In this document: in pieces, positions 1 to 64,000 of the stretch | How the letters are laid out: the number at the start of each line of letters is the position of its first letter | Numbering within the stretch: position 1 is the first letter of the stretch | Source of the DNA: a virus | Length of the DNA stretch: 64,000 nt | IMG/VR virus record: IMGVR_UViG_3300045988_054550 | Span: 1 to 64,000 of that record | Strand: one strand, 5' to 3' | Program-made: the position numbers and the translations under genes | Notes under the pieces: model-generated | Told to the model about the DNA's origin: nothing | The model's input: only the letters and a program-made list of their open reading frames with translations | The model's database searches: none

Positions 1-8409: not shown

Positions 8410-8704
8410 CTACTTCACCTCCTGCAATCTCATCGATGCACTGATTTCGACCATCGACCATACCGCACTGATAATCCGTCATATCATTCTCTGTAGTGCT
8501 CTTCTCCGGCAGTGGCTTCAATGGACACCAATCAGGTTTACCTTGACAATATCCATATTCACAATCAATCTTCTTCATGAGACTTGCGTCTTTATCGTCA
8601 TCTGAGATTGAACAACATGCTTCAACACCTTCATCTGTTTCATAACAGAATCTACAATCTAAGCAATTCTCTGGCGTATCTATCACTAACACTGATTTAC
8701 TCAT
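8381..8704 (-). CDS. hypothetical Cys-rich protein (107 aa)
   Basis: ORF track; CLDCRFC..C..C motifs. Confidence 0.55.
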   Translation of the reverse strand: MSKSVLVIDTPENCLDCRFCYETDEGVEACCSISDDDKDASLMKKIDCEYGYCQGKPDWCPLKPLPEKSTTENDMTDYQCGMVDGRNQCIDEIAGGEVDGEINKMGR

Positions 8705-8897
8705 TTTCTTCCTCCTTAAAACTAGACCACACGCTCATACTGTCAACTTCACAATCGCAGTTATTGTAGTCAATATCTTCTGATGCCCGTGTTTTTGCTA
8801 TTTCCTCAGCTTCTTCTTTTGTATCGGCTTCAATATCGTCATAATCAATTGATAAGCTCATTCCGACACTTACATACCATTTACTCATTCGCTTCAC
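8697..8897 (-). CDS. hypothetical acidic protein (66 aa)
   Basis: ORF track. Confidence 0.45.
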   Translation of the reverse strand: MKRMSKWYVSVGMSLSIDYDDIEADTKEEAEEIAKTRASEDIDYNNCDCEVDSMSVWSSFKEEENE

Positions 8898-9123
8898 TTC
8901 CTCTCAGCATCAGGCTCAAAGTATTGTACCCCGGACAAGTCCTGACTCCATTCCTGGTATCTCTTAACAATACACAATAAGGATATAACGTCATAACCTC
9001 ATAGACGTGTTCTGTGGCATCTTCGCCACGCTGGTCGATGTATTTGAAGCACTTTCCTGGTCTGAGAAAATATCTTGCGCATACATATGCTTTTGTCCCG
9101 AATCTTACGCTTGCACTACTCAT
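8881..9123 (-). CDS. hypothetical protein (80 aa)
   Basis: ORF track. Confidence 0.45.
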   Translation of the reverse strand: MSSASVRFGTKAYVCARYFLRPGKCFKYIDQRGEDATEHVYEVMTLYPYCVLLRDTRNGVRTCPGYNTLSLMLRGSEANE

Positions 9124-9401
9124 TCAATTCCACCCTCCTTCATGATTTTGATCAAATCATCAATAAGTGCATCTGAACAATCTTCACTGCATATTGTTTT
9201 TCCATCATCATTGTATTCACATGATCTACAATCAAAACTTGCTCTTCTGTATTCAATTTGGTTAATAACCTTGTCCACATCAAAAGCTGTCGACTGATTA
9301 TCAATCAACATTTGTGCCGCATTTCTTGTGTCTTGCGCAAATTCACTTGCACCAACAAAAACTTCGTTAAAATCGATCTTATCTGCATCAATCAGTCTCA
9401 T
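9120..9401 (-). CDS. hypothetical protein (93 aa)
   Basis: ORF track trimmed to MRLIDADK.., which is preceded by GGAGGAG. Confidence 0.5.
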   Translation of the reverse strand: MRLIDADKIDFNEVFVGASEFAQDTRNAAQMLIDNQSTAFDVDKVINQIEYRRASFDCRSCEYNDDGKTICSEDCSDALIDDLIKIMKEGGIE

Positions 9402-9531
9402 ATTCTTCACACTCCTCCGCATATTCATAACTGTCCGTATCATCACATCTGCATTGGCAGGAATCCTGTTTAGTACAGCAGATGCAGCACTCTCTTTCAC
9501 CATCCGGACAATCTAATTTACATCTTCCCAT
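9388..9531 (-). CDS. extremely Cys-rich miniprotein (47 aa)
   Basis: Hand-translated MGRCKLDCPDGERECCICCTKQDSCQCRCDD..; AGGAGG RBS. Confidence 0.45.
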   Translation of the reverse strand: MGRCKLDCPDGERECCICCTKQDSCQCRCDDTDSYEYAEECEEYETD

Positions 9532-9681
9532 TTAGTCCTCCTGAAGCTTTATCCCTCTTAAATGCTCGATAACTTTCTTCTGTTTCTCTTCTGTCTTGCA
9601 ATGTATTACAATGTCATAAGTATCATCATATGCACCAAATGTGTCATCTTTGTTCTGAACAAGCGTCATTTCATCGCTCAT
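9532..9681 (-). CDS. hypothetical miniprotein (49 aa)
   Basis: Hand-translated MSDEMTLVQNKDD..; ATGA overlap with the upstream gene. Confidence 0.4.
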   Translation of the reverse strand: MSDEMTLVQNKDDTFGAYDDTYDIVIHCKTEEKQKKVIEHLRGIKLQED

Positions 9682-10016
9682 ATTTCTACCTCACTATCCT
9701 CTGGCATCTGAAATATCATTTTTTTCATAAAATCTTTTCTAATAGTTTTTGCAATTAATGTATTATCTTTTCCCCTCTGAGATTCATTAGCCGATTTGCA
9801 GACATCAGGAAGAAGAATTTCATTTAATTTTGCATCTCCATAGGCTTCCTGAATCATATCCAGTACCTTAATAATCTTTTCTCTGCTAGAATAATTGCCG
9901 ATAAAATACAAACTATCAATAAATATTGCGAAGCATTTTCCTCTTTCGCAAATACCAATAGTTTTTACAAAATCAATATTCAATAACTGTTCTTTATCCT
10001 GACTTCTTATTAACAT
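9678..10016 (-). CDS. hypothetical protein (112 aa)
   Basis: ORF track. Confidence 0.5.
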   Translation of the reverse strand: MLIRSQDKEQLLNIDFVKTIGICERGKCFAIFIDSLYFIGNYSSREKIIKVLDMIQEAYGDAKLNEILLPDVCKSANESQRGKDNTLIAKTIRKDFMKKMIFQMPEDSEVEI

Positions 10017-10048
10017 ATTTCTCTCCTTTGAAATGCCAAATTCTTCTA

Positions 10049-10249
10049 CTAGCTCAATTTCTTACCACACATAGGGCAATAATTAATTTTAACAACCAAT
10101 CCATTTGAATCATATCCATGAATATCATATCCGTATGCAATAAGTTTTCTATGATATTGAATTGCTATACCATAATCATTAGTTTTACCTATTATAAGTG
10201 GAACACCTTTATCACAATATTTACATTTATTCATTTTTTTATTTTCCAT
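10049..10249 (-). CDS. zinc-ribbon protein (66 aa)
   Basis: CKYCDKG..CPMCGKK. Confidence 0.5.
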   Translation of the reverse strand: MENKKMNKCKYCDKGVPLIIGKTNDYGIAIQYHRKLIAYGYDIHGYDSNGLVVKINYCPMCGKKLS

Positions 10250-10548
10250 TATTCAATACTTACTTTCTTTCCAGAATACATTTTCATCCGCTTCATCTTT
10301 TTAAGAAATAGTTTCATTTCATATCCTGTAAGACCAACACAAGTATTTCCAATTCCTTTATCATCTCCTAAATCTGGATCATATGACTGTAAAATATGTC
10401 TACCAGATTTTTTGTGTTCAATGACAACTTTTTGTGTAAAATTATATTTCTTATCTTTTCTTTTATATACACACCCATACTTGTCTTCTTTTTCTTTTGT
10501 AAATCCAATTTCTGCTAATTTCTCATCTACTGTTTTAAATAATTTCAT
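10249..10548 (-). CDS. hypothetical protein (99 aa)
   Basis: ORF track. Confidence 0.5.
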   Translation of the reverse strand: MKLFKTVDEKLAEIGFTKEKEDKYGCVYKRKDKKYNFTQKVVIEHKKSGRHILQSYDPDLGDDKGIGNTCVGLTGYEMKLFLKKMKRMKMYSGKKVSIE

Positions 10549-10987
10549 TTTGTGTCCTCCTTATCTTCATAATTCATCACAATTGTAATTACCTGTACCA
10601 GAACTTTCTGAATCTGGTCGTAAATGTAATGATCGTCAGTTCCGAAATGAGAGCATAACACTGCGTTTCGTACACCTTCTGCGTAACAATCAGCCATAAA
10701 ATCAGTACTGTACACATCGTCTTTATTGTCAAGCTGTCCGTATTCTATCCACTGAGCTGTAATAAAATCTTCTACTTTTTCATCCACTACATCGTAGCTG
10801 TTTTTGTCTCCGTTAATATGTCTTACGCAACAGTCAATAAATCCTAATCTGTCGCAATCTCTATAATCTTTTGTTGTCTCCTGTGTATATTCTCCAAATA
10901 CACGATTGATTTCTTCGCAAAGTTATCTGGTAAATTAAAAATATCCACTTCCAGTCCTCTTGGAAGATTTATTGTGTAGCTTCTCAT
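10545..10987 (-). CDS. hypothetical protein, reading frame broken by an apparent 1-nt deletion near 10912-10922
   Basis: ATG at 10985-10987 (ATGA overlap with the upstream gene) opens MRSYTINLPRGLEVDIFNLPDN. The ORF-track part (10545-10787) continues the -1 frame ..EEINRVFGEYTQETTKDY... The span is 443 nt, one short of a multiple of 3. Confidence 0.5.
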
Positions 10988-11340
10988 TTTGTGTCCTCCT
11001 GATTTTTAAATTCCATCTTCAAATCGTAGACAAACTGGCAAAGCTTCTCTGCAACCTCATCCGCATTCTCTACATTTGAAAGCTGCCTAACATACTGCTT
11101 ACCGCAGATAACACAAGTCAACTTTCTGATTGTTTCCCAAACCTGCCATGAGATAATGGGAGAATCAAAAGCATCCGTCATCAGAGAATTTGCTCCGTGT
11201 CCATTCTCATCTTTGAACCACTTTTCTCTCGGTGCTTTTAATGTGGTTGCAACATCTTCTCTGGTAAGACAACCTTTGTATTTTTCGTCAATGCGCTTTT
11301 CCAGTTCATCCAGAAGTTCCTTCTTTTCCTGTTCTGTCAT
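10984..11340 (-). CDS. hypothetical protein (118 aa)
   Basis: ORF track. Confidence 0.5.
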   Translation of the reverse strand: MTEQEKKELLDELEKRIDEKYKGCLTREDVATTLKAPREKWFKDENGHGANSLMTDAFDSPIISWQVWETIRKLTCVICGKQYVRQLSNVENADEVAEKLCQFVYDLKMEFKNQEDTK

Positions 11341-11352
11341 TTTTATCCCCCT

Positions 11353-11592
11353 CTATTTAATACTGTCCAGAAATTTCTTAACCGCTTTATTTCCGCATTC
11401 ACGGCTTGCCTGATCAACAATCCTGTCAATAATACGTTCTTTATCCTGATAGATAATCTCTCTGACGCATTCCTTAACAACTGTATCGGTTCTTCTTCTA
11501 TCTGCCGAATACTCAGATTTATAGTCTCTAGCAACTATATTGAGAATTTCGTTTTTTAATTCTTCGTCAGAAATCTCGACTGTTATTTTCAT
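11353..11592 (-). CDS. hypothetical protein (79 aa)
   Basis: ORF track. Confidence 0.5.
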   Translation of the reverse strand: MKITVEISDEELKNEILNIVARDYKSEYSADRRRTDTVVKECVREIIYQDKERIIDRIVDQASRECGNKAVKKFLDSIK

Positions 11593-11655
11593 TTTCTACC
11601 CTCACTTTCCCCATGTAAGCAACTGACACGCTATTGTGCAGTCTTCCATGATTTC

Positions 11656-13038
11656 TTATCCAAATGCTACCTGCCCATTATTCTGCATGTAAATCATCGG
11701 CGCAGCTTTTCGCTCTCCGACTTTCAGATACGGGCAATTAGCTTTCACAAGTGCTTCTGCCATAACCGGCACAACGCTGTTTCCAATTCTCGCTACTTGT
11801 TTTGCAATCGGGTAATTTCTCCATTTATAGTCCCGATCAATAATGTAATCTTTTGGAAATCCCTGCATCACCTTTAATTCTTCCGGCTTTAGCATTCTGA
11901 GAAAAATATCTGATATGATGTATTTCTCTCCATGAATATCAACCAGAACGTTTACCAGTCCGAACCTGTCTTTTGTGGTAATAGTCCCTAGTGGCTCGTT
12001 AAGCACCTGTCCGCATCCTGTTCCATAATATTTGACCAAGAATGCAGATATCACGCCGAAGTGCCCGGGCGATGTGGTTATTGTATGGAGCGGTTCGTCA
12101 CATCCTTGACCGATTCCGGTCTTGTAATACTTTGTAATGAATGCAGTTACAAGTCCGTATCTGTTTGAGGTATCAATGGTTTTTATCGGTTCAGTCAGCA
12201 ATTGTCCTCTGGAATCACCTTGTCTGGTTTCTCCATGATACTGAATGATAAATGCCAATGCATCTTTGTTCTTTACAATGTACGGTTCTGGATTATCGAC
12301 GATATATTTTTTGATTCCATTTGCAATGCGCTTCTGTGTTGCTTCTGCCAGTGGTTTCGGACGGTCAAATATACTTTTACCTAAGTCTGACCAATCAATG
12401 TAATCTCCGCATTGCTCGTATGGCTTCAGACCGTCTGTCCCAAAACGATTATGTGTAGGCTTTGGCCATACTATCTGCTTTCCATCCATACGAAACACTG
12501 CGTACCACCTTTTTCGTGTCGTTGGTGCTCCATAATCTGCCGCTACTAATTCCCGGCTATCAAATTCATAGCCAATGGATTTCATAGCTGCTATGAATTT
12601 GTTATAGTCTTCACCTGCTCTGCTCTTAATTGGCTTTCCTGACTCATCCAGAGGCCCACACTGCTGTATCTCCTCTACATTTTCCATAATGATTACATCT
12701 GGAAGAATCGCCTTTGCGTGCTTATATACAGCCCACGGAAGAATGCGAAGCCCCTGCTTTCTCGGCTGACCTCCTTTTGCTTTTGAATGGCTCGTACAAT
12801 CCGGGGAAGCCCACATCAACGCTACGTGCTGGTTTCCGACATATTTCTGCAAGTCTACTTTGAAAATATCTTCTGTCAGATGCAGTGTTCCAGGGTGATT
12901 CGTCTTGTGCATCAGGATAGCGTCAGGGTCGTGATTGATTGCTATATCTACTGATCTGCCGAGCGCCATCTCAATTCCTACTGAAGCGCCACCTCCGCCT
13001 CAGCCTGCGAAACAATCAATTATTAACTGTTTCTGCAT
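11656..13038 (-). CDS. DNA (cytosine-5) methyltransferase with an in-frame TGA in motif I
   Basis: Motif IV SPDCTSHSKAKGG, then AINHDP..NHP. The upstream same-frame extension reads MQKQLIIDCFAG*GGGGASVGIE, with TGA at 13000-13002. Confidence 0.75.
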
Positions 13039-13480
13039 CTGGCATCACCTCGCTTTCTCCGAACCCAAATTCCTTGTTAATATCAAAAGAATCAAATTCG
13101 ATCTGTAATCCCATTTCTTCCTTAATTTCCTCGTATGCTGCTTCAACGCCGATTTCCTCAACATATCTTTCGGCTTCGGTAATCTTATCGATGAAATTCT
13201 GGTTTGCTTTCTTAAATCCCCATGCTTTCTTGATTGCAATTACAGAAATCAAAATATTTGCCACAGCAATATAATCTTCTGCTTTCCACAGCTTTTCCTG
13301 TGATTCTTTGATAAGTTGCTCTTTAATTTCCTGCTCTCTGGCGTTCAAATATGCTTTAAGAGATTCAATTTTTACTCCGGTCTGTCTGGATATCTGTTCC
13401 ATTGTAAAATTGGTTACATTAAGTGGCGCAGGGATTGAGTTCTTTTGGATTTTTGGTTTTTTGATCTTCAATTTTCCCAT
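13016..13480 (-). CDS. hypothetical protein (154 aa)
   Basis: ORF track. Confidence 0.5.
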   Translation of the reverse strand: MGKLKIKKPKIQKNSIPAPLNVTNFTMEQISRQTGVKIESLKAYLNAREQEIKEQLIKESQEKLWKAEDYIAVANILISVIAIKKAWGFKKANQNFIDKITEAERYVEEIGVEAAYEEIKEEMGLQIEFDSFDINKEFGFGESEVMPDAETVNN

Positions 13481-13725
13481 CCGACAGCCCTCCTTATTTT
13501 GCCTGTCAGAGCATCGAACTCCATCAGCATCCTCATATCGTTTTTATTTGATTTGCAGATTGTGTCCCGCCCATCGTACACAATCGCATATCTTTCATCG
13601 AGCAGATAGGCTGAATAAACCGCCCTTGATACCTGGCTTCTTGTTTTTCCTGTCAATTCTGATATTTCAGCAAGCGTCAGCTCCCCAATATACTTTGAAC
13701 CGTCGTATACGTCATAAAGTTTCAT
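13468..13725 (-). CDS. hypothetical, possibly HTH protein (85 aa)
   Basis: The segment LTLAEISELTGKTRSQVSRAV resembles an HTH. Confidence 0.45.
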   Translation of the reverse strand: MKLYDVYDGSKYIGELTLAEISELTGKTRSQVSRAVYSAYLLDERYAIVYDGRDTICKSNKNDMRMLMEFDALTGKIRRAVGWEN

Positions 13726-13975
13726 GTTTCTTTACTCCTATCAGTTCATATGTCCTGTGCGAGCCGTACCCGTTAAATGCAATCAGTCCATCTTCTTCAA
13801 ACTGTCTCAGATGCCTCTGAACGGCGCTAACACTGATATCAAGTTCTTCGGAAATCTTCTTTGTTGGCGGCGTTGTTTTATGATATTTCGCATATTTTCT
13901 GATGAAGTAATAGATGTCCTTGCGGTTCTGCATACATTGCATGTGTTTTTGATGCCTTAATTCATCCATATTCAC
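13712..13975 (-). CDS. winged-helix DNA-binding protein (87 aa)
   Basis: KKISEELDISVSAVQRHLRQFEEDGLI is an HTH/wHTH pattern. Confidence 0.55.
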   Translation of the reverse strand: MNMDELRHQKHMQCMQNRKDIYYFIRKYAKYHKTTPPTKKISEELDISVSAVQRHLRQFEEDGLIAFNGYGSHRTYELIGVKKHETL

Positions 13976-14568
13976 GATTCCTTTTCGTATGTTTTTTCAT
14001 CAATCAAGTTCTGGAACTTTTCAAAAGCCCGAATTGATACTTTGTTATTCTGTTTCTCTGGCTTCAAAGAAACTTGCAAGTGCGTGTCTATGATATGCGA
14101 CAGCTCTCTGGCAAGAGTTTTCTTTCCCTGCTGTACGCCTTGCATATATGTCTTTGGCGGTTTATACTGTCCTGTTACTTGCTTTCCTGTAGACTGCCCA
14201 CCTGCTGTGATGTTATACATCTGAAAACCTTTGTCGGCAAAAGATTTGATCGTTTCAATTTCTTTCTGGTCGAGTTCACTTTTTTTGCACGTCATATATG
14301 TAAGCTTCCATCCAGTGGGGTTACTTTCACTGTAAAATTTATGTTTTTTAAGACTTAACGCTATGTGATCGTATTCTCCTAAATGGCTCGCGCATCTCTC
14401 ACAAAGGCTAACTGCCTGCCCTACGTAGCTTCTTCTTATTCCTGCTTCATCTGTTCTGTAAAAAGCATATATGCCGCTTGAATATGGAATACCCGGGCAT
14501 ATTTCTTTTATTTTTTTCTCACGTTGACTTTTCATCATATAAATTTGTCTGTAATTTATTTTTTTCAT
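13972..14568 (-). CDS. GIY-YIG nuclease domain protein
   Basis: GIYAFYR..YVGQA..R...H pattern. Start trimmed to MKKINYRQ because the upstream part of the ORF overlaps the operator repeats. Confidence 0.6.
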   Translation of the reverse strand: MKKINYRQIYMMKSQREKKIKEICPGIPYSSGIYAFYRTDEAGIRRSYVGQAVSLCERCASHLGEYDHIALSLKKHKFYSESNPTGWKLTYMTCKKSELDQKEIETIKSFADKGFQMYNITAGGQSTGKQVTGQYKPPKTYMQGVQQGKKTLARELSHIIDTHLQVSLKPEKQNNKVSIRAFEKFQNLIDEKTYEKES

Positions 14569-14611
14569 TATTAAAAACTTATCACCTCGATTCATTCTTT
14601 GGTGTATTTTT

Positions 14612-14696
14612 GATACCACTATGATACCACTATGATACCATTTCAACACCTATATTGCAAGATAAAATGGTATCACTTTGGTATCACTTTGGCATC
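14612..14696. promoter_or_regulatory. operator array: 3 direct GATACCA(CTAT) repeats facing 3 inverted TGGTATC(ACTT) repeats, 11-bp period
   Basis: GATACCA at 14612, 14623 and 14634. TGGTATC at 14668 and 14679, TGGCATC at 14690. Lies between the divergent GIY-YIG and RHH genes. Confidence 0.7.
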
Positions 14697-14699
14697 TAA

Positions 14700-14728
14700 T
14701 TGACACCGATAGACAAAAATGCTACAAT
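14700..14728 (+). promoter_or_regulatory. promoter TTGACA-17-TACAAT for the RHH gene
   Basis: -35 at 14700-14705, -10 at 14723-14728. Confidence 0.65.
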
Positions 14729-14755
14729 GTTCTAAAAACAAGGGAGGGATTTCAT

Positions 14756-14908
14756 ATGGCTAGCAATTCTGATAAGACCAGAACTAATATCACGTTCCCG
14801 ATACAGCTCAAAGAACAACTTGAGCAGATTGCCAAGCAGGAGAACAGAAGTTTCAATAATCTGGTTATTACCATTCTCCAAGATTTTGTAAAAAGTGCCG
14901 ATAAATAG
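14756..14908 (+). CDS. ribbon-helix-helix (CopG/Arc-like) DNA-binding protein (50 aa)
   Basis: TRTNITFPIQLKEQLEQIAKQENRSFNNLVITILQDFV is a typical RHH pattern; GGGAGGG RBS. Confidence 0.65.
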   Translation: MASNSDKTRTNITFPIQLKEQLEQIAKQENRSFNNLVITILQDFVKSADK

Positions 14909-14985
14909 TCGGTGCTTTTTAATTTTCCCTGTATGGTTCCGGGATTTCCATTTCCTGTCTGTTGTGTGTGCTGTTCCTCCCTTGC

Positions 14986-15255
14986 TTATGAAGTTGTGTT
15001 ATTTTCTTTGTTATCCTCAATAGCTTTTCCAATACAAGCCATGACTGGCACAAAATCAAGCAAACATTCTCTTTCTACTGTTTTCGTTCCGCCTTTGTTG
15101 TGCCAACGTCCAACAATGTACAGACTTGCATTTGCAGTCAGAATATCTGTTTTCATATCCCAATAGTTGATGTGGATTTCATATGCGCACCCCGGACTAA
15201 TTGGATACACATAAATCCCTAATGTTTTCTCTTTCCAATTTTCAAATTTTTCCAT
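14986..15255 (-). CDS. hypothetical protein (89 aa)
   Basis: ORF track. Confidence 0.5.
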   Translation of the reverse strand: MEKFENWKEKTLGIYVYPISPGCAYEIHINYWDMKTDILTANASLYIVGRWHNKGGTKTVERECLLDFVPVMACIGKAIEDNKENNTTS

Positions 15256-15267
15256 AATTATCTCCTT

Positions 15268-16005
15268 TCAAAACGGGCATAAATTCAAATCAACATCCAG
15301 TCCCGGTCTTGCGATCTGCACCAGAACATCATCTCCTGCAACGTCCTGTATCTCTTTCTGCATCACTTCCGGATTCCCCCATCCCTCTGACAGGTGACAT
15401 AGCGTTATAGTCCTGAGCGAAGCGGTCTTGTTCACTCGAATAATCTCTTTTACAGTAGATAAACTGCTGTGCCCCCGGATGGAGTGTTCAAACTTAAACG
15501 AATCCTGTTCTGGCGATTCGTCCAGATGATTGCATTCTATAAGGAAGTGATTTATTCTCATGTTCTTAAATGTGAACGGCAAATATGAGAAGTCTGTCGC
15601 ATATATCAGTCGCCCGCATTCCTCATGCGATATCAGGTACGCGAAGTTTGGTGTATTGTCGTGTGGGACGTAGAACGGCGTTACCCGGAACGAACCTATG
15701 TCTTTTGGTTTCTTTTCTGGCAATCCGATCATCAGCTCCCCAGAGATTGCGTTTACGCTCTCAACCGTCTCGTCATTGGTGTAAATCTGAATACCGGACT
15801 GCATAAGATTCTGAAATGATTTCAGGTGATCTCCGTGTCCATGGGTCAGCAGACAGCCCGAAACATCTGATATCCTATAAGAAATTCCTTTTAAAATCTC
15901 TGAATACTTGCATCCACAATCCAAAAGCAAGATTTCGCCGGATTCGGTCTTGAGCGTATAGCAGTTTCCGAGTTGACTGCCTGTGTTTATCACTCTCATG
16001 AACAT
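15268..16005 (-). CDS. MBL-fold metallo-hydrolase
   Basis: HGHGDH motif plus downstream H/D ligand pattern. Confidence 0.75.
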   Translation of the reverse strand: MFMRVINTGSQLGNCYTLKTESGEILLLDCGCKYSEILKGISYRISDVSGCLLTHGHGDHLKSFQNLMQSGIQIYTNDETVESVNAISGELMIGLPEKKPKDIGSFRVTPFYVPHDNTPNFAYLISHEECGRLIYATDFSYLPFTFKNMRINHFLIECNHLDESPEQDSFKFEHSIRGHSSLSTVKEIIRVNKTASLRTITLCHLSEGWGNPEVMQKEIQDVAGDDVLVQIARPGLDVDLNLCPF

Positions 16006-16020
16006 TTCGCCACCTCACTT

Positions 16021-16641
16021 TCAATACTCAAAATCCAAATTGCTTATGAAATTCACGATTTTCCCATCTTCGATCACGACAAATTCTGTAACAAATTCAT
16101 CAACCTGATTAAGACCAGTTTCTATATATTCATCTTGCTTATCATCGTATTTTTCAAACCATCTTTCTACGCCGTCATCAACAGAAGTGTTCTTCATTAC
16201 AAAATACGGTATATCTTCCGATAACAGCTCTATTGCACTAGCAATCTTTTCGAATCTTTCAATGATGTGCTCTCTTTCTAGCACCGGGATATTATCTTCG
16301 GTGTCTCTGCAATAATTATTATTTTGCTTAATAAAGTCTCTTATTGCATTTGCCACACAGCTCTTATCTTTTGTGAAGAAAACCTGTTGTCCAGAAAATT
16401 CCCAGCAAATCCTGTCTACCGCATTGTCACAATTGTTAATTTCATTGTTTACTTCGTTCCAAAGAGAAGTATCATGAATGATATTTCTCTTAAATCCATG
16501 ACTTATTAATTTACTTGGCGGGATATATTTTTCTGTCAAAACATCCCACACAATAGGTGCAAACAGCCATGAATTTCCGAACTCTTCTATAACCTCTCCT
16601 TTGTAATCCTTATCAATTCCATATAAACTGCTATAACTCAT
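16021..16641 (-). CDS. hypothetical protein (206 aa)
   Basis: ORF track. Confidence 0.55.
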   Translation of the reverse strand: MSYSSLYGIDKDYKGEVIEEFGNSWLFAPIVWDVLTEKYIPPSKLISHGFKRNIIHDTSLWNEVNNEINNCDNAVDRICWEFSGQQVFFTKDKSCVANAIRDFIKQNNNYCRDTEDNIPVLEREHIIERFEKIASAIELLSEDIPYFVMKNTSVDDGVERWFEKYDDKQDEYIETGLNQVDEFVTEFVVIEDGKIVNFISNLDFEY

Positions 16642-16653
16642 TTTTTATACCTC

Positions 16654-16995
16654 TCAATCCTTTGGAAATCTGAATACAATGTTTGCTGGTTCGAATTTCA
16701 CATCTGGGCTGTTAACCATTGTTTTGATGATTCCAAAACCTCTTGCAGCCATTTTTATGCATTCCTCGTAATCGTCATCGCTCATTTCAACGTTTTGCGC
16801 AAGAAACATTCCTGCATACACTTTATGCAAGGCTTTCATAGCTTTTTGGGCTTTTCCATTTGTCGAATAACGAGCTATAATTGTTCCTTTTTCACCAACT
16901 ATCGGCACATATGCTATTATGATATTTCCTGTTCTACTTAATGCTGCGATTTCATAAGGAACATCAAATTCCCCGTTCTGACTTACTAATCTCAT
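16654..16995 (-). CDS. hypothetical protein (113 aa)
   Basis: ORF track. Confidence 0.5.
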   Translation of the reverse strand: MRLVSQNGEFDVPYEIAALSRTGNIIIAYVPIVGEKGTIIARYSTNGKAQKAMKALHKVYAGMFLAQNVEMSDDDYEECIKMAARGFGIIKTMVNSPDVKFEPANIVFRFPKD

Positions 16996-16997
16996 CT

Positions 16998-17603
16998 TTA
17001 TTCCTCCGCCTTAGATACAAAGATATTAGATTTTAAGATACAAACTGGGCGAACACCATTACAGTCGTCGCAAATGTAGCTATTGACATTGCCTGAAAGG
17101 GAAACAACGACCAAGGCTTTCCTCCATCCACGTTCTTTCGTTGACCATGGCGATAATGTCCAATACCAGTCGTTCAGGTCATTGTTCGGTGTAATATCTG
17201 TGTATTCTCGTGCTTCATCAAACGTAATCGGTCGAATTTTACAATCAACAGTCCCCAATTTCTGTCCATCCGCAGTGATAATATCTGCTGTGTGTGTTTC
17301 GATATTTTCTGCATCGAATTCTTCTTCGAAGTCTTTCAGAATTTCAATGTCACACAGTTTCTTTACCTTTGATGTTTTGTAATCTGAGGTATCACCAAAC
17401 TCTACATTTTCTTTCACCAGATCAAGCGAAATAATTTTCGTTGTATCTCCATACTGTTCCAGAACCTTGTATTTACGCTTTCCAGTGGTCTGAAACACAT
17501 CTCCTCGTTTCAGTGTTGACAACTCAACCTTTCCGGTTTCTTCCTGTTTTTCCAGAAGTTCAACCAGTTCCTTTGCTTTCTGTAAAATTTCTTTATTGTT
17601 CAT
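16998..17603 (-). CDS. hypothetical protein with a DUF6273-like C-terminus (201 aa)
   Basis: C-terminal WYWTLSPW..GNVNSY..NGVRPVCILK pattern, recalled. Confidence 0.45.
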   Translation of the reverse strand: MNNKEILQKAKELVELLEKQEETGKVELSTLKRGDVFQTTGKRKYKVLEQYGDTTKIISLDLVKENVEFGDTSDYKTSKVKKLCDIEILKDFEEEFDAENIETHTADIITADGQKLGTVDCKIRPITFDEAREYTDITPNNDLNDWYWTLSPWSTKERGWRKALVVVSLSGNVNSYICDDCNGVRPVCILKSNIFVSKAEE

Positions 17604-17604
17604 A

Positions 17605-18702
17605 TCACATTTCCTCCTGTTTCATAAAATCTGGGATGCTTGGCTCCTGTCCTGCTGCCGAAACTGGTTCTTTCTCGGCAGTCTTTACGAATTCTGCGAC
17701 CGTTGGCTGCTTAGGTTGTTCTTCGATTGCTGCTGGTTCATCTCGGATAAATTCTTCTGCATTGGCGTTCTGCTCGATTTCTTCCTGCACTTCTCTGTAT
17801 GTGGCATCCATCATGTTGTATTCGTAAGCCTGCACCGGATTATCCCATCTTTTAGGAATGGACTTCATAATGTTGTTTCGCATCTTACGAATAATCATTG
17901 ATTCTCTTGACTGTGTTTCATAATAAGACGGTGAAATATATGGTCTTAATTCTTCACAATCAATGATTGCTTCCAGTTCTCCGATCTCAGCAACCTTTTT
18001 CATGATTTCTTTTTTCTTTGCTTCAATTTGGGCTTTCTGCGCATCTGTAGCTTTATATCTATCTGCACAAATTCCAAAAGTTTCATTCTGGAGATTATTC
18101 TTGATGTGCGCTGCAAGATTTTTCAGTACATCTGCTCTTTCACATGAAAGATATTCAATATGTCCGTCCTTATACTGAATCGGATATACGATACGAACTA
18201 CTTTGCCTACGCCAGATTCTTCCCATTCTGGTGGTGTAATTTCCACGCCTTTATGTCTTGGCGGTGTATACTTATCACCCTCTCTAACCTTCCAGTACGG
18301 GAACACTTTAGCCACATTGACACCATATCTGCTTACAAGAGCGTCATTTCCATCGCCCTCAATCGCAAATTCGATTTTCTTCTCCCACTGTGCCGGTTTT
18401 CCTTTTCCTGCTACGTTTACGTTTCTGATCTGGAAATAGCATTCTCTTGGCTGTGCATTTGCGTTCAGTTTCAATGCTGCTACTTTCTGCATAACAGACT
18501 TTAAGTTTGATGTATTTACCGATTTCATATCAGTTCCACTTTCGTGAATCATCTGATAAATAGCCGCCATTGCTGACACTACGCATTCTTTTGAATAAGA
18601 GTCGAACTCCATTCCTCTTGTTTCTAAATCTTCCTTCATCAGGTCTACATAACTGTTTGTCCATACTGAAAGAGTGGTGTTAAATGTTTTTGTTTCTGCC
18701 AT
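17605..18702 (-). CDS. putative single-strand annealing protein (RecT-like)
   Basis: LKLNANAQPRECYFQI resembles the RecT core; sits in the recombination module. Confidence 0.5.
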   Translation of the reverse strand: MAETKTFNTTLSVWTNSYVDLMKEDLETRGMEFDSYSKECVVSAMAAIYQMIHESGTDMKSVNTSNLKSVMQKVAALKLNANAQPRECYFQIRNVNVAGKGKPAQWEKKIEFAIEGDGNDALVSRYGVNVAKVFPYWKVREGDKYTPPRHKGVEITPPEWEESGVGKVVRIVYPIQYKDGHIEYLSCERADVLKNLAAHIKNNLQNETFGICADRYKATDAQKAQIEAKKKEIMKKVAEIGELEAIIDCEELRPYISPSYYETQSRESMIIRKMRNNIMKSIPKRWDNPVQAYEYNMMDATYREVQEEIEQNANAEEFIRDEPAAIEEQPKQPTVAEFVKTAEKEPVSAAGQEPSIPDFMKQEEM

Positions 18703-18720
18703 AACAATTCTCCTTTTCTA

Positions 18721-18957
18721 TTAATCGCAATAAGTTCTATTGCAAAACGGGCATCCTGTAATTAATTCCTTTGATGCTCTCTCAACAGAAATTCCATTCC
18801 ATTCTTTTCCACTTCTTGTTCGTCCTTTTTCGGAATAAATATTCTGCCCACAATCAAAGCATTTTCCACTACGCGGTGCAAAATGCGGATAACCTTTTTC
18901 CATGCAATATTTTTCCTGTGCTTTTGTTGCTTTTGAAATGTCATAAGTTTCTGCCAT
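18721..18957 (-). CDS. zinc-binding protein (78 aa)
   Basis: CFDCGQ..CPFCNRTYC. Confidence 0.5.
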   Translation of the reverse strand: MAETYDISKATKAQEKYCMEKGYPHFAPRSGKCFDCGQNIYSEKGRTRSGKEWNGISVERASKELITGCPFCNRTYCD

Positions 18958-18982
18958 TTTTATTCTCCTTTTCTGATAATTA

Positions 18983-21010
18983 TTAAACTTCCGTTACTGT
19001 CATATCTCCCTCAGCAACTTTCAGGAAAATCAACTGTGCATCTGCCTTAATACCTGCCAGGCTGCTATTGTCCAGTTCTGCTGCACAGTCTATGAATATC
19101 GGATAACTCACGCCGTAAAACTTCTGCAAACCATCCATGATGGCAATTTTTCCTTTCATCATGAGGGCTGTATTGGCATTCCCGATCAGCTTTTTCCAGT
19201 TACCGTCCTTGTCCTGCACGTGCCAGATACAAGCGTCTACGACCTCACCGTTTTTCTGTGTATCGAACAGTTTCACTTTAACTCCGTCAAAATACCGGTT
19301 TACTGCATCTTCAAGAGCTGTATTCTTCGCCATGCTCAGGGATTTTAGTTCATCCAGAATCATCTGCGCATCAGCTTTATTTTGCGCGTACTGTTTCTGG
19401 CTTTCCTGAAGCTTCTCGATCTGTTCGTCGATTCGGATGTTATTATTGGCTTCTCCGATTCTCTGATTTACTGCTGCCAATTCCTGTTTCTTGCCGGATA
19501 ACTGCTCTGAAAGCTGTTTCTTTGCTTCTTCGCCATCGTCCAGAGAATTAAGCTCCTGTTCTTTCTCTTTGATTGTTGTAAGAATCTGCTGATATTCGGC
19601 GTTTTCTGAGAAATCTGGCTCTTTCGGTATAGCTTCCAGATTCTTGTTTTCTGCGTCCAGAGAAGTCTTAATCTGCTCTAATTCCCCTGCAAGTTTGGAA
19701 ATCTCAGATGTGAGAGTTTCTTCCTGCTTATGTGCTTCTTTCATTCCGGCAGACGCTTTGTTGCCAGCCTGAATAACTTCATCAAGTTTACGCTTCTTGT
19801 CCTGCTCCCAATCTTCCTGAGCTTTCAACTGCTGATTGATTCTTTCCTGTTTCTTCTGCTCGAATCTGCTCTTTAACTGCTCAATCTGCTCTGATGGAAG
19901 ATTCTGGCCGCAAGTCGGGCAAATGGTATCTGCATCATTGAATGTCTCAGATTCAATATTTTCCAGAACTGTGTCGTCCCATTCTGTGTCCTTGATTTTG
20001 GGATATTGCGTTCTGGCGTTCTGCAATTTTTCAAGAAGATCTTTTTTCTGTGCTCTCAGGTACTCCAATGCAGAAGCCTTTCTGTTCAACTCTGATGTTT
20101 TGATATTCCTGTCTAATTCAAGAGTGTTAACTTTATTGCAAACCGATGATTTCTGCTCTAACAAGTCCGCTTTAGCCTTTGAGTCTATCTCTAACAGTTT
20201 GGTTCTTAATCCTGCCAGTTCCGTTTTAATCTCTCCGGCTTTCTCGTTCCCTGCCTGTGCAATCTGCTTTTCGAGGTCAGAAATCTGTTCCTGCAAGGCG
20301 TTCTTCTGCAATTCCAGTTCGGCAACATCAGCGTCAACCTTTGACTGCTCCATGCCGATAATCTGGTTTGGAATGGCTTTCAACTGTTCCTCTGCCTTTT
20401 TCAGCGTTGCGTTGTTCATGGATTTGATTTCGTCTGCCTTATAAGTTTCCAGAAGTGGCACCAGTTCGGCACAGTCTGGAACTGTCTTGGCAATCTCTAA
20501 ATCCGTTTTCCCGGCACCATCTGACATGGCGAACAGAATCTTTCTGGCATCTGCATCTTTCAAGTCTGTGAAGATTTCCATATGCGACAGCATAAGAAAA
20601 TTATCAAAGTCAAATCCTCGCTCTTTTAAATCAGCTTTAAAATCTCTTTCGGCTTTTGGAACGCCATTGTTTTCGTATTTGTTAGATAATGCAACCTTGC
20701 CCGGTTTTCCGTCCTTTGGTTTACTTTCTGTACGTTTCTGGAACTTCGCTACGCTTACCGGCTTTCCGTCAATTACAATGTCAATATCGACTCTTGGCAG
20801 GCATTCTCTGCCATCATCCGGCCTTATATCTGGGTTGCTATTTAAACTGTAGTCCTTATCACAGAACACCCACATAAAAGCGTCTGCCAGTGTGGTTTTC
20901 CCACATCCGTTCTTGCCGGAAACGATTGTTCTGTGTCCGAACCCTATTTTCTTTTCTGACTGACCTTTAAAATCGGTCAATCTAATCTCTCTTACTTCGA
21001 TTTTCTTCAT
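18983..21010 (-). CDS. SbcC/Rad50-like AAA ATPase with long coiled coil
   Basis: N-terminal GKNGCGKTT Walker A, ~400 aa of coiled-coil-like sequence with a central CPTCGQ hook-like motif. Start trimmed to MKKIEVREI. Confidence 0.7.
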   Translation of the reverse strand: MKKIEVREIRLTDFKGQSEKKIGFGHRTIVSGKNGCGKTTLADAFMWVFCDKDYSLNSNPDIRPDDGRECLPRVDIDIVIDGKPVSVAKFQKRTESKPKDGKPGKVALSNKYENNGVPKAERDFKADLKERGFDFDNFLMLSHMEIFTDLKDADARKILFAMSDGAGKTDLEIAKTVPDCAELVPLLETYKADEIKSMNNATLKKAEEQLKAIPNQIIGMEQSKVDADVAELELQKNALQEQISDLEKQIAQAGNEKAGEIKTELAGLRTKLLEIDSKAKADLLEQKSSVCNKVNTLELDRNIKTSELNRKASALEYLRAQKKDLLEKLQNARTQYPKIKDTEWDDTVLENIESETFNDADTICPTCGQNLPSEQIEQLKSRFEQKKQERINQQLKAQEDWEQDKKRKLDEVIQAGNKASAGMKEAHKQEETLTSEISKLAGELEQIKTSLDAENKNLEAIPKEPDFSENAEYQQILTTIKEKEQELNSLDDGEEAKKQLSEQLSGKKQELAAVNQRIGEANNNIRIDEQIEKLQESQKQYAQNKADAQMILDELKSLSMAKNTALEDAVNRYFDGVKVKLFDTQKNGEVVDACIWHVQDKDGNWKKLIGNANTALMMKGKIAIMDGLQKFYGVSYPIFIDCAAELDNSSLAGIKADAQLIFLKVAEGDMTVTEV

Positions 21011-21011
21011 A

Positions 21012-21644
21012 TTACAAAATCTCCAATCTTTTTGCTGATACATCCAGTTCCGTGATTCTCTCCTGTTTCTCTGAGCACCATCTTTCTCGGCTCTGGAATC
21101 TTCCGAATACCTTTAACTTCTGCCCTTTCTCAAGTTTTCTGACGGTCTCAGCGTTCTCATTCCAGACAAGGCATGAAATACAGTCTGATTTCTGGTGCCC
21201 GTTACGTCTCTTAGCTCTCTTAACGCTTAACAGGACTCTGGCAAGAATCCAGTTTCCTTTTTCTTCTCCCTCTTCTTTTACTACTTTCAGCGGGATAATG
21301 TTAATCACATCTCCGATCAGGTATACTTCGTTTGCATCCTTTTCTTCCGGTCTGTCAAGATAATCTATTCCCAACGCCGTGACATAATCTACTGTAAGTT
21401 TATGGTCCTTCCGGCTTCTCATTTCTCCATACACGGAAACGGTAAAATCAGTTCCTCTTTTCACCATTTCTTCTGTGGTAATTACAGGAATAACGTCGTA
21501 AATACAGTTGTCTCGGAAAATGTGCATTTCTCCGGTATACATCTTCCTGCCATTATGGTTTTCATGTGTCTGGATAAATCCCTGCGGAATATCTCCTGAC
21601 AAAAGAACCTGATTTTCGCTACGCATTTTCATTTTCCGAATCAC
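21012..21644 (-). CDS. putative OB-fold ssDNA-binding protein
   Basis: Position upstream of the ATPase and RecT-like genes; weak OB-like pattern; low certainty. Confidence 0.35.
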   Translation of the reverse strand: MIRKMKMRSENQVLLSGDIPQGFIQTHENHNGRKMYTGEMHIFRDNCIYDVIPVITTEEMVKRGTDFTVSVYGEMRSRKDHKLTVDYVTALGIDYLDRPEEKDANEVYLIGDVINIIPLKVVKEEGEEKGNWILARVLLSVKRAKRRNGHQKSDCISCLVWNENAETVRKLEKGQKLKVFGRFQSRERWCSEKQERITELDVSAKRLEIL

Positions 21645-21804
21645 CCTCTTTCAAAATCTTTGTAAGCATCAAACCGAGTGTTACGACTGTTTCTCTGAGA
21701 TTCTTGTTTTCGACTTTAAGTTTCTTTCTTTCTTCCTCAAGGTCGGAAATGATCTCGCTTGCAAGTGTTGGCGTTTCTGTGTTCTGGATGTGTGTTTTTG
21801 ACAT
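21619..21804 (-). CDS. hypothetical coiled-coil protein (61 aa)
   Basis: ORF track; GGAGGG RBS. Confidence 0.45.
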   Translation of the reverse strand: MSKTHIQNTETPTLASEIISDLEEERKKLKVENKNLRETVVTLGLMLTKILKEGDSENENA

Positions 21805-21935
21805 AAAAAATGCCCTCCTAATTATTTATTTGATAAATACAGGAAGGTGTGTTATACTTGTCCTGTATTTAACTTACCCAATTAAGTTAGATACGCGGCT
21901 CCGTGTGGTATTTCCGGTACCCATGGAGCCAACTT

Positions 21936-22082
21936 TTAATCTGAGTCGAGACCTAACATGGCGATGCAAATTTTCTTGTCAATGATTACGCTCTCGCTAG
22001 AGTTGAGGTATGCTTTGAACGCCTTTAGTCTGCCAACTAATTCGGCGTATTCCTCGGCTACGGTCTCTGCTCTGAAATCCAT
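21936..22082 (-). CDS. hypothetical miniprotein (48 aa)
   Basis: Hand-translated MDFRAETVAEEYAELVGRLK.. Confidence 0.4.
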   Translation of the reverse strand: MDFRAETVAEEYAELVGRLKAFKAYLNSSESVIIDKKICIAMLGLDSD

Positions 22083-22083
22083 C

Positions 22084-22380
22084 TTATTTTCTTTCTCCAT
22101 CACAATCCTCCTCACAATACGGACATTTGTTATCCATCAAAATTTTGTTTAAATGGTCAGTTGCTTTCTTCGCATTTTCTTCCTGCTGATAACCGCCCTC
22201 TGCAATGCTATACATATCAAACTCTCTTAATGATTCTTTCTTATATATGTTGATGTGCAAGCTGCATCCGATCTTGTAGTTTGCAAAATGAAATGCTACC
22301 GTTCTACCAGTTTCTTTCTGAACTCTCCTGCATAACTGGTACAGTTCATCTACGGTCTTATCAAAATCATTTATCTTCAT
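22084..22380 (-). CDS. hypothetical protein (98 aa)
   Basis: ORF track. Confidence 0.5.
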   Translation of the reverse strand: MKINDFDKTVDELYQLCRRVQKETGRTVAFHFANYKIGCSLHINIYKKESLREFDMYSIAEGGYQQEENAKKATDHLNKILMDNKCPYCEEDCDGERK

Positions 22381-22612
22381 CGAAAAGCCCTCCGAATAAA
22401 TCTTTAATAAGCGTTGTTACAGGTTCCTTGATTTTTTTGTTAAATTCTTCTTCGTTCATCAATCCGACTTTGACTGTTTTGTCAATATCCTGCTTCACAG
22501 ATTCCTCTGTTTCTTTGTTGTCTTCCATAATAGTTACTTTGATTCCCCGAACGATAACAGCTAAGTCAGATATTAATTCTGCTTTACTGCCTTCGAGTGT
22601 GATTTTTCCCAC
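22367..22612 (-). CDS. hypothetical protein (81 aa)
   Basis: ORF track. Confidence 0.5.
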   Translation of the reverse strand: MGKITLEGSKAELISDLAVIVRGIKVTIMEDNKETEESVKQDIDKTVKVGLMNEEEFNKKIKEPVTTLIKDLFGGLFDEDK

Positions 22613-22623
22613 TTTTGTATTAA

Positions 22624-22797
22624 TTATCTTTCTTTTCCTCCTATTTTCTTTGCTTCATCCGGGTAAATAACCACGAATGATAAGATAAACATTATGATTG
22701 CTACTGCAACCGGCTGTGATGCGCTGTCAAATCTCCAGAACGGCAGGTACGGTGACATACCGCCGATCAGAGCTGACAGGATTAATGCTTTTGCCAT
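22624..22797 (-). CDS. small membrane protein (57 aa, two hydrophobic segments)
   Basis: Hand-translated MAKALILSALIGG..VAVAIIMFILSFVVIY..; GGAGGG RBS. Confidence 0.5.
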   Translation of the reverse strand: MAKALILSALIGGMSPYLPFWRFDSASQPVAVAIIMFILSFVVIYPDEAKKIGGKER

Positions 22798-22970
22798 TTT
22801 TGTGTCCCTCCGATTTTTTTAAGTCGTGAATTGGAACATGCTTATTTTGACGATGCTCATATTTGCCAAAAGTATTTTCAAATTCGCAAAGAGTTCTCTG
22901 AACTTCTGGAAACACACGATGAACACTTTTTCTTAAATTTGGGAAAGAAATAAAATGTTCATCCAGTGTT

Positions 22971-23243
22971 TCAAATGCCTAATCTGCGTGCGTTAGACAA
23001 AACATCAAGGGCATAGGCAAGATATGGTTCATCTATGCCCTTTTTAATATTTTCTTCCACCTGTTCTCCAAGGCTGAATGCCAGGCTTGCGATTATATCT
23101 TCCAGATACACTTCTTCACCATTTTCCTTTCGGACGAAATACTTTGCATTTCCGAGTTCGTTATCTCCACGCATCAGTTTTCCCGATTTAAGATTTCTGA
23201 CAATTTTTAATTCTGTCACTTTCTCACCTCTTATGCTATTCAT
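22971..23243 (-). CDS. hypothetical protein (90 aa)
   Basis: ORF track trimmed to MNSIRGEKV. The upstream part of the ORF overlaps a plus-strand gene and its promoter. Confidence 0.5.
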   Translation of the reverse strand: MNSIRGEKVTELKIVRNLKSGKLMRGDNELGNAKYFVRKENGEEVYLEDIIASLAFSLGEQVEENIKKGIDEPYLAYALDVLSNARRLGI

Positions 23244-23285
23244 TCCCTTTTGTGGTATAATTTCCCCAGAAGGGAGGTGTACAAT

Positions 23286-23459
23286 ATGGATAATGCTCAG
23301 ATCGCTTCTGTTTATGCACTTGCTAAAATCTGCGGATTTTCTGGTTCTTTTAATAATTTCAAAATTATGTACGACCAATACTATTCCGAAGCTATTAAGA
23401 ATCTTGAAAAGCAGTCTGACAATCATGCAGAGGTAAAAGCTTTCAAGCGTCCATTCTAA
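23286..23459 (+). CDS. small plus-strand protein (57 aa) embedded in the minus-strand operon
   Basis: GGGAGG RBS; extended -10 TGgTATAAT at 23253-23261. Confidence 0.55.
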   Translation: MDNAQIASVYALAKICGFSGSFNNFKIMYDQYYSEAIKNLEKQSDNHAEVKAFKRPF

Positions 23460-23462
23460 TTT

Positions 23463-23666
23463 TTACTCAGATGTGTTCTGCGTTGTTCTACCGATGTAGA
23501 GCACATCTTCATGTTTGAACTGGATTTCAAACTGGACTTTTTCGATATTCCATCGAAGTTCTACAACTCCTGCGTCGTCAAAAGTTATTTCATCGTACGC
23601 TTCATATGGTAAATACAATATGCGACCGTTTTTAAAACAGATTATTGTTTCATTGTCTACTTTCAA
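23463..23666 (-). CDS. hypothetical protein (67 aa)
   Basis: ORF track. Confidence 0.5.
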   Translation of the reverse strand: MKVDNETIICFKNGRILYLPYEAYDEITFDDAGVVELRWNIEKVQFEIQFKHEDVLYIGRTTQNTSE

Positions 23667-23681
23667 CTTGCATCCTCCTTT

Positions 23682-23924
23682 TCAATCATCAGCAATGCTT
23701 AAGTCCTCCCTGACCGCAAATGGTTCAGTGACAAACACGCCAGATTCTTGAATGATGACATCAATCTCAACATGGTGTTCATTCGTAAACTTCAATGAAA
23801 GTGTCGGTTCTTCTGGACTTCCACTTATGCTTGCTGATATATCGACAAGTTTAAAACCGATAATAGAATGAAAGATTTCATCATTGTCACCGGGTATGTG
23901 CAATCGGCTATCAATATTTTTCAT
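23682..23924 (-). CDS. hypothetical protein (80 aa)
   Basis: ORF track. Confidence 0.5.
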   Translation of the reverse strand: MKNIDSRLHIPGDNDEIFHSIIGFKLVDISASISGSPEEPTLSLKFTNEHHVEIDVIIQESGVFVTEPFAVREDLSIADD

Positions 23925-23935
23925 TTGTTTTCCTC

Positions 23936-24640
23936 CTAGTCAGCTAATCTTCCCTGTGCATTGCAGTCTCGAATCATAATCTTTGTATTTGCACATGGCG
24001 TCCATTCCTTGATATATTCAACTGCTTCCTGATACCTCAGTTTTGGAATGTTATTCCGGGCATTTACATCAAAGTAAGTTTTGACATCCCGGTTGCATTC
24101 TGCAAATACTTTCTTCCCGATCTCGTCGTAAGCATTGGATTTCTTGCCACCTAGCACTTCGATTACTACTCTGGAAACTAAATCTCCAAGATATTTCTGC
24201 TGTCCGTAGTCGATGGTCATTGTATTCTCAAGTTTCTCGATTCGTTCCTCATGGTCTTGATTGCCCTGAGCCAGTAACTGAATCTGTTCTGCTACGGTCA
24301 TCGGTTTTCTGGAATCTTTCTCGAAATACTCATCCACCAGTCTGTCATACACTTCCCATGCCTTATCGGTGTTCAGTGACTTGGCATGGAGGAAAGCTCC
24401 TTTTTCTGTCCAGAGGTAGAGTTTATTGATTCTTGACGAAAGGTCAAATTGTCCTGTCGTCTTAAACTCTTTTAATTCATTTCCTTCAAGGCAGATGAAA
24501 TGCTTTCCTTCTAAGTATCTCTCCTTGTTGCGGTTAAAGTTCTTCGTGATTACTTCGGTTCCTGTCCCGTATGCTTCCGCAATCTGCTGAGTAGTCAGAA
24601 CTCGGATGTCCTTATACTCTGTAATTTTCAATTCGTTCAT
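23936..24640 (-). CDS. ORF6N/ORF6C-type phage regulatory (antirepressor-like) protein
   Basis: The N-terminus IRVLTTQQIAEAYGT....I..NF..NK.R...GKH matches the recalled ORF6N pattern. Confidence 0.6.
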   Translation of the reverse strand: MNELKITEYKDIRVLTTQQIAEAYGTGTEVITKNFNRNKERYLEGKHFICLEGNELKEFKTTGQFDLSSRINKLYLWTEKGAFLHAKSLNTDKAWEVYDRLVDEYFEKDSRKPMTVAEQIQLLAQGNQDHEERIEKLENTMTIDYGQQKYLGDLVSRVVIEVLGGKKSNAYDEIGKKVFAECNRDVKTYFDVNARNNIPKLRYQEAVEYIKEWTPCANTKIMIRDCNAQGRLAD

Positions 24641-24701
24641 ATATCTCCTTTCTGTTGAGTTTGACTTCTTATCTCTTTATAATGTAAGTACAGGCACCGA
24701 C

Positions 24702-24908
24702 ATGCCGAGTAACTTGAAAGGAGATAAGAATTTGATATTGCTTCCTTATATGGATGGTTTTTACCGCTCTGGTGAAAAAGTATCCGAAACTACTGTTTTC
24801 GCTTGTTGTAATTGCAACTCTAAAAGAACTGTAAAATCTGGTAAGTCCATCCCTAAGTGTTCAAAATGCAACGATTATACCTATTGGTTTAAAATCGTAA
24901 CGCTTTGA
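24702..24908 (+). CDS. plus-strand zinc-ribbon protein (68 aa)
   Basis: CCNC..CSKC; TTGAGT-17-TATAAT at 24655-24683; weak RBS. Confidence 0.4.
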   Translation: MPSNLKGDKNLILLPYMDGFYRSGEKVSETTVFACCNCNSKRTVKSGKSIPKCSKCNDYTYWFKIVTL

Positions 24909-25132
24909 TTACTTTCAATATCCGCAAACATTGTTTCTGGGTGATATTCATTCTTTAAATCACTGTTTTCATAATCTATGGATTTCACTCGGAAACAAAT
25001 GCTTGCACCGTTTTCGGTATTAAATACTTTTAAGTACTTATTCCCACCTTTTGAAAAGCACATCACTCTTGTTTTATCTGGAACTCTGATGATTTGTGGT
25101 GAGAATAAATGCTTGATGATTCTTTTTAGCAT
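24881..25132 (-). CDS. hypothetical protein (83 aa)
   Basis: ORF track. Confidence 0.5.
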   Translation of the reverse strand: MLKRIIKHLFSPQIIRVPDKTRVMCFSKGGNKYLKVFNTENGASICFRVKSIDYENSDLKNEYHPETMFADIESNQSVTILNQ

Positions 25133-25143
25133 TATTCTCCTTT

Positions 25144-25305
25144 CTTAATCGCTATCTGTTGATGCTTCAACTTCTTTATGTTTTTTGCTCTCTACAGTAT
25201 CGGCTACTCCATTCATATACCCTAAAATGTAGTGCTGTTTATCTTCTGGGAGCTTATTGATTCGTGTTGTTACATCTCTGATAAGCTGTCTCTTTTCTTC
25301 TGACA
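25144..25305 (-). CDS. first gene of the leftward early operon (53 aa)
   Basis: Hand-translated MSEEKRQLIRDVTTRINK..; GGAGGTG RBS; sits directly downstream of the leftward promoter. Confidence 0.5.
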
Positions 25306-25340
25306 TTTGTTCACCTCCATCTCTCTTACGTTATGAACGT

Positions 25341-25420
25341 ATAATATCACATCTGTAACGCATTGTCAACGTGTTTTTAAATATTTTTACGTTGACAACG
25401 TATTTTAAAAATGTTATACT
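25341..25420. promoter_or_regulatory. lysis-lysogeny switch: divergent promoters plus palindromic operators
   Basis: Plus strand TTGACA (25392-25397)-17-TATACT (25415-25420). Minus strand TTGACA (rc of 25364-25369)-17-TATTAT (rc of 25341-25346). Palindrome ACGTTGaCAACGT at 25389-25401 and a degenerate copy at 25358-25372. Confidence 0.7.
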
Positions 25421-25452
25421 GTTACCATAAAATAAAGAAAGGAGGTGAGTAA

Positions 25453-25809
25453 ATGGGCGAGCGGTTGAAAGAGCTGCGAAAATACTTAGGACTTTCAAGA
25501 GAAGACTTTGCAAAAAAACTTGGTTTAAAAAGCCGTGGTAAAATTGAAAATATAGAACTTGGAAGAACAGTTCCAGATGATGATTTTCTAAAATTGATCT
25601 GTACTACTTATAAGGTTTCTTATGACTGGCTTGTGAGCGGCGACGGTAACATGTTTATGGATGACGATGGCGATGCGCAGGCTATCGTAGATTCGGTAAT
25701 GACCGGGGATAATGAATTTGCTAAAAAAATCCTTGTAAAGTTCGCAAAGCTTAGCGAAGAGCATTGGAAGCAGCTTGAAGAAATTTTGACCGAATTAGAA
25801 AGCAACTAA
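25453..25809 (+). CDS. XRE-family HTH repressor-like protein (118 aa)
   Basis: N-terminal LKELRKYLGLSREDFAKKLGLKSRGKIENIELG is an HTH_XRE pattern; divergent from the early operon; no S24 peptidase domain. Confidence 0.8.
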   Translation: MGERLKELRKYLGLSREDFAKKLGLKSRGKIENIELGRTVPDDDFLKLICTTYKVSYDWLVSGDGNMFMDDDGDAQAIVDSVMTGDNEFAKKILVKFAKLSEEHWKQLEEILTELESN

Positions 25810-25818
25810 TAAAAAAAG

Positions 25819-25847
25819 GACTGGGGTAAAAATCCCGGTCTTTTTTT
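25819..25847 (+). terminator. intrinsic terminator
   Basis: GACTGGG/CCCGGTC stem followed by T7. Confidence 0.7.
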
Positions 25848-25914
25848 GCGTTTTAACTATACTATCAGTCTTTTGTGTATTATAATATATAAAAAATCAC
25901 CAAGGAGGACTTAA

Positions 25915-26064
25915 ATGAGAAAAAGAAAAACTATCGACAAAATTACCAGAAAAATAAAATGCCCGGCAATCACTTGTCGGAGCGCCAATGTGCAGATAAT
26001 TAGCAGGGGTTTCTTTTCTACTAAATATCAATGCAAAAAATGCGGGCGCGTTTTTAAGGGATAG
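25915..26064 (+). CDS. zinc-ribbon miniprotein (49 aa)
   Basis: AAGGAGG RBS; CPAITC..CKKCG. Confidence 0.5.
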   Translation: MRKRKTIDKITRKIKCPAITCRSANVQIISRGFFSTKYQCKKCGRVFKG

Positions 26065-26084
26065 TCCAAAAGCCAAATATATAT

Positions 26085-26249
26085 TGGTGGGGTAACATCT
26101 TTACGGAGTATAAGAAAACTAAAGTAGGGGATTTGGAATTTGGAGAAGAAACGGGAACTGCCATTACGGGCAAAATCAATGAAATGATAGGATCAAAATA
26201 TGATGTTCTGAGTTCGGATATTATTTTTCGGCTTCTCCAGATGATTTAA
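26085..26249 (+). pseudogene. possible 3' gene remnant (no usable start codon)
   Basis: The frame is open from 26058 and reads ..WWGNIFTEYKKTKVGDLEFGEETG..RLLQMI*. There is no ATG/GTG/TTG near its 5' end. A terminator follows. Confidence 0.3.
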
Positions 26250-26267
26250 AAACAGAATAACAAATTT

Positions 26268-26297
26268 GCCCCTGTAAACGCAGGGGCTTTTATTTTT
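26268..26297 (+). terminator. intrinsic terminator
   Basis: GCCCCTG-TAAACG-CAGGGGC followed by TTTTATTTTT. Confidence 0.7.
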
Positions 26298-26403
26298 ACT
26301 TTTCTTTTAAATACAAATATTCTAACAGTTTATATACCCGTTTTAATGTTTCTTCTGTTTTAACCTTTTCTAATAAAGCCATTATTTTCCCTTTATAATC
26401 CAT
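26296..26403 (-). CDS. possible miniprotein (35 aa)
   Basis: GGGAGGG RBS; MDYKGKIMALLEKVK.. Confidence 0.3.
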   Translation of the reverse strand: MDYKGKIMALLEKVKTEETLKRVYKLLEYLYLKEK

Positions 26404-26476
26404 AAATAGCCCTCCCTGTCACAACTACCACCTATACCACAGTATATGTCCGGCTTGTGGGAAATAGAACCGAACA

Positions 26477-26809
26477 TTAGTTCGTTTTCATCATTATACC
26501 ACCGATATTCCCCCTTGGCAACTGCCAAATATATACATGGACTTTTGTTATTTCATAGGCAAACTTCGCAATTTCCAAGAAAATTATGCTTTCGCGAATA
26601 TAACATCTGACATTGCAAATTTTCTTGATCTCGCTCAACTCCTGCATCTGGACGGAATAAATTTGTTCCGCAGCTTTTTTTGTGATCTGCGCATCTCTGC
26701 GGTGACGTTCTGTTATATCATGTGACGGTATATGCACCGCACAGAATATTTCGCAAAATATCAGGATGAATACGACTATCCTGTATCTGTTCTTCTCCAT
26801 TACTACCAA
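26477..26809 (-). CDS. doubtful membrane ORF (110 aa)
   Basis: ORF track; non-ATG first codon, no clear RBS, one hydrophobic segment. Confidence 0.3.
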   Translation of the reverse strand: MVVMEKNRYRIVVFILIFCEIFCAVHIPSHDITERHRRDAQITKKAAEQIYSVQMQELSEIKKICNVRCYIRESIIFLEIAKFAYEITKVHVYIWQLPRGNIGGIMMKTN

Positions 26810-26981
26810 CTCTTTTCTAAAAATATATCACGCATTATAGCACAAATTTGTGTAGTTTTTCTGGCAAGCGCAAAATCATGGAGTTTTTCTGCAAAAATAA
26901 TCTACTTTTTTGATATTTTACTATGCATACTTTGTATGAGATGGTATAATATTGTAAAATTTTAACAAGGGAGGGGATTGT

Positions 26982-27230
26982 ATGAGCAAAGGCGAAAAGA
27001 AGAAAGATTCAACCCTGAGTGTCATTTCTTGTATTCTGGCAGGCGTGGCATTCATTCTTCCGTTGCCAATTATCCTGTCGTTTCCTCTGGCTCTGGCAGG
27101 AGCAATTGTAGGATTAGTAGATATTGGCACAAAGAAAGAGGAATATAGGCATATTGGCTCATGGTTCGGAATTATTGTCGGAATCATTGAAGTAGTTTTT
27201 ATTGTAGTGCAGTATATGAGATTTATTTAA
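26982..27230 (+). CDS. small integral membrane protein (82 aa, DUF4190-like)
   Basis: GGGAGGGG RBS; two long hydrophobic segments. Confidence 0.6.
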   Translation: MSKGEKKKDSTLSVISCILAGVAFILPLPIILSFPLALAGAIVGLVDIGTKKEEYRHIGSWFGIIVGIIEVVFIVVQYMRFI

Positions 27231-27250
27231 GAACAATTGGAGGGCATGAT

Positions 27251-27991
27251 ATGAAGAAAAAGATTATTGCATTAGTTTTATGTGGTGTTATGGCTCTGAG
27301 TGTCCCTGTATACGCCAAAGGCGGAAGCGTTTCGCTCAGTTCTGATGAATTGCAAGTGCCAAAAACAGAGCAGAAAAAAGATAAAAAAGAGAGTAAAAAG
27401 AAAAAGAACCAAGATATTACTGTAACGCAGAGCGGTTGGACTATTCAGACAAGTGATTATGATAACGACCGATACGTTGCATATGGAGCTAAGGTTACTA
27501 ACTCTAGTTCTAAAAAATATGGATATGTAACTTTAAATATTGTCGTAAAAGATGCTAACGGTAAAATATTAAAGAGCACTGATGATACATTTTCATCTAT
27601 TGTTCCGGGAGATACTGTATTTTCGGCAGATAAAATTTACATTGGTCAATATGACCCAGCGTCTGTCGAGTTTTCTGTTTCATATGAAGACTCAGACTTT
27701 TTAGAGTCCGTTTCTGGCGACTCTGGAACGGATGCTTTTTCATTGTCAAACTTATCCGAAATGACAGACGAATACAGTTACACCACAATTACCGGTGAGA
27801 TTGAAAGTGAAGCCCCTGATAGCTGCACTTCCGCTTGCGTGACTGTTATTCTTAAACAAGGTGATGATATTGTCGGCGGTTTTTATGGCTATGTTGACGT
27901 GACAAGTGGCGAAACAACAGCTTTTGAAATCTCTGATTATGATCTGCCAGAACATGATAACGTAGAAATTTCAGCACGTCCAACATTTTAA
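27251..27991 (+). CDS. secreted protein with signal peptide and two beta-rich repeats (246 aa)
   Basis: MKKKIIALVLCGVMALSVPVYA signal-like N-terminus and a K-rich linker. Confidence 0.6.
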   Translation: MKKKIIALVLCGVMALSVPVYAKGGSVSLSSDELQVPKTEQKKDKKESKKKKNQDITVTQSGWTIQTSDYDNDRYVAYGAKVTNSSSKKYGYVTLNIVVKDANGKILKSTDDTFSSIVPGDTVFSADKIYIGQYDPASVEFSVSYEDSDFLESVSGDSGTDAFSLSNLSEMTDEYSYTTITGEIESEAPDSCTSACVTVILKQGDDIVGGFYGYVDVTSGETTAFEISDYDLPEHDNVEISARPTF

Positions 27992-28253
27992 AAAGCAATT
28001 AACAAGAGGGGCAACCGCCCCTCTTTCTCTTTGCCTGTCGTTCTTACAGGCAGTCTCTCTATCCACACATCCTTTCGGACACAGAAACCATATTTTGCGA
28101 ATTTTGTCAAACTTTAATGCTTTACACTAACAATTTTAAGTGCTACACTTTGTTTGTGGGACAATAATACCACAAACAGGAAGAAAAATGTGTGTACTGT
28201 CAAAATCATTGCGTATTTTGACAAAATTGAGACTACGAAAGGAGGGCGCGCAT

Positions 28254-28955
28254 ATGAGAATAGCCATATGTGACGATAATCAGCTTGAAGTTGACTTGTT
28301 TAAAGAGCACATATCGGGATTCTTGCGGCGCAAAGGAGATTACCGGTATGAAATTAGCGAATATTCGGCGGGCTATCCGCTTGTTGAAGATGTGAAAGAG
28401 GGTAAATGGTACGATGTAATTGTGCTGGATATGATTCTGGAAAATGAGAACGGTTTGGAGATTGCGAACCGGCTCCGGAATATTGGATATGATGGAAAGA
28501 TTATATTCTGGACAGCCGACGATTCTCATTTGCAAGAAGCATTTGACGTCGGTGCTATGCAGTATGTGGTCAAGGGCAAGGAATACGGCAGAATATACCG
28601 AGCTATTGACGAGATTCTGTCACAGATGAAAGATGAAACATTGACGTTCAAATTCCGCGGGCAGATTAACCGGCTCAAATATGATGAAATCGAGTACATT
28701 GAAAGCCAGGCAAGGGTCTGTCATATTTTTGCGACAGATAACCGATGTTTCGTGACCACTTGCAAGCTGAACGATCTGGAAGAAAAGCTGTCTGATAAGC
28801 GATTTTTGCGTTGCCATCAGAGCTATCTGGCGAACATGGATCACATTCAGTCGGCAGGTGATAATTTTGTCATGGATTCCGGGGATGTTGTTCAGATAAG
28901 AAAAAATGGGGCAAGGGAAATCAAAGAAAAATATGAAAATTACATAATGAGATAA
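28254..28955 (+). CDS. LytR/AlgR-family response regulator (REC + LytTR)
   Basis: REC signature ICDD..VIVLDMIL..IIFWTA..YVVKG. The C-terminal region is LytTR-like (..RCHQSYLAN..). AGGAGGG RBS. No kinase gene in the window. Confidence 0.8.
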   Translation: MRIAICDDNQLEVDLFKEHISGFLRRKGDYRYEISEYSAGYPLVEDVKEGKWYDVIVLDMILENENGLEIANRLRNIGYDGKIIFWTADDSHLQEAFDVGAMQYVVKGKEYGRIYRAIDEILSQMKDETLTFKFRGQINRLKYDEIEYIESQARVCHIFATDNRCFVTTCKLNDLEEKLSDKRFLRCHQSYLANMDHIQSAGDNFVMDSGDVVQIRKNGAREIKEKYENYIMR

Positions 28956-28960
28956 ATAAA

Positions 28961-29010
28961 AACCGCCAGCGTCCGGAGGGAATTAACCGGGCTTACTGGC
29001 GGTTTCTGCT
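28961..29010. terminator. bidirectional terminator between convergent genes
   Basis: AACCGCCAG (28961-28969) pairs with CTGGCGGTT (28996-29004); A run upstream and T-rich sequence downstream. Confidence 0.6.
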
Positions 29011-29071
29011 CACAAAGGGTGAATGTATGGAACAAAATTATTATATCATTTTGCCTGTTATATTACAAGCG

Positions 29072-30502
29072 TCATTTGGCCATTTCTGTGATTCTTTTAA
29101 ATGTTCCTTTTGGGATAAATTCAAAAACAAATCCCTCATCATTCGGATAAGGGATTCTGACAAAGTACCATCTTAATCCTTTACTGTCAGTTTCCACATA
29201 CTTCATAACTTCCACAACTGCACCTTTTTTCAGCTTTGGAAACAGTTTAGATGGGCTGTTTTTGTTTGATTCCACATAACATTTTGTGTCTTTTTTAATC
29301 TGTGCAATGTAGGCTCTGGTGTTCTGTTTTTTGACTGTATCTGAGTCTGAAGCTGGTGTTGTATTCTTAACTAAACTGTAGTTTGGAGTGCAGAATTTTG
29401 TTCCCGGGAGGTTGCTGTTGTAGTAACTTTTTTGGCACACACCACCGCCATTTGCAATGATTGTAGAGCCACTAGAAGTATTTCCTTCGACTGTCCAGAA
29501 CCGATCTCCTGACACTTTTATTACGATTCCAGTGTGTGTAAATGTGCCATTTCGATAAAAAATAACAATATCTCCAACTTTTGGATTGCTGTTCAGAGTA
29601 AACAAATCCGCCATTGTCGGACAATAAACGTATGGCCAATGTTTTAAGAGCTTCTTTGCTGTATCTAAACCAAATGCTTTCATCATGCACCACGAAACAA
29701 ACGCTGCGCACCACGGCTGTCCCTGATAATCCGGCTTAATATCTCGCCAGTATTTTGTATAATTATTTTCTCCGGCGTTTGCTGTCTTGCTGTCAAGCTG
29801 GCTATTGCTTGCTTTTTCAAGATATCCAACTTCATTCTTTGCGATCTGGATTAATTTGTCAATTGCGTTCATGCTCTTATCCTCACTTTCTGGAAAATAT
29901 GTCTTTAATGCGTTATAAACAAATCTCTGCCGGCTCTTATATGCCCCGACCTGGTTCCCTGTATCGATCTGGCAGGCTGCATAGAGATTATCGAGTGTAT
30001 ATGGTTTCTGAGTCTTTGCCAGAATCCTCGTTACTGCTCCCTGTCCGCCTTGGTGCCTAAAGTTCACGCACATAGCTTGCCCTCTAGCGTCCGTAACGCC
30101 CTTTTTAAGGGCTTCTTCTGCGTAGATAGCTAATTGTTCGTCCATGAGGTTATCTTGGCATTTAACGCCGGTTTTGGACGATATGAGCCGTACGATTAAA
30201 TTTGCAAACTGGCTGTTTCTGGAAATGTTAAAACAAGACCAGTCTGCCTCCTGCACCTGCTCCCATAATCCGATACTGTCCAGTCTGTCCCATTGTGCCG
30301 TATCTGCATCATGAATCCGTTTCAAAAGCGTTTGTGCTTCGGTTGCGTACCACTGTCCGGCACCGATTGTAATTGCGTGTTCTTCAAAAGAATTAGTGTA
30401 GGCTTCTGTGAAGTCCGAATAATCCTGCTGTCCGTAAACCTGTCCGCCAGTTTCGACTGCATAAATAATCTTTCTGAGAACTGCTTTCTGCTCGTTTGTC
30501 AT
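29072..30502 (-). CDS. endolysin: N-terminal glycosidase-like domain + CHAP + C-terminal SH3-like domain
   Basis: CHAP signature QPWCAAFVSWC ... HTGIV. The N-terminal domain assignment is uncertain. Confidence 0.75.
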   Translation of the reverse strand: MTNEQKAVLRKIIYAVETGGQVYGQQDYSDFTEAYTNSFEEHAITIGAGQWYATEAQTLLKRIHDADTAQWDRLDSIGLWEQVQEADWSCFNISRNSQFANLIVRLISSKTGVKCQDNLMDEQLAIYAEEALKKGVTDARGQAMCVNFRHQGGQGAVTRILAKTQKPYTLDNLYAACQIDTGNQVGAYKSRQRFVYNALKTYFPESEDKSMNAIDKLIQIAKNEVGYLEKASNSQLDSKTANAGENNYTKYWRDIKPDYQGQPWCAAFVSWCMMKAFGLDTAKKLLKHWPYVYCPTMADLFTLNSNPKVGDIVIFYRNGTFTHTGIVIKVSGDRFWTVEGNTSSGSTIIANGGGVCQKSYYNSNLPGTKFCTPNYSLVKNTTPASDSDTVKKQNTRAYIAQIKKDTKCYVESNKNSPSKLFPKLKKGAVVEVMKYVETDSKGLRWYFVRIPYPNDEGFVFEFIPKGTFKRITEMAK

Positions 30503-30539
30503 ATCACGTTGCTCCTTTCTGTTAAATATACCTTGTAAG

Positions 30540-31041
30540 CTCCGTATCTGCCCCTAAAATCAATTTTTATATATCATTCAATGATTTTATCGAATTACAC
30601 ATAAAATCGTTATATGGGTCAAATACAAGGTTGCTAATAAAAATGGTTCGATTCGGGCTGAAACGAATTAAGAATGTCAGGGTCAAATAAGCCTTATTTG
30701 ACGATTAATATATATCTCGTATATATATTAATTATATTCTTATTCTATTTCTTATTCTTATTCTATTGCGTTACATTGCGTTACTGGTAACGTTATTGTA
30801 ACGTTACATCGAGATATTATGTAAACGAAAATTGCTTGTTGACAGAAAACTTTCATCTGATTTTTTATAATTTCTAAGATGATTGATTTATTCTGAAAAC
30901 AAGCAAAATTTACGTTTACAAATTATTCATTTTTTATTTTTAATATAGTTACATTTTAGTACGGTCAGGGCTGAGATTTTGAGGTTATTTCGGCGAATAA
31001 GGGCTTATTTCTATTACTCTGTATAATACACTTTATATATT
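30540..31041. other. 0.5 kb AT-rich intergenic region dense in palindromes and short tandem repeats
   Basis: GTCAAATAAG-c-CTTATTTGAC (30682-30702), TGTAACGTTACA (30798-30809), CGTTAC-tg-GTAACG (30779-30792), TTCTTATTCTA repeats (30736-30766). Confidence 0.6.
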
Positions 31042-31671
31042 TCAATCCGCTTTTAACCAAGCTTTCATTTCTTCAAGGTCATAGAAAAGTTTTGCCCCGT
31101 CTGTTGTTACAATTTTCTTTACATTGCTGACAGGTAGGTAATCGGTATAATATGTATGATGGAATTGTATATAATGAAAATGCAAATTCATAAATGTATA
31201 GTTCCCGTTCCAAGAATATATCCCGTCTGAGTCTTTTTTCACTGCGGGTATCCCAGAAAACGAATATTGATCTGGAAGTTGTCCTTTACACGAATCATGT
31301 GGAATAATCCAAGGAGCGTCATCAGATACCGCCCCCATTGCAACGCTATAGACATCTGTATCAGGATGTTCTTTCGGCCTATATATCTTAACACAATACG
31401 CCATTTTTTTTGGAAGAATAGCGTCCACTGATGCGCGCATGTGATACCCTGCTTCATCAGTGGTTAATACTGGTGGTTGAACAATTCCTCCTATCGGGTC
31501 CATAACGTAAATACCTTTTTTAAACAAGAAGCATATGCCATATCTTACCGGTGGTATAATATCGTCTTTTCTCCACAATAAGGTATTCCCGCCCCATATT
31601 TCTTTTGTTTCCTTACCTTTGACAGGAAATCCAGTGATTTCCTGTCTGTTCAAAAACGCCTTATATATCAT
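31042..31671 (-). CDS. hypothetical tail-associated protein (209 aa)
   Basis: ORF track; last gene of the tail operon. Confidence 0.5.
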   Translation of the reverse strand: MIYKAFLNRQEITGFPVKGKETKEIWGGNTLLWRKDDIIPPVRYGICFLFKKGIYVMDPIGGIVQPPVLTTDEAGYHMRASVDAILPKKMAYCVKIYRPKEHPDTDVYSVAMGAVSDDAPWIIPHDSCKGQLPDQYSFSGIPAVKKDSDGIYSWNGNYTFMNLHFHYIQFHHTYYTDYLPVSNVKKIVTTDGAKLFYDLEEMKAWLKAD

Positions 31672-31675
31672 CTAA

Positions 31676-34600
31676 TCAGCCCTCCTCGAATGTGAAATAC
31701 AATGTATCTGCCCGGTCAGTTCCTGCGGCTACAAGAGCGTCATAATCGGCTTTTTTTATTCGCTTTACGCACCTTAATTGTGCCTTTTTCAATTGCTCAG
31801 AAGTGCTACCAGAGCCACCAGAACCGTCCGTAAAATCATCGATCGTTGCTAGAGAAAATTCAGAATCCGAACCATCTGTAAACTCTGCATAGCTGATTGT
31901 TGGCATTTCTGATCGGGTGCGGTTGACAGTTGCGGATATCTCAGGAGTATATTTTCCCAACTGCTGACTGTTACTATTGAACGGCGCATTGTTGGCAGAA
32001 TAGGTGTCTATCATGTCTGTAACGCCGATTTTAAGAATTCTACTCATGATGTATGAATGAACGTACCATTGCAGTTCTGTAGGCTCCTGATCATCGTGCT
32101 GAATCTGCTTTTTGTAATAAAGTTCGACTGCCTGTCCTACCATGTTCAGCGGGTTACCCTGAACCTCGACGGTATATCCCTGCGCACGATAATATTTCCG
32201 CAAATCTTGATTTACAAATACACCATAGCAAATTTTTATAATCGGCTCAGCCCTTGAAATACCGCCGTATTCATCAGCATCCCAAACGTAATTCAGCCAA
32301 TCTTCATTCCCAACAAAGAAACTATTTCTGTTGTAATAAACATTGTTATCATACGCTTCTTGCGCTGTATAGTCGCCTTGCGTAAAGCCGAAGGCTCTAT
32401 TCGGGTCAGGGTCACAAAATATAACATTTGGGAACCAAATTCTACCCTCTTTTGCGGTAAAACTTTTGAATGTATCAAGATGTACTTCCTCGTTGTTGTA
32501 GTATTTATAAATATTCTGATTACTGGTGGTCTCTCCGTATTTGTAACTGTTCTGACGAAGCTTCAAATACTCAAATTTTCCATCTCTATTCATCCATCCA
32601 AAGCGGTCATTTTGCAAGCATAAATCTTTCAAAATATTGACTACATTCATCTCGTTTGAGTTATTCGTATCAGGGACATAGGTGTCGTCCCAATGCAGTT
32701 TTGTACTGACTTGTTCAAGCCCCAAAAACTCAAATAATTTATCCCTGAATTGCTTTTGAGTCAGCTTTTTCTTCTTATCAGTCGTCTGGTTTTTATACCA
32801 CCGTGCAATGTCAGTATTTCGTAATTTATACAAATAATCATATGCAATAAAATTACGTGTTAATGAGTTTGCTTTTCGCTCTGCACTGTCGATTTCACCT
32901 GTAAAAATTTTAATTCTTGTTCCTTTTCTCTCGATGTAAACTTCTATTTTTCCAGAGGGATAAAACTCTTCCGAAGTGCCATTGAACTGATCGTGGTGAG
33001 CCTGAAACGTTATCTGATTGCAGACACAGCCGCCGAAAATGAAATAACTTTCAGAACAAATAGACTCCTGCAAAGTAAGCGTATTCTGGTCGATATTTTC
33101 ATTTGTAAGGTCAGCAAATTCGCCGTTAATCCAGTGCACTGTAACATTGATCGGTTCAGTTTTTTCTTCTTCAACTTCACCAGAGCCGCCGCCAGAACCG
33201 CCACTTGAACTATCATCAAATGGGTTTTTCCCGTCGTTCGTGACTTTAATTTGAAAGCTGTCAGAACCAACGAATTTGGAAACTCCGTTGACCGTGGAAT
33301 TATAAGAAACTGTGATGGTCTTAGAACCTGCGGTGGAACTATCGAAGCCAGAAATATCATAATCTGTAATTTCTTCTTCTGTTCCGTCCTGCCTTACCGA
33401 TGCAACAGTCAGCCCGGACGGGTCGAATGTTTCTCCGATTTTGTAATAAATCTTGGATGGAAAACTTGTGATTCTTATTCCCGAAAGATCGTATACGGTC
33501 ACTTTAAAAGTAGCGGTATGTGTTTTATAGGTTACTGTGATCGTCTTTTCACCAACGGAACCGCTATCAAAACCAGATATTTCGTAGCCAGTTGTTTTTA
33601 TTTCTGATGTGCCGTCGGTATATTTAACAAGGATGGATAATCCGGTGGAATCAAAGCTGTCGCCGGAATAATATTTCAACTTGCGTGGGAGTGTTTCAAT
33701 TTCAATTCCATCTATATCAATTGCTAAAACGTCAAAAGATGCACTTTGTTCATCGAATTCAAAAGTTATAGTATTATTTCCACGTTTTGTGAGAATGTTC
33801 GGAAATGAAGAATCAATACTTCCTATTGGTACCAGTCCAGATGTATTGTTGTTGTAATACGCAGTAACTACAAGCCCTGTACTATCAAAAGCCTCACCAA
33901 TAAGATATTTAACCTTTGTTGGCATGTGAGTAATTTCGAGTTTTTCCACTCGGACTAACCACGTAATTGTACCTGTGGCTCCCCATGGGGAACCTGAGAT
34001 TTCATTGGTTTTTTTATTTAGAGCGATATTTGTCGTCACTTTCGTAGAAAAGGCGTTTTTGTCGATTTTAATCACACTCGCAGGAATCAAAACATTGGCA
34101 AGCTGAGTATTAGAAAATGCTAACTTCCAAATGAATTTAACGCCGTTTGCAATCTCTAAATTTTTAAGTGAGGTGTCCGAAAATGCACTTTCTTCAATAC
34201 TTGTAACACTTGCAGGAATAGTAATTTCTGTGATTTTGCTACAGCTCGAAAAACAATATGCTGGTATTCTAGTTATTCCGTTTTCTAGTGAAACACTCGA
34301 TAATTTTGGGCATGAGTAAAATTGTCTAACTCCATTCAATTTTACACTTCCGGAAAGAGTCAGATTTTCTATTGTGCTATTATTATAAAATGCTCCATTA
34401 TCTATGGTGCCGCCACGAATAACTGTATTCTTTGCTGATATGTTGTTTATATAAGTGCTTCCACTGGTTGCAAATAGCGCACCATCTCCCCCTATTTCCA
34501 AGTGTTCAAGTGTACTCCCTTGAAAACTATATTGCATATTCTTTAATGTGGACGGAAGGGATAATTCAGTAATTAAAGGGCATTCATTAAAAGCTACAGG

Positions 34601-35368
34601 TGATATAGTTTCAAGTCCCTCGTGAAAGATAACCTTTTTTAAACTTGAGAGATTTGAAAAACTACTTGAACCAATTTCTAAAACTGAATCGGGAATCTCC
34701 AGTGAAATCAGCGCACTACTTGAGAAACAGGATTGACCGATTTTTTTTAATGACTGTGGGAACACAATTTGCGTTATTTTTGTTGAATAAAAGTTTCCAT
34801 CGCAAATTTCTTCCAAAGTATTGGGAAATGAAATATCTTCAAGATTTTCATTCCCCCCAAATGCGCTAACTGGAATTTTCGTAATTCCATTCCCAATATT
34901 TACTTTTTTAATTCTCGTTTTTATTGAACTTGGCGTGTTTTTTATATTGGAAAACGATAAAAATTCGCCTGTCCCAGTTACTTTTAGGAGACCAGTTTCG
35001 AGGTCAAATGTAATGTTTACATCTTCTAAATTTGGGGTTCCTGCCTGCACATTATACGAATCGACTACAGTAACTGCAAGTTCTGCAGTCAGTCCAGAAT
35101 ATTCAACTATTGAAATCTTTTCTCCTGCCTCAGATGTATCTACCTGCGATACTGTATATCCGCTTTTTATTGTCTCTGTAGTTCCATCGTCATAAGTCAC
35201 TTCTATGCTTCTTACTCTTACATTACTTTTATCTCCAACGAAATAGCTTGTTCCATAATAACTTTTTGGTAAAATACTTATAGGCGTAGCCATAATCTCT
35301 CTCCCTGTTTCAGTAGTAAAAGAGCACATGAGCTGTGACACCCATGCACTCTGGTTTTTAGTATTCAA
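31676..35368 (-). CDS. giant tail tip protein: N-terminal BspA-type LRR + Ig-like (Big_3-type) repeats, C-terminal Tal-like domain
   Basis: LRR units (..IPDSVLEIGSSSFSN..L..). At least 4 repeats of ..Y..GE.FD..GL.V......G...E.T.Y.ISGFDS...G.KTITV.Y.. Gly-rich linker. Sits after the TMP and a Dit-like gene. Confidence 0.7.
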   Translation of the reverse strand: MNTKNQSAWVSQLMCSFTTETGREIMATPISILPKSYYGTSYFVGDKSNVRVRSIEVTYDDGTTETIKSGYTVSQVDTSEAGEKISIVEYSGLTAELAVTVVDSYNVQAGTPNLEDVNITFDLETGLLKVTGTGEFLSFSNIKNTPSSIKTRIKKVNIGNGITKIPVSAFGGNENLEDISFPNTLEEICDGNFYSTKITQIVFPQSLKKIGQSCFSSSALISLEIPDSVLEIGSSSFSNLSSLKKVIFHEGLETISPVAFNECPLITELSLPSTLKNMQYSFQGSTLEHLEIGGDGALFATSGSTYINNISAKNTVIRGGTIDNGAFYNNSTIENLTLSGSVKLNGVRQFYSCPKLSSVSLENGITRIPAYCFSSCSKITEITIPASVTSIEESAFSDTSLKNLEIANGVKFIWKLAFSNTQLANVLIPASVIKIDKNAFSTKVTTNIALNKKTNEISGSPWGATGTITWLVRVEKLEITHMPTKVKYLIGEAFDSTGLVVTAYYNNNTSGLVPIGSIDSSFPNILTKRGNNTITFEFDEQSASFDVLAIDIDGIEIETLPRKLKYYSGDSFDSTGLSILVKYTDGTSEIKTTGYEISGFDSGSVGEKTITVTYKTHTATFKVTVYDLSGIRITSFPSKIYYKIGETFDPSGLTVASVRQDGTEEEITDYDISGFDSSTAGSKTITVSYNSTVNGVSKFVGSDSFQIKVTNDGKNPFDDSSSGGSGGGSGEVEEEKTEPINVTVHWINGEFADLTNENIDQNTLTLQESICSESYFIFGGCVCNQITFQAHHDQFNGTSEEFYPSGKIEVYIERKGTRIKIFTGEIDSAERKANSLTRNFIAYDYLYKLRNTDIARWYKNQTTDKKKKLTQKQFRDKLFEFLGLEQVSTKLHWDDTYVPDTNNSNEMNVVNILKDLCLQNDRFGWMNRDGKFEYLKLRQNSYKYGETTSNQNIYKYYNNEEVHLDTFKSFTAKEGRIWFPNVIFCDPDPNRAFGFTQGDYTAQEAYDNNVYYNRNSFFVGNEDWLNYVWDADEYGGISRAEPIIKICYGVFVNQDLRKYYRAQGYTVEVQGNPLNMVGQAVELYYKKQIQHDDQEPTELQWYVHSYIMSRILKIGVTDMIDTYSANNAPFNSNSQQLGKYTPEISATVNRTRSEMPTISYAEFTDGSDSEFSLATIDDFTDGSGGSGSTSEQLKKAQLRCVKRIKKADYDALVAAGTDRADTLYFTFEEG

Positions 35369-35783
35369 TCAGTGCGATTCTGATTTTGTTATACAAAATG
35401 TTATTTTCTACAACTCTGATAGGTTTATACTCAATATCAGGCATATAAAAAACACCTGTTTTGTAGGTGTTTTCTTCATCGTCCCAGTATGTGACCTTGT
35501 ACTTCCGCTGTGCCTTATTGACTAAGCCCGATTTGAAAACAGACTGCATCTTTATTTTGTCCGGTAACCACATCGGTCGTGTGTTGAAGTCTATTTTGGT
35601 CTTAAAATTTGGGCTTGTGTCTCTGTGCAAGAGGTTATTCAAGTCTCTGTACGCTTCTATCTCTGTTCGCTGATTCGGAGTTGCGGAGTAATCATTATAG
35701 GCTAAGAATTTGTTCGGGAAAACACTTCCCCCAAACTTTAAAAAATAACCTTGGAAACTGCTTCCTGAAATAAAGTCACTCAT
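35358..35783 (-). CDS. putative distal tail protein (141 aa)
   Basis: Position immediately after the tape measure gene. Confidence 0.45.
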   Translation of the reverse strand: MSDFISGSSFQGYFLKFGGSVFPNKFLAYNDYSATPNQRTEIEAYRDLNNLLHRDTSPNFKTKIDFNTRPMWLPDKIKMQSVFKSGLVNKAQRKYKVTYWDDEENTYKTGVFYMPDIEYKPIRVVENNILYNKIRIALIEY

Positions 35784-35791
35784 TCTATCAC

Positions 35792-38700
35792 CTACCCTTC
35801 AAATATTCCGTAGCCATTACGATTTCTGAACTGCTGATTTTCTTCTTTCAGATATCCGATCAGATGTCCGTCTGCATAGATCGCCATGCCGTTCAGAGCG
35901 TTTTTGACCGCCTGTCCGATCATCTGGTTATTGTCAAACGTATTACTGCTGATTGCCATGACTTCTTTCCGAATGTCGTCAACAAAATCATCTGTATCAA
36001 CTGACATTCTGCTTTTTACTTCCTGATAGGTCGTGCTCTTTGTGATAATGTCTGCGGATGGCGTATTGATCTTTTGTACTTCTGCGCTTATGTCATTGAT
36101 AGTTGATTCGACTTTTGGAAGCATATTTTGCATACCAATTTGGAATCCCTCAACGGTGAATCCGCCGAGTTCCATCATCACCTGTGATGGGCTATGGATC
36201 TTTAAAGCACTTCGAAGCCTGTTTTCTATGTTGTGAGCAATTGCTTCTGCGTTTTTGTACAGATGTTGGTTAGCTGCAGCAATCATTCCGTTATTTAAAC
36301 CAATAATCGCATTCCATCCAATTGTATAGAGTCTTCTCATAGAGTTTAAAACTACGTCAACAACACCATTCATAGCTTTTGAGACATTCAGTTTCATTGT
36401 ACCATTTATGTATGATACAATCGCTTCTCCTGCCTGTTTCCATTTGGCAACCATAATATCGTGTTGAGTTGTAAAATGAGTTCTGACATTTGTGTCCATG
36501 AGAGTAAGCTCTGCTACCGTATCAAGACGCATCTGGTGTACTTTTTCTTTTACATCTTTTGCAACTTTTTCATAATTTTCAGTCGTGGTTCCGCTTACTT
36601 TTTTAGAATTAGATGTAGAACCTGAGCTGTCTTGATCTTTACCGGTGATTTTATTCCATAAGGATTTGATTTTTGAAGTTATTCCATCCAAAATTCCTGT
36701 TATGTTTTCTTTGAGATTAGTAAACACATCAAGAGCACCTTGCATAGCGCCGCTTACTCCGTCCTTCAAGCCCTCTATTAAATATCCGCCAATGTCAGCA
36801 AATACTGTAGATGGGGAATGAATGCCGAAAAGATTTTTTACATTACTGATAATTTTATCAACAACATTTTCTTTAAACCATCCTCCGATATCTTTAGCAG
36901 CATCTTTTACACCACCAAAGAGTCCGAGTATAATATTTTTCCCGATATCCCAAATACTACCAAGAATATTCTCGAAAGCTCCAACAATATCAGAAGCTAA
37001 ATTCACGAATCCCTCTCCGATTTCGCTAAAATCTAATGTAAGAAAACCATTTATGATTTTAAACACATCGGAAATTACGTCTATTCCGCTTTGTAAGATA
37101 CTAATTAATCCAGAGAATGCGTCACCTAAAATAGCTATGCCTGTTGATATAACAGTTCCGCCAACTGATACAGCCAATGTTTCAAAGAACGAAACTATTG
37201 ATTTTAACCCGCTGTTGGCATAGAAATTGTATAATTGACTTCCGAGATTAACAAACGCTTCGCCGAGCGGTGATATTGCAGTTTTGACTTTTTCAAAAGC
37301 TCCAACAATACTATCCTTGATTTTCTCAAATGCAATTCCAACAGTGTTCCTGAAAGACTCAGATGTATTCCAAAGATCAACAATCGAAGCTATAACGCCT
37401 GCTACAGCTGCTGCTATTCCTGCGGCGGCAACTCCTACTGGAACTGAAAGGCCTGTTAAAGATGATAAGGCACCTGCAAGCGAAGCGGATGCCGAAAAGA
37501 ACGCTTCGTAAACAATGCCACCTTCCTGAAATAATCCAATTGCTCCAGAAAAGGCATTTGCAACAGAACTTGTGATTTTGCTTGCTAATGTAGTAGAAGC
37601 AAATACAGAACCGATACTGGTAACAACAGGAAGTAATTTTGCGGCGATTCCAAATCCTATGACGGCTTCTACAAACTTACCGGCAGATGTTTCGCCAAGC
37701 CCTGACCATATTCCACCGAAAACGTCAAGTAACACCGTACCAAGTTTCTGTAGATTTGTCCCCCAGTCAATCTGGCTCAGGAACGTTCCAATATTTCTTC
37801 CAAATTCCTCCCAGTCTACTTTTCCTGAAATACTAATAAGCGCATCTAGCAAGTCTGAAATGAACGCATTTAATGACTGCCCGTTTTGTGTCCAATCAAA
37901 TGTAGCGATGAAAGTACTTATTCCATTGGAAATATTGTCAACAAGCTGTTGCCAGTCGAAACTTTGAGTCCATGCGAGAAGCGCTTGAAAAGCACCATTC
38001 AGCCCGGTGGATAATGTATCTGCAATATTCGAAAAAGAAATGGTGGAAAACATACCGTTCATAGCGTCTGCCACTGATTTTCCAATATCAGAATACGGGA
38101 GATTATCAACAAACCCTCTGAATATTTCCCATGTGAGCATGAATTTATTTCCTAGGAGTTGTCCTAGATTATTCCAATTTACCTCATCAATCAGTCCGCC
38201 GATACCTTCTGCAAATTTCTTCCCGAGGTTATACCAGTCTATCCCGGTAATCAACAGGTTTAGCGTATTGACTATGGTGTTGAACCCGGCTCCTATTGTT
38301 CTTCCAAACAAATTCCAGTCGATGTTATCCGCAAGGCTATTGAAAGTCTCTGTGAATGCTTCACAAAATTCTGTAATCTTCGGTCCGACTTTTTTCCAAT
38401 TGATTGCATCGTAGACCTTTTGTAAGCCAATATTTATCATATCAGCAATAGTTTTTCCAAGCCCTTTCCAATCCTGACTCAAAAATGCTTTACGGATTTT
38501 TTTTGCCCACTTATTGATCGGTGTTTCTTCGTCTGGAAGAGCACTATCAAGTTGATCTGAAATGTCACCAAGTCCCAAATCATCAAGACCAGAAGCGCCA
38601 TTCTTCCCTTTCTTATTGCTAAGACTCGCCGTATCATCTGACAGATTCTTTGTAAGCACGTTTAACTCATCAAATGGCATAAGTGAAAGAGAATCTTTTA

Positions 38701-40525
38701 ATTTCTTAGCAGATTTCGAAGCCTTATCAAGTCCACTGGAAATATCGTCACCAGAATCTTTTAATCCACTTAAATCCATGGAAGCATCGTCTAATCCAGC
38801 AAATTCATTCACGACCCCTTTGGCTGAACCTTTTATTTTCTTTCCACTTAAAACATACATGAAGTCACGGAATGACTCCGCCGCTTTTGTAAGTTTTGCA
38901 ATAAAGGCATTAAGGGCTTGGATAGCTGGAAGAATTGCTGATATCAAGCCTTGACCGATGACAGAGGAAAGAGATTGAAAATTTAATGTTAACAATCTCG
39001 TCTGATTAGCCCAGCTTCCAGAAGTTCTAGCGAAATCTCCTTGTTGATCTCCTGTAACTGACAAGAGGTAATTATATCTAAGCATGACCTTTTGTGCTTG
39101 TGTCATGGAATTGTATGAAGTTGTGATTCCTTGGGACAGGGCATACGCTTCCATGTTGGCTACTGAAAGGTTTATACCCAACTGTCTTAAAGGCATAACC
39201 TGACCTGAGATGCCGGCACGAATTTTGTAGAATGCAGTATCAATGTCAATGTTGTAAAAAGAAGCTAAATCGCCGGCTAATCCTGCAAGTGTTGTTGACA
39301 TTTCCGCGGCAGAATCTTGCGCTACGCCAGAAGATTTCAACATTGCCATCATAGTTCCTGTGTAATTCTTTGCAGCTAATTCAGATAATCCAAATTGCTT
39401 TGTGGCTACTGATGCAAATTCATAAGCTTTGTTAGCCATGCTTCCGAAAGCTACATCAACAATATTCTCAACTTCTGTGATGTCGGAACCGAGTTCCATA
39501 ATCCCTTTCCCGTTCATAGCCTGATTAAATTTGCTCATAGCCAAAGAAGCTGTTTTTAAGCCTAGAACAGTTTTTATAAATGAACCGACATTTGAAGTTG
39601 CTGACTCTAATCCATTACTACTACTTATAAGGTTTGAAAATCCTGAAATCAAGAAATTTATCCCGCTTTTGGCTTTATTCACACCATTACTAAGCAATGA
39701 AGAAATTCCTCTAATAATAGAAGAAAGCTTGCTAAATGAATTTGAAACTGTGTTTGTTGCAGTAGAAATTCTTCCGCCTGACGATGCCAGACGTGAAAGA
39801 GCTTCTGTCATTCTTATTATATTTTCACTTACTTCAGGAGCGTCTTTCATGGTTTCAAAGAAATCTTTTAATTCTTTGGCAAGAGTTCCGAGATTTCCAG
39901 CAGTCTGTCCGGCTTTATTTCCCGCATTTGCAAGTTGTGCTATTGATTGTGTGAACCTGTTAACGGATTCAGAAATTTCGCTTGCACTCGAAAGTGTTCT
40001 TGCTGCCTTTTTTAATTGGTGTGCAAGATTGCCTATTCCAGATGTAGTCTGGTCAATTTTTGTACCTGCATTCGCCAATCTTGCCAATGAAGAAACAAAT
40101 CGGTTCACATTGTTTGATACATCTGGAATACTGCTAAGACCAGATAATTCGGAAATCATGTTCTGAATCTTTCCAGACACATCACCTGTGGAGTTTAATG
40201 TTTCGTTCAGTCTGCGGATTGCATTTACGAATGAGTTTAATCCGTTGTTTCTCAAGTTCAGGCTACCGAGCCCACTCATAGACTGAACAAACTGTTGCAA
40301 TTGACTGTTTATCGTTGATAAATCAAGCCTGTCTAATTTAAGTGCTTGAACAGCAGAATTGACCGTGCCTACGGAAGCTGAAAAGTCTCTAAGATACTTG
40401 ATACTCTCAGACATACGGCTACTCAGACGATTCAGTTTATTGCATAAATCATCAATGGATTTACTTGCATTTGATACGTTACTGCTGACCTCTATCGCAA
40501 GGCTATCTATTGTGTTGTCAGGCAT
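35792..40525 (-). CDS. tail tape measure protein (1577 aa)
   Basis: Size, position, repetitive alpha-helical/TM-like segments; AAGGAGG RBS. Confidence 0.9.
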   Translation of the reverse strand: MPDNTIDSLAIEVSSNVSNASKSIDDLCNKLNRLSSRMSESIKYLRDFSASVGTVNSAVQALKLDRLDLSTINSQLQQFVQSMSGLGSLNLRNNGLNSFVNAIRRLNETLNSTGDVSGKIQNMISELSGLSSIPDVSNNVNRFVSSLARLANAGTKIDQTTSGIGNLAHQLKKAARTLSSASEISESVNRFTQSIAQLANAGNKAGQTAGNLGTLAKELKDFFETMKDAPEVSENIIRMTEALSRLASSGGRISTATNTVSNSFSKLSSIIRGISSLLSNGVNKAKSGINFLISGFSNLISSSNGLESATSNVGSFIKTVLGLKTASLAMSKFNQAMNGKGIMELGSDITEVENIVDVAFGSMANKAYEFASVATKQFGLSELAAKNYTGTMMAMLKSSGVAQDSAAEMSTTLAGLAGDLASFYNIDIDTAFYKIRAGISGQVMPLRQLGINLSVANMEAYALSQGITTSYNSMTQAQKVMLRYNYLLSVTGDQQGDFARTSGSWANQTRLLTLNFQSLSSVIGQGLISAILPAIQALNAFIAKLTKAAESFRDFMYVLSGKKIKGSAKGVVNEFAGLDDASMDLSGLKDSGDDISSGLDKASKSAKKLKDSLSLMPFDELNVLTKNLSDDTASLSNKKGKNGASGLDDLGLGDISDQLDSALPDEETPINKWAKKIRKAFLSQDWKGLGKTIADMINIGLQKVYDAINWKKVGPKITEFCEAFTETFNSLADNIDWNLFGRTIGAGFNTIVNTLNLLITGIDWYNLGKKFAEGIGGLIDEVNWNNLGQLLGNKFMLTWEIFRGFVDNLPYSDIGKSVADAMNGMFSTISFSNIADTLSTGLNGAFQALLAWTQSFDWQQLVDNISNGISTFIATFDWTQNGQSLNAFISDLLDALISISGKVDWEEFGRNIGTFLSQIDWGTNLQKLGTVLLDVFGGIWSGLGETSAGKFVEAVIGFGIAAKLLPVVTSIGSVFASTTLASKITSSVANAFSGAIGLFQEGGIVYEAFFSASASLAGALSSLTGLSVPVGVAAAGIAAAVAGVIASIVDLWNTSESFRNTVGIAFEKIKDSIVGAFEKVKTAISPLGEAFVNLGSQLYNFYANSGLKSIVSFFETLAVSVGGTVISTGIAILGDAFSGLISILQSGIDVISDVFKIINGFLTLDFSEIGEGFVNLASDIVGAFENILGSIWDIGKNIILGLFGGVKDAAKDIGGWFKENVVDKIISNVKNLFGIHSPSTVFADIGGYLIEGLKDGVSGAMQGALDVFTNLKENITGILDGITSKIKSLWNKITGKDQDSSGSTSNSKKVSGTTTENYEKVAKDVKEKVHQMRLDTVAELTLMDTNVRTHFTTQHDIMVAKWKQAGEAIVSYINGTMKLNVSKAMNGVVDVVLNSMRRLYTIGWNAIIGLNNGMIAAANQHLYKNAEAIAHNIENRLRSALKIHSPSQVMMELGGFTVEGFQIGMQNMLPKVESTINDISAEVQKINTPSADIITKSTTYQEVKSRMSVDTDDFVDDIRKEVMAISSNTFDNNQMIGQAVKNALNGMAIYADGHLIGYLKEENQQFRNRNGYGIFEG

Positions 40526-40571
40526 ATAAGCACCTCCTTTATTTCAAAAAAATAAAGGGCAAGCAAGACTA

Positions 40572-40952
40572 CTATTCATCCTGCTTGCCCTCTTTATTGC
40601 CTATTTCAGATATATTTGCATTTGCCTGCCTGATAAGAAGTTCGTAGTAACGTTCTTCTTGTCTTAGTTCTGCTTCTGATTTCTTTGGCGTATTTGGATT
40701 TTGTTTGACCCAATTATTTTGTTTTTCCTGCGTAATTGGTTTGCTCGGATAACTAACCTTTCTTGGAAATAATGCGCACGAAATACTCGTCTTGACATAC
40801 AATCCGGTCAGCCATGCCTGATAGTCCATGTTTATTAACTGCGACTGAATTTCTTCATTTTTTGAGATCCCATATTGTTCTATGCGGATTCTCAGGTCTT
40901 TCAGGGTACTTCTGAGAAATTCTTTTCTTGACATCCCAATACGCACAGCCAT
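40572..40952 (-). CDS. tail assembly chaperone, distal (T) segment
   Basis: Position. Open in the -1 frame relative to the upstream chaperone, from the A6G run onward. Confidence 0.6.
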   Translation of the reverse strand: MAVRIGMSRKEFLRSTLKDLRIRIEQYGISKNEEIQSQLINMDYQAWLTGLYVKTSISCALFPRKVSYPSKPITQEKQNNWVKQNPNTPKKSEAELRQEERYYELLIRQANANISEIGNKEGKQDE

Positions 40953-40972
40953 TGGGTATAATTCATCCCAGA

Positions 40973-41458
40973 TTATTTCGCTGTAGCTTTTTTCAAATGA
41001 TCTGTCGGCTTCTTCGGCGTTTTCTTCGCTTTCACAGAGTCCATCGCCGCATTCAAGTTGTCCATGAACGTTTCCAGACCTGTTAACTTGAAAAAACCAT
41101 CTTCCTCCATCTGTTCAATGCACATAGAAAACAGACCGTAGAAGTTTCCCTGCTCATCATCTTTATGCTCAGACATATACTGCGCTGCAAGTTTTTTGGC
41201 AGTATCTAAATCCGGGACAGTACCATCACCATCAGGATGATTGCCATGATATTGAAGTAATCCGGCATAAAACGCATTGAGTGCAGTATTCGGGATGCTA
41301 CTCATTCCAGAAACCATCTCCCTGAGACTTTTGTCCGTTCCGCCGCTTGCGGAAACTAACATATTCATCACAGATTTCACGCAATCATCAAACAGTGATG
41401 CTTCAATCCCATATTCAAGTTTGTAGTCTTTGCCGCCGATTTTTAAAACTTTATACAT
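40973..41458 (-). CDS. tail assembly chaperone (G-like, 161 aa)
   Basis: Lies between the major tail and TMP genes. A6G slippery run at 40987-40993 near its 3' end. Confidence 0.65.
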   Translation of the reverse strand: MYKVLKIGGKDYKLEYGIEASLFDDCVKSVMNMLVSASGGTDKSLREMVSGMSSIPNTALNAFYAGLLQYHGNHPDGDGTVPDLDTAKKLAAQYMSEHKDDEQGNFYGLFSMCIEQMEEDGFFKLTGLETFMDNLNAAMDSVKAKKTPKKPTDHLKKATAK

Positions 41459-41481
41459 ATTATTTGTCCTCCCAAATATGT

Positions 41482-41976
41482 TTAAATGCCGCTGTCAGTT
41501 GGAGTTATTGCGTCGCCCGGTCCGACATATTCATTGATAGTAAGAGACATTTCAACGGTTAACAGTCCGTTCTGATCTCTTGCTGGTTTAGGAATGATTG
41601 TCGGCGGCTCGATTTTGGTGAAGAACGCTTTCTTAAGAGACGGGAAGTATTCTTCATACCACATAGATTTTCCATCTGCTTTTGCTGTTTTGTATTCGCT
41701 GATTAAGGTTTCCCATTCAGCGATAGTTTCATCAGTTACGTTCACAGTTACGTTGAATGTGCCACCTGTAGAACCACGTCCTGCAATAGTTCTTTCGACT
41801 TCATCTTCAAGTGCGGAAGCATCGATTGTTTCTACATCAATTTTAATTTCATCAGAAGCATTGATTCTGTGAAGAAGTTTAAAAACTGTCGGTTTAGTAC
41901 CTGCTGTTGTTTCAACTGCATATCCGGTAAGCGAACCAACGGTACTTACGCCTGCTATATTTCCTTTATCTGCCAT
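41482..41976 (-). CDS. major tail protein (164 aa)
   Basis: Position and size; recalled phi13-type major tail pattern. Confidence 0.65.
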   Translation of the reverse strand: MADKGNIAGVSTVGSLTGYAVETTAGTKPTVFKLLHRINASDEIKIDVETIDASALEDEVERTIAGRGSTGGTFNVTVNVTDETIAEWETLISEYKTAKADGKSMWYEEYFPSLKKAFFTKIEPPTIIPKPARDQNGLLTVEMSLTINEYVGPGDAITPTDSGI

Positions 41977-42081
41977 ATTCGGCTCCTTTCTGCTTTTCAG
42001 CTATAAAATCACAATAAAAAAGAGCCATGTGGCTCTGATGCGTAACCCTGCATCCGGGAGATAAAAGGATCACCGTCCTTT

Positions 42082-42294
42082 CTATTCATCTGTGCCTGTT
42101 TTCAGTTCTGGAAGCCCTGCTACAGATGTAAGCAAGGATAAAACGCCGGAAAGAACGGACGCGGATACGACCATCTTCCAGTCAACGCTTCCAAGAACTG
42201 TCGCGGTTCCGATTGTTGCAACAGCTGTCTGAGCAATTGTCTTAACAGCTCTGATTCCCGCAGCTTTCAGCCAATGTAATTTATCTTTACTCAT
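42082..42294 (-). CDS. holin-like membrane protein (70 aa, LL-H-type pattern)
   Basis: ..AGIRAVKTIAQTAVATIG..VDWKMVVSASVLSGVLSLLTSVAGLPE.. Two hydrophobic helices and a charged C-terminus. Confidence 0.55.
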   Translation of the reverse strand: MSKDKLHWLKAAGIRAVKTIAQTAVATIGTATVLGSVDWKMVVSASVLSGVLSLLTSVAGLPELKTGTDE

Positions 42295-42334
42295 AGGAAC
42301 TCTCCTTTCTTTTTGGTATAAAAAATAGAAGCTG

Positions 42335-42742
42335 TTACGCTTCCAATAATTGCCCGGTGTAAATTCTGCTGTACCGGCTTATGATTCGTTTAAAACTTTT
42401 TTCAGAGTTTGCAACTTCTTCTGGCCCGTATGTTCTTCGGAATCCCATAGAAATCATGGCTTCATGACTCTTACTGTCGATTTCGTACGCTGTTGACAAG
42501 GCTTTTACACCTGATGCGTAGCTCTCAGTTTGAAACGAAAGCACAGTCGCGCATTCACTTCCATCAAGGCTAGATGATTGTGTTGGATTTCCCATCAAAA
42601 ACAACCGGGCATATTTCTTTTTGTCTGTCGCTATTGTCTGGCTTTTTTCCATGGAGTAATTGCCTTTGCCGACAAATGCTCCAACAATCTTGCTCCAACG
42701 TAAAAGTGCTTCCTCTACTGGAGGATAGATAACAGTCGGCAT
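42335..42742 (-). CDS. putative tail completion/neck protein (135 aa)
   Basis: Position; start trimmed to the ATG after AAGGAGG. Confidence 0.45.
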   Translation of the reverse strand: MPTVIYPPVEEALLRWSKIVGAFVGKGNYSMEKSQTIATDKKKYARLFLMGNPTQSSSLDGSECATVLSFQTESYASGVKALSTAYEIDSKSHEAMISMGFRRTYGPEEVANSEKSFKRIISRYSRIYTGQLLEA

Positions 42743-42845
42743 AGGGCACCTCCTTTTGAGCATGAAAAAAGCACCCACCGCTCAGGTAGATGCTTTTATA
42801 TGTTACAGTATATCATTTTTCGATGTATGTTTTTGTATGGGATTT

Positions 42846-43364
42846 TTATGAAGAAAATACTTCTTTTGCAATTTTCCTAATGTTCTGCATAATCTTCATG
42901 ATTGCCTTATATACCGGCATGGTAGCTTCGGTACCATAAGAGCGTACCCACTCGCCAGAATCGGCATAATAAACCCACGATTCATTCTTGCCATTCCCTT
43001 GCCCGTATGAACCGATTGTGTAACCAAAATCTTGCCCCTTGGGATGCGGACTGGTTCCTGCCGGAGTGTTGTAGTGAATACCCGACCCAAATTCAATGAA
43101 CAAAAGGTCAGAGCCTTCACACACAAGCGTCGCCTGAGAATAGCCGCCAAAGTTATTGATTCTGATATAGGTGTTATGGTTTTTGTCAGAATCACCTTGT
43201 GCCAATGCTATGTTTTCATCTATGACCGGGATTCCAAGTTCTGCTAGCCTGCGGACAAATTCCTCATTTTTACTCACAAGCGACTTCTGGTACGCTCTGA
43301 GCTGCTTTATTGTGTCCTGTATAGATTTATGCGACAATTCCATTTTAATGCTCTTATTCGCCAT
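42846..43364 (-). CDS. putative neck protein (HK97 gp10-like position)
   Basis: Position only. Confidence 0.4.
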   Translation of the reverse strand: MANKSIKMELSHKSIQDTIKQLRAYQKSLVSKNEEFVRRLAELGIPVIDENIALAQGDSDKNHNTYIRINNFGGYSQATLVCEGSDLLFIEFGSGIHYNTPAGTSPHPKGQDFGYTIGSYGQGNGKNESWVYYADSGEWVRSYGTEATMPVYKAIMKIMQNIRKIAKEVFSS

Positions 43365-43728
43365 CTGAGCCATCTCCTATATACTTGATGCCATATCGTG
43401 CCACATTTCCTTTCTGAGTATCAAGAATCTTTTTTAGACGATAGTCTGGCGGGACTGTAGGCTCTCCAGATTCGTTCAATTCCGGTTTGCAGTCTATCCA
43501 GAATACATCTGCAATCTGTGGTTTAAAGCTACGGTCAAAATTCGTGATGTACCTATCGTAATCAGGGACGTACCCGGCAGATAATTCTTCCGGCGTTCCG
43601 GCTGTTGCTGACACGGATAGGCAATGCAGTTCTGGATTCTGATATTTCTTGATTGTGTCTATTCCGTCAAGTTCTTCTGTCACCCTAGACCAGTATATTG
43701 TTTGTTTTTGACGTTTTAGTCCTCTCAT
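43354..43728 (-). CDS. putative head closure protein
   Basis: Position; AAGGAG RBS. Confidence 0.4.
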   Translation of the reverse strand: MRGLKRQKQTIYWSRVTEELDGIDTIKKYQNPELHCLSVSATAGTPEELSAGYVPDYDRYITNFDRSFKPQIADVFWIDCKPELNESGEPTVPPDYRLKKILDTQKGNVARYGIKYIGDGSDGE

Positions 43729-43935
43729 ATAGTTCTCCTTAAATAACATATTTATGATGATTGTATCTGACCGATTCTTGATTAACCTTTGCGCTGTTCC
43801 TTATAAATAGGTAGAGGTTTTACGAAAGTTTTCCATTTTTTAATGAATTAAATGGGAATAAATGCTTTAGCAATAATTTTGAATTTGTTATAAGTCCCTG
43901 TTTCGACATGTGCAAGAAATACTTTTGATGCCTTA

Positions 43936-45006
43936 CTATTTAATCGGAATAATTACAGTCCCATATAAAAATGGATATGGACAGTATATATCAATATTGC
44001 CATCTACCTTAATTTGAATATTTCCAATATTAGTATTACCGTCTTTAACTAAGGCGCTTCTGTATGCACCAATAGAATCCTTCAATATATATATATCCGG
44101 TAGTTGGGCAATGTTTGTTTGAGCAATTTGCGAATCTTTAGCATTTCCATTGAATTTGCAGTACAATAGTTTGCCAACAGCAAAAGTAGCTAAAACACCA
44201 TATTCACCGCAGGTGATATATCTGATATTATCAATTTTTACTTTACTATTTAATTCATTAATCGCTCCCAGAATTGTTTTGTCGTTCGTCTGAAGCTTTG
44301 CAAACACTTTATCAGCGATTTTATTAAGGACAAAGTCTGACAGCTTGCTCAGCACACCCCTTTTCATTCCTGTACCATCATTAATCAGAAACGCATCAGA
44401 ATCAGCTAATGTACCTCTGTCGGTGTAATTCGCAGATTCCAGATTTTCCGTTTTGGTTTTCAAGGATGTTATGATCTCGGAATCCTCTCTCAAGTATGGT
44501 GCCATATCAATAGCCGGTCCAAGAGTGTCCCATATTTCTCCCGTCCATGCTACATTCATGCCTGCCTCTCCATAAATAGATTTTTCAGATATATTATACA
44601 TCCATCCAATCTTAGGAGATAACGGGAGCTGTGAAATATTTGATACGGAACCTTTGTATAAAAGTGGTGTTGCAATTCCCTCTACGTCTTCTGATACCTG
44701 CTGGATTTTTCCGTTAAGAACACCATATACTTCAATCGGTGTTACTTTGCTTTGTTCGATCTTATCAGGTTTATACCACAATTTCTTACTCTCATCAAAT
44801 TTGTAATACTCTCCTGTATCGGTCATAAAACATGATGAATTGTTAGCAACGTACAGAGGGAGTTTGTCTGAATCTTTCGCAAGTCCTTCATAATGACGTT
44901 TACCACCATCTTTGAAAACTCGGTGAATACTGCCAAGTTGCGGAAGCTGTTCGCCTGGCTTGTATTCTACATCATCAATGATTACTGTATTTTGTGCAAC
45001 TGCCAT
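43936..45006 (-). CDS. fibre-like protein 2 (fused N-domain + shared motif + short C-terminal domain)
   Basis: The N-terminal 80 aa are homologous to ORF 47042-47284. The central motif YGEAGMNVAW.G..WD..G..IDM is shared with 45295-47028. Confidence 0.6.
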   Translation of the reverse strand: MAVAQNTVIIDDVEYKPGEQLPQLGSIHRVFKDGGKRHYEGLAKDSDKLPLYVANNSSCFMTDTGEYYKFDESKKLWYKPDKIEQSKVTPIEVYGVLNGKIQQVSEDVEGIATPLLYKGSVSNISQLPLSPKIGWMYNISEKSIYGEAGMNVAWTGEIWDTLGPAIDMAPYLREDSEIITSLKTKTENLESANYTDRGTLADSDAFLINDGTGMKRGVLSKLSDFVLNKIADKVFAKLQTNDKTILGAINELNSKVKIDNIRYITCGEYGVLATFAVGKLLYCKFNGNAKDSQIAQTNIAQLPDIYILKDSIGAYRSALVKDGNTNIGNIQIKVDGNIDIYCPYPFLYGTVIIPIK

Positions 45007-45127
45007 AATAGTTCTCCTTTCACTTATCAATTCAAAATATAATCTTTTTCTTCCTTTGTAAGAATTGAGAGATTTTCTATCTTTTCTTTTGTAATTTTGC
45101 GAATTGCTTAACTAAAGCACAATTTAG

Positions 45128-45292
45128 TTAATTAGTTTCCACTTTCGGTTCTTCTTCCTTATTAACATCCATCAGCTCATTATACTGTTCCTCAGTAATT
45201 CTGCCCGTTGCGAAGAAAATATCAATCTTATTTTTCAAATCATCTGTCAGACCGTTTTTCTCTTTAAGTTTTAGTAATGTTCTATATAACAT
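45128..45292 (-). CDS. XkdX-like small protein (54 aa)
   Basis: Hand-translated ..FFATGRITEEQYNELM..; typical position after a fibre gene. Confidence 0.45.
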   Translation of the reverse strand: MLYRTLLKLKEKNGLTDDLKNKIDIFFATGRITEEQYNELMDVNKEEEPKVETN

Positions 45293-45294
45293 AA

Positions 45295-47028
45295 TCATAC
45301 CTCCAATTCTGTTAATGCTACTGCGTATTCACTGTTGACGTAGGCTTCTGCCGCCTGCAAATCAGTATCCTGAGTACGTGCATCCATATCATAGATATAA
45401 TTTCTCGTATCGCCTATCTGCTGTTTTACATAGTTCCAACCGTTCTCCATTGAAATCGGATAATTGAATACTGTATATCCGTCAAGCTGTTCGGAATTGA
45501 TAAATATATTTGTGACTGGATAATAGGTTGCAAGTGATTTGAATGCGGCAATTTCTTCGGGTGCGAGGTCGATTTCTGTTGGATTGGCTAATTGGTATAT
45601 AATTCTTGTTCCATACACTTCATTTTTAAACGCACTCAAATCGTCTGTATTAGAATGAAATGCGATTGGTTTGAGATTATCATGCGTTGATAGCCAACAT
45701 CTATAAATATATTTGTTATCTGTCCTATCTACTAAAGCTACGCCTTGATATTTAGTAGTTTGCAGTCTTGCTATATCATCGCTGTTATCACTTATTACAA
45801 ATACATCATCCATTCCATAAACAAAAAATGTATTAGTAGTAATTCTCGTAATTTGATTCATGTCAGAGATAACACATTCTCCAACCATCCTCACCAATTT
45901 CCCTCTCTCCACATCCACATAATCCGCAATATACTGCTGACCATCGATTGTGACGTTACCACCTGAGTTTACAGGGATTGCATTCAATGTGTATGGGAGG
46001 GCGACGGTCTTAAATTGTGTTCCATCTTCATTTGATAATTTTACAGTCGGATTCACCACGCTCTTAATCTCCTGCGGATAGTCAGGATTTGGGCTTGGAA
46101 TACCGCCGGTGTAGGGTTCGTAGGATGTAGCTTCAAGATTTTTAGTTAGCATAATCTCATTCGTTTCATTTGATGTAGTATTTGAATATCTGATAGTAAG
46201 ACATACTTCTGTTTCTTCATCAAGCGTAAATGTCGTATCAGTTTTTCCTTCTGAAATCGTAGCGATAGCTGAATAATCTCTTTTGGATAATCCTATTTTC
46301 AACGCAGAAATATTTTTCAATAGCATTTTATAGGTTCCTGGCGCAAGAGTTATATATCTATTAGTTGAAGTATAGCCACCTGCGCCTGAAATTGTGCCAC
46401 TTACTGAATATCCAAATTTTGTACTGGTTATTCTTGCGCCATTATATGTTTGAGAATAATCTTCATAATCCATATAATAAATATTATCCCCACTATACTG
46501 TTTCTGCTCAGACTTCCCATACAGCATCATATCCATAATTTTGCCGCTATCAGAATCGGCAAGATGGGTTTCGCCTTGTGAACTTGCATAGAATTTGGCG
46601 ATTTTGGTGGATATATCTTCCTTTAGTGAACCAGTTTCCGTTTTCAGTGAAGCAATGTCTGTCTTGTTCTGCTCAATCTGCTGTGCCTGTTCTGTCGTGG
46701 CTCCAGGCTTGACTGGATTCTTTTCAAAATATTCCGTAACTAATCTTTGCATTACCGTCTCTGCTTCTTCTTTTGTGAGATACAGTGACATATCAATTGG
46801 AGCGCCCATAGTGTCCCAAACTACGCCGTTCCATGCCACATTCATTCCTGCTTCGCCGTAGACCGACTTAGACTCGATATTGTACATATCGCCAATGTCT
46901 GGATTTAATGGAAGCAAATCAGCAGTCGCAACTGTACCTCTGTATCTTACAGGGCTATTTAATTTTGCTTCCATATCGGAAATCTGGCGTTTTAATATTG
47001 CATATACTTTCTTTGCTGTTAATGCCAT
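45295..47028 (-). CDS. fibre-like protein 1 (577 aa)
   Basis: Shared motif RYRGTVATADLLPLNPDIGDMYNIESKSVYGEAGMNVAWNGVVWDTMGAPIDMS; AAGGAG RBS. Confidence 0.6.
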   Translation of the reverse strand: MALTAKKVYAILKRQISDMEAKLNSPVRYRGTVATADLLPLNPDIGDMYNIESKSVYGEAGMNVAWNGVVWDTMGAPIDMSLYLTKEEAETVMQRLVTEYFEKNPVKPGATTEQAQQIEQNKTDIASLKTETGSLKEDISTKIAKFYASSQGETHLADSDSGKIMDMMLYGKSEQKQYSGDNIYYMDYEDYSQTYNGARITSTKFGYSVSGTISGAGGYTSTNRYITLAPGTYKMLLKNISALKIGLSKRDYSAIATISEGKTDTTFTLDEETEVCLTIRYSNTTSNETNEIMLTKNLEATSYEPYTGGIPSPNPDYPQEIKSVVNPTVKLSNEDGTQFKTVALPYTLNAIPVNSGGNVTIDGQQYIADYVDVERGKLVRMVGECVISDMNQITRITTNTFFVYGMDDVFVISDNSDDIARLQTTKYQGVALVDRTDNKYIYRCWLSTHDNLKPIAFHSNTDDLSAFKNEVYGTRIIYQLANPTEIDLAPEEIAAFKSLATYYPVTNIFINSEQLDGYTVFNYPISMENGWNYVKQQIGDTRNYIYDMDARTQDTDLQAAEAYVNSEYAVALTELEV

Positions 47029-47041
47029 ATGTGCTTCTCCT

Positions 47042-47284
47042 TTACAGTTTGTACCATGTATCGGTAGGTTTGTGATATTCGTATAATTCAGATGTATCAA
47101 GACACAACGCCGAAGAACCACTCTCTACATAATGTGGGAGCTTTGATACATCTTTTGAAAGCCCCTCGTAATCACGAACCATACCTTTTGCATCTGTACA
47201 TACCCAACTACCTAAATCCGGCAATTCATCACCGGGATTGTACTGAATGCCATCAAAAATAATTGTGTTTTCTGCTTTTGCCAT
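47042..47284 (-). CDS. stand-alone fibre N-domain protein (80 aa)
   Basis: Clear alignment by eye to residues 9-88 of ORF 43936-45030. Confidence 0.6.
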   Translation of the reverse strand: MAKAENTIIFDGIQYNPGDELPDLGSWVCTDAKGMVRDYEGLSKDVSKLPHYVESGSSALCLDTSELYEYHKPTDTWYKL

Positions 47285-47671
47285 CTATGCAATCATCCTT
47301 TCTGCCCCAATGGGAGCTACATATGTGAACTGGTTTCCTAAGATATCTCTGGCCGTGCCAATAACAAACTGTCCATAGTCTGCCAGAATATTACATACAA
47401 ATTCCTCCGCGTCCACCCAATACCGTTTCTTAACCATACGATGAAGTTCTGGTAATAGACCATAACTGAACATCACGCAATGCCCTAACTCATGAATAAA
47501 TACACGGTTCAGAAGTTCTCCATATAGGCTATTTGCGATTGAAATAACGTGGGTGGAATAATCCGATACTCCAAGCGTTCTATTGCCTGTACGGTCAATT
47601 AACACGCTGTCATGCGGAGATACAAACTGCACTCTCCATAGGTCACCGTTCATGTAAAATTGTCTTAGCAT
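47285..47671 (-). CDS. HExxH zinc-metallopeptidase-like protein (128 aa)
   Basis: FIHELGHCV motif. Confidence 0.5.
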   Translation of the reverse strand: MLRQFYMNGDLWRVQFVSPHDSVLIDRTGNRTLGVSDYSTHVISIANSLYGELLNRVFIHELGHCVMFSYGLLPELHRMVKKRYWVDAEEFVCNILADYGQFVIGTARDILGNQFTYVAPIGAERMIA

Positions 47672-47746
47672 GGCTTATCACCATCCTTTTCTCAACTAAA
47701 AAGCCCCTGCTACATTCCTGTAACAAGGGCAAAATTCATATTATAT

Positions 47747-48373
47747 TCAGTTCATCTGCTGTATGAAACGTGTTAAGTCAGTCTTCATCTGCTGTCTGAT
47801 TGATGCGTCTGCATCATCCCACATTTCTTTCATATTGCGGATGATATCTTCTGTATACTCTTTCATGGAATCATCCATTTTTCTCTTAGACTCAGCGTCT
47901 TTGGAATCATGGTAATGTCTGCGATTCTCGCTGTATCTGTCGTAGGTTTCACCATATCTGGACTGCTTATGGTTCATTCCGTCCATTCTCATGCCACTAC
48001 GGTCTGGATGATATCCCATGCGGTACATGTTCTGATCAAACTCTGGATTGATCGGATATTCGCTTATCCAGTCATCATCCTGCATATGAAGATATGGCAT
48101 ATATCCCATTCGGCTTCCTCTGCCTTTTGGTGCAAATCTGCCGTTTGCGTAACGATATCTGTCATATCCCATGCGTCCAAGATACTTCTCTTCCTGCTCG
48201 CATTCGTCCATAGCTTCTACGATTCTGTAATCCTTATCTGCACAAATCGCACACTTTACAGCTTCCATGCAGTCTTTCAAATCGTCCCAGTCTTGAGCGC
48301 TGAGATTGTCAAATCCATGTGCTTTGGCTTTTTCCATAGCCCATTTTCCCATTTCCATTGCAACTTTATGCAT
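47747..48373 (-). CDS. M/Y/R/D-rich low-complexity protein (208 aa)
   Basis: Repeated RMGY and DRY motifs. Confidence 0.5.
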   Translation of the reverse strand: MHKVAMEMGKWAMEKAKAHGFDNLSAQDWDDLKDCMEAVKCAICADKDYRIVEAMDECEQEEKYLGRMGYDRYRYANGRFAPKGRGSRMGYMPYLHMQDDDWISEYPINPEFDQNMYRMGYHPDRSGMRMDGMNHKQSRYGETYDRYSENRRHYHDSKDAESKRKMDDSMKEYTEDIIRNMKEMWDDADASIRQQMKTDLTRFIQQMN

Positions 48374-48798
48374 TACATTGCCCCCTTTCTGGCAGCCTGT
48401 GTAACAGGTGTGTCTGTCGTTGGGGCTGTGCCATTAATTGCTGTTAAATTGTTACTCGGACTACAAGCCGGATTTCCTAACATCTTGAATACTCCGCCGG
48501 TTACACTTGTAGCTACTCTGGTTGCGTACTTTGTTCTGGTTCTTATTCCGCAAGCCGTAACCTGTGCGCAGCAACGATTCTCTAGCGGATACAAAGTTGT
48601 TCCTGTTCCTATCTGAATCATTACCGGGGCAGTAATTGTAGTGGCTTCCGGTATGCTTTGCGCAACAACAATACAATATTTCTCTCCATTGTTGTAACTG
48701 CCTGCCGGAAGTGTGATTACAAGATTGCCTCCTGTAAACGCAACGGCTTGGCTGATTACAAGATGGTTGCAGAGCTTACAAACACTTTTACAACTCAT
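48373..48798 (-). CDS. Cys-bearing beta-rich protein (141 aa)
   Basis: N-terminal MSCKSVCKLC, internal CC and C..C. Confidence 0.5.
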   Translation of the reverse strand: MSCKSVCKLCNHLVISQAVAFTGGNLVITLPAGSYNNGEKYCIVVAQSIPEATTITAPVMIQIGTGTTLYPLENRCCAQVTACGIRTRTKYATRVATSVTGGVFKMLGNPACSPSNNLTAINGTAPTTDTPVTQAARKGAM

Positions 48799-48877
48799 AT
48801 TTTATACCTCTCAATCAAAATAAGAGGTGAGCCATAACCCACCTCTTAGAATTAGTCAACCTCTAAGGGTGAGTTAC

Positions 48878-49687
48878 TTAGCAGCATCCACTGTTGCATC
48901 CGCATCCGCCGTAATAGGTATTCGGATTCGGAACAACATATGCCGGAATAGCCGCCGGATTAATTGCATTGATTAACTGCTGAGTCTGTGAAGCCATAGC
49001 AGTTGTAAGCAATGCGGACTGACGATCCTGAGATGCAGCACGTTTCAGATCAGTATTTTCTGCCTGTAATGTTGCAATCTTATCCTGAGTCAGGAAGTCA
49101 AGGATTGCTCTTGTGTTGCTGTTCTGGTTTTCCAGAAGATCTCTGGTGTTGTTGTTCATTGTGTTCTGGAGAGCACAAGTGTTGGTAGCAAGGTTGTAGT
49201 TAATACCCTGTATAGCTTCTCTTGTTTCACAGCAACAGCTTGCTAACTGAGACTGTAAGGCATTGGTATTCTGCATACCTGCTACTGTATCAGCATTGAT
49301 AGCCTGCTGAACGCCATTGAAGCCCTGAAGCATTCCAACGTTCATGCCATTAAAGCCACTCTGCATGGTATTGTTAAGAGAATATGTGCTGTCACAGATA
49401 CCCTGCTGAATACCTCTGATACCATTCTGAATATCATTAAGGGCGAATTCCTCATTAATATCCGCACGTGTGGCCCATCCTTGGAATCCAGCACCATTTG
49501 CACCGTTTCCACCATTGCCGCCAAAGCCGCCGCCCCAGCCGCCAAAACCTCCCCAGCCGAAGATTGCGAAGATCAGGACAAGCCAGATAAGTGAAAAGCC
49601 ATCACCGCCCCACATATCATTTGCGCGACTATTAGAGCCTGTAGCAGCTGCAATGTCGCTAAGGCTGTAATTTGAACCATTCATCAT
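48878..49687 (-). CDS. Gly-rich, single-pass membrane protein with Cys-rich C-terminus (269 aa)
   Basis: LIWLVLIFAIFGWGGFGGWGGGFGGNGGNGANG; N/Q-rich repeats; C-terminal YYGGCGCNSGCC. Confidence 0.5.
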   Translation of the reverse strand: MMNGSNYSLSDIAAATGSNSRANDMWGGDGFSLIWLVLIFAIFGWGGFGGWGGGFGGNGGNGANGAGFQGWATRADINEEFALNDIQNGIRGIQQGICDSTYSLNNTMQSGFNGMNVGMLQGFNGVQQAINADTVAGMQNTNALQSQLASCCCETREAIQGINYNLATNTCALQNTMNNNTRDLLENQNSNTRAILDFLTQDKIATLQAENTDLKRAASQDRQSALLTTAMASQTQQLINAINPAAIPAYVVPNPNTYYGGCGCNSGCC

Positions 49688-49783
49688 GTTTTTAGTCTCC
49701 TTAAATTTTATTTACAATAGGAGACATCCGCGGCTGTCGTCCCGAATTGTAGCGATTTTTAATCACCCAATTGTGGGGAAGTG

Positions 49784-50029
49784 TTATAATCCAAGGAATT
49801 TCTGGATAATTCCATCTGGTGATAAGTGCTTTTCATTAAATACATTTTGCTGTATTTGATGTAACTGGTCTGTATCACCTTTTTTGTATAAATCCAACGC
49901 ATTCTTCAATGTTGGATTATTTCCTGCAAATTTACTCATATCGTTCATCATGTTGTCAACACTTCCGAACCTCTGAGAAATCATTCTTTCAAGTTGCTTT
50001 TTCATCATGGCGTTTGGGTTGAAATTCAT
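49784..50029 (-). CDS. hypothetical protein (81 aa)
   Basis: ORF track. Confidence 0.45.
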   Translation of the reverse strand: MNFNPNAMMKKQLERMISQRFGSVDNMMNDMSKFAGNNPTLKNALDLYKKGDTDQLHQIQQNVFNEKHLSPDGIIQKFLGL

Positions 50030-50523
50030 CTCTGCCTACCTCCATTCTGCTTAGGTTCCGATGTCCCCGACATCTGCGTCGGAAACATATTCTTTATTTC
50101 AGAAATCTCCGAACAAACATCATTCCGAAGTTGATTAAACATTGCTTCAATGTCAATCTGCTTTTCATCTTGCTTAGATTGCTGTTCGTCTGGATTTACG
50201 AGTCGGTAAACAAAAATCCTGCTTCTTCCATCGGATTGAAGCTGTTTTCTGTAAATTTCAGTTCCGTCTGTTTTTGGATAGTAAACAGGATTACCGGACA
50301 TATCCACATCTTTAGCCTTTACAGTATCAATCCCATCCACCATCTGTCCTTGAAGCATAGGTGATTGTGGAACCGGCTGTAACTGTTGCATCTGTATTTG
50401 ACCATAAGGCATTGCCTGCTGATAATTATTTTGCAGTTGAGCCAGCCTGTCCTGATACGGCTGTATCTGTCCGTATGGATTGTTTATTATTGGTTGTTGC
50501 GGATAATACGGATAACCTGCCAT
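50026..50523 (-). CDS. Q/P/Y-rich protein (165 aa)
   Basis: Start trimmed to the ATG after GGAGGA; MAGYPYYPQQPIINNPYGQIQPYQ.. Confidence 0.5.
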   Translation of the reverse strand: MAGYPYYPQQPIINNPYGQIQPYQDRLAQLQNNYQQAMPYGQIQMQQLQPVPQSPMLQGQMVDGIDTVKAKDVDMSGNPVYYPKTDGTEIYRKQLQSDGRSRIFVYRLVNPDEQQSKQDEKQIDIEAMFNQLRNDVCSEISEIKNMFPTQMSGTSEPKQNGGRQR

Positions 50524-50678
50524 AATCTGTTCCTCCTGTCCGGGATTCAAGAATCATATCCATATCATCTATAGAACGATGCTTTTCCCATATACCCTCG
50601 TAAGGGTTTCTTAACATAATCATTGTGTTTTCTCCTATGATTATATTATATAGGAAGGAACTCTGTTTTTGAACGTCA

Positions 50679-50933
50679 CTATTTCGCCACGTTTTCGCCA
50701 CAATACAAAGAAAAGCCCCGACAGTACATCGGGGCAACTTTAGAAATTTTCTTCTTTATTCTTTTATTAATTCGGTCTATGGTTCTTGGACTATACCCCA
50801 TAAGTTCAGATGCTTCCCATAGTGTCTTTTCGCCATAGACCCGTAATCGAAACAGTTTTTCTTCTCTGGAATCGAAGCCTGCTTCTTTTAAATAAAATTT
50901 TCTTTCATCTTCTGAAAAGTCTGTATAATTCAT
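50679..50933 (-). CDS. small sigma-70 region-4-like HTH protein (84 aa)
   Basis: ..EKTLWEASELMGYSPRTIDRINKRIKKKI..; GGGAGGA RBS. Confidence 0.55.
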   Translation of the reverse strand: MNYTDFSEDERKFYLKEAGFDSREEKLFRLRVYGEKTLWEASELMGYSPRTIDRINKRIKKKISKVAPMYCRGFSLYCGENVAK

Positions 50934-50962
50934 ATTTCCACCGTCCTCCCTTACAAGTGGAA

Positions 50963-51274
50963 TCAAACTGGAAGAATACCGCTTAACATAAAACCGATAA
51001 CTGCGCTGACAATAGATGTAATAACACATACAATGATTGTATCGTAACGCTTTCCCGGGACTGCCATGAGAGTCTTTATATTGTTATTCATCTCATCCAC
51101 AGTTGACTTGATATGATTCAAGTCGTTTTCACTTAATGCCGTTTTTCTTTCCAGTTCCCCGATACGCTCATAAAACTCCTTATGTCGGTCGGATTGTCTT
51201 TCTTGCATCTTTCGAAGATTATCTTCTAATTCTGCTATGCGGTGTTCATTAAAACATTCGTGTTCACATCCCAT
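50963..51274 (-). CDS. XhlA-like protein (coiled coil + C-terminal TM, 103 aa)
   Basis: The architecture and length match the recalled XhlA family. Confidence 0.5.
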   Translation of the reverse strand: MGCEHECFNEHRIAELEDNLRKMQERQSDRHKEFYERIGELERKTALSENDLNHIKSTVDEMNNNIKTLMAVPGKRYDTIIVCVITSIVSAVIGFMLSGILPV

Positions 51275-51387
51275 CGCCAGTTCCTTTCTTCACTCCCTTA
51301 ACATTTGCTTTTCCCTACTGAATATAAGCAACCCAGCGGCACTCCGGGAGGACAAAAAATACTGTGCCACGTGACCCAACCATCTTA

Positions 51388-51714
51388 TTAAATTAAACTT
51401 CCTACAAATGGAAAAACGCCATGACTAATATATATTTCCGTTTCGGATTTCCATTTTCGACTTACTGAATTTTCAGAATGCGATTCTTGGAACTCGGCTC
51501 CCTGTTTCACAAGGAAATAGAGAGCCAGATCAAATATACAATCATAACAGTATTCCATATCGGTATTGATTTTTTCCTCTGTATATCCAGACGGATAGTT
51601 GCGCTTCTTTTTAAATGAACGAATTGCACGCTTCACAGACAAAGAAATCATACCGTCAGTTTCCGCATCATCGGATAGATACTCTTTCAGATCATTTACA
51701 AGCCGTTCGTCCAT
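51388..51714 (-). CDS. gp6-like head-tail connector protein
   Basis: N-terminal ..LKEYLSDD..DGMISLSVKRA.. pattern; sits after the capsid gene. Confidence 0.55.
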   Translation of the reverse strand: MDERLVNDLKEYLSDDAETDGMISLSVKRAIRSFKKKRNYPSGYTEEKINTDMEYCYDCIFDLALYFLVKQGAEFQESHSENSVSRKWKSETEIYISHGVFPFVGSLI

Positions 51715-51724
51715 TTAAGATCAC

Positions 51725-51829
51725 CTACCCTTGCTGAGATAAAATTTCTGAGATAATACCAGCCTTGTTTGTCGATGTCAGGGCATAGCCATTGTCACTT
51801 GCGAGCTGTTTCAGTTGAACTACTGTCAT
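51725..51829 (-). CDS. small HeH/SAP-like protein (34 aa or more)
   Basis: MTVVQLKQLASDNGYALTSTNKAGIISEILSQQG, a Rho-N-like motif. The frame is open further upstream without an ATG. Confidence 0.35.
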   Translation of the reverse strand: MTVVQLKQLASDNGYALTSTNKAGIISEILSQQG

Positions 51830-51909
51830 GCTTGACAGCTCGCTTTCTGTATACTTGCGTTTACTTGCTACAGATGGTGACTGGCTGTTCTCGTCAAGAC
51901 TATGCCCGT

Positions 51910-52947
51910 TTATTCCCCCGCTTTGGTGCCGATTACGATACCACCATTAGCTTTTGGTACAACAGGAACGAACATACCGGATGCTTTTGTCCATACTGCC
52001 ACAGGGTCTGGAGTGGCCCACATAGACAGTGTTACGAAAGAACGGTTCTCTTCTTGTATAAACTGTCTGTATTCAAGTTCCTCTCGTGTTACGCCCCAGA
52101 GTCCAGTACCAAATGAACCGTTTGGCTCTGCTTCATACAGCGTGAATACATCTTCTTTGAAGTATCTTCCTGTTTTGAGAGAACCATCCGCTTTTCTGAA
52201 TCTGAATTTTTCGTCACAACGATCAATTGTGATTCCGTATTCCTGCATAAGCAGATTTGCAAGCTCCTGTTTTGTTAAGAGACGTTTGTTCGCTGCTCCC
52301 AGAACTGCTGTCTGCATTGCAGTGTTGTTTCTCATGTAGTTAATCATTTTAAGTGATGTCAGGGCTTTGTTTACCACAAATCCATTATCTTCTGCAATAG
52401 CGACCATCTTCTGGATATCACCCATGATATCTGCATCTGGTTTAGACCAGTCTGTCATTTCTACTTTTGCATCGGACGGAACGCCATAATCAATGCTCAT
52501 ATCCACATTGTTTTCTTTAATTTTTACAACACCTGTGCTAAGAAATTGGCCTTTCATGACATTTGCTCTAGCAACAACTCCTTCAAACAGATTAGCTGCA
52601 TCATCAAATACAAATTTCTTTAAATTCTCATCATCCGGCACACCATTTTCAATTGCCTGCTGTAATCTCTCAGACTGATTGATTTTTCTCTTAATAAAGA
52701 GCTTTTCAGTCAGGACTTTTTCGAAGCCCGGTCTTGTTCCGATTTCTGCTTCAGTATCAAGTGCATGAACGAATGCTACCTCTGGAAGTCTCTGTCCAGC
52801 CATAAGTCTGTAGTATTCAGCTTTCAGAAACTGTGTTTTGACATCCGGGAAGATGGTGTCAAGAATGCCCGGCCTTTTTACGCTGAAATCCTGAGAAAAG
52901 TTAAGTCTTTCTTCCGGTGTGATTGATTCTAAAATATTAAATGGCAT
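51910..52947 (-). CDS. major capsid protein (capsid protein E-like)
   Basis: Size, position after the scaffold gene, recalled N-terminal pattern. Confidence 0.75.
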   Translation of the reverse strand: MPFNILESITPEERLNFSQDFSVKRPGILDTIFPDVKTQFLKAEYYRLMAGQRLPEVAFVHALDTEAEIGTRPGFEKVLTEKLFIKRKINQSERLQQAIENGVPDDENLKKFVFDDAANLFEGVVARANVMKGQFLSTGVVKIKENNVDMSIDYGVPSDAKVEMTDWSKPDADIMGDIQKMVAIAEDNGFVVNKALTSLKMINYMRNNTAMQTAVLGAANKRLLTKQELANLLMQEYGITIDRCDEKFRFRKADGSLKTGRYFKEDVFTLYEAEPNGSFGTGLWGVTREELEYRQFIQEENRSFVTLSMWATPDPVAVWTKASGMFVPVVPKANGGIVIGTKAGE

Positions 52948-52960
52948 CTGCTGTACCTCC

Positions 52961-53305
52961 TTAAAATTCTGGGTCTGTAGTAGTCACAAAAACGATACCT
53001 GCTTTTTCAAGCTCTGTTTTTGCAGTGGTTTCTACTGTTACCGGAAGTCTTTTTTCAAGAACACGTCCTGCAACAATAACGGAAATCGGTCTCTTAGCAT
53101 CGTCCGTCATATCAACATCTTCAAACACGATACCTTTAGCACCAGTTGCATTTGTCGGATATACGGAACCTGCTTTGATAATCTTCTTAGTTCCAACGGT
53201 TTCAGCATTTGTCTGCTCTGCTGTATAGGTTTTAAGTACAAGCCCTACCTCGGATTCAAGGATGTTAGGTGTGGATTCGTACTGCTCTGTTTTCATAAAA
53301 GCCAT
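52961..53305 (-). CDS. putative head decoration/structural protein (114 aa)
   Basis: Lies between the scaffold and capsid genes. Confidence 0.45.
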   Translation of the reverse strand: MAFMKTEQYESTPNILESEVGLVLKTYTAEQTNAETVGTKKIIKAGSVYPTNATGAKGIVFEDVDMTDDAKRPISVIVAGRVLEKRLPVTVETTAKTELEKAGIVFVTTTDPEF

Positions 53306-53323
53306 AATCTAAATCTCCTTTAC

Positions 53324-53950
53324 TTAAATATTTACTGGGGCATTATCATCTGCCGGTTTATTTTCTGGACACATTTTTGCTGAGTACGCTTTTGCGTATT
53401 CAGATGCTTCGCTTTTCTTTTCTGGTTCTCCACCAGATTTACCGCCACCGGGATTAGGTGTATTTTCAAGTGCTTCTTTCTCCCAAGCTGCTTTTGCGGT
53501 ATCAAGAGCGTTTTTATTTTCTACGGAAATTCCATCGACAAATGTCTGGGCTTCTTTGAGAGCATCCTCTGCGTTCATGTTGGAAAACGCTTTGATTGCT
53601 CCTGCATAGGCATCTCCTTTCATTCCTGCATTAGCAAAAATAGAAGTAATTTTGCCTGTCAGAGCTTCTTTCTGGGAAGTTGCAAGTGCAGATTCAAGGT
53701 CAGAAATTCTTTTTTCGTTTGCAGCTTTTTCTTTCTGACGTTCCAGTTCTGCTTTCTCAGCTTCAGTCATGTTCTGTTTTTTTAATTCTTCCAGTTCTTT
53801 TTCCAGTGCTTCTGCTTTATCAGCCTGTTCTTTTGCTTTCTGGGCTTTTGCTTTCTCTTTAGCCACATCAGAATTTGACTGATTCAGAAAAGAAGTAATC
53901 TGGTCATCGGTTGCATCTGGAAAAATCCTTTTAACATCTTCTCTTGTCAT
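53324..53950 (-). CDS. scaffold protein (DUF4355-like)
   Basis: Charged coiled-coil protein, N-terminal ..FPDATDDQITSFLNQ..; position. Confidence 0.6.
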   Translation of the reverse strand: MTREDVKRIFPDATDDQITSFLNQSNSDVAKEKAKAQKAKEQADKAEALEKELEELKKQNMTEAEKAELERQKEKAANEKRISDLESALATSQKEALTGKITSIFANAGMKGDAYAGAIKAFSNMNAEDALKEAQTFVDGISVENKNALDTAKAAWEKEALENTPNPGGGKSGGEPEKKSEASEYAKAYSAKMCPENKPADDNAPVNI

Positions 53951-54073
53951 TGAAATCTCCTGTCACCAATACGCTTTTTTACGCTGTTCGCTCAGCTCAA
54001 GGTGTCTCCCATGTTCACGCTATCGGGGTGCATATTTTTTAAATAAAAAGAGACGATTTTACTCGTCCCTAAA

Positions 54074-54727
54074 TTAACTATATTGAATTGAGCACCGGCA
54101 ATTCACAATCTCGTCTGCCGAAGCTCCTAATGAGGTATCTTTGGGAAATTGTAGCAAGCTATCTCCAACCGAAAACGGCTCATCAATCGGGAGCGTGGTT
54201 CCTCCGACTTCAAGATGTGTCTTTCGTTCTCTTTTGTCTCCTACGTCAACCCATTTCTTCTTTGTCTTTCCTGCTTTTACAGCATTTGAATACTGTCTGT
54301 AATTCAGTATCGAATTAGCTTCGCATTCTGAAATAAACATTGCCCGGTCGTTTGACAGGTAATAATCATCAGTAATGCTTTTATCTTCGGAAGAAAATCT
54401 TTCAAATGTTGCATCAATAATTTGTTGTGTCACGCCAAGAGCATATTACTTGATATATGTGTCTATAAGCGTATACGAAGCAATTACATCCAGATATTTG
54501 TCATAAAATTGAGTCTGGATATATTCTCGGTTTGTTTCTCCGCTTTCTATGGTTGTTTCTATCAGCGCCAAAATATAAAGGACAACTTCTTCCATTTTTT
54601 CGGAAAAAGCTATCCTTTCTTGTTTTTCTTTGTCTGATATCGACATTTTGCTGAAATATTCTTTATATGGTTCGCTTCTGCGGTTACTGGGTCTGATATT
54701 TAATTCATCGTATGATGAAACATTCAT
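54074..54727 (-). CDS. gp7/MuF-like head morphogenesis protein, split by an in-frame TAA (54446-54448)
   Basis: The C-terminal part has the MuF pattern ..W....D.R.R..H......G....PF..G.....P......NCRC. ORFs 54446-54727 and 54074-54433 are in the same frame. Confidence 0.6.
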
Positions 54728-56178
54728 TCTGAAATCACGTCCTTGTTAAAGCCATTCAGCAAATTTTTCGCTTTTTGAAGTTCTGAGTCTGGGTCTGCTA
54801 ATTCCGGGTAAATGGTTCCAAGATATGGTAAACTCATTTCATATACTTTTTGCGGATCACTAAATAATCCGCAAGTAATCAGTGCAATAAGCGGATGAAT
54901 TTTATTCTTAAACAGATAATCAAGTGCCTGTGCTTTGACAAGCATGTTATCTGTCGGGTTTCTAGTGATTTTTACATCAAAATCCCTGGTCGAAATATTT
55001 ACATCCATTGAAGTTTTTCGGATGATATTCAAAATAATTCTGACAGATGCTTTTTCAGCTTCTTTCGTAAATGCTTCTACCAATTTTGCGTCTCGTTCTG
55101 CAAAATCCCAACCATTCCTCAGATATACTGCATTACCAGTATCACCGCCTGTATTGCTTTGCCGGTTTGGCATTGCTTCTACAATCAGCATATTGTTGTA
55201 AATATCATCTTTTGCAACCTGACTCTCTGACTGATTTAGTTCGGCGGTCATTAAATCAACGTCTGATTGTGTTCCGTTTCCAACGTCTTTTACCGATACC
55301 GCACCGAGTTTAACCATCTTTACAAACTCTGCTTCATCAATTTCACAGTTCTTAAATTTCATCAGGGCTTGCACAAACTGCTCAACACCATTCAACCGAT
55401 CAGATTGGTATTTGTTAATGGCATCATATGCCGTAATTGAAATTTCAATATCGGAAAGCCTATCAGGATTATTCGGATATTCATTAATAGGAATCCCGTC
55501 AAATCCGTTTATTCCAAATTCTTTAAGTTGTCCATTTTGCACAATAAAATATTGTCTACTGGAAAACAGTAAATAATATTGCTCATTATCTTCATCTTTC
55601 AGAATCTGAACCGACGCAATAGGTCTTCCGGTTCGACTAGAATAGATAATATATACGTCCCCCGGATACGGAATAAAAATCTGAAATGGTGGTAAATCAC
55701 TACCTTCTGTCCAGTCGTCATTCTTAAGAATACACTTATATGCAGTCCCTACCGCACTCTGGTATATTCCAAGCTGAATATTTCTGGCATCCGCATTTGC
55801 TTCGTCCAGGTAATCATTCAATAAGTCAACCTGAGCATTAGTTTCTTTGCTTGCTTTCTTTTTCTTACAAACATATTGGATTGGTTCTCCATATATCTGT
55901 CCTGCCTTGAATTTTACCGTTTCAAGTGCATGGTTCTCGACGACTTTGTTATTAACTTCGGGCCGAACAAGTTTCTCGCGATATAAAATCGGCTGATCTC
56001 CCTTGTAATATCTGTAAAGATAATCAATCATAGCCCTGTTTCGATTGTGAATTCCAATTGTATTTGAAAGAACCTGCAATACATTATCGGGTGTAATCTG
56101 GTCTACGCCGGTATAAGCAACTTTTCTTCCGAATTCGCCATGGCATAGATCAATAAAGTTTATTTTGTTTCTCCCCAC
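54724..56178 (-). CDS. portal protein (SPP1 gp6-like)
   Basis: ..YLYRYYKGDQPILYREK.. pattern. GTG start after AGGAGG. Confidence 0.8.
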   Translation of the reverse strand: MGRNKINFIDLCHGEFGRKVAYTGVDQITPDNVLQVLSNTIGIHNRNRAMIDYLYRYYKGDQPILYREKLVRPEVNNKVVENHALETVKFKAGQIYGEPIQYVCKKKKASKETNAQVDLLNDYLDEANADARNIQLGIYQSAVGTAYKCILKNDDWTEGSDLPPFQIFIPYPGDVYIIYSSRTGRPIASVQILKDEDNEQYYLLFSSRQYFIVQNGQLKEFGINGFDGIPINEYPNNPDRLSDIEISITAYDAINKYQSDRLNGVEQFVQALMKFKNCEIDEAEFVKMVKLGAVSVKDVGNGTQSDVDLMTAELNQSESQVAKDDIYNNMLIVEAMPNRQSNTGGDTGNAVYLRNGWDFAERDAKLVEAFTKEAEKASVRIILNIIRKTSMDVNISTRDFDVKITRNPTDNMLVKAQALDYLFKNKIHPLIALITCGLFSDPQKVYEMSLPYLGTIYPELADPDSELQKAKNLLNGFNKDVISE

Positions 56179-56288
56179 TGCCTGTCCTCCTATTTTTCTG
56201 CATGAAAAAAGCACCGGAATAAAATCCAGTGCTTAATTTTACATTTTATATTATACACTACTTTAGTGTATGTTTTTGTATGGGATTT

Positions 56289-56708
56289 TTAAGATTCAAA
56301 TTTTTTTAATTGGCGAATTACTGAAATTGCGTCTATATGGAGCTGTCTTACCCACTGATAGGCATAACCCAATTCATCAGAAATTGCATAAAGCGTTTTC
56401 CCTTCGACATATTTTTTGAATAAAATATCATACAAAACCGGATTTTCAACGGAATCAATTGTTCTAATAACTTCCGTTCTTTTCTTTAAATATTCATCTG
56501 TGATATTTCGAATTTCTTTTTGCAAATCAACAATCTCTGCAACTAAATCTCCTGTCTTGTCTTTGTTTCCGGACGTTTGCACACGCTCGCCGTATGAGAA
56601 AGAACTTAATCCAGTTGCATGTGCTTTTAGTTGTTCAATTTCTATGTATTTATTGTGAATTACTCTATCATAACGTTGAATCTGGTTCAAATATTCTCTC
56701 GTGTTCAT
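56289..56708 (-). CDS. DUF1492-like sigma-r4/HTH protein (139 aa)
   Basis: N-terminal coiled coil, C-terminal ..YVEGKTLYAISDELGYAYQWVRQLHIDAI..; ATGA overlap with TerL. Confidence 0.55.
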   Translation of the reverse strand: MNTREYLNQIQRYDRVIHNKYIEIEQLKAHATGLSSFSYGERVQTSGNKDKTGDLVAEIVDLQKEIRNITDEYLKKRTEVIRTIDSVENPVLYDILFKKYVEGKTLYAISDELGYAYQWVRQLHIDAISVIRQLKKFES

Positions 56709-58447
56709 GCGTATCTCCTTCCCCAAAATGGGTTATGAATGGCTGTTGCTTTTCCACCTAAAGGATTTTGTACGAACTCAGCTAACATCGCCAAGCTGTC
56801 AGGTCCATCATCATGAGCCACTTTTGCCCTTGTAGTGTATGTGGTTACATTCGCCATAAATAATCCGTAGTCGGATTTTGGTTTATACTGGCTCGGATGT
56901 AAAAAATAAAAATGTTTTGATATGTAATCAGAGTTTACGAGAATTTTTGTCTCTTTATTTGCTTGCGTAGGTCTTGTTTCGATATCCGCTCGGCATTTCC
57001 CTGAGATTATCTTTTGAATGTTGTGCGCAACACGATTTCCTACGTTATTTGACTCAAATCTGATTTTATGCGGATTGTGTTTTATCAAAATATCAGCAGT
57101 CTTTCTGTCCAGGATGTCGTAATCTGTAGTATCATCGAAAACAACGTCCGGGATAAAAAATTTATCCCCATATTGATATGCAATAGGTAATGATTCAAAA
57201 TCTGTACCTTTATCTTTTGTATCACATACTGCCCATATCGCATCTGCTTCTCTGTCTGGTATAATTGTGTATTCGTCCGTGCATCCATCGGGAACGTCTT
57301 CTTTGCCAAAGAAAAATCTTTTTAGCTTATCTGGCGGAAGCAATAATCCTTCACGTTCTACTGGTTGTTGCTGATAAAGACAGTTATAAGAGATTTCGTC
57401 CATGGACTCTTTAGCATCGTTGAAATATTTCTCAGAGAACCCATTTACTGTGAATAAAAAATTGCTTTTGCCATTCTCATCAAGTGCCGGTACTGCTATG
57501 AACCTCGCTCTAGGGTTCCCGGCGTATAACTGCTGTAGCTTTCCGATAGGGTCATGCACTGACCATCTGGTAGCAATGTAAAACTCTTTGCACCCTTCAA
57601 GTCTACGGGAACGCAAGTCATTTACTACTTTTGTCCATAAGGTGTCCAGTCGATTCTTGTTCAGTGCTTCTTCGATACCAGACACAAGGTCATCGGCGGT
57701 AAGAAATCTGTTACAACGGGTAGCACCAGTCAGAGAGCCGTCAATTGATCGGAACGTCCATGTTTTAAAACGTCCGTTTCTTTCAAGATTTACTGTTGTT
57801 TCTTTTGCGTTTGTTCCCTGTATTTCGACATTTGGAAAAATCTCATGCCATGTATATTCAACAGGGTCGTTGATAATCTCCAATACTCCATCATAGAGAG
57901 AGCGAGTCAAAATACTACTATGTGCAGATGATAAATTAAAATCATTAGGAAACCATCCGCCAACAAGTGAAAGAAAGAAATCTTCAAGAGTCGATTTGCC
58001 ACAGCCAGGAGGTACGCTCAATGCAAATATGTCAAGCTTATCGTCCATCAAATCTTGTAACGAACCTATGATATTGTGCTGCATGAATACGTTTCTTCTT
58101 GGTTCATAAAATCTTTCTTTTGGAATTCTATTTTTCTCGAGATACAATAACCCGCTATCTACTTGAAGGTTTTGCGCTTCCATCAACAAATAATCCCAAT
58201 AAATATCATCGAAATTACCATCGCCGGTAATAGCAGCTTGCCTTTCTGCGATATTGTGTGCATACTGGCTTACCTTTATTCCCATCTGTTGCGCATCTGG
58301 ATTATCCTTGAAAGGAAGGTCAATATTCATATTTAACAGCAGATCAAGGCAGTCTTTCTGGTTTTGATAGGCTGTCATATCGCCATTGATTATTTGATTT
58401 AGGATTGCCCGATACCATTCAAGCGAACCTTCTGTGAATTTTTGCAT
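56705..58447 (-). CDS. terL: terminase large subunit
   Basis: Walker A-like VPPGCGKST, a nuclease-like C-terminal half, position upstream of the portal gene. Confidence 0.85.
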   Translation of the reverse strand: MQKFTEGSLEWYRAILNQIINGDMTAYQNQKDCLDLLLNMNIDLPFKDNPDAQQMGIKVSQYAHNIAERQAAITGDGNFDDIYWDYLLMEAQNLQVDSGLLYLEKNRIPKERFYEPRRNVFMQHNIIGSLQDLMDDKLDIFALSVPPGCGKSTLEDFFLSLVGGWFPNDFNLSSAHSSILTRSLYDGVLEIINDPVEYTWHEIFPNVEIQGTNAKETTVNLERNGRFKTWTFRSIDGSLTGATRCNRFLTADDLVSGIEEALNKNRLDTLWTKVVNDLRSRRLEGCKEFYIATRWSVHDPIGKLQQLYAGNPRARFIAVPALDENGKSNFLFTVNGFSEKYFNDAKESMDEISYNCLYQQQPVEREGLLLPPDKLKRFFFGKEDVPDGCTDEYTIIPDREADAIWAVCDTKDKGTDFESLPIAYQYGDKFFIPDVVFDDTTDYDILDRKTADILIKHNPHKIRFESNNVGNRVAHNIQKIISGKCRADIETRPTQANKETKILVNSDYISKHFYFLHPSQYKPKSDYGLFMANVTTYTTRAKVAHDDGPDSLAMLAEFVQNPLGGKATAIHNPFWGRRYA

Positions 58448-58513
58448 AAAAATAGAGCCAGATCTCCTTTCTTTTTAGGATTTAGTCTGGCTCTCATGTG
58501 GCTCTTTGACTGC

Positions 58514-59260
58514 TTATTCTAACCAATCATTATCTAAGTAATAAAATCCAAAAACAACCGTTCCTGTCAAGATAGCCCATAAAACACGAAATAAAATTAA
58601 CCATACTCCGGTTTCTAAGAGTTTTACTGTTTCTTCGATATTTTGGTTGTTGTAAAATTTAGTCTTATCACTGATTGTTTTGTCTTTTAGTGACGTAAAG
58701 ATTGTTCCTTTGTACTTTGTCCCAACCCCATAGTACTTGTATCTGATATAACTTGACTCTTTTACCGTATCAATGTACTCATCATCTGGAAGAACGATTT
58801 TATTGCTTTTAAAATCAATTCCGCAGAAATTTATTTTCTTAGCTGTCTTGCTTTCTTTTCCTGCATAATCCCAAGTCCAATAAGTTTCAGTGGTGTAATA
58901 AGTACTTTTTCCAGATTTATGTGCTACTCTTCTGGTGTGCATGGTATATTTTTCTTTAACCTTCTTAACATACATGTATTTGCCATTAATTTCTGGGTAA
59001 GTAACTGTATCTACAGCCTTTAATTTGCCATACACAAAAGCATTACCGACGTTAGTCTCCATTCCATACTGAAACAAATCTGTGGATTGAATTTTTACAG
59101 CTTTATTGTATTTATCATTTTGGTTTATCTGCCAGTCAGATATTTTGGAAGAAATCAATGTTCCTATAAGAAGCATTACTGCAATGATTGAAATGCTAGC
59201 AATAATTTCTCTTTTCGTAATCTCGAAGTTTCCAAAATCCCAACCTCTATCCGTCTTCAT
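58514..59260 (-). CDS. membrane protein (N-terminal TM, C-terminal double TM, 248 aa)
   Basis: Hydrophobic segments IIASISIIAVMLLIGTLI and VWLILFRVLWAILTGTVVFGFYY; coupled to the LemA gene. Confidence 0.55.
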   Translation of the reverse strand: MKTDRGWDFGNFEITKREIIASISIIAVMLLIGTLISSKISDWQINQNDKYNKAVKIQSTDLFQYGMETNVGNAFVYGKLKAVDTVTYPEINGKYMYVKKVKEKYTMHTRRVAHKSGKSTYYTTETYWTWDYAGKESKTAKKINFCGIDFKSNKIVLPDDEYIDTVKESSYIRYKYYGVGTKYKGTIFTSLKDKTISDKTKFYNNQNIEETVKLLETGVWLILFRVLWAILTGTVVFGFYYLDNDWLE

Positions 59261-59263
59261 ATC

Positions 59264-59812
59264 TTATTCCTCAAACAGGTTCTGTGGTGCCGATTCTGGT
59301 GCATCAAAATCAAGCAGTTTAAAGTCTTTTTTATCATATCCAAGCATATTCAAGAACGATCTCTGAGGAAATGCTTTCACATATTTTCGATATGCTTTGA
59401 CTGATTTATTGTAATTCTCCCTGTATTCTGCAATAAGATTCTCTGTCAAGGAAAGTTCTGTCATAAGTTGCTTATAGTTATCAGAAGATTTCAACTCTGG
59501 GTACGCTTCACTCACAGCTGAAATTGCAGTAGTAACATTCTCAATATCATTCGAACCAGAAGTCCTTCCGGAAACAATAGCTTTTAATGTTTCACTTTCA
59601 TGCTTATCGTATTGCTTCACACAATCTGCAAGATTATATACCAGATCAACTCTACGTTTTTCCTGTATCTTGATATCTGAAGATGCTGATTCCACCTGCT
59701 CTTCCAATGATATCGCATGATTCTGGAAACTCTGCACTCCAAAGATTCCAAATATTACAATTGCTATAACTCCTACAAGTGAAATTAATAATGCTTTCCA
59801 TGTGCTTTTCAT
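59264..59812 (-). CDS. LemA family protein
   Basis: N-terminal TM plus ..EEQV......I..Q..RR.DL..NL...VK.Y..HE..T...V...R pattern. Confidence 0.7.
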   Translation of the reverse strand: MKSTWKALLISLVGVIAIVIFGIFGVQSFQNHAISLEEQVESASSDIKIQEKRRVDLVYNLADCVKQYDKHESETLKAIVSGRTSGSNDIENVTTAISAVSEAYPELKSSDNYKQLMTELSLTENLIAEYRENYNKSVKAYRKYVKAFPQRSFLNMLGYDKKDFKLLDFDAPESAPQNLFEE

Positions 59813-59815
59813 GAT

Positions 59816-60458
59816 TTATTCTCCTTTCGCTGGCCATTCAAAGCCAAAATCTGAACGTTTGATTTTGCATTGTGGGATTCCATCTTTCCAGAATATAATT
59901 CCTTCCATATTGCGATTTCTCAAATATTCTCGGATGCCATCGTAAGTTCTAGGGACTGAGATTTCCAGTTTGCCATGTGGAATAAGCGTATCAATTCCAA
60001 AATCGTACGGATTCCCATTGAAATGTTTTCCAACAGCTTCGTATGTGCCGCACATAGTCGGTTCCACAATATTTTCAGTACCATCCAGTGTAGTTACATT
60101 TACCTTTACCTTATTATCTTCAAGATATCTGTAATAAGCTTTCGCAAACCATTTATCTTCAGGTGCCGGATTTCCTAAATCAACTTTCACCCAGCATGGA
60201 AAATGTCCCGTAACTGGGTCTGGTTTATCCTGACACGAGATTGATCCAAGTGGGACTTTACGCCCCTTTTTGACATTCGCATCATATCTTTTAAAAAGGT
60301 TTCCATCGGCAATCATGCAACAAGAACCATCCCATTTCACTGTGGCAGTTCCTTTTCATTCAAGAACCCACTCCATGCCTTCTGTGACTTCCGGAAGTGT
60401 TCTTTTAACTCTATGTCCCTCAAATTCTCGTTTGAATAGTGTTGGTATTTTTTTTCAT
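59816..60458 (-). pseudogene. ATP-dependent RNA-ligase-like nucleotidyltransferase, disrupted (A8 frameshift + in-frame TGA)
   Basis: KWDGS (KxDG motif I). The upstream same-frame sequence PTLFKREFEGHRVKRTLPEVTEGMEWVLE*KGTATVKWDG has TGA at 60356-60358. The ATG at 60456-60458 is out of frame by one nt across the T8/A8 run at 60448-60455. Confidence 0.6.
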
Positions 60459-60460
60459 AA

Positions 60461-60955
60461 TCATTCTCCTTCCAATACTTTAATAATAATTTCTTCAATT
60501 GCGATAAAATCAGAACACGACATATTGGTTTTATTAGAACGAAAATATATATCAATTTCTTTCAGTAACAATTTATGTATCCTGTGTTTCTGGTCATCTG
60601 TAAGATAATCTTTTTCGATTGGTTTCTGGTTGTATATATCAGACCATTCTGATGCAGTTTGTTCTATTGTGATTCCTCGTAATGCATTATTAATTATTAA
60701 CATCCATTCTGAATAAGGCAGTTCTTCTTTGCATTCTAGTGTTATTTTAGGCGGTACGTCTTCTTCTGCGTTTATGAGATCAAATGGAATTATTTTTGAA
60801 CCAATTTTAATAAGGCATGTATCCCAATTACATATTTTTTGAGATTGGAGTTTAATATATGTAACTTCTTTTTCTAATGGATCAATTTCAATCCGCGCTT
60901 TTACTTCTTCGCCTGTTTCTATAATTTGTACAGGTACATATTCTGTTAAAGTCAT
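60461..60955 (-). CDS. hypothetical protein (164 aa)
   Basis: ORF track. Confidence 0.5.
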   Translation of the reverse strand: MTLTEYVPVQIIETGEEVKARIEIDPLEKEVTYIKLQSQKICNWDTCLIKIGSKIIPFDLINAEEDVPPKITLECKEELPYSEWMLIINNALRGITIEQTASEWSDIYNQKPIEKDYLTDDQKHRIHKLLLKEIDIYFRSNKTNMSCSDFIAIEEIIIKVLEGE

Positions 60956-60964
60956 GCATTCACC

Positions 60965-61141
60965 TCAATCTGGAATCCCTAACTGTTTATAAGTAAATAT
61001 GGCTGTATATTTTTTACCACATTTGTAGCATGTTTCCGTAATAGTGCAAGTCTTTTCTTTATCGTCACATTTTGATTCTGTATCTGAACTTTTGAATTTA
61101 CATCCTCCCGTTAGAAAGCATTTGATTCTTTTTTTATTCAT
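60965..61141 (-). CDS. Cys-rich miniprotein (58 aa)
   Basis: Hand-translated MNKKRIKCFLTGGCKFK..; ATGA overlap. Confidence 0.45.
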   Translation of the reverse strand: MNKKRIKCFLTGGCKFKSSDTESKCDDKEKTCTITETCYKCGKKYTAIFTYKQLGIPD

Positions 61142-61371
61142 ACATTCACCATGAACTCTTTCTTACAGTTGCTTCCCTTACATTTGTACGGCATCCGATG
61201 AATTTTTGTAGTAGGAAGTATTTTCAACGCTCTCTTTCCACAATAAGGGCACGATACCCATTTCTCGCCGTTTACTGTTTTGATTTGTGCTGTTCCGTCC
61301 CACGGCTCAGGTATATTCATGTATTCAGAGAAATCTACGCCTTCTGATTCAAGTGCTGTTTTAATGCTCAT
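61138..61371 (-). CDS. zinc-ribbon protein (77 aa)
   Basis: CPYCGK..CKGSNCKK. Confidence 0.5.
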   Translation of the reverse strand: MSIKTALESEGVDFSEYMNIPEPWDGTAQIKTVNGEKWVSCPYCGKRALKILPTTKIHRMPYKCKGSNCKKEFMVNV

Positions 61372-61552
61372 TTAATTCTTGTCTCCTTTGAAAAAATCTG
61401 TTGTAATCTGCGATTGAAAATTTACCTAAGGTTCCATAAATTACTTTTCCTTCAGATTTTGGAATCTTTGACAACATTTCTTTTGAAATTGGTGCTGAAC
61501 TTTTTACATCTAAATCATCACAGATAAGGTATTTATCGTAATCACGTTCCAT
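61361..61552 (-). CDS. hypothetical protein (63 aa)
   Basis: ORF track. Confidence 0.45.
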   Translation of the reverse strand: MERDYDKYLICDDLDVKSSAPISKEMLSKIPKSEGKVIYGTLGKFSIADYNRFFQRRQELNEH

Positions 61553-61554
61553 AC

Positions 61555-61839
61555 TTATTTACCATTGTCCTTTCTGATCAATTCCAAAATCGTCAAATAG
61601 TTATCTCCGATATAATCGGAATATTCTGGATTTTTATGAAATAGAACAGTGTTTCCTGCCAGAAGCACATGTTTGTCTGGATAAAATCTGGTCGGGATGT
61701 TCATTCGATGGCATTCTCCCTCAAGATTATATACAGTATCAAAAAATCCAATATCGGTACCTGAATAATTAATTCTCATAAGCGAATATGTCCCTATCTG
61801 GTCGAACTTAAAATGATTTTGTTCTTGCACTGCGGGCAA
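61555..61839 (-). CDS. hypothetical protein (94 aa)
   Basis: ORF track. Confidence 0.45.
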   Translation of the reverse strand: MPAVQEQNHFKFDQIGTYSLMRINYSGTDIGFFDTVYNLEGECHRMNIPTRFYPDKHVLLAGNTVLFHKNPEYSDYIGDNYLTILELIRKDNGK

Positions 61840-62003
61840 ATAATGTATTTTTTCTTGTATCCGAATCCAGATGGCATATTTGTAGCAAAATGATTCTCTA
61901 TATTTTCATCTTTCACATCTTCGGACTCGTCATAGCTCAATACTGCACCGCATTTGTTACAAGTTGCTTCTTTTAATGTACCAGGTTTCAAAATCTTAAT
62001 CAT
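61794..62003 (-). CDS. zinc-ribbon protein (69 aa)
   Basis: CNKCGA..CPQCKN. Confidence 0.5.
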   Translation of the reverse strand: MIKILKPGTLKEATCNKCGAVLSYDESEDVKDENIENHFATNMPSGFGYKKKYIICPQCKNKIILSSTR

Positions 62004-62022
62004 GGCAATCCTCCTTTATCAA

Positions 62023-62730
62023 TCAAGCTGTCTTCTCGAACAACTCAAGAATAAACTCTCGTCCAATCTGTGTGATTCGCCTGTGATAGATTACTCTTCC
62101 AGAATCCAGAACTTCCTGTTTGATTTCTTCGTACCCACAATTGCTATACTGCGAAAACATCACCCATGTACCATTGACCTGATACTGAATCTTTTTATCT
62201 GCCAGAATCCGGTTTAGCTGCATTGCTGATTTCAGTCCCAGTTCCTTAGCAATCTCAGTAATGGTATAAGTTTTGTTGACGTGCATCAGAATAGCGTTCT
62301 TTCTTTCAGCTTCCACTCTGGCGGCACGTTCCTCTTTTAATTTGGTTAGAAGTTCAATTCCAAAGTCGGGATTGTTGAGAATGTTATCAATTACATTGTC
62401 CGTAGCATATATACCATGCTTGCGGATAGTCTTCAGAATCTCTTTAACTTCTTTCTTAAACTGTTTTGCGATTGGCTTTCTTGACTGCATCAGGACTTCA
62501 TAAAGTCCATTCTCGGTAAGCATATTCATTTGCCTGTTCTGACCTGCCCTAAGAATTGTTGAGATCAGCTTTTCATCATCGTCAATGCCCCTAAGCATTT
62601 CCGTTACGTTGCTATGTTCAATCCAATCGGCTACATCATTGGCCACAAACAACGGTTCTTCTGCTGTTCCGTAAACGCGAAACTGTTTTCCCAATACTTC
62701 CTGCTCATTCAATACTTTCAGTTCGTTCAT
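62023..62730 (-). CDS. ant: BRO-N + KilAC antirepressor
   Basis: N-terminal FRVYGTAEEPLFVANDVADWIEH is BRO-N-like; the C-terminal domain is KilAC-like. Start fixed by an ATGA overlap with the upstream miniprotein. Confidence 0.75.
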   Translation of the reverse strand: MNELKVLNEQEVLGKQFRVYGTAEEPLFVANDVADWIEHSNVTEMLRGIDDDEKLISTILRAGQNRQMNMLTENGLYEVLMQSRKPIAKQFKKEVKEILKTIRKHGIYATDNVIDNILNNPDFGIELLTKLKEERAARVEAERKNAILMHVNKTYTITEIAKELGLKSAMQLNRILADKKIQYQVNGTWVMFSQYSNCGYEEIKQEVLDSGRVIYHRRITQIGREFILELFEKTA

Positions 62731-62888
62731 TTCTCTCTTTTCTCCCTGTGCTTCATCTGGCATCCGATCATCTTTGCTACATTTTCACGTTCTTGTTTTA
62801 TTCCATGTCCCTGACGGAATAACTCACATTCAAGGATATTTCCGCATTTAGAACATTCGTCTTTAATTTCTTTTCCTGCTATTTGCAT
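62727..62888 (-). CDS. Cys-containing miniprotein (53 aa)
   Basis: Hand-translated MQIAGKEIKDECSKCGNILECE.. Confidence 0.4.
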   Translation of the reverse strand: MQIAGKEIKDECSKCGNILECELFRQGHGIKQERENVAKMIGCQMKHREKREK

Positions 62889-63154
62889 TCCCATCCATCC
62901 TGTACCATTCTAGGTTTGTATATTTTTTCAGTATACCCTTCGCCGTTGCATAAGTCGCAAGTGACTTCTTTTTCTACGTAATCATCACAACATTCCCAGT
63001 ATTGCGCACGATTTACTCTTTTGATAATAGTTCCACTTCCGCCGCACTTCGGACATCTGTGAATTTTGTTTCCTTGCATTAGTTTCACAAGGTCATCAAG
63101 AGTCGTTTCTCCACCATATGTATTTCTCAAACATATTGCCTCATAAATTTTCAT
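62879..63154 (-). CDS. DnaJ-type zinc-finger protein (91 aa)
   Basis: CPKCGGSG and CDLCNGEG repeats; start trimmed to MKIYEAI. Confidence 0.55.
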   Translation of the reverse strand: MKIYEAICLRNTYGGETTLDDLVKLMQGNKIHRCPKCGGSGTIIKRVNRAQYWECCDDYVEKEVTCDLCNGEGYTEKIYKPRMVQDGWECK

Positions 63155-63290
63155 TTTCTGCGTCCTCCCAAAATTCGCAAACACAATCTGGTTCCGTAAA
63201 ATTAGCGCAGTGTTCACTGTCGCCGTTGAAACATACCCATGTAAAATCGTCATGTTTCTTACATGTTTTACAATACTTTTCTTTTTGCAT
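63141..63290 (-). CDS. Cys-rich miniprotein (49 aa), first ORF of the long minus-strand operon
   Basis: Hand-translated MQKEKYCKTCKKHDDFTWVCFNGDSEHC..; GAGGTG RBS. Confidence 0.45.
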   Translation of the reverse strand: MQKEKYCKTCKKHDDFTWVCFNGDSEHCANFTEPDCVCEFWEDAENENL

Positions 63291-63307
63291 AATTAACACC
63301 TCAATTT

Positions 63308-63364
63308 AAAAAAGTCCAGTGTGCCGACTTGAACGGCATAAATCTCCCAACGAGAAACACTGGA
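63308..63364 (-). ncRNA. tRNA-like minihelix (7-bp acceptor-like stem + small hairpin + T-arm mimic) ending in T6
   Basis: Minus strand: TCCAGTG..TCTC-GTTGG-GAGA..TGCCG-TTCAAGT-CGGCA-CACTGGA-C-TTTTTT. Confidence 0.45.
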
Positions 63365-63378
63365 ACCGTACGAAATAA

Positions 63379-63413
63379 GAGAAAAAGATTCCAATGATTG
63401 CAGTTCATTGGAA
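63379..63413 (-). terminator. intrinsic terminator
   Basis: Minus strand: TTCCAATGA-ACTGCAA-TCATTGGAA followed by TCTTTTTCTC. Confidence 0.7.
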
Positions 63414-63550
63414 TTGAAAAGGGAAGATTCGAACTTCCATGTACATCCCATGTCCAAAGACACATACTCACCCATTAAGATGTACTATCCTCTGCGTCTG
63501 CCTTTCTATCGTATCGGGTTCATCACCGTCAATAGTTCCGCCACTTTTCA
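63414..63550 (-). ncRNA. oversized (137 nt) tRNA-like element
   Basis: 7-bp acceptor TGAAAAG/CTTTTCA. Canonical T arm GGAAG-TTCGAAT-CTTCC. Type-II-like D arm TGGCGGAA..GGCAGACGC interrupted by a ~33-nt hairpin. No canonical anticodon arm could be found by hand. Confidence 0.45.
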
Positions 63551-63583
63551 ATCAGAGCATTATCACTCAATGCATCAAACGTC

Positions 63584-64000: not shown

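Follow-up and report, generated by a model that had tools for sequence, protein, structure and literature searches.

The late genes of the phage studied here raise the question of what a block of twelve genes is doing between the head-tail connector and the genes of the neck and tail. The phage, represented by a 64,000-nucleotide stretch of viral DNA (the window), is a temperate siphophage of ~76 kb, abundant and very common in the human gut, with Lachnospiraceae as its hosts. All 12 genes lie on the minus strand, between a gp6-like connector gene (51388-51714) and a gene in the head-closure position (43354-43728). An earlier note, made from the sequence alone, had described such a block, and its open reading frames were confirmed at their coordinates; the count of eleven given there becomes 12, as a small anchor gene had been folded into a fibre cassette. 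Our analysis demonstrates the composition and variability of the block, the mobility of its cassette, the selection on its genes, and the architecture of its repeats. We consider it fairly probable that the block represents cargo, a dispensable island at the seam between head and neck-tail genes, composed of three independently evolving units that include a mobile cassette and adhesins. These units (A, an XhlA-like and a helix-turn-helix [HTH] protein; B, the cassette; C, the fibre locus) differ in distribution, and the island is not one system. The seam, lying between a head module that ends with the connector and the neck/tail module, would be prone to recombination.

Limits and variability of the island

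51388..51714, minus strand: gp6-like head-tail connector, 108 aa; bounds the island upstream
43729..43935, unstranded: non-coding gap of 207 bp; contains the right arm of the inverted repeat and, before the neck/tail genes, a promoter-like stretch
43354..43728, minus strand: head-closure-position gene, 124 aa, assigned by position only; downstream boundary of the island

Neither the 108-aa nor the 124-aa boundary protein of the window matched a family in family searches. The connector assignment made earlier gains indirect support from a homologue in Dulem virus 39 (L098, 6565-6912; 39% identity, E value of 4e-13) that clears the cut-off of Pfam Phage_connect_1 (22.1 against 21.2 bits). The head-closure-position gene starts with an ATG at 43728, with an AAGGAG site, so that the gap earlier placed at 43750-43935 (186 bp) is in fact 207 bp long. 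On the 3' side of this gene are a gp10-like gene and a gene that matches the tail-terminator family phrog_78 weakly (0.002). Positions 43792-43729 of the gap are common to siblings without a recombinase, and in many siblings a 331-aa tyrosine recombinase fills its place.

Across the 46 sibling loci that span both boundary genes, the distance between them ranges from 1538 to 12057 bp, with at least 17 architectures. Nearly all genes past the HTH or PQ gene are missing from L032 and L037, the former with an HTH::recombinase fusion; part of the cassette is missing from L045 and L053; and L086 to L088 are without any fibre gene, the stop codon of the L086 zincin abutting the head-closure start. 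Many siblings carry a diversity-generating retroelement (DGR) and a tyrosine recombinase at the island. Siblings devoid of the cassette or of fibres retain intact head and tail genes; such deletion variants, known from metagenome assemblies, may represent defective prophages instead of viable phages. In the more distantly related Dulem virus 39 the island is absent, and only holin-type genes occupy the position. The synteny comparison with relatives that had been proposed thus reveals variable presence, and the notion of a transplanted or accessory module survives in part: the block is accessory, modular, and lost wholly or partly in siblings, and so no constant member of the head-tail joining genes, but it comprises three units and its insertion is not recent; the same layout is common to ~80 siblings and to MT835477, whose portal and capsid genes differ. 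The block genes are all under purifying selection (dN/dS of 0.05-0.11 in up to 76 siblings; 0.05 for the capsid gene), which marks them as real and functional.

A mobile cassette behind a conserved gene pair

50963..51274, minus strand: XhlA-like protein, 103 aa, with an N-terminal coiled coil and a C-terminal transmembrane helix; phrog_937
50679..50933, minus strand: HTH protein, 84 aa, with a sigma-70 region-4-like domain only; sub-threshold profile matches
50715..50735, minus strand: terminator-like hairpin overlapping the HTH gene at its 3' end; 9 bp, 6 GC, T-run
50645..50673, minus strand: promoter-like site, TTCAAA-17-TATAAT, within the 155 bp that precede PQ165; 10 of 12 consensus matches
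50026..50523, minus strand: PQ165, first cassette gene; Q/P/Y-rich N-terminal half and small conserved C-terminal domain
49784..50029, minus strand: h81, second cassette gene; small, probably helical protein
48878..49687, minus strand: G269, cassette marker gene; phrog_16490 (9e-66)
48821..48848, minus strand: terminator-like hairpin, 12 bp, after G269
48373..48798, minus strand: C141, fourth cassette gene; Cys-rich, probably beta-rich
47747..48373, minus strand: Y208, fifth cassette gene; helical ends and a Y/R/G/D/M-rich core with RMGY repeats
47703..47730, minus strand: terminator-like hairpin, 12 bp, 6 GC, TTTTT, after Y208
47285..47671, minus strand: small zincin, 128 aa, HELGH motif; phrog_1233 (2.3e-10)

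The first protein of the pair, with a hydrophobic peak at residues 79-97, matches phrog_937 ('hemolysin'; 1.1e-12), in agreement with its earlier identification as XhlA-like, and its gene is found in all sibling loci extending that far (dN/dS of 0.095). The sigma-region-4 identity proposed for the second stands in part: it is favored by TIGR02937 (2e-7), phrog_36 (6e-6), and Sigma70_r4 (18.3 bits; cut-off of 24.1), but the window protein remains below threshold, whereas its positional counterpart in L002 clears Sigma70_r4 (26.7 against 24.1). The pair, a tail-anchored membrane protein and a DNA-binding protein limited to sigma region 4, is fixed in this lineage and probably belongs with the scattered lysis and late-control genes of the phage.

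The cassette runs in the order PQ165, h81, G269, C141, Y208, followed by the small zincin, and the compositional extremes that first drew attention to it are borne out. PQ165 (phrog_21718, 1.8e-20; dN/dS of 0.072) has 24% Q in residues 1-70. G269 has a conserved motif at its N terminus, a single transmembrane helix, a stretch rich in G, W, and F, long helices that include a CCC motif, and a C-terminal tail rich in Cys; it contains GWGGFGGWGGGFGGNGGNG and 9 Cys, and its AF2 model, although poor (pLDDT of 44.7), has helices at 30-42, 84-122, and 155-242. C141 (AF2 pLDDT of 46.5) has 8 Cys, with an N-terminal Cx3Cx2C and a conserved NRCCAQVTAC. The profile of Y208 (534 clusters at 50% identity; dN/dS of 0.067) matched nothing in PDB or Pfam. 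More generally, the cassette proteins matched no Pfam, NCBIfam, or PADLOC family and no PDB sequence, where searched, and the four products other than G269 have no signal peptide. The HExxH protein of the earlier note is the zincin, with its HELGH motif; it shows weak matches to SprT-like and DUF6782 proteins, and UniRef names its L091 homologue as ImmA/IrrE family. Homologues of the cassette number in the thousands, and none is annotated; C141 has 5251 homologous clusters and G269 at least 7974, with none named in either case.

The same cassette recurs in unrelated Lachnospiraceae phages at different genome positions: in L001 and L105 it lies between MuF and scaffold genes, in L002 and L003 it follows the lysin, and in L091 and L103 it adjoins an integrase or att site. 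The larger array of transmembrane coiled-coil gene, sigma-region-4 HTH gene, and PQ-h-G-x-Y likewise recurs as a unit in unrelated phages at other positions. PQ165 homologues are present in L090 to L097; the L105 PQ protein, of the same phrog as PQ165, has homologues in L001 and L003, and the L105 homologue of Y208 belongs to phrog_28802. The zincin accompanies the cassette in L089 to L094 and L097. Homologues of h81 (dN/dS of 0.056) adjoin those of G269 in distant loci, and in about 12 siblings the two genes are jointly replaced by an allele pair of 30%/43% identity between flanks that are ~95% identical. The slot of C141 is held in most other cassettes by an unrelated 140-aa family, phrog_20016.

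Hairpins with T-runs follow the HTH gene, G269, and Y208, the last heading the terminator-like sites in a 12-kb scan, and such a hairpin, read by eye, also shortly precedes the PQ gene of five unrelated cassettes (L001, L002, L091, L103, and L105). The promoter-like site before PQ165 is a consensus match only, such sites not being enriched in the region (36, against 33 in shuffles). The idea of a self-contained system with its own regulator gains no support at this point: a T-run hairpin parts the HTH gene from the cassette, and no XhlA or HTH homologue was detected upstream of the integrase-adjacent cassettes. Unit B is probably a moron-like transcription unit, PQ165-h81-G269-C141-Y208, usually with a small peptidase, that moves between unrelated phages. 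Its five products may form a membrane-associated intracellular complex, with G269 anchored in the membrane, that is produced in late infection and perhaps in lysogens as well. Given the lack of any family match and the poor quality of the two AF2 models, what unit B does is a guess; the best one would be modulation of the envelope, lysis, or egress, or exclusion, rather than virion structure.

An alternative proposal, which we regard as possible but somewhat unlikely, is that the cassette and the XhlA-like protein form an accessory lysis/egress system. Two coiled-coil proteins anchored in the membrane, the XhlA-like one and G269, and their soluble partners would act with the r1t-type holin and the CHAP lysin, either setting the time of envelope disruption or bringing it to completion. 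Lysis by PBSX of Bacillus subtilis reportedly requires the membrane protein XhlA together with the holin XhlB (Krogh et al., 1998). The coiled-coil gene directly precedes the HTH gene and the cassette in the window, L097, L001/L105, and L002; the cassettes of L002 and L003 come after holin and lysin genes; and holin genes are kept just past the connector in relatives. However, the cassette resembles no holin, spanin, or lysin family, the integrase-adjacent copies have no detected XhlA-like homologue upstream, and five conserved low-complexity proteins far exceed the needs of any known lysis accessory. We likewise think it unlikely that the cassette is a lysogenic-conversion moron, expressed from the prophage to change the host, for example through superinfection exclusion at the membrane or through alteration of the Lachnospiraceae surface or spores. 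Its autonomous form (upstream hairpin, promoter-like site, and downstream terminators), its membrane protein, and its place in L091 and L103, where an integrase or att site is adjacent, would suit such a role. The hosts are Lachnospiraceae, the prophage in L091 borders on part of a SigF/G-type sporulation sigma gene, and the Cys-, Tyr-, Gly-, and Gln-rich make-up is reminiscent of spore-coat proteins. Against this, no PADLOC, coat, or exosporium family was matched, and in four of five contexts the cassette is co-directional with late genes and embedded among them.

The fibre locus and exchange of its tip

47042..47284, minus strand: a80, 80 aa, homologous to the fibre 2 N terminus
45295..47028, minus strand: fibre 1, 577 aa, with a conserved N terminus (~80-180 aa) and a mosaic, variable C terminus
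45128..45298, minus strand: XkdX-like small protein, 54-56 aa; phrog_2310 (1.2e-11), motif ...GRITEEQYNEL...
43936..45006, minus strand: fibre 2, 356 aa, with an a80-like domain, a domain like the fibre 1 N terminus, a shaft, and a 103-aa tip
44248..44261, unstranded: left inverted-repeat arm, 14 bp, TTAATGAATTAAAT, encoding INELN
43840..43853, unstranded: right inverted-repeat arm, 14 bp, in the non-coding gap
44243..44254, minus strand: direct repeat copy 1, 12 bp, ATTAAATAGTAA, at the shaft-tip junction
43933..43944, minus strand: direct repeat copy 2, 12 bp, ATTAAATAGTAA, covering the stop codon of the tip

The remaining unit is an ordinary host-adhesion locus in an unusual place, consisting of a split anchor, fibre 1, the XkdX-like gene, and fibre 2. 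From its homology to fibre 2, we propose that a80 is an anchor or adaptor domain split off here as a separate gene; it is 77% identical in L097, and its dN/dS of 0.049 is among the lowest of the block and like that of the capsid gene. In fibre 1, sibling homology breaks at 46784, 46615, or 46490, and sibling versions have 616-793 aa with DUF6273 or Lipase_GDSL_2. The phrog_2310 match upholds the XkdX-like identity, and the gene is found in some siblings only. Fibre 2, with a family of only 286 clusters, is conserved at 95-98% over its N-terminal 72% and hypervariable in its tip; some tips bear H_lectin, DUF6273, or GDSL lipase domains, and a DGR (VR, TR, and RT) was verified in the sibling L004. 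The tail tip is equipped with a separate LRR/Big_3 protein, so that the island fibres are additional. The conserved anchor (a80 and the fibre N terminus) would fix them to the virion, and interchangeable C-terminal glycan-binding tips would set what they bind. Lactococcal phages have optional neck fibres with a conserved N terminus and variable carbohydrate-binding tips (PMC6669499), and by analogy with these collar fibres attachment may be at the neck.

This precedent could be extended to the whole block as virion machinery, with collar fibres and with the five odd proteins, zincin, and XhlA-like protein serving in assembly, decoration, or ejection, so that the block would be part of the head-to-tail joining genes and no interruption at all. 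A structural function linked to the neck also agrees with the fact that most siblings, and one relative whose head module differs, have kept the island; its position is fixed, purifying selection on it equals that on neck genes in strength, and in Dulem-35-like phages the cassette again lies within the head module, close to a gene of fibre or depolymerase type. We nevertheless find this reading quite improbable for the block as a whole, given cassettes that adjoin integrases or follow lysis genes in other phages, the transmembrane anchor of G269, the terminator-like hairpins within the block, and the intact head and tail genes of siblings without cassette or fibres.

The tip of fibre 2 is plugged in as a cassette: no fewer than 58 unrelated tip families join at one junction, INELN, where the shaft ends (...AINELN). 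The 14-bp inverted repeat has 2 copies in the 64 kb (0.01 expected), and the pair flanks at least 10 different tips; sibling homology stops at 44243. ATTAAATAGTAA occurs exactly twice in the window (0.05 expected), and AAATAGTAA is found at the tip stop codon also in L020, L022, and L108. In L107 the site is empty, the arms lying 4 nt apart as a 13-6-13 palindrome that adjoins a tyrosine recombinase; in the window no recombinase stands beside the tip site. The swapping of tips would take place at one specific site, formed by the INELN palindrome and the AAATAGTAA repeat that goes with it, presumably through a tip-swapping enzyme; siblings have, in addition, a DGR and a tyrosine recombinase at this adhesion locus. 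It is very doubtful that the tip is instead the remnant of an on/off inverton, flipped by the recombinase in siblings and locked on in the window copy that lacks it: perfect inverted repeats, a recombinase gene directly downstream in many siblings, and the bifidophage Rin system, in which a tyrosine invertase lies beside C-terminal segments of a receptor-binding protein (PMC6109161), speak for it, but no inverted tip was found among 15 loci, IMG/VR, or JGI metagenomes, flipping would yield a tail of only 4-53 aa and no second tip, and the 58 unrelated tips and the direct repeats exceed what inversion explains.

Relation to known systems

The island is real and partly new, and its fibre half is the only part explained. 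The earlier comparison with PBSX-type elements fits what is seen in Bajarodcaudo virus 5: there, the same kinds of genes stand at the end of the late operon, where a receptor-binding protein, an XkdX-like protein, holin, and lysin are followed by the transmembrane coiled-coil gene, the HTH gene, and the cassette.

The block and its variation among relatives

The island that separates the head genes from the neck and tail genes of this phage is a variable accessory locus that combines known kinds of phage accessory loci. It is set in a siphophage late operon in which every gene from 29 to 58.5 kb lies on the minus strand.

Late-operon genes around the block in transcription order, and the integrase
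56705-58447, minus strand, large terminase, first in transcription order
54724-56214, minus strand, portal, 5' of a MuF-like gene and then the scaffold
52961-53305, minus strand, decoration-like gene between the scaffold and capsid genes
51910-52947, minus strand, Phage_cap_E capsid gene, followed by a 108-aa gene
51388-51714, minus strand, the 108-aa gene (connector), last before the block
43354-43728, minus strand, 124-aa gene, first after the block
no coordinates, minus strand, gp10-like gene, then a gene with a weak tail-terminator match (phrog_78, E 0.002)
42082-42294, minus strand, r1t-type holin (PF16945, 2.2e-13), flanked by the tail-terminator-like and tail tube genes
35792-40525, minus strand, tape measure, preceded by tube and chaperones and followed by DUF6711
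no coordinates, minus strand, 1230-aa tail-tip protein, with LRR_5 and Big_3 in a sibling homologue
29072-30502, minus strand, CHAP lysin, last of the late-operon genes
3310-4539, tyrosine integrase, elsewhere in the window and outside the late operon

The earlier description of a block of non-canonical genes interrupting this operon is borne out as 12 ORFs and a 207-bp distal gap. In transcription order, the genes encode an XhlA-like protein, a helix-turn-helix (HTH) protein, five compositionally odd proteins (PQ165, h81, G269, C141 and Y208), an HExxH zincin, an 80-aa protein (a80), fibre 1, an XkdX-like protein and fibre 2. The label of connector for the upstream neighbor is supported by transitivity: although the window protein itself has no match to Phage_connect_1 (PF05135), its homologue in Dulem virus 39 (6565-6912, 39% identity) scores 22.1 against a cut-off of 21.2, and the protein in the same position in MT835477 scores 23.6. 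Its length of 108 aa, within the approximately 100 to 115 aa of a connector, and its place 195 bp after the capsid gene agree with this. The head-closure label of the 124-aa gene comes from position alone.

The XhlA-like protein matches phrog_937 (1.1e-12) and has the expected architecture, with coiled-coil-type matches at residues 9 to 70 and a hydrophobic peak at residues 79 to 97; neither the Pfam XhlA (PF10779) nor the XkdX model reaches an E value of 0.1. The HTH protein stays below the gathering score of Sigma-70 region 4 (18.3 versus 24.1 bits) and the cut-off of TIGR02937 (30.8 versus 42.9), and its positional counterpart in Bajarodcaudo virus 5 passes Sigma70_r4 (26.7 versus 24.1). 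The zincin contains HELGH and matches phrog_1233 (2e-10), with SprT-like and DUF6782 scores (13.4 and 13.9 bits) that are both below the cut-offs. Apart from these and the matches named below, a comparison of all block proteins with the families of Pfam, NCBIfam, PHROGs and PADLOC retrieved only PHROGs of no assigned function, PADLOC-DB 2.0 defence models gave coiled-coil noise alone (E of at least 0.002), and the block yielded no Rfam or tRNA matches. PDB sequence searches with the concatenated neck and fibre proteins, a Y208 profile and a profile of a 140-aa family described below likewise found no matches.

Across siblings, dN/dS is 0.05 to 0.11 for all block genes, compared with 0.047 for the capsid gene and 0.07 to 0.08 for neck genes; by this measure the ORFs of odd composition are genuine genes. 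Because the minus-strand frames, which were the ones measured, are under strong purifying selection, we take a plus-strand ORF at 47909-48616 to be a shadow of C141 and Y208.

Two features of the surrounding operon deserve mention in their own right. A DUF1492 protein (56289-56726, minus strand), which is sigma-region-4-like, is encoded directly upstream of the large terminase gene, the usual place of late activators of the RinA/ArpU type, so that the phage has a second sigma-r4-like protein beside the block HTH. Furthermore, lysis genes are dispersed across the structural operon, with 12 kb between the holin and the CHAP lysin and 9 kb between the holin and the XhlA-like gene (50963-51274), and holin-type genes are also kept among the neck genes in Dulem viruses 35 and 39, a relative of the former (L105) and MT835477.

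In blastn comparisons, the window is collinear with its siblings at about 96% identity from the terminase to position 46784, a stretch that takes in the first 82 codons of fibre 1, and homology resumes at 43729. Over the 46 sibling loci that span the region, the distance from connector to head closure ranges from 1,538 to 12,057 bp in at least 17 architectures. The earlier note had read the block as a transplanted or accessory module, and this holds in part: an accessory locus it is, of an order that is not uniform among relatives. The XhlA-like and HTH genes are present throughout; in one sibling (L032) the HTH gene is fused in frame to a recombinase. Among the other siblings, L037 retains PQ165 as its only gene of the low-complexity cassette, L045 and L053 lack the inner cassette genes, and L086 to L088 lack the fibre genes, the zincin stop abutting the head-closure start in L086. 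Sibling L004 has 7.4 kb in place of the window's 3.05-kb variable stretch, comprising another fibre C terminus, a 587-aa DGR target, a reverse transcriptase (RT), small genes and a 331-aa tyrosine recombinase. DGRs occur inside this same island in siblings and in MT835477, where they target the C terminus of a protein of 508 to 587 aa; neither an RT nor a TR/VR pair was found in the window.

DGRs in the island of relatives
15029-18361 in L004, entire DGR
16690-16791 in L004, VR
16889-16990 in L004, TR (VR/TR pair verified, 102 nt, 85% identical)
17186-18361 in L004, RT
16667-19700 in MT835477 (L097), entire DGR, same island

More distantly, MT835477 shares a terminase of 78% identity with the window and has an unrelated portal and capsid gene, yet carries the island at the same seam, in the order connector, XhlA-like, HTH, PQ, h, G, C, Y, zincin, DGR, a80, short fibre and head closure. 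In Dulem virus 39 (terminase 43%, connector 39% and tube 55% identical), nothing is encoded at the island position except a transmembrane protein and a Hol44-type holin. The hosts of the phage are Lachnospiraceae. In IMG/VR alone, 424 related loci encode a relative of the window capsid protein, making the lineage very common in human-gut metagenomes; in the best 80 of these 424 the capsid is 93 to 99% identical, on contigs of up to about 75 to 80 kb.

Fibre shafts and tips

The a80 protein is homologous to the N terminus of fibre 2, and the next fibre 2 domain is homologous to the N terminus of fibre 1. A single proposed anchor would therefore be common to both fibres, and in the first fibre cassette it is divided between two genes. 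The C termini of the fibres are mosaic. Fibre 2 (43936-45006) belongs to a family of 286 clusters confined to this phage group, in which the first approximately 255 aa are 95 to 98% identical and the remainder is hypervariable, some tips having H_lectin or DUF6273 domains. In 111 cluster representatives containing the motif INELN, the tails that follow it fall into 58 unrelated families.

The shaft-tip junction coincides with the 14-mer TTAATGAATTAAAT, of which the gap contains an exact inverted copy; these are the only 2 copies in 64 kb, against 0.01 expected.

Repeats at the fibre 2 tip
44261-44248, 14-mer at the shaft-tip junction
43853-43840, exact inverted copy in the distal gap

In siblings, at least 10 different tips are enclosed by the same 14-bp inverted pair, at spacings of 287 to 871 bp. 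A direct repeat of 12 bp, ATTAAATAGTAA, has one copy at the junction and the other across the tip stop codon (2 copies versus 0.05 expected), and AAATAGTAA ends tips as well in two further loci (L020 and L022) and in an unrelated phage (L108) whose fibre gene precedes the lysin. A relative with an empty tip site (L107) has the sequence TTAATGAATTAAA-TAGTAA-TTTAATTCATTAA there, which folds at -10.6 kcal/mol as DNA (z = -6.3), and its tyrosine recombinase gene (1144-2130) begins 195 bp downstream. A recombinase adjoins the tip locus in about 30 of the 46 siblings in addition to L107; the tip locus of the window has none. Wherever siblings have this gene, it is preceded by a conserved leader of about 130 nt (e.g., L107 950-1143 and L004 19120-19317) with two apparent stem-loops, GGAGCTGGACT...AGTCCAACTCC and GGGTAC...GTACCC.

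A search for inversion of the tip gave no sign of it: no contigs in the inverted state were found, no minus-strand matches occur among the tip segments, and the alternative tails after inversion would be just 4 to 53 aa. The fibre 2 site presents a single phage backbone with dozens of unrelated receptor-binding tips at one nucleotide-precise junction, which bears on the evolution of host range in the gut and offers a natural template for engineering it. Tip swapping by the neighboring recombinase, if that is how it occurs, would put site-specific recombination to a new use.

The PQ-h-G-x-Y cassette

Searches with tblastn and profiles revealed that the genes for PQ165 (50026-50523), h81, G269 (48878-49687, minus strand), a variable fourth protein and Y208 (47747-48373), often followed by the zincin, recur as a unit in otherwise unrelated phages. 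The cassette is found between the MuF-like gene and scaffold in Dulem virus 35 and its relatives L105 and L106, after the holin and lysin in Bajarodcaudo virus 5 and Butyrivibrio phage Ceridwen, and beside an integrase or att site in L103 and a Lachnospira intestinalis prophage (L091). In the window, MT835477, Dulem virus 35/L105 and Bajarodcaudo virus 5, a transmembrane coiled-coil gene and a sigma-r4 HTH gene lie upstream of it. The fourth slot is occupied by C141 or by a 140-aa family (phrog_20016) that gives the impression of being TNF/BclA-like; hhalign found no relation between the two. In about 12 siblings, h81 and G269 are replaced jointly, the alleles being 30% and 43% identical between flanks of about 95% identity. 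On these observations, we regard the cassette as a mobile unit that resembles a moron.

Several neighbors of cassette copies were noted separately. In L034, one of the approximately 12 siblings with replaced h81 and G269, the sequence between the h and G genes encodes a free-standing HNH-type homing endonuclease of 186 aa on the opposite strand (13182-13742, minus strand), as read in this one genome. In the approximately 57-kb L. intestinalis prophage (NZ_JBBMFS010000001.1), the cassette end is abutted by the C-terminal 162 aa of a sporulation sigma factor of the SigF/SigG type (8386-8874, minus strand), adjoined by a ylmC-like gene; the same fragment is also present on phage-sized contigs. 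Apparently this phage either inserts itself into a sporulation sigma gene or brings along the 3' end of one. In Dulem virus 35-like phages, a large protein is encoded near the cassette copy, between the portal and MuF-like genes (L001 3503-4996, L105 3631-5922 and L106 3848-5659), with faint polysaccharide deacetylase- or pectate lyase-like Pfam matches; the L001 protein is 34% identical to part of fibre 1.

The cassette products have homologues in at least 7,974 clusters (G269), in 5,251 clusters (C141) and, at 50% identity, in 534 clusters (Y208), which are named hypothetical where their source names them, bar a few stray IMG names; the G269 and C141 families have thousands of members, none annotated. 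Pfam, NCBIfam and PADLOC returned no match for the cassette proteins, nor did the PDB for the families searched, including a Foldseek search with the C141 model. AF2 predictions, of a quality too low for use (pLDDT 44.7 for G269 and 46.5 for C141), are consistent with long helices and a single transmembrane helix in G269 and with β strands in C141. The cassette products probably assemble at the membrane. A role in the spore coat or exosporium, a minor alternative that composition and host alone would suggest, finds no support from any family.

Signals in and around the cassette (consensus matches only)
50735-50715, terminator-like hairpin with T-run, after the HTH gene
50673-50645, promoter-like site (10/12 matches), before PQ165
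48848-48821, terminator-like hairpin with T-run, after G269
47730-47703, terminator-like hairpin with T-run, after Y208

A T-run hairpin, read by eye, also lies just 5' of the PQ gene in five unrelated cassettes. Residues 7 to 18 of G269 form a conserved motif, Y/L-S-L-x-D-I-A-A-x-T-G-[N/S/G], that fits the double-glycine leader consensus at -12, -11, -8, -7, -4 and -2, and the cassettes of Dulem virus 35, Ceridwen, L105 and Bajarodcaudo virus 5 are accompanied either by small papain/C39-like genes (phrog_3754) or by a Peptidase_C39_2 protein. A double-glycine leader in G269 would be no more than a candidate: position -1 is usually occupied by N, and the window lacks a C39-like gene. A conserved, mobile and strongly selected five-gene cassette is a well-defined experimental target in the poorly studied phages of Lachnospiraceae.

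A bolder reading, which we regard as unlikely, links two possibilities: that the fibre 2 locus is a plug-in system for receptor-binding tips and that the PQ-h-G-(C or T)-Y cassette specifies a membrane-anchored assembly, not described before, that its low-complexity, Cys-rich products would form in infected Clostridia. A lox/dif-like palindrome inside the fibre gene would be the site at which the neighboring tyrosine recombinase inserts unrelated tip cassettes in frame. Were this true, the locus would be an integron-like capture device building fusion proteins, which would explain at least 58 unrelated tips on a shaft 95 to 98% identical, and the cassette assembly would represent a cellular structure of a new type, encoded by a phage.

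How the locus compares with described systems

The neck passage structure (NPS), formed by the collar/whisker fibres of lactococcal 936 and P335 phages, is optional and has a conserved N terminus, carbohydrate-binding tips and seven groups (PMC6669499). The fibres here are likewise optional, with a conserved N terminus and a variable C terminus bearing lectin, esterase or DUF6273 domains. A BppU-like β-sandwich at the N terminus and attachment at the connector are further features of an NPS. The fibres here differ in having their proposed anchor split off as a separate 80-aa gene, in being two, and in their tip families, at least 58, far above the seven groups of the NPS; no sequence relationship was found, and phmmer against the PDB was empty. 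The Rin shufflon (PMC6109161), compared for its layout of repeats and recombinase, and the Min, Gin and Cin systems share with the locus a constant fibre N terminus and a variable C-terminal segment bounded by short repeats, here inverted as crossover sites would be, and in siblings the adjacent recombinase is, as in Rin, a tyrosine recombinase. Unlike those systems, the locus has one segment only, with no alternative tip on the other strand and a single observed orientation; the window has no recombinase here, and variation is between genomes rather than within one. The fibre locus fits the full definition of neither NPS nor Rin.

The DGRs of gut phages resemble those of the siblings, which carry RT, TR and VR at the 3' end of the 587-aa target gene in the same island; the window has none of the three, and its diversity consists of whole-tip swapping. 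Integrons capture cassettes, and tyrosine recombinases act on lox- and dif-type sites. Like the latter, the empty site has 13-bp perfect inverted arms around a 6-bp center and adjoins a tyrosine recombinase gene; conservative recombination would predict a repeat of the center at the right junction, which instead reads yTTCCC plus arm. As in integrons, many unrelated cassettes occupy one point, some with the junction motif at both ends, whereas here each genome has one cassette, without arrays, fused in frame to a constant protein.

In the PBSX-type late region of Bacillus subtilis, the genes run xkdV-xkdW-xkdX-xepA-xhlA-xhlB-xlyA. Here too, fibre genes are found together with genes for a small XkdX-like protein and an XhlA-like membrane protein, but in reversed order and between head and neck genes, with the holin (42082-42294) and lysin (29072-30502) elsewhere. 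Finally, the moron concept reportedly stems from lambdoid and HK97-like phages (Juhala et al. 2000; Hendrix et al. 2000). Unlike one or two moron genes, the cassette is a unit of five to eight genes for low-complexity proteins. Like a moron, it recurs in unrelated phages and forms extra DNA that separates conserved genes of the late operon; relatives (siblings and Dulem virus 39) differ in whether the same flanking genes enclose it. A moron has its own promoter and factor-independent terminator and is expressed from the repressed prophage; the terminator-like and promoter-like signals that bracket the cassette are consensus matches. Judged by its sequence, the cassette would fit the moron concept in form only.

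What the first reader, a model, noticed from the sequence alone, without database searches (positions are those of the whole stretch)
47747..50523. Cluster of low-complexity Q/P/Y-, Gly-, Cys- and Met/Tyr/Arg-rich proteins resembling surface-assembly or coat material
Five consecutive genes encode:
- a Q/P/Y-rich protein (MAGYPYYPQQPIINNPYGQIQPYQ..);
- an 81-aa protein;
- a 269-aa protein with one TM helix running into GWGGFGGWGGGFGGNGGNG, long N/Q-rich repeats with CCC and C..C, and a terminal YYGGCGCNSGCC;
- a 141-aa beta-rich protein starting MSCKSVCKLC with internal CC;
- a 208-aa protein full of RMGY and DRY repeats.

I do not recognise these as standard siphovirus parts. The composition (Tyr/Gly/Cys-rich, cross-linkable) is reminiscent of spore coat, exosporium or appendage proteins, or of self-assembling extracellular material. 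The Cys-N-terminal small protein is loosely reminiscent of endospore-appendage subunits. That comparison is speculative. A phage-borne module that modifies the host spore or cell surface, or decorates the capsid via disulfide or dityrosine cross-links, would be new.
Basis: inference. Interest (0 to 1): 0.7.

Follow-up and report, generated by a model that had tools for sequence, protein, structure and literature searches.

The report
Mobile gut-phage anchored-fibre gene cassette
The five odd-looking genes are real and strongly conserved, and they form the core of a mobile, dispensable cassette of unknown function carried by thousands of gut phages of clostridia, Bacteroides and even methanogenic archaea, so it has nothing to do with spores and most likely builds a hydrophobically anchored stalk-and-knob assembly.

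Summary
Observation confirmed. Five minus-strand genes (p1 to p5, 50523..47747) have the stated compositions and evolve under purifying selection as strong as the capsid gene (dN/dS 0.07-0.10).

They are not isolated. They form the core of a conserved cassette: (XhlA) > small sigma-r4-type HTH > p1 > p2 > p3 > p4 > p5 or a DUF7841 protein > (small HExxH peptidase). The cassette occurs at different genome positions in phages and prophages of Oscillospiraceae, Lachnospiraceae, C. perfringens and Butyrivibrio. A rearranged form occurs in crAss-like and other Bacteroides phages. p3 alone occurs in Methanomassiliicoccales viruses.

Near-identical phages that lack the cassette exist, so it is accessory.

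p3 has a TM-like helix, a Gly/aromatic segment, a helical stalk of about 170 residues with a near-invariant CCC motif, and a Cys-rich tail. p4 is a confident beta-sandwich that resembles the distal domains of phage fibres. No member matches Ena, BclA, spanin, defence or any other characterised family.

The spore-coat and exosporium idea is rejected. My best reading, at modest confidence, is a self-contained, moron-like unit that builds a membrane-anchored stalk-and-knob complex. The main rival is an accessory virion fibre. The function is untested, and the cassette is a good experimental target.

The parts
50963..51274 (-). XhlA-like protein (103 aa): N-terminal coiled coil and C-terminal TM helix. 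It often lies upstream of the cassette, usually as the first gene of a lysis block.
   Evidence: phrog_937 'hemolysin' E 1.1e-12. Found upstream of the cassette in 20 of 71 Firmicutes-type loci. In Anaerotruncus it is followed by a holin and a GH25 lysin.
50679..50933 (-). Small HTH protein that looks like sigma-70 region 4 only. It is 84 aa in relatives. The longest ORF in the window starts at 51029.
   Evidence: Sigma70_r4 E 0.003. TIGR02937 E 3.4e-7, below its cut-off. An HTH gene precedes p1 in 48 of 71 Firmicutes-type loci and precedes p3 in 43 of 82 Bacteroides-type loci. hhalign between the two HTH sets gives P 3e-4.
50645..50673 (-). Sigma-70-type promoter-like site (TTCAAA, 17 nt spacer, TATAAT) upstream of p1.
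   Evidence: Consensus scan. The same hexamers and spacing are kept in a second, otherwise diverged spacer variant among relatives. This is a consensus match only. The scan as a whole is not enriched over shuffles.
50026..50523 (-). p1 (165 aa): Q/P/Y-rich disordered-looking N-terminus, a small conserved domain, and a C-terminal helix.
   Evidence: Strong SD before the ATG. phrog_21718, unknown function, E 2e-20. dN/dS 0.070. Found in 59 of 71 Firmicutes-type loci, directly upstream of p2/p3.
49784..50029 (-). p2 (81 aa): N/M/Q-rich helical protein. Its start overlaps the p1 stop (ATGA).
   Evidence: (dN/dS 0.079). A weak, suggestive match of its C-terminal motif to the N-terminal extension of Bacteroides-type p3: hhalign P 0.0067 over 21 columns.
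48878..49687 (-). p3 (269 aa): acidic N-tail, TM-like hydrophobic helix (residues 30-44), Gly/aromatic-rich segment, amphipathic helical stalk of about 170 residues with a CCC motif, and a Cys-rich C-terminal tail.
   Evidence: phrog_16490 E 8.7e-66. At least 7974 homologue clusters. Across 123 unique family members: median hydrophobic core 2.11, CCC present in 118, two or more Cys in the last 15 residues in 117. Hydrophobic periodicity 3.65 residues, reached by 0 of 300 shuffles. No PDB or Pfam relative.
48799..48877 (-). p3-p4 spacer with overlapping alternative hairpins. One is terminator-like (48848..48821). Another pairs with the p4 Shine-Dalgarno sequence.
   Evidence: The spacer is conserved among 35 distinct variants. 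No Rfam family matches. Function not tested.
48373..48798 (-). p4 (141 aa): flexible N-terminal arm with three Cys, an eight-strand beta-sandwich (residues 12-107) with a CC motif, and a T/P/A-rich tail.
   Evidence: AlphaFold2 with a 66-sequence alignment: pLDDT 88.9. Foldseek against BFVD finds family members plus C-terminal domains of phage tail-fibre and collagen-repeat proteins (E 1e-4 to 1e-2, TM 0.44-0.53). Nothing significant in the PDB. It directly follows p3 in 67 of 71 genome loci. dN/dS 0.088.
47747..48373 (-). p5 (208 aa): helical ends flanking an R/M/G/Y/D-rich centre with invariant RxGY and DRY motifs. Its start overlaps the p4 stop (TAATG).
   Evidence: dN/dS 0.069. 1790 homologue clusters, none with a Pfam domain. 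The same slot after p4 is taken in 32 other loci by proteins with an R/D/Y-rich region plus DUF7841.
47703..47730 (-). Intrinsic terminator (12-bp stem plus T-run) that closes the p1-p5 unit.
   Evidence: The stem is kept through compensatory changes in diverged relatives, always with a T-run.
47285..47671 (-). Small HExxH (HELGH) metallopeptidase-like protein (128 aa), a frequent companion of the cassette.
   Evidence: phrog_1233 E 2e-10 and a peptidase PHROG E 1.6e-4. A small HExxH gene lies within 4.5 kb in 9 of 65 Firmicutes-type loci, against a 1.3% background. A PolyVal-type HExxH gene is present in 79 of 82 Bacteroides-type loci.
43936..47284 (-). Rest of the accessory island in this phage lineage: an 80-aa gene, a variable fibre-like gene (578 aa here) and a 364-aa gene. 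All are lost together with the cassette in natural deletion variants.
   Evidence: The equivalent fibre-like gene in relative L095 ends in an SGNH esterase domain.

Best explanation
**What it is.** The five genes are the core of an autonomous accessory cassette that moves between gut-phage genomes. The cassette is moron-like: it appears to have its own promoter and ends in a conserved terminator, and it is usually preceded by a small HTH gene.

**How I think it is built (inferred).**
- p3 is the scaffold. Its N-terminal hydrophobic helix and Gly/Trp/Phe-rich juxtamembrane segment anchor it in a lipid bilayer. I take this to be the host cytoplasmic membrane, the one envelope layer shared by clostridia, Bacteroides and methanogens.
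- The amphipathic helical region of about 170 residues forms a parallel, probably trimeric, stalk. The near-invariant CCC ring and the Cys-rich C-terminal tail lock the stalk through disulfide or metal bonds.
- p4 is a beta-sandwich with the fold of phage-fibre distal domains and a flexible N-terminal arm with three Cys. It forms the head of the assembly or a cross-linked cap.
- p5, or in other phages an R/D/Y-rich DUF7841 protein, is made in step with p4 and binds it.
- p1 and p2 are also made in step. They supply disordered adaptor or chaperone functions. p2 possibly shields the p3 anchor.
- The HTH protein, and where present the HExxH peptidase, regulate or process the set.

**What I think it does (inferred).** The result is a stalk-and-knob complex on the membrane of the infected or lysogenic cell. 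It serves an optional envelope-level function. The most plausible candidates are exclusion of other phages, or control or protection of progeny around lysis. It is not an essential virion part and not a spore-related structure.

**Shown:**
- gene reality
- cassette conservation
- host range
- mobility
- dispensability
- the p3 sequence anatomy
- the p4 fold
- gene coupling
- the terminator

**Inferred:**
- oligomeric state
- membrane location
- topology
- partner contacts
- the biological role
For: **1. Real, constrained genes.** dN/dS is 0.07-0.10, equal to the capsid gene.

**2. A conserved order.** (XhlA) > HTH > p1 > p2 > p3 > p4 > DUF7841 protein or p5 > (pep) in 71 Firmicutes-type loci. 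HTH > p3 > (p4) > p1B > DUF7841 > HExxH in 82 Bacteroides-type loci.

**3. A position independent of virion genes.**
- Between the capsid and neck genes here.
- After holin and endolysin at the prophage end in Anaerotruncus and in bajarodcaudo virus 5.
- Next to early and replication genes in C. perfringens CPD1 and in B. uniformis phage C3_41T2LP.
- Between the lysis and head genes in crAss-like cr116_1.

**4. Dispensable.**
- Two of 63 near-identical phages (94% nucleotide identity; contigs of 70.6 and 67.7 kb against 75-80 kb) lack it.
- Two further in-frame deletion variants exist.

**5. The TM-like core of p3 is its most conserved physical feature** across bacterial and archaeal viruses.

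**6. Gene coupling.** p4/p5 and p1/p2 overlap at stop and start. A crAss-like protein is annotated as containing DUF7841 and also contains a p4-like fold (rank 20).

**7. Transcription signals.** A promoter-like site lies before p1. A terminator conserved through covariation follows p5.

**8. Lysis context.** The cassette is often adjacent to XhlA, holin and lysin genes.

**9. Distribution.** Restricted to phages. It is essentially absent from plasmids.
Against: - No experiment or homologue places any of these proteins in a membrane.
- p3 has few flanking Lys or Arg (0.68 before the core, 1.17 after), so its topology is undetermined.
- p1, p2, p4 and p5 have no export signals. An outward-facing stalk could therefore not meet them before lysis. 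An inward-facing stalk would keep the Cys motifs in a reducing cytoplasm.
- The p4 fold, the vicinal-Cys motifs and the position inside structural operons here and in crAss-like phages fit a virion fibre just as well.
- A terminator-like hairpin between p3 and p4 argues against simple 1:1 production.
- No PADLOC defence family matches.
- A seven-gene exclusion device would be unprecedented.
- The promoter call is only a consensus match.
Confidence: 0.38

Rival explanations
1. Accessory virion fibre or decoration (head fibre, collar whisker or side fibre). p3 trimers form the shaft. The hydrophobic and Gly-rich N-terminus plugs into the particle, as the N-terminal anchor of reovirus sigma-1 does. 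p4 is the distal knob. The other proteins are adaptors or assembly chaperones. The role would be adhesion to something common in the gut, such as mucus or other glycans, rather than host-specific receptor binding.
For: - The p4 fold resembles the C-terminal domains of many tail-fibre and collagen-repeat phage proteins. The best PDB hit is a phage baseplate/tail-fibre chain, at E 0.2.
- p3 is a long amphipathic helix of periodicity 3.65 with vicinal Cys. By general knowledge this is typical of covalently knotted trimeric fibres.
- The cassette sits between the capsid and neck genes here, next to another variable fibre-like gene, and next to the scaffold and capsid genes in crAss-like cr116_1.
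- It is dispensable, as head fibres and whiskers are.
- The C-terminus of the Bacteroides-type p1 analogue hits phrog_473 'virion structural protein', E 1.4e-8.
- The distribution follows the gut habitat rather than the host envelope type.
Against: - The p3 N-terminal segment is as hydrophobic as a true TM helix in all 123 unique sequences.
- The cassette moves between phages with unrelated capsid, neck and tail proteins, so it would need a universal docking site.
- In many prophages it lies after the lysis genes or beside replication genes.
- It carries its own HTH gene, a terminator and often a peptidase.
- None of p3, p4 or the crAss-type analogues matches any chain of a solved virion structure by sequence.
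Confidence: 0.3
2. Matrix or condensate former. The Q/P/Y-, N/M/Q-, G/W/F- and R/Y/D-rich segments drive self-association, either cytoplasmic condensates or an extracellular cross-linked material after lysis. This would organise assembly or embed progeny. p3 and p4 would act as nucleating or cross-linking elements.
For: - Four of the five proteins combine folded parts with strongly biased segments whose motifs are nevertheless conserved.
- Mixed-charge R/D/Y tracts recur in the equivalent genes of Bacteroides phages.
- Many conserved Cys are available for cross-linking.
Against: - Purely compositional reasoning.
- The Q/P/Y N-terminus of p1 is absent from the Bacteroides-type analogue.
- No precedent in tailed phages.
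- Nothing could be tested here.
Confidence: 0.1
3. One reading: a phage-borne module that modifies the host spore coat or exosporium, or makes Ena-like endospore appendages.
For: - Superficial likeness of the p4 N-terminus (MSCKSVCKLC) to that of Ena2A (MSCECSGSALTCC, sequence from bioRxiv 10.1101/2025.02.11.637640).
- p4 is a beta-sandwich with a flexible Cys arm.
- Many hosts are spore-forming clostridia.
Against: - The cassette is present in phages of non-sporulating Butyrivibrio. Its core (p3, occasionally p4, a DUF7841 protein, HTH and HExxH genes) is present in phages of Bacteroides, including crAss-like phages. p3 also occurs in archaeal viruses.
- No DUF3992 or DUF4183 match in 66 family members.
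- The p4 profile scores 3.5 bits or less against Ena2A, F-ENA 1-4, ExsF and the BclA C-terminal domain, with hhalign P of 0.08 or higher.
- No Ena, BclA or C1q structure among the 50 best-ranked matches listed from the PDB fold search.
- Only one N-terminal Cys is conserved at 90% or more across the diverse family.
Confidence: 0.03
4. Lysis accessory of the spanin or antiholin type. p3 would act at the membrane with XhlA and the holin to complete or time lysis.
For: - An N-terminal TM plus helical domain resembles the i-spanin and class III holin layouts (general knowledge).
- The cassette follows XhlA, holin and endolysin in many prophages.
Against: - It is present in monoderm and archaeal hosts, which have no outer membrane.
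- p4 has no lipobox.
- crAss-like cr116_1 already encodes a candidate one-piece spanin plus a holin upstream.
- In the window the cassette lies about 17 kb from the endolysin, and the holin lies elsewhere.
Confidence: 0.08

Closest known systems
Stalk-and-knob virus fibres (phage tail and head fibres; reovirus sigma-1, from memory)
   Same: A long helical shaft and a small beta-sandwich distal domain. The p4 fold matches distal domains of predicted phage fibre proteins. It is dispensable, as phi29 head fibres and T4 whiskers are (memory).
   Different: - Shaft and knob are separate genes.
- The shaft begins with a true TM-like helix and a Gly/aromatic segment.
- The set travels with an HTH gene, a peptidase and three biased-composition proteins.
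- No sequence homology to any solved fibre.
Bacillus endospore appendage subunits (S-, L- and F-ENA)
   Same: A small beta-sandwich subunit with a flexible Cys-bearing N-terminal arm that could cross-link neighbours.
   Different: - No DUF3992 or DUF4183 signal, and no profile or fold match.
- Encoded by phages of non-spore-formers, Bacteroides and archaea.
Two-component spanins (Rz/Rz1)
   Same: An N-terminal membrane anchor, a helical periplasm-type domain with intermolecular Cys, a small Cys-containing partner encoded next to it, and frequent placement after holin and endolysin.
   Different: - The hosts are mostly monoderm or archaeal.
- The partner has no lipoprotein signal.
- A separate spanin candidate exists in the crAss-like example.
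- No homology.
Phage morons and superinfection-exclusion membrane proteins (HK97 gp15, lactococcal Sie2009, T5 Llp; from memory)
   Same: An optional unit with a promoter and terminator inside or after the late operon, encoding a membrane-anchored protein, found at prophage ends.
   Different: - Known examples are single small genes.
- This is a 7-8 gene cassette that is also carried by crAss-like phages, which encode no integrase that I saw.
- No homology, and no PADLOC match.
Coronavirus-type class I fusion spike (the source of the 'spike protein/glycoprotein' label on crAss-like homologues)
   Same: An N/Q/A/I-rich helical repeat like HR1, an aromatic-rich membrane-proximal segment, a TM helix and a Cys-rich tail.
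   Different: - Only weak compositional matches to HR1 (E 0.09-0.3).
- The order of elements is reversed, with the TM at the N-terminus.
- No HR2 and no fusion peptide.

Membership tests
S-ENA / L-ENA endospore appendage subunits (DUF3992) | Sequence membership in DUF3992 | tested here: not met
   No DUF3992 hit for p4 or for any of 66 diverse family members at E 0.05 or lower. The p4 profile against Ena2A scores 0.3 bits, with hhalign P 0.08 over 4 columns.
S-ENA / L-ENA endospore appendage subunits (DUF3992) | Jellyroll subunit with a flexible N-terminal Cys connector that disulfide-links neighbouring subunits | tested here: inconclusive
   p4 has an eight-strand sandwich and a low-confidence N-terminal arm with C3, C7 and C10. 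Only C10 is conserved at 90% or more across the diverse family. No Ena structure is among the 50 best-ranked matches listed from the PDB fold search. Cross-linking cannot be tested with these tools.
S-ENA / L-ENA endospore appendage subunits (DUF3992) | Encoded by spore-forming Bacillota | tested here: not met
   p4 is encoded by phages and prophages, including phages of Butyrivibrio and Bacteroides.
F-ENA (DUF4183) | DUF4183 domain with an N-terminal hook | tested here: not met
   No DUF4183 hit. The p4 profile scores 3.5 bits or less against F-ENA, F-ENA-2a, F-ENA-3 and F-ENA-4.
BclA / C1q-TNF-like exosporium knob | Similarity to the BclA C-terminal domain or ExsF | tested here: not met
   hmmsearch gives -0.9 and 1.3 bits, and hhalign gives P 0.2-0.26. 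No BclA or C1q chain appears among the 50 best-ranked Foldseek PDB matches listed.
Two-component spanin | i-spanin: N-terminal TMD plus a helical extracytoplasmic domain | tested here: inconclusive
   p3 has this layout, but its topology is unknown and there is no homology.
Two-component spanin | o-spanin: a small outer-membrane lipoprotein with a lipobox, and a diderm host | tested here: not met
   p4 starts MSCKSV with no signal peptide or lipobox. Most hosts are monoderm Clostridia, and p3 also occurs in archaeal viruses.
Phage tail/head fibre proteins | Fold of the distal domain | tested here: inconclusive
   BFVD hits to C-terminal parts of annotated tail-fibre and collagen-repeat proteins at E 1e-4 to 1e-2 and TM 0.44-0.53. 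The PDB gives only E 0.2.
Phage tail/head fibre proteins | Presence in the virion | not testable with these tools
   I found no proteomic data for any cassette-bearing cultured phage. No sequence match to chains of solved virions.
DUF7841 (PF25223) proteins | Match to the Pfam model | tested here: not met
   The window's p5 has no Pfam hit, and hhalign of p5 against DUF7841 gives P 0.028 over 12 columns. The gene in the same slot of the Anaerotruncus prophage matches at E 4e-21, as do the slot-equivalent genes in 112 loci. p5 is therefore a positional alternative, not a shown member.
Known or candidate anti-phage defence systems (PADLOC) | Match to any PADLOC model | tested here: not met
   No hit for p1 to p5, the HTH, the peptidase or the neighbouring genes at E 0.01 or lower.
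Class I viral fusion spike (label on crAss-like homologues) | Significant similarity to HR1/HR2-containing fusion proteins | tested here: not met
   The best matches to coronavirus HR1 constructs are E 0.09-0.3 for the crAss-type p3, and there are none for the window's p3.

The most novel reading that the evidence does not exclude
Tailed phages of strict gut anaerobes, across Bacillota, Bacteroidota and methanogenic archaea, share a horizontally mobile cassette. The cassette builds a membrane-anchored, Cys- or metal-locked trimeric spike on the infected or lysogenic cell, or on membrane fragments released at lysis. This would be a new class of phage-encoded envelope device, analogous in layout to the type II anchored stalk-and-head glycoproteins of animal viruses. 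Its chemistry would depend on reduced cysteines, which would explain why it is confined to anaerobes.
Probability: 0.15. Interest if true: 0.85.

Novelty: new variant of a known kind. Interest (0 to 1): 0.6.

Why it matters
- **Scale.** The cassette is among the more widespread unannotated gene sets of gut phages.
- **Annotation gap.** No family model assigns a function to any of p1 to p5. Pfam has no significant match for them. PHROGs lists p1 and p3 only under 'unknown function'.
- **Host range.** It crosses the deepest host boundaries known for a phage accessory module: monoderm bacteria, diderm bacteria and archaea. Whatever it does must address something common to gut anaerobes or to the gut itself.
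- **Tractability.** It is dispensable, natural deletion variants exist, and several cultured phages and one type-strain prophage carry it, so the question can be tested directly.
- **Payoff.** Finding its role would annotate thousands of 'hypothetical' proteins at once. It could reveal a new principle of phage-envelope or phage-habitat interaction.

Tried and rejected
- **Family scans.** Pfam, NCBIfam, PHROGs and PADLOC scans of all five proteins and their neighbours gave only unknown-function PHROGs for p1 and p3.
- **First p4 structure prediction.** An alignment of 35 close homologues gave a useless model, pLDDT 51. It was replaced by a 66-sequence diverse alignment, pLDDT 88.9.
- **PDB searches.** Sequence and profile searches with p3, p4 (two profiles) and the crAss-type p3, p4 and p1 analogues found nothing significant.
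- **Ena, F-ENA, ExsF and BclA comparison.** Negative.
- **p2 as a detached N-terminal domain of Bacteroides-type p3.** Only P 0.0067 over 21 columns, so I kept it as suggestive only. Homology between p1 and the Bacteroides 'p1B', and between p5 and DUF7841, was not supported.
- **p3-SGNH esterase fusions as 'head swapping'.** I first read P0170 and P0172 this way. They are deletions that join p3 to the C-terminus of the downstream fibre gene. I now count them mainly as evidence of dispensability.
- **p4 as the most conserved member.** The identity comparison is biased, because the loci were selected by p4 motifs. I do not use it.
- **My recollection that p1-like proteins occur in lactococcal or streptococcal phages.** Not borne out.
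- **Literature.** Searches for DUF7841, the crAss 'spike' label, C. perfringens phage proteomics and the B. uniformis phage found nothing useful.
- **Other.** A first dN/dS script timed out. Rfam found no RNA family in the region.

Full report
**1.

The five ORFs lie head to tail on the minus strand:
- p1: 50523..50026
- p2: 50029..49784
- p3: 49687..48878
- p4: 48798..48373
- p5: 48373..47747

A strong AGGAGGA precedes it. The compositions are as described:
- p1 is 17% Gln and 9% Pro.
- p3 is 13% Gly and 13% Asn.
- p5 is 12% Asp, 10% Met, 9% Arg and 7% Tyr.

These are functional genes. Against 33-69 relatives with dS of 0.6-1.4, dN/dS is 0.070, 0.079, 0.097, 0.088 and 0.069 for p1 to p5. The major capsid gene gives 0.066. 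The RxGY and DRY motifs of p5 are invariant columns in an alignment of homologues at 61-91% identity.

**2. Genomic context**

The window is a temperate siphovirus of about 75-80 kb from the human gut.
- Terminase, portal, a capsid_E-type major capsid protein, a tape-measure protein and an endolysin are all on the minus strand.
- A tyrosine integrase and an XRE repressor are present.
- The five genes sit between the capsid gene and the neck genes.
- Upstream are an XhlA-like membrane protein and an 84-aa protein that looks like sigma-70 region 4 alone.
- Downstream are a 128-aa HELGH metallopeptidase-like protein, an 80-aa gene, a 578-aa fibre-like gene and a 364-aa gene.

**3. The genes belong to a conserved, mobile cassette**

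tblastn and profile searches found p3 and p4 side by side in many gut phages. In 67 of 71 bacterial genome loci picked by p4 motifs, p3 directly precedes p4. The hosts named are Oscillospiraceae, Ruminococcaceae and Lachnospiraceae, including Anaerotruncus colihominis DSM 17241, Flintibacter muris and Acutalibacter.

I iterated HMMs over 154 loci. The Firmicutes-type order is:

(XhlA) > HTH > p1 > p2 > p3 > p4 > (DUF7841 protein or p5) > (HExxH peptidase)

The position of the cassette in the phage genome varies.
- **Anaerotruncus prophage:** it follows XhlA, holin and a GH25 lysin, and ends the prophage next to a tRNA and ruvCAB.
- **Bajarodcaudo virus 5:** it follows holin and lysin.
- **Butyrivibrio phage Ceridwen and C. 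perfringens phage CPD1:** it lies between the lysis genes and the early genes, and is interrupted by HNH endonuclease genes.

A rearranged version occurs in Bacteroides phages: HTH > p3 > (p4) > p1-like > R/D/Y-rich peptide > DUF7841 > PolyVal-type HExxH peptidase.
- In crAss-like cr116_1 it sits between the lysis genes and the scaffold and capsid genes.
- In the cultured B. uniformis phage C3_41T2LP it sits after RecT and the resolvase.
- It is present in 82 IMG/VR loci.
- The p4 HMM itself hits 5 of these loci.

p3 alone occurs in viruses assigned to Methanomassiliicoccales. The family is essentially absent from plasmids.

**4. The cassette is dispensable**

I picked 63 close relatives through the 108-aa head gene and required enough flanking sequence. 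Of these, 61 carry the cassette. Two do not.
- L268 joins the end of p1 to the first neck gene.
- L278 joins the HTH region to the first neck gene.
- Both lose about 6-7 kb.
- Their contigs are 70.6 and 67.7 kb, against the usual 75-80 kb, at about 94% nucleotide identity in the flanks.

Two more variants, P0170 and P0172, fuse p3 residues 1-171 in frame to the SGNH-esterase C-terminus of the downstream fibre-like gene. An essential virion component is therefore excluded.

**5. Anatomy of the parts**

*p3.*
- An acidic N-tail is followed by a hydrophobic core. The Kyte-Doolittle mean over 15 residues is 2.45 here, and the median over 123 unique homologues is 2.11.
- The next 30 residues are 37% Gly and contain Trp and Phe.
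- Next comes a region of about 170 residues whose hydrophobicity has a period of 3.65 residues. None of 300 shuffles reaches this power. This indicates a long amphipathic helix of the hendecad type.
- A CCC motif is present in 118 of 123 sequences.
- Two or more Cys occur in the last 15 residues in 117 of 123.
- No Pfam or PDB relative exists.
- The 'spike protein/glycoprotein' label on crAss homologues rests on weak HR1-like composition, E 0.09-0.3.

*p4.*
- With a diverse 66-sequence alignment, AlphaFold2 gives pLDDT 88.9. The model has a floppy N-terminal arm carrying C3, C7 and C10, an eight-strand sandwich (residues 12-107) and a disordered T/P/A tail.
- Foldseek finds nothing significant in the PDB. 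The best hit is a Pa193 baseplate/tail-fibre chain at E 0.2.
- In BFVD, beyond family members, it matches C-terminal parts of many predicted tail-fibre and collagen-repeat proteins (E 1e-4 to 1e-2, TM 0.44-0.53).
- It also matches a crAss-like protein annotated as DUF7841-containing, at rmsd 1.9 Å.

*Coupling and signals.*
- p1/p2 overlap as ATGA, and p4/p5 overlap as TAATG with an SD inside p4.
- The same overlaps occur in the Anaerotruncus, bajarodcaudo and CPD1 loci.
- TTCAAA-17-TATAAT lies upstream of p1 and survives in a second, diverged spacer type.
- The hairpin after p5 keeps its stem through compensatory changes and always carries a T-run.
- The p3-p4 spacer can form mutually exclusive hairpins. 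One is terminator-like and one covers the p4 SD.

**6. What it is not**

*Not spore-related.*
- The host range includes non-sporulating Butyrivibrio, Bacteroides and archaea.
- The p4 family has no DUF3992 or DUF4183 signal.
- It has no profile similarity to Ena2A, F-ENA 1-4, ExsF or the BclA C-terminal domain. I took those sequences from bioRxiv 10.1101/2025.02.11.637640.
- No such structure appears among the 50 best-ranked matches listed from the PDB fold search.

*Not a spanin pair.* Most hosts are monoderm, p4 has no lipobox, and cr116_1 has its own spanin-like gene.

*Not a listed defence system*.

*Not an RNA element*.

**7. Most likely mechanism**

Two readings survive.

- **(A) Membrane-anchored complex.** I rank this first at 0.38. 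The cassette is an autonomous moron-like unit. Its product is a membrane-anchored stalk (p3) with a beta-sandwich head or cap (p4 with p5 or a DUF7841 protein) and disordered adaptor or chaperone partners (p1, p2). It acts at the cytoplasmic membrane of the infected or lysogenic cell, most plausibly in exclusion of other phages or in a lysis-linked or progeny-protecting role.
  - The TM-like anchor is the most universal feature.
  - The cassette is independent of virion type.
  - It has its own HTH gene and terminator.
  - It tends to follow XhlA, holin and lysin.
- **(B) Optional virion fibre or decoration.** I rank this at 0.30.
  - The p4 fold resembles phage-fibre distal domains.
  - Vicinal-Cys motifs are typical of covalently knotted trimeric fibres.
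  - The cassette lies within structural operons here and in crAss-like phages.
  - It neighbours a variable fibre gene.
  - Its distribution follows the gut habitat.

Weaknesses of (A):
- The topology of p3 is undetermined.
- The partner proteins have no export signals.
- No precedent exists for a multi-gene exclusion device.

Weaknesses of (B):
- The anchor is strongly hydrophobic.
- The cassette would need a universal docking site across unrelated capsids and tails.

The confinement to phages of strict anaerobes, together with the many conserved cysteines, suggests oxygen-sensitive thiol or metal chemistry. This is inference only.

**8. Novelty and value**

- No family model assigns a function to any of p1 to p5. 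Pfam has no significant match. PHROGs lists p1 and p3 only as unknown function. DUF7841 is the one Pfam family that touches the cassette.
- I found no paper describing it.
- I file it as a new variant of a known kind, an anchored fibre or spike-like phage accessory. I put a 0.15 chance on it being a categorically new envelope device.
- It is widespread, strongly constrained, dispensable and present in cultured systems, so it is a tractable target.

Noticed in passing
window 27251-28955 (+): A LytTR-type response regulator (receiver plus LytTR domains, E about 1e-14) is preceded by a 246-aa ORF with no Pfam match. The pair lies on the opposite strand, between the endolysin and the anti-repressor. 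It may be a phage-borne signalling or quorum-type module.
   Followed up: partly
window 48799-48877 (-): The 80-nt p3-p4 spacer is highly conserved among relatives. It can fold into mutually exclusive hairpins: a long 5' stem, a terminator-like stem with a T-run, and a stem that sequesters the p4 Shine-Dalgarno sequence. It looks like an attenuator or translational switch. No Rfam family matches.
   Followed up: partly
window 42082-42294 (-): A 70-aa r1t/Phage_holin_5_2-like holin gene sits among the neck and tail-tube genes, about 12 kb from the endolysin (29072-30502). The XhlA-like gene sits separately at 50963-51274. The lysis functions of this phage are therefore scattered over three sites.
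   Followed up: partly
window 43936-47284 (-); L095 12776-14770; L268; L278: The region between the cassette and the neck genes is a variable accessory island. Its fibre-like gene differs between close relatives: 578 aa here, 523 aa in L003, and about 655 aa with a C-terminal SGNH esterase in L095. The whole island is missing in two natural variants.
   Followed up: partly
L001 9109-9903; L007 4630-5253; L077 4270-4890: HNH-type homing-endonuclease-like genes are inserted inside or at the edge of the cassette in three unrelated cultured phages: Ceridwen (after p4), CPD1 (between p2 and p3) and C3_41T2LP (before p3). This suggests the cassette is a recurrent target or vehicle for homing elements.
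   Followed up: no
L075 2103-2447 (crAss-like cr116_1): A 114-aa ORF just upstream of the annotated holin starts MLSAC and ends in a TM helix. It looks like a one-piece (u-)spanin candidate but is annotated as hypothetical.
   Followed up: no
window 50426-50737 (-) and 50715-50735: The HTH ORF in this window has a C-terminal extension relative to its 84-aa homologues, and the extension contains a terminator-like GC-rich hairpin. A short out-of-frame ORF with its own AGGAG (ATG at 50623) overlaps the p1 leader. Neither was examined further.
   Followed up: no
L076 3152-4186 and 6289-7479 (archaeal virus vir215): In the Methanomassiliicoccales virus, the p3 homologue lies near a DGR-type reverse transcriptase. 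It is followed by a 396-aa protein with Listeria/Bacteroides-type repeats and a C-terminal TM helix, that is, a surface-protein context.
   Followed up: no
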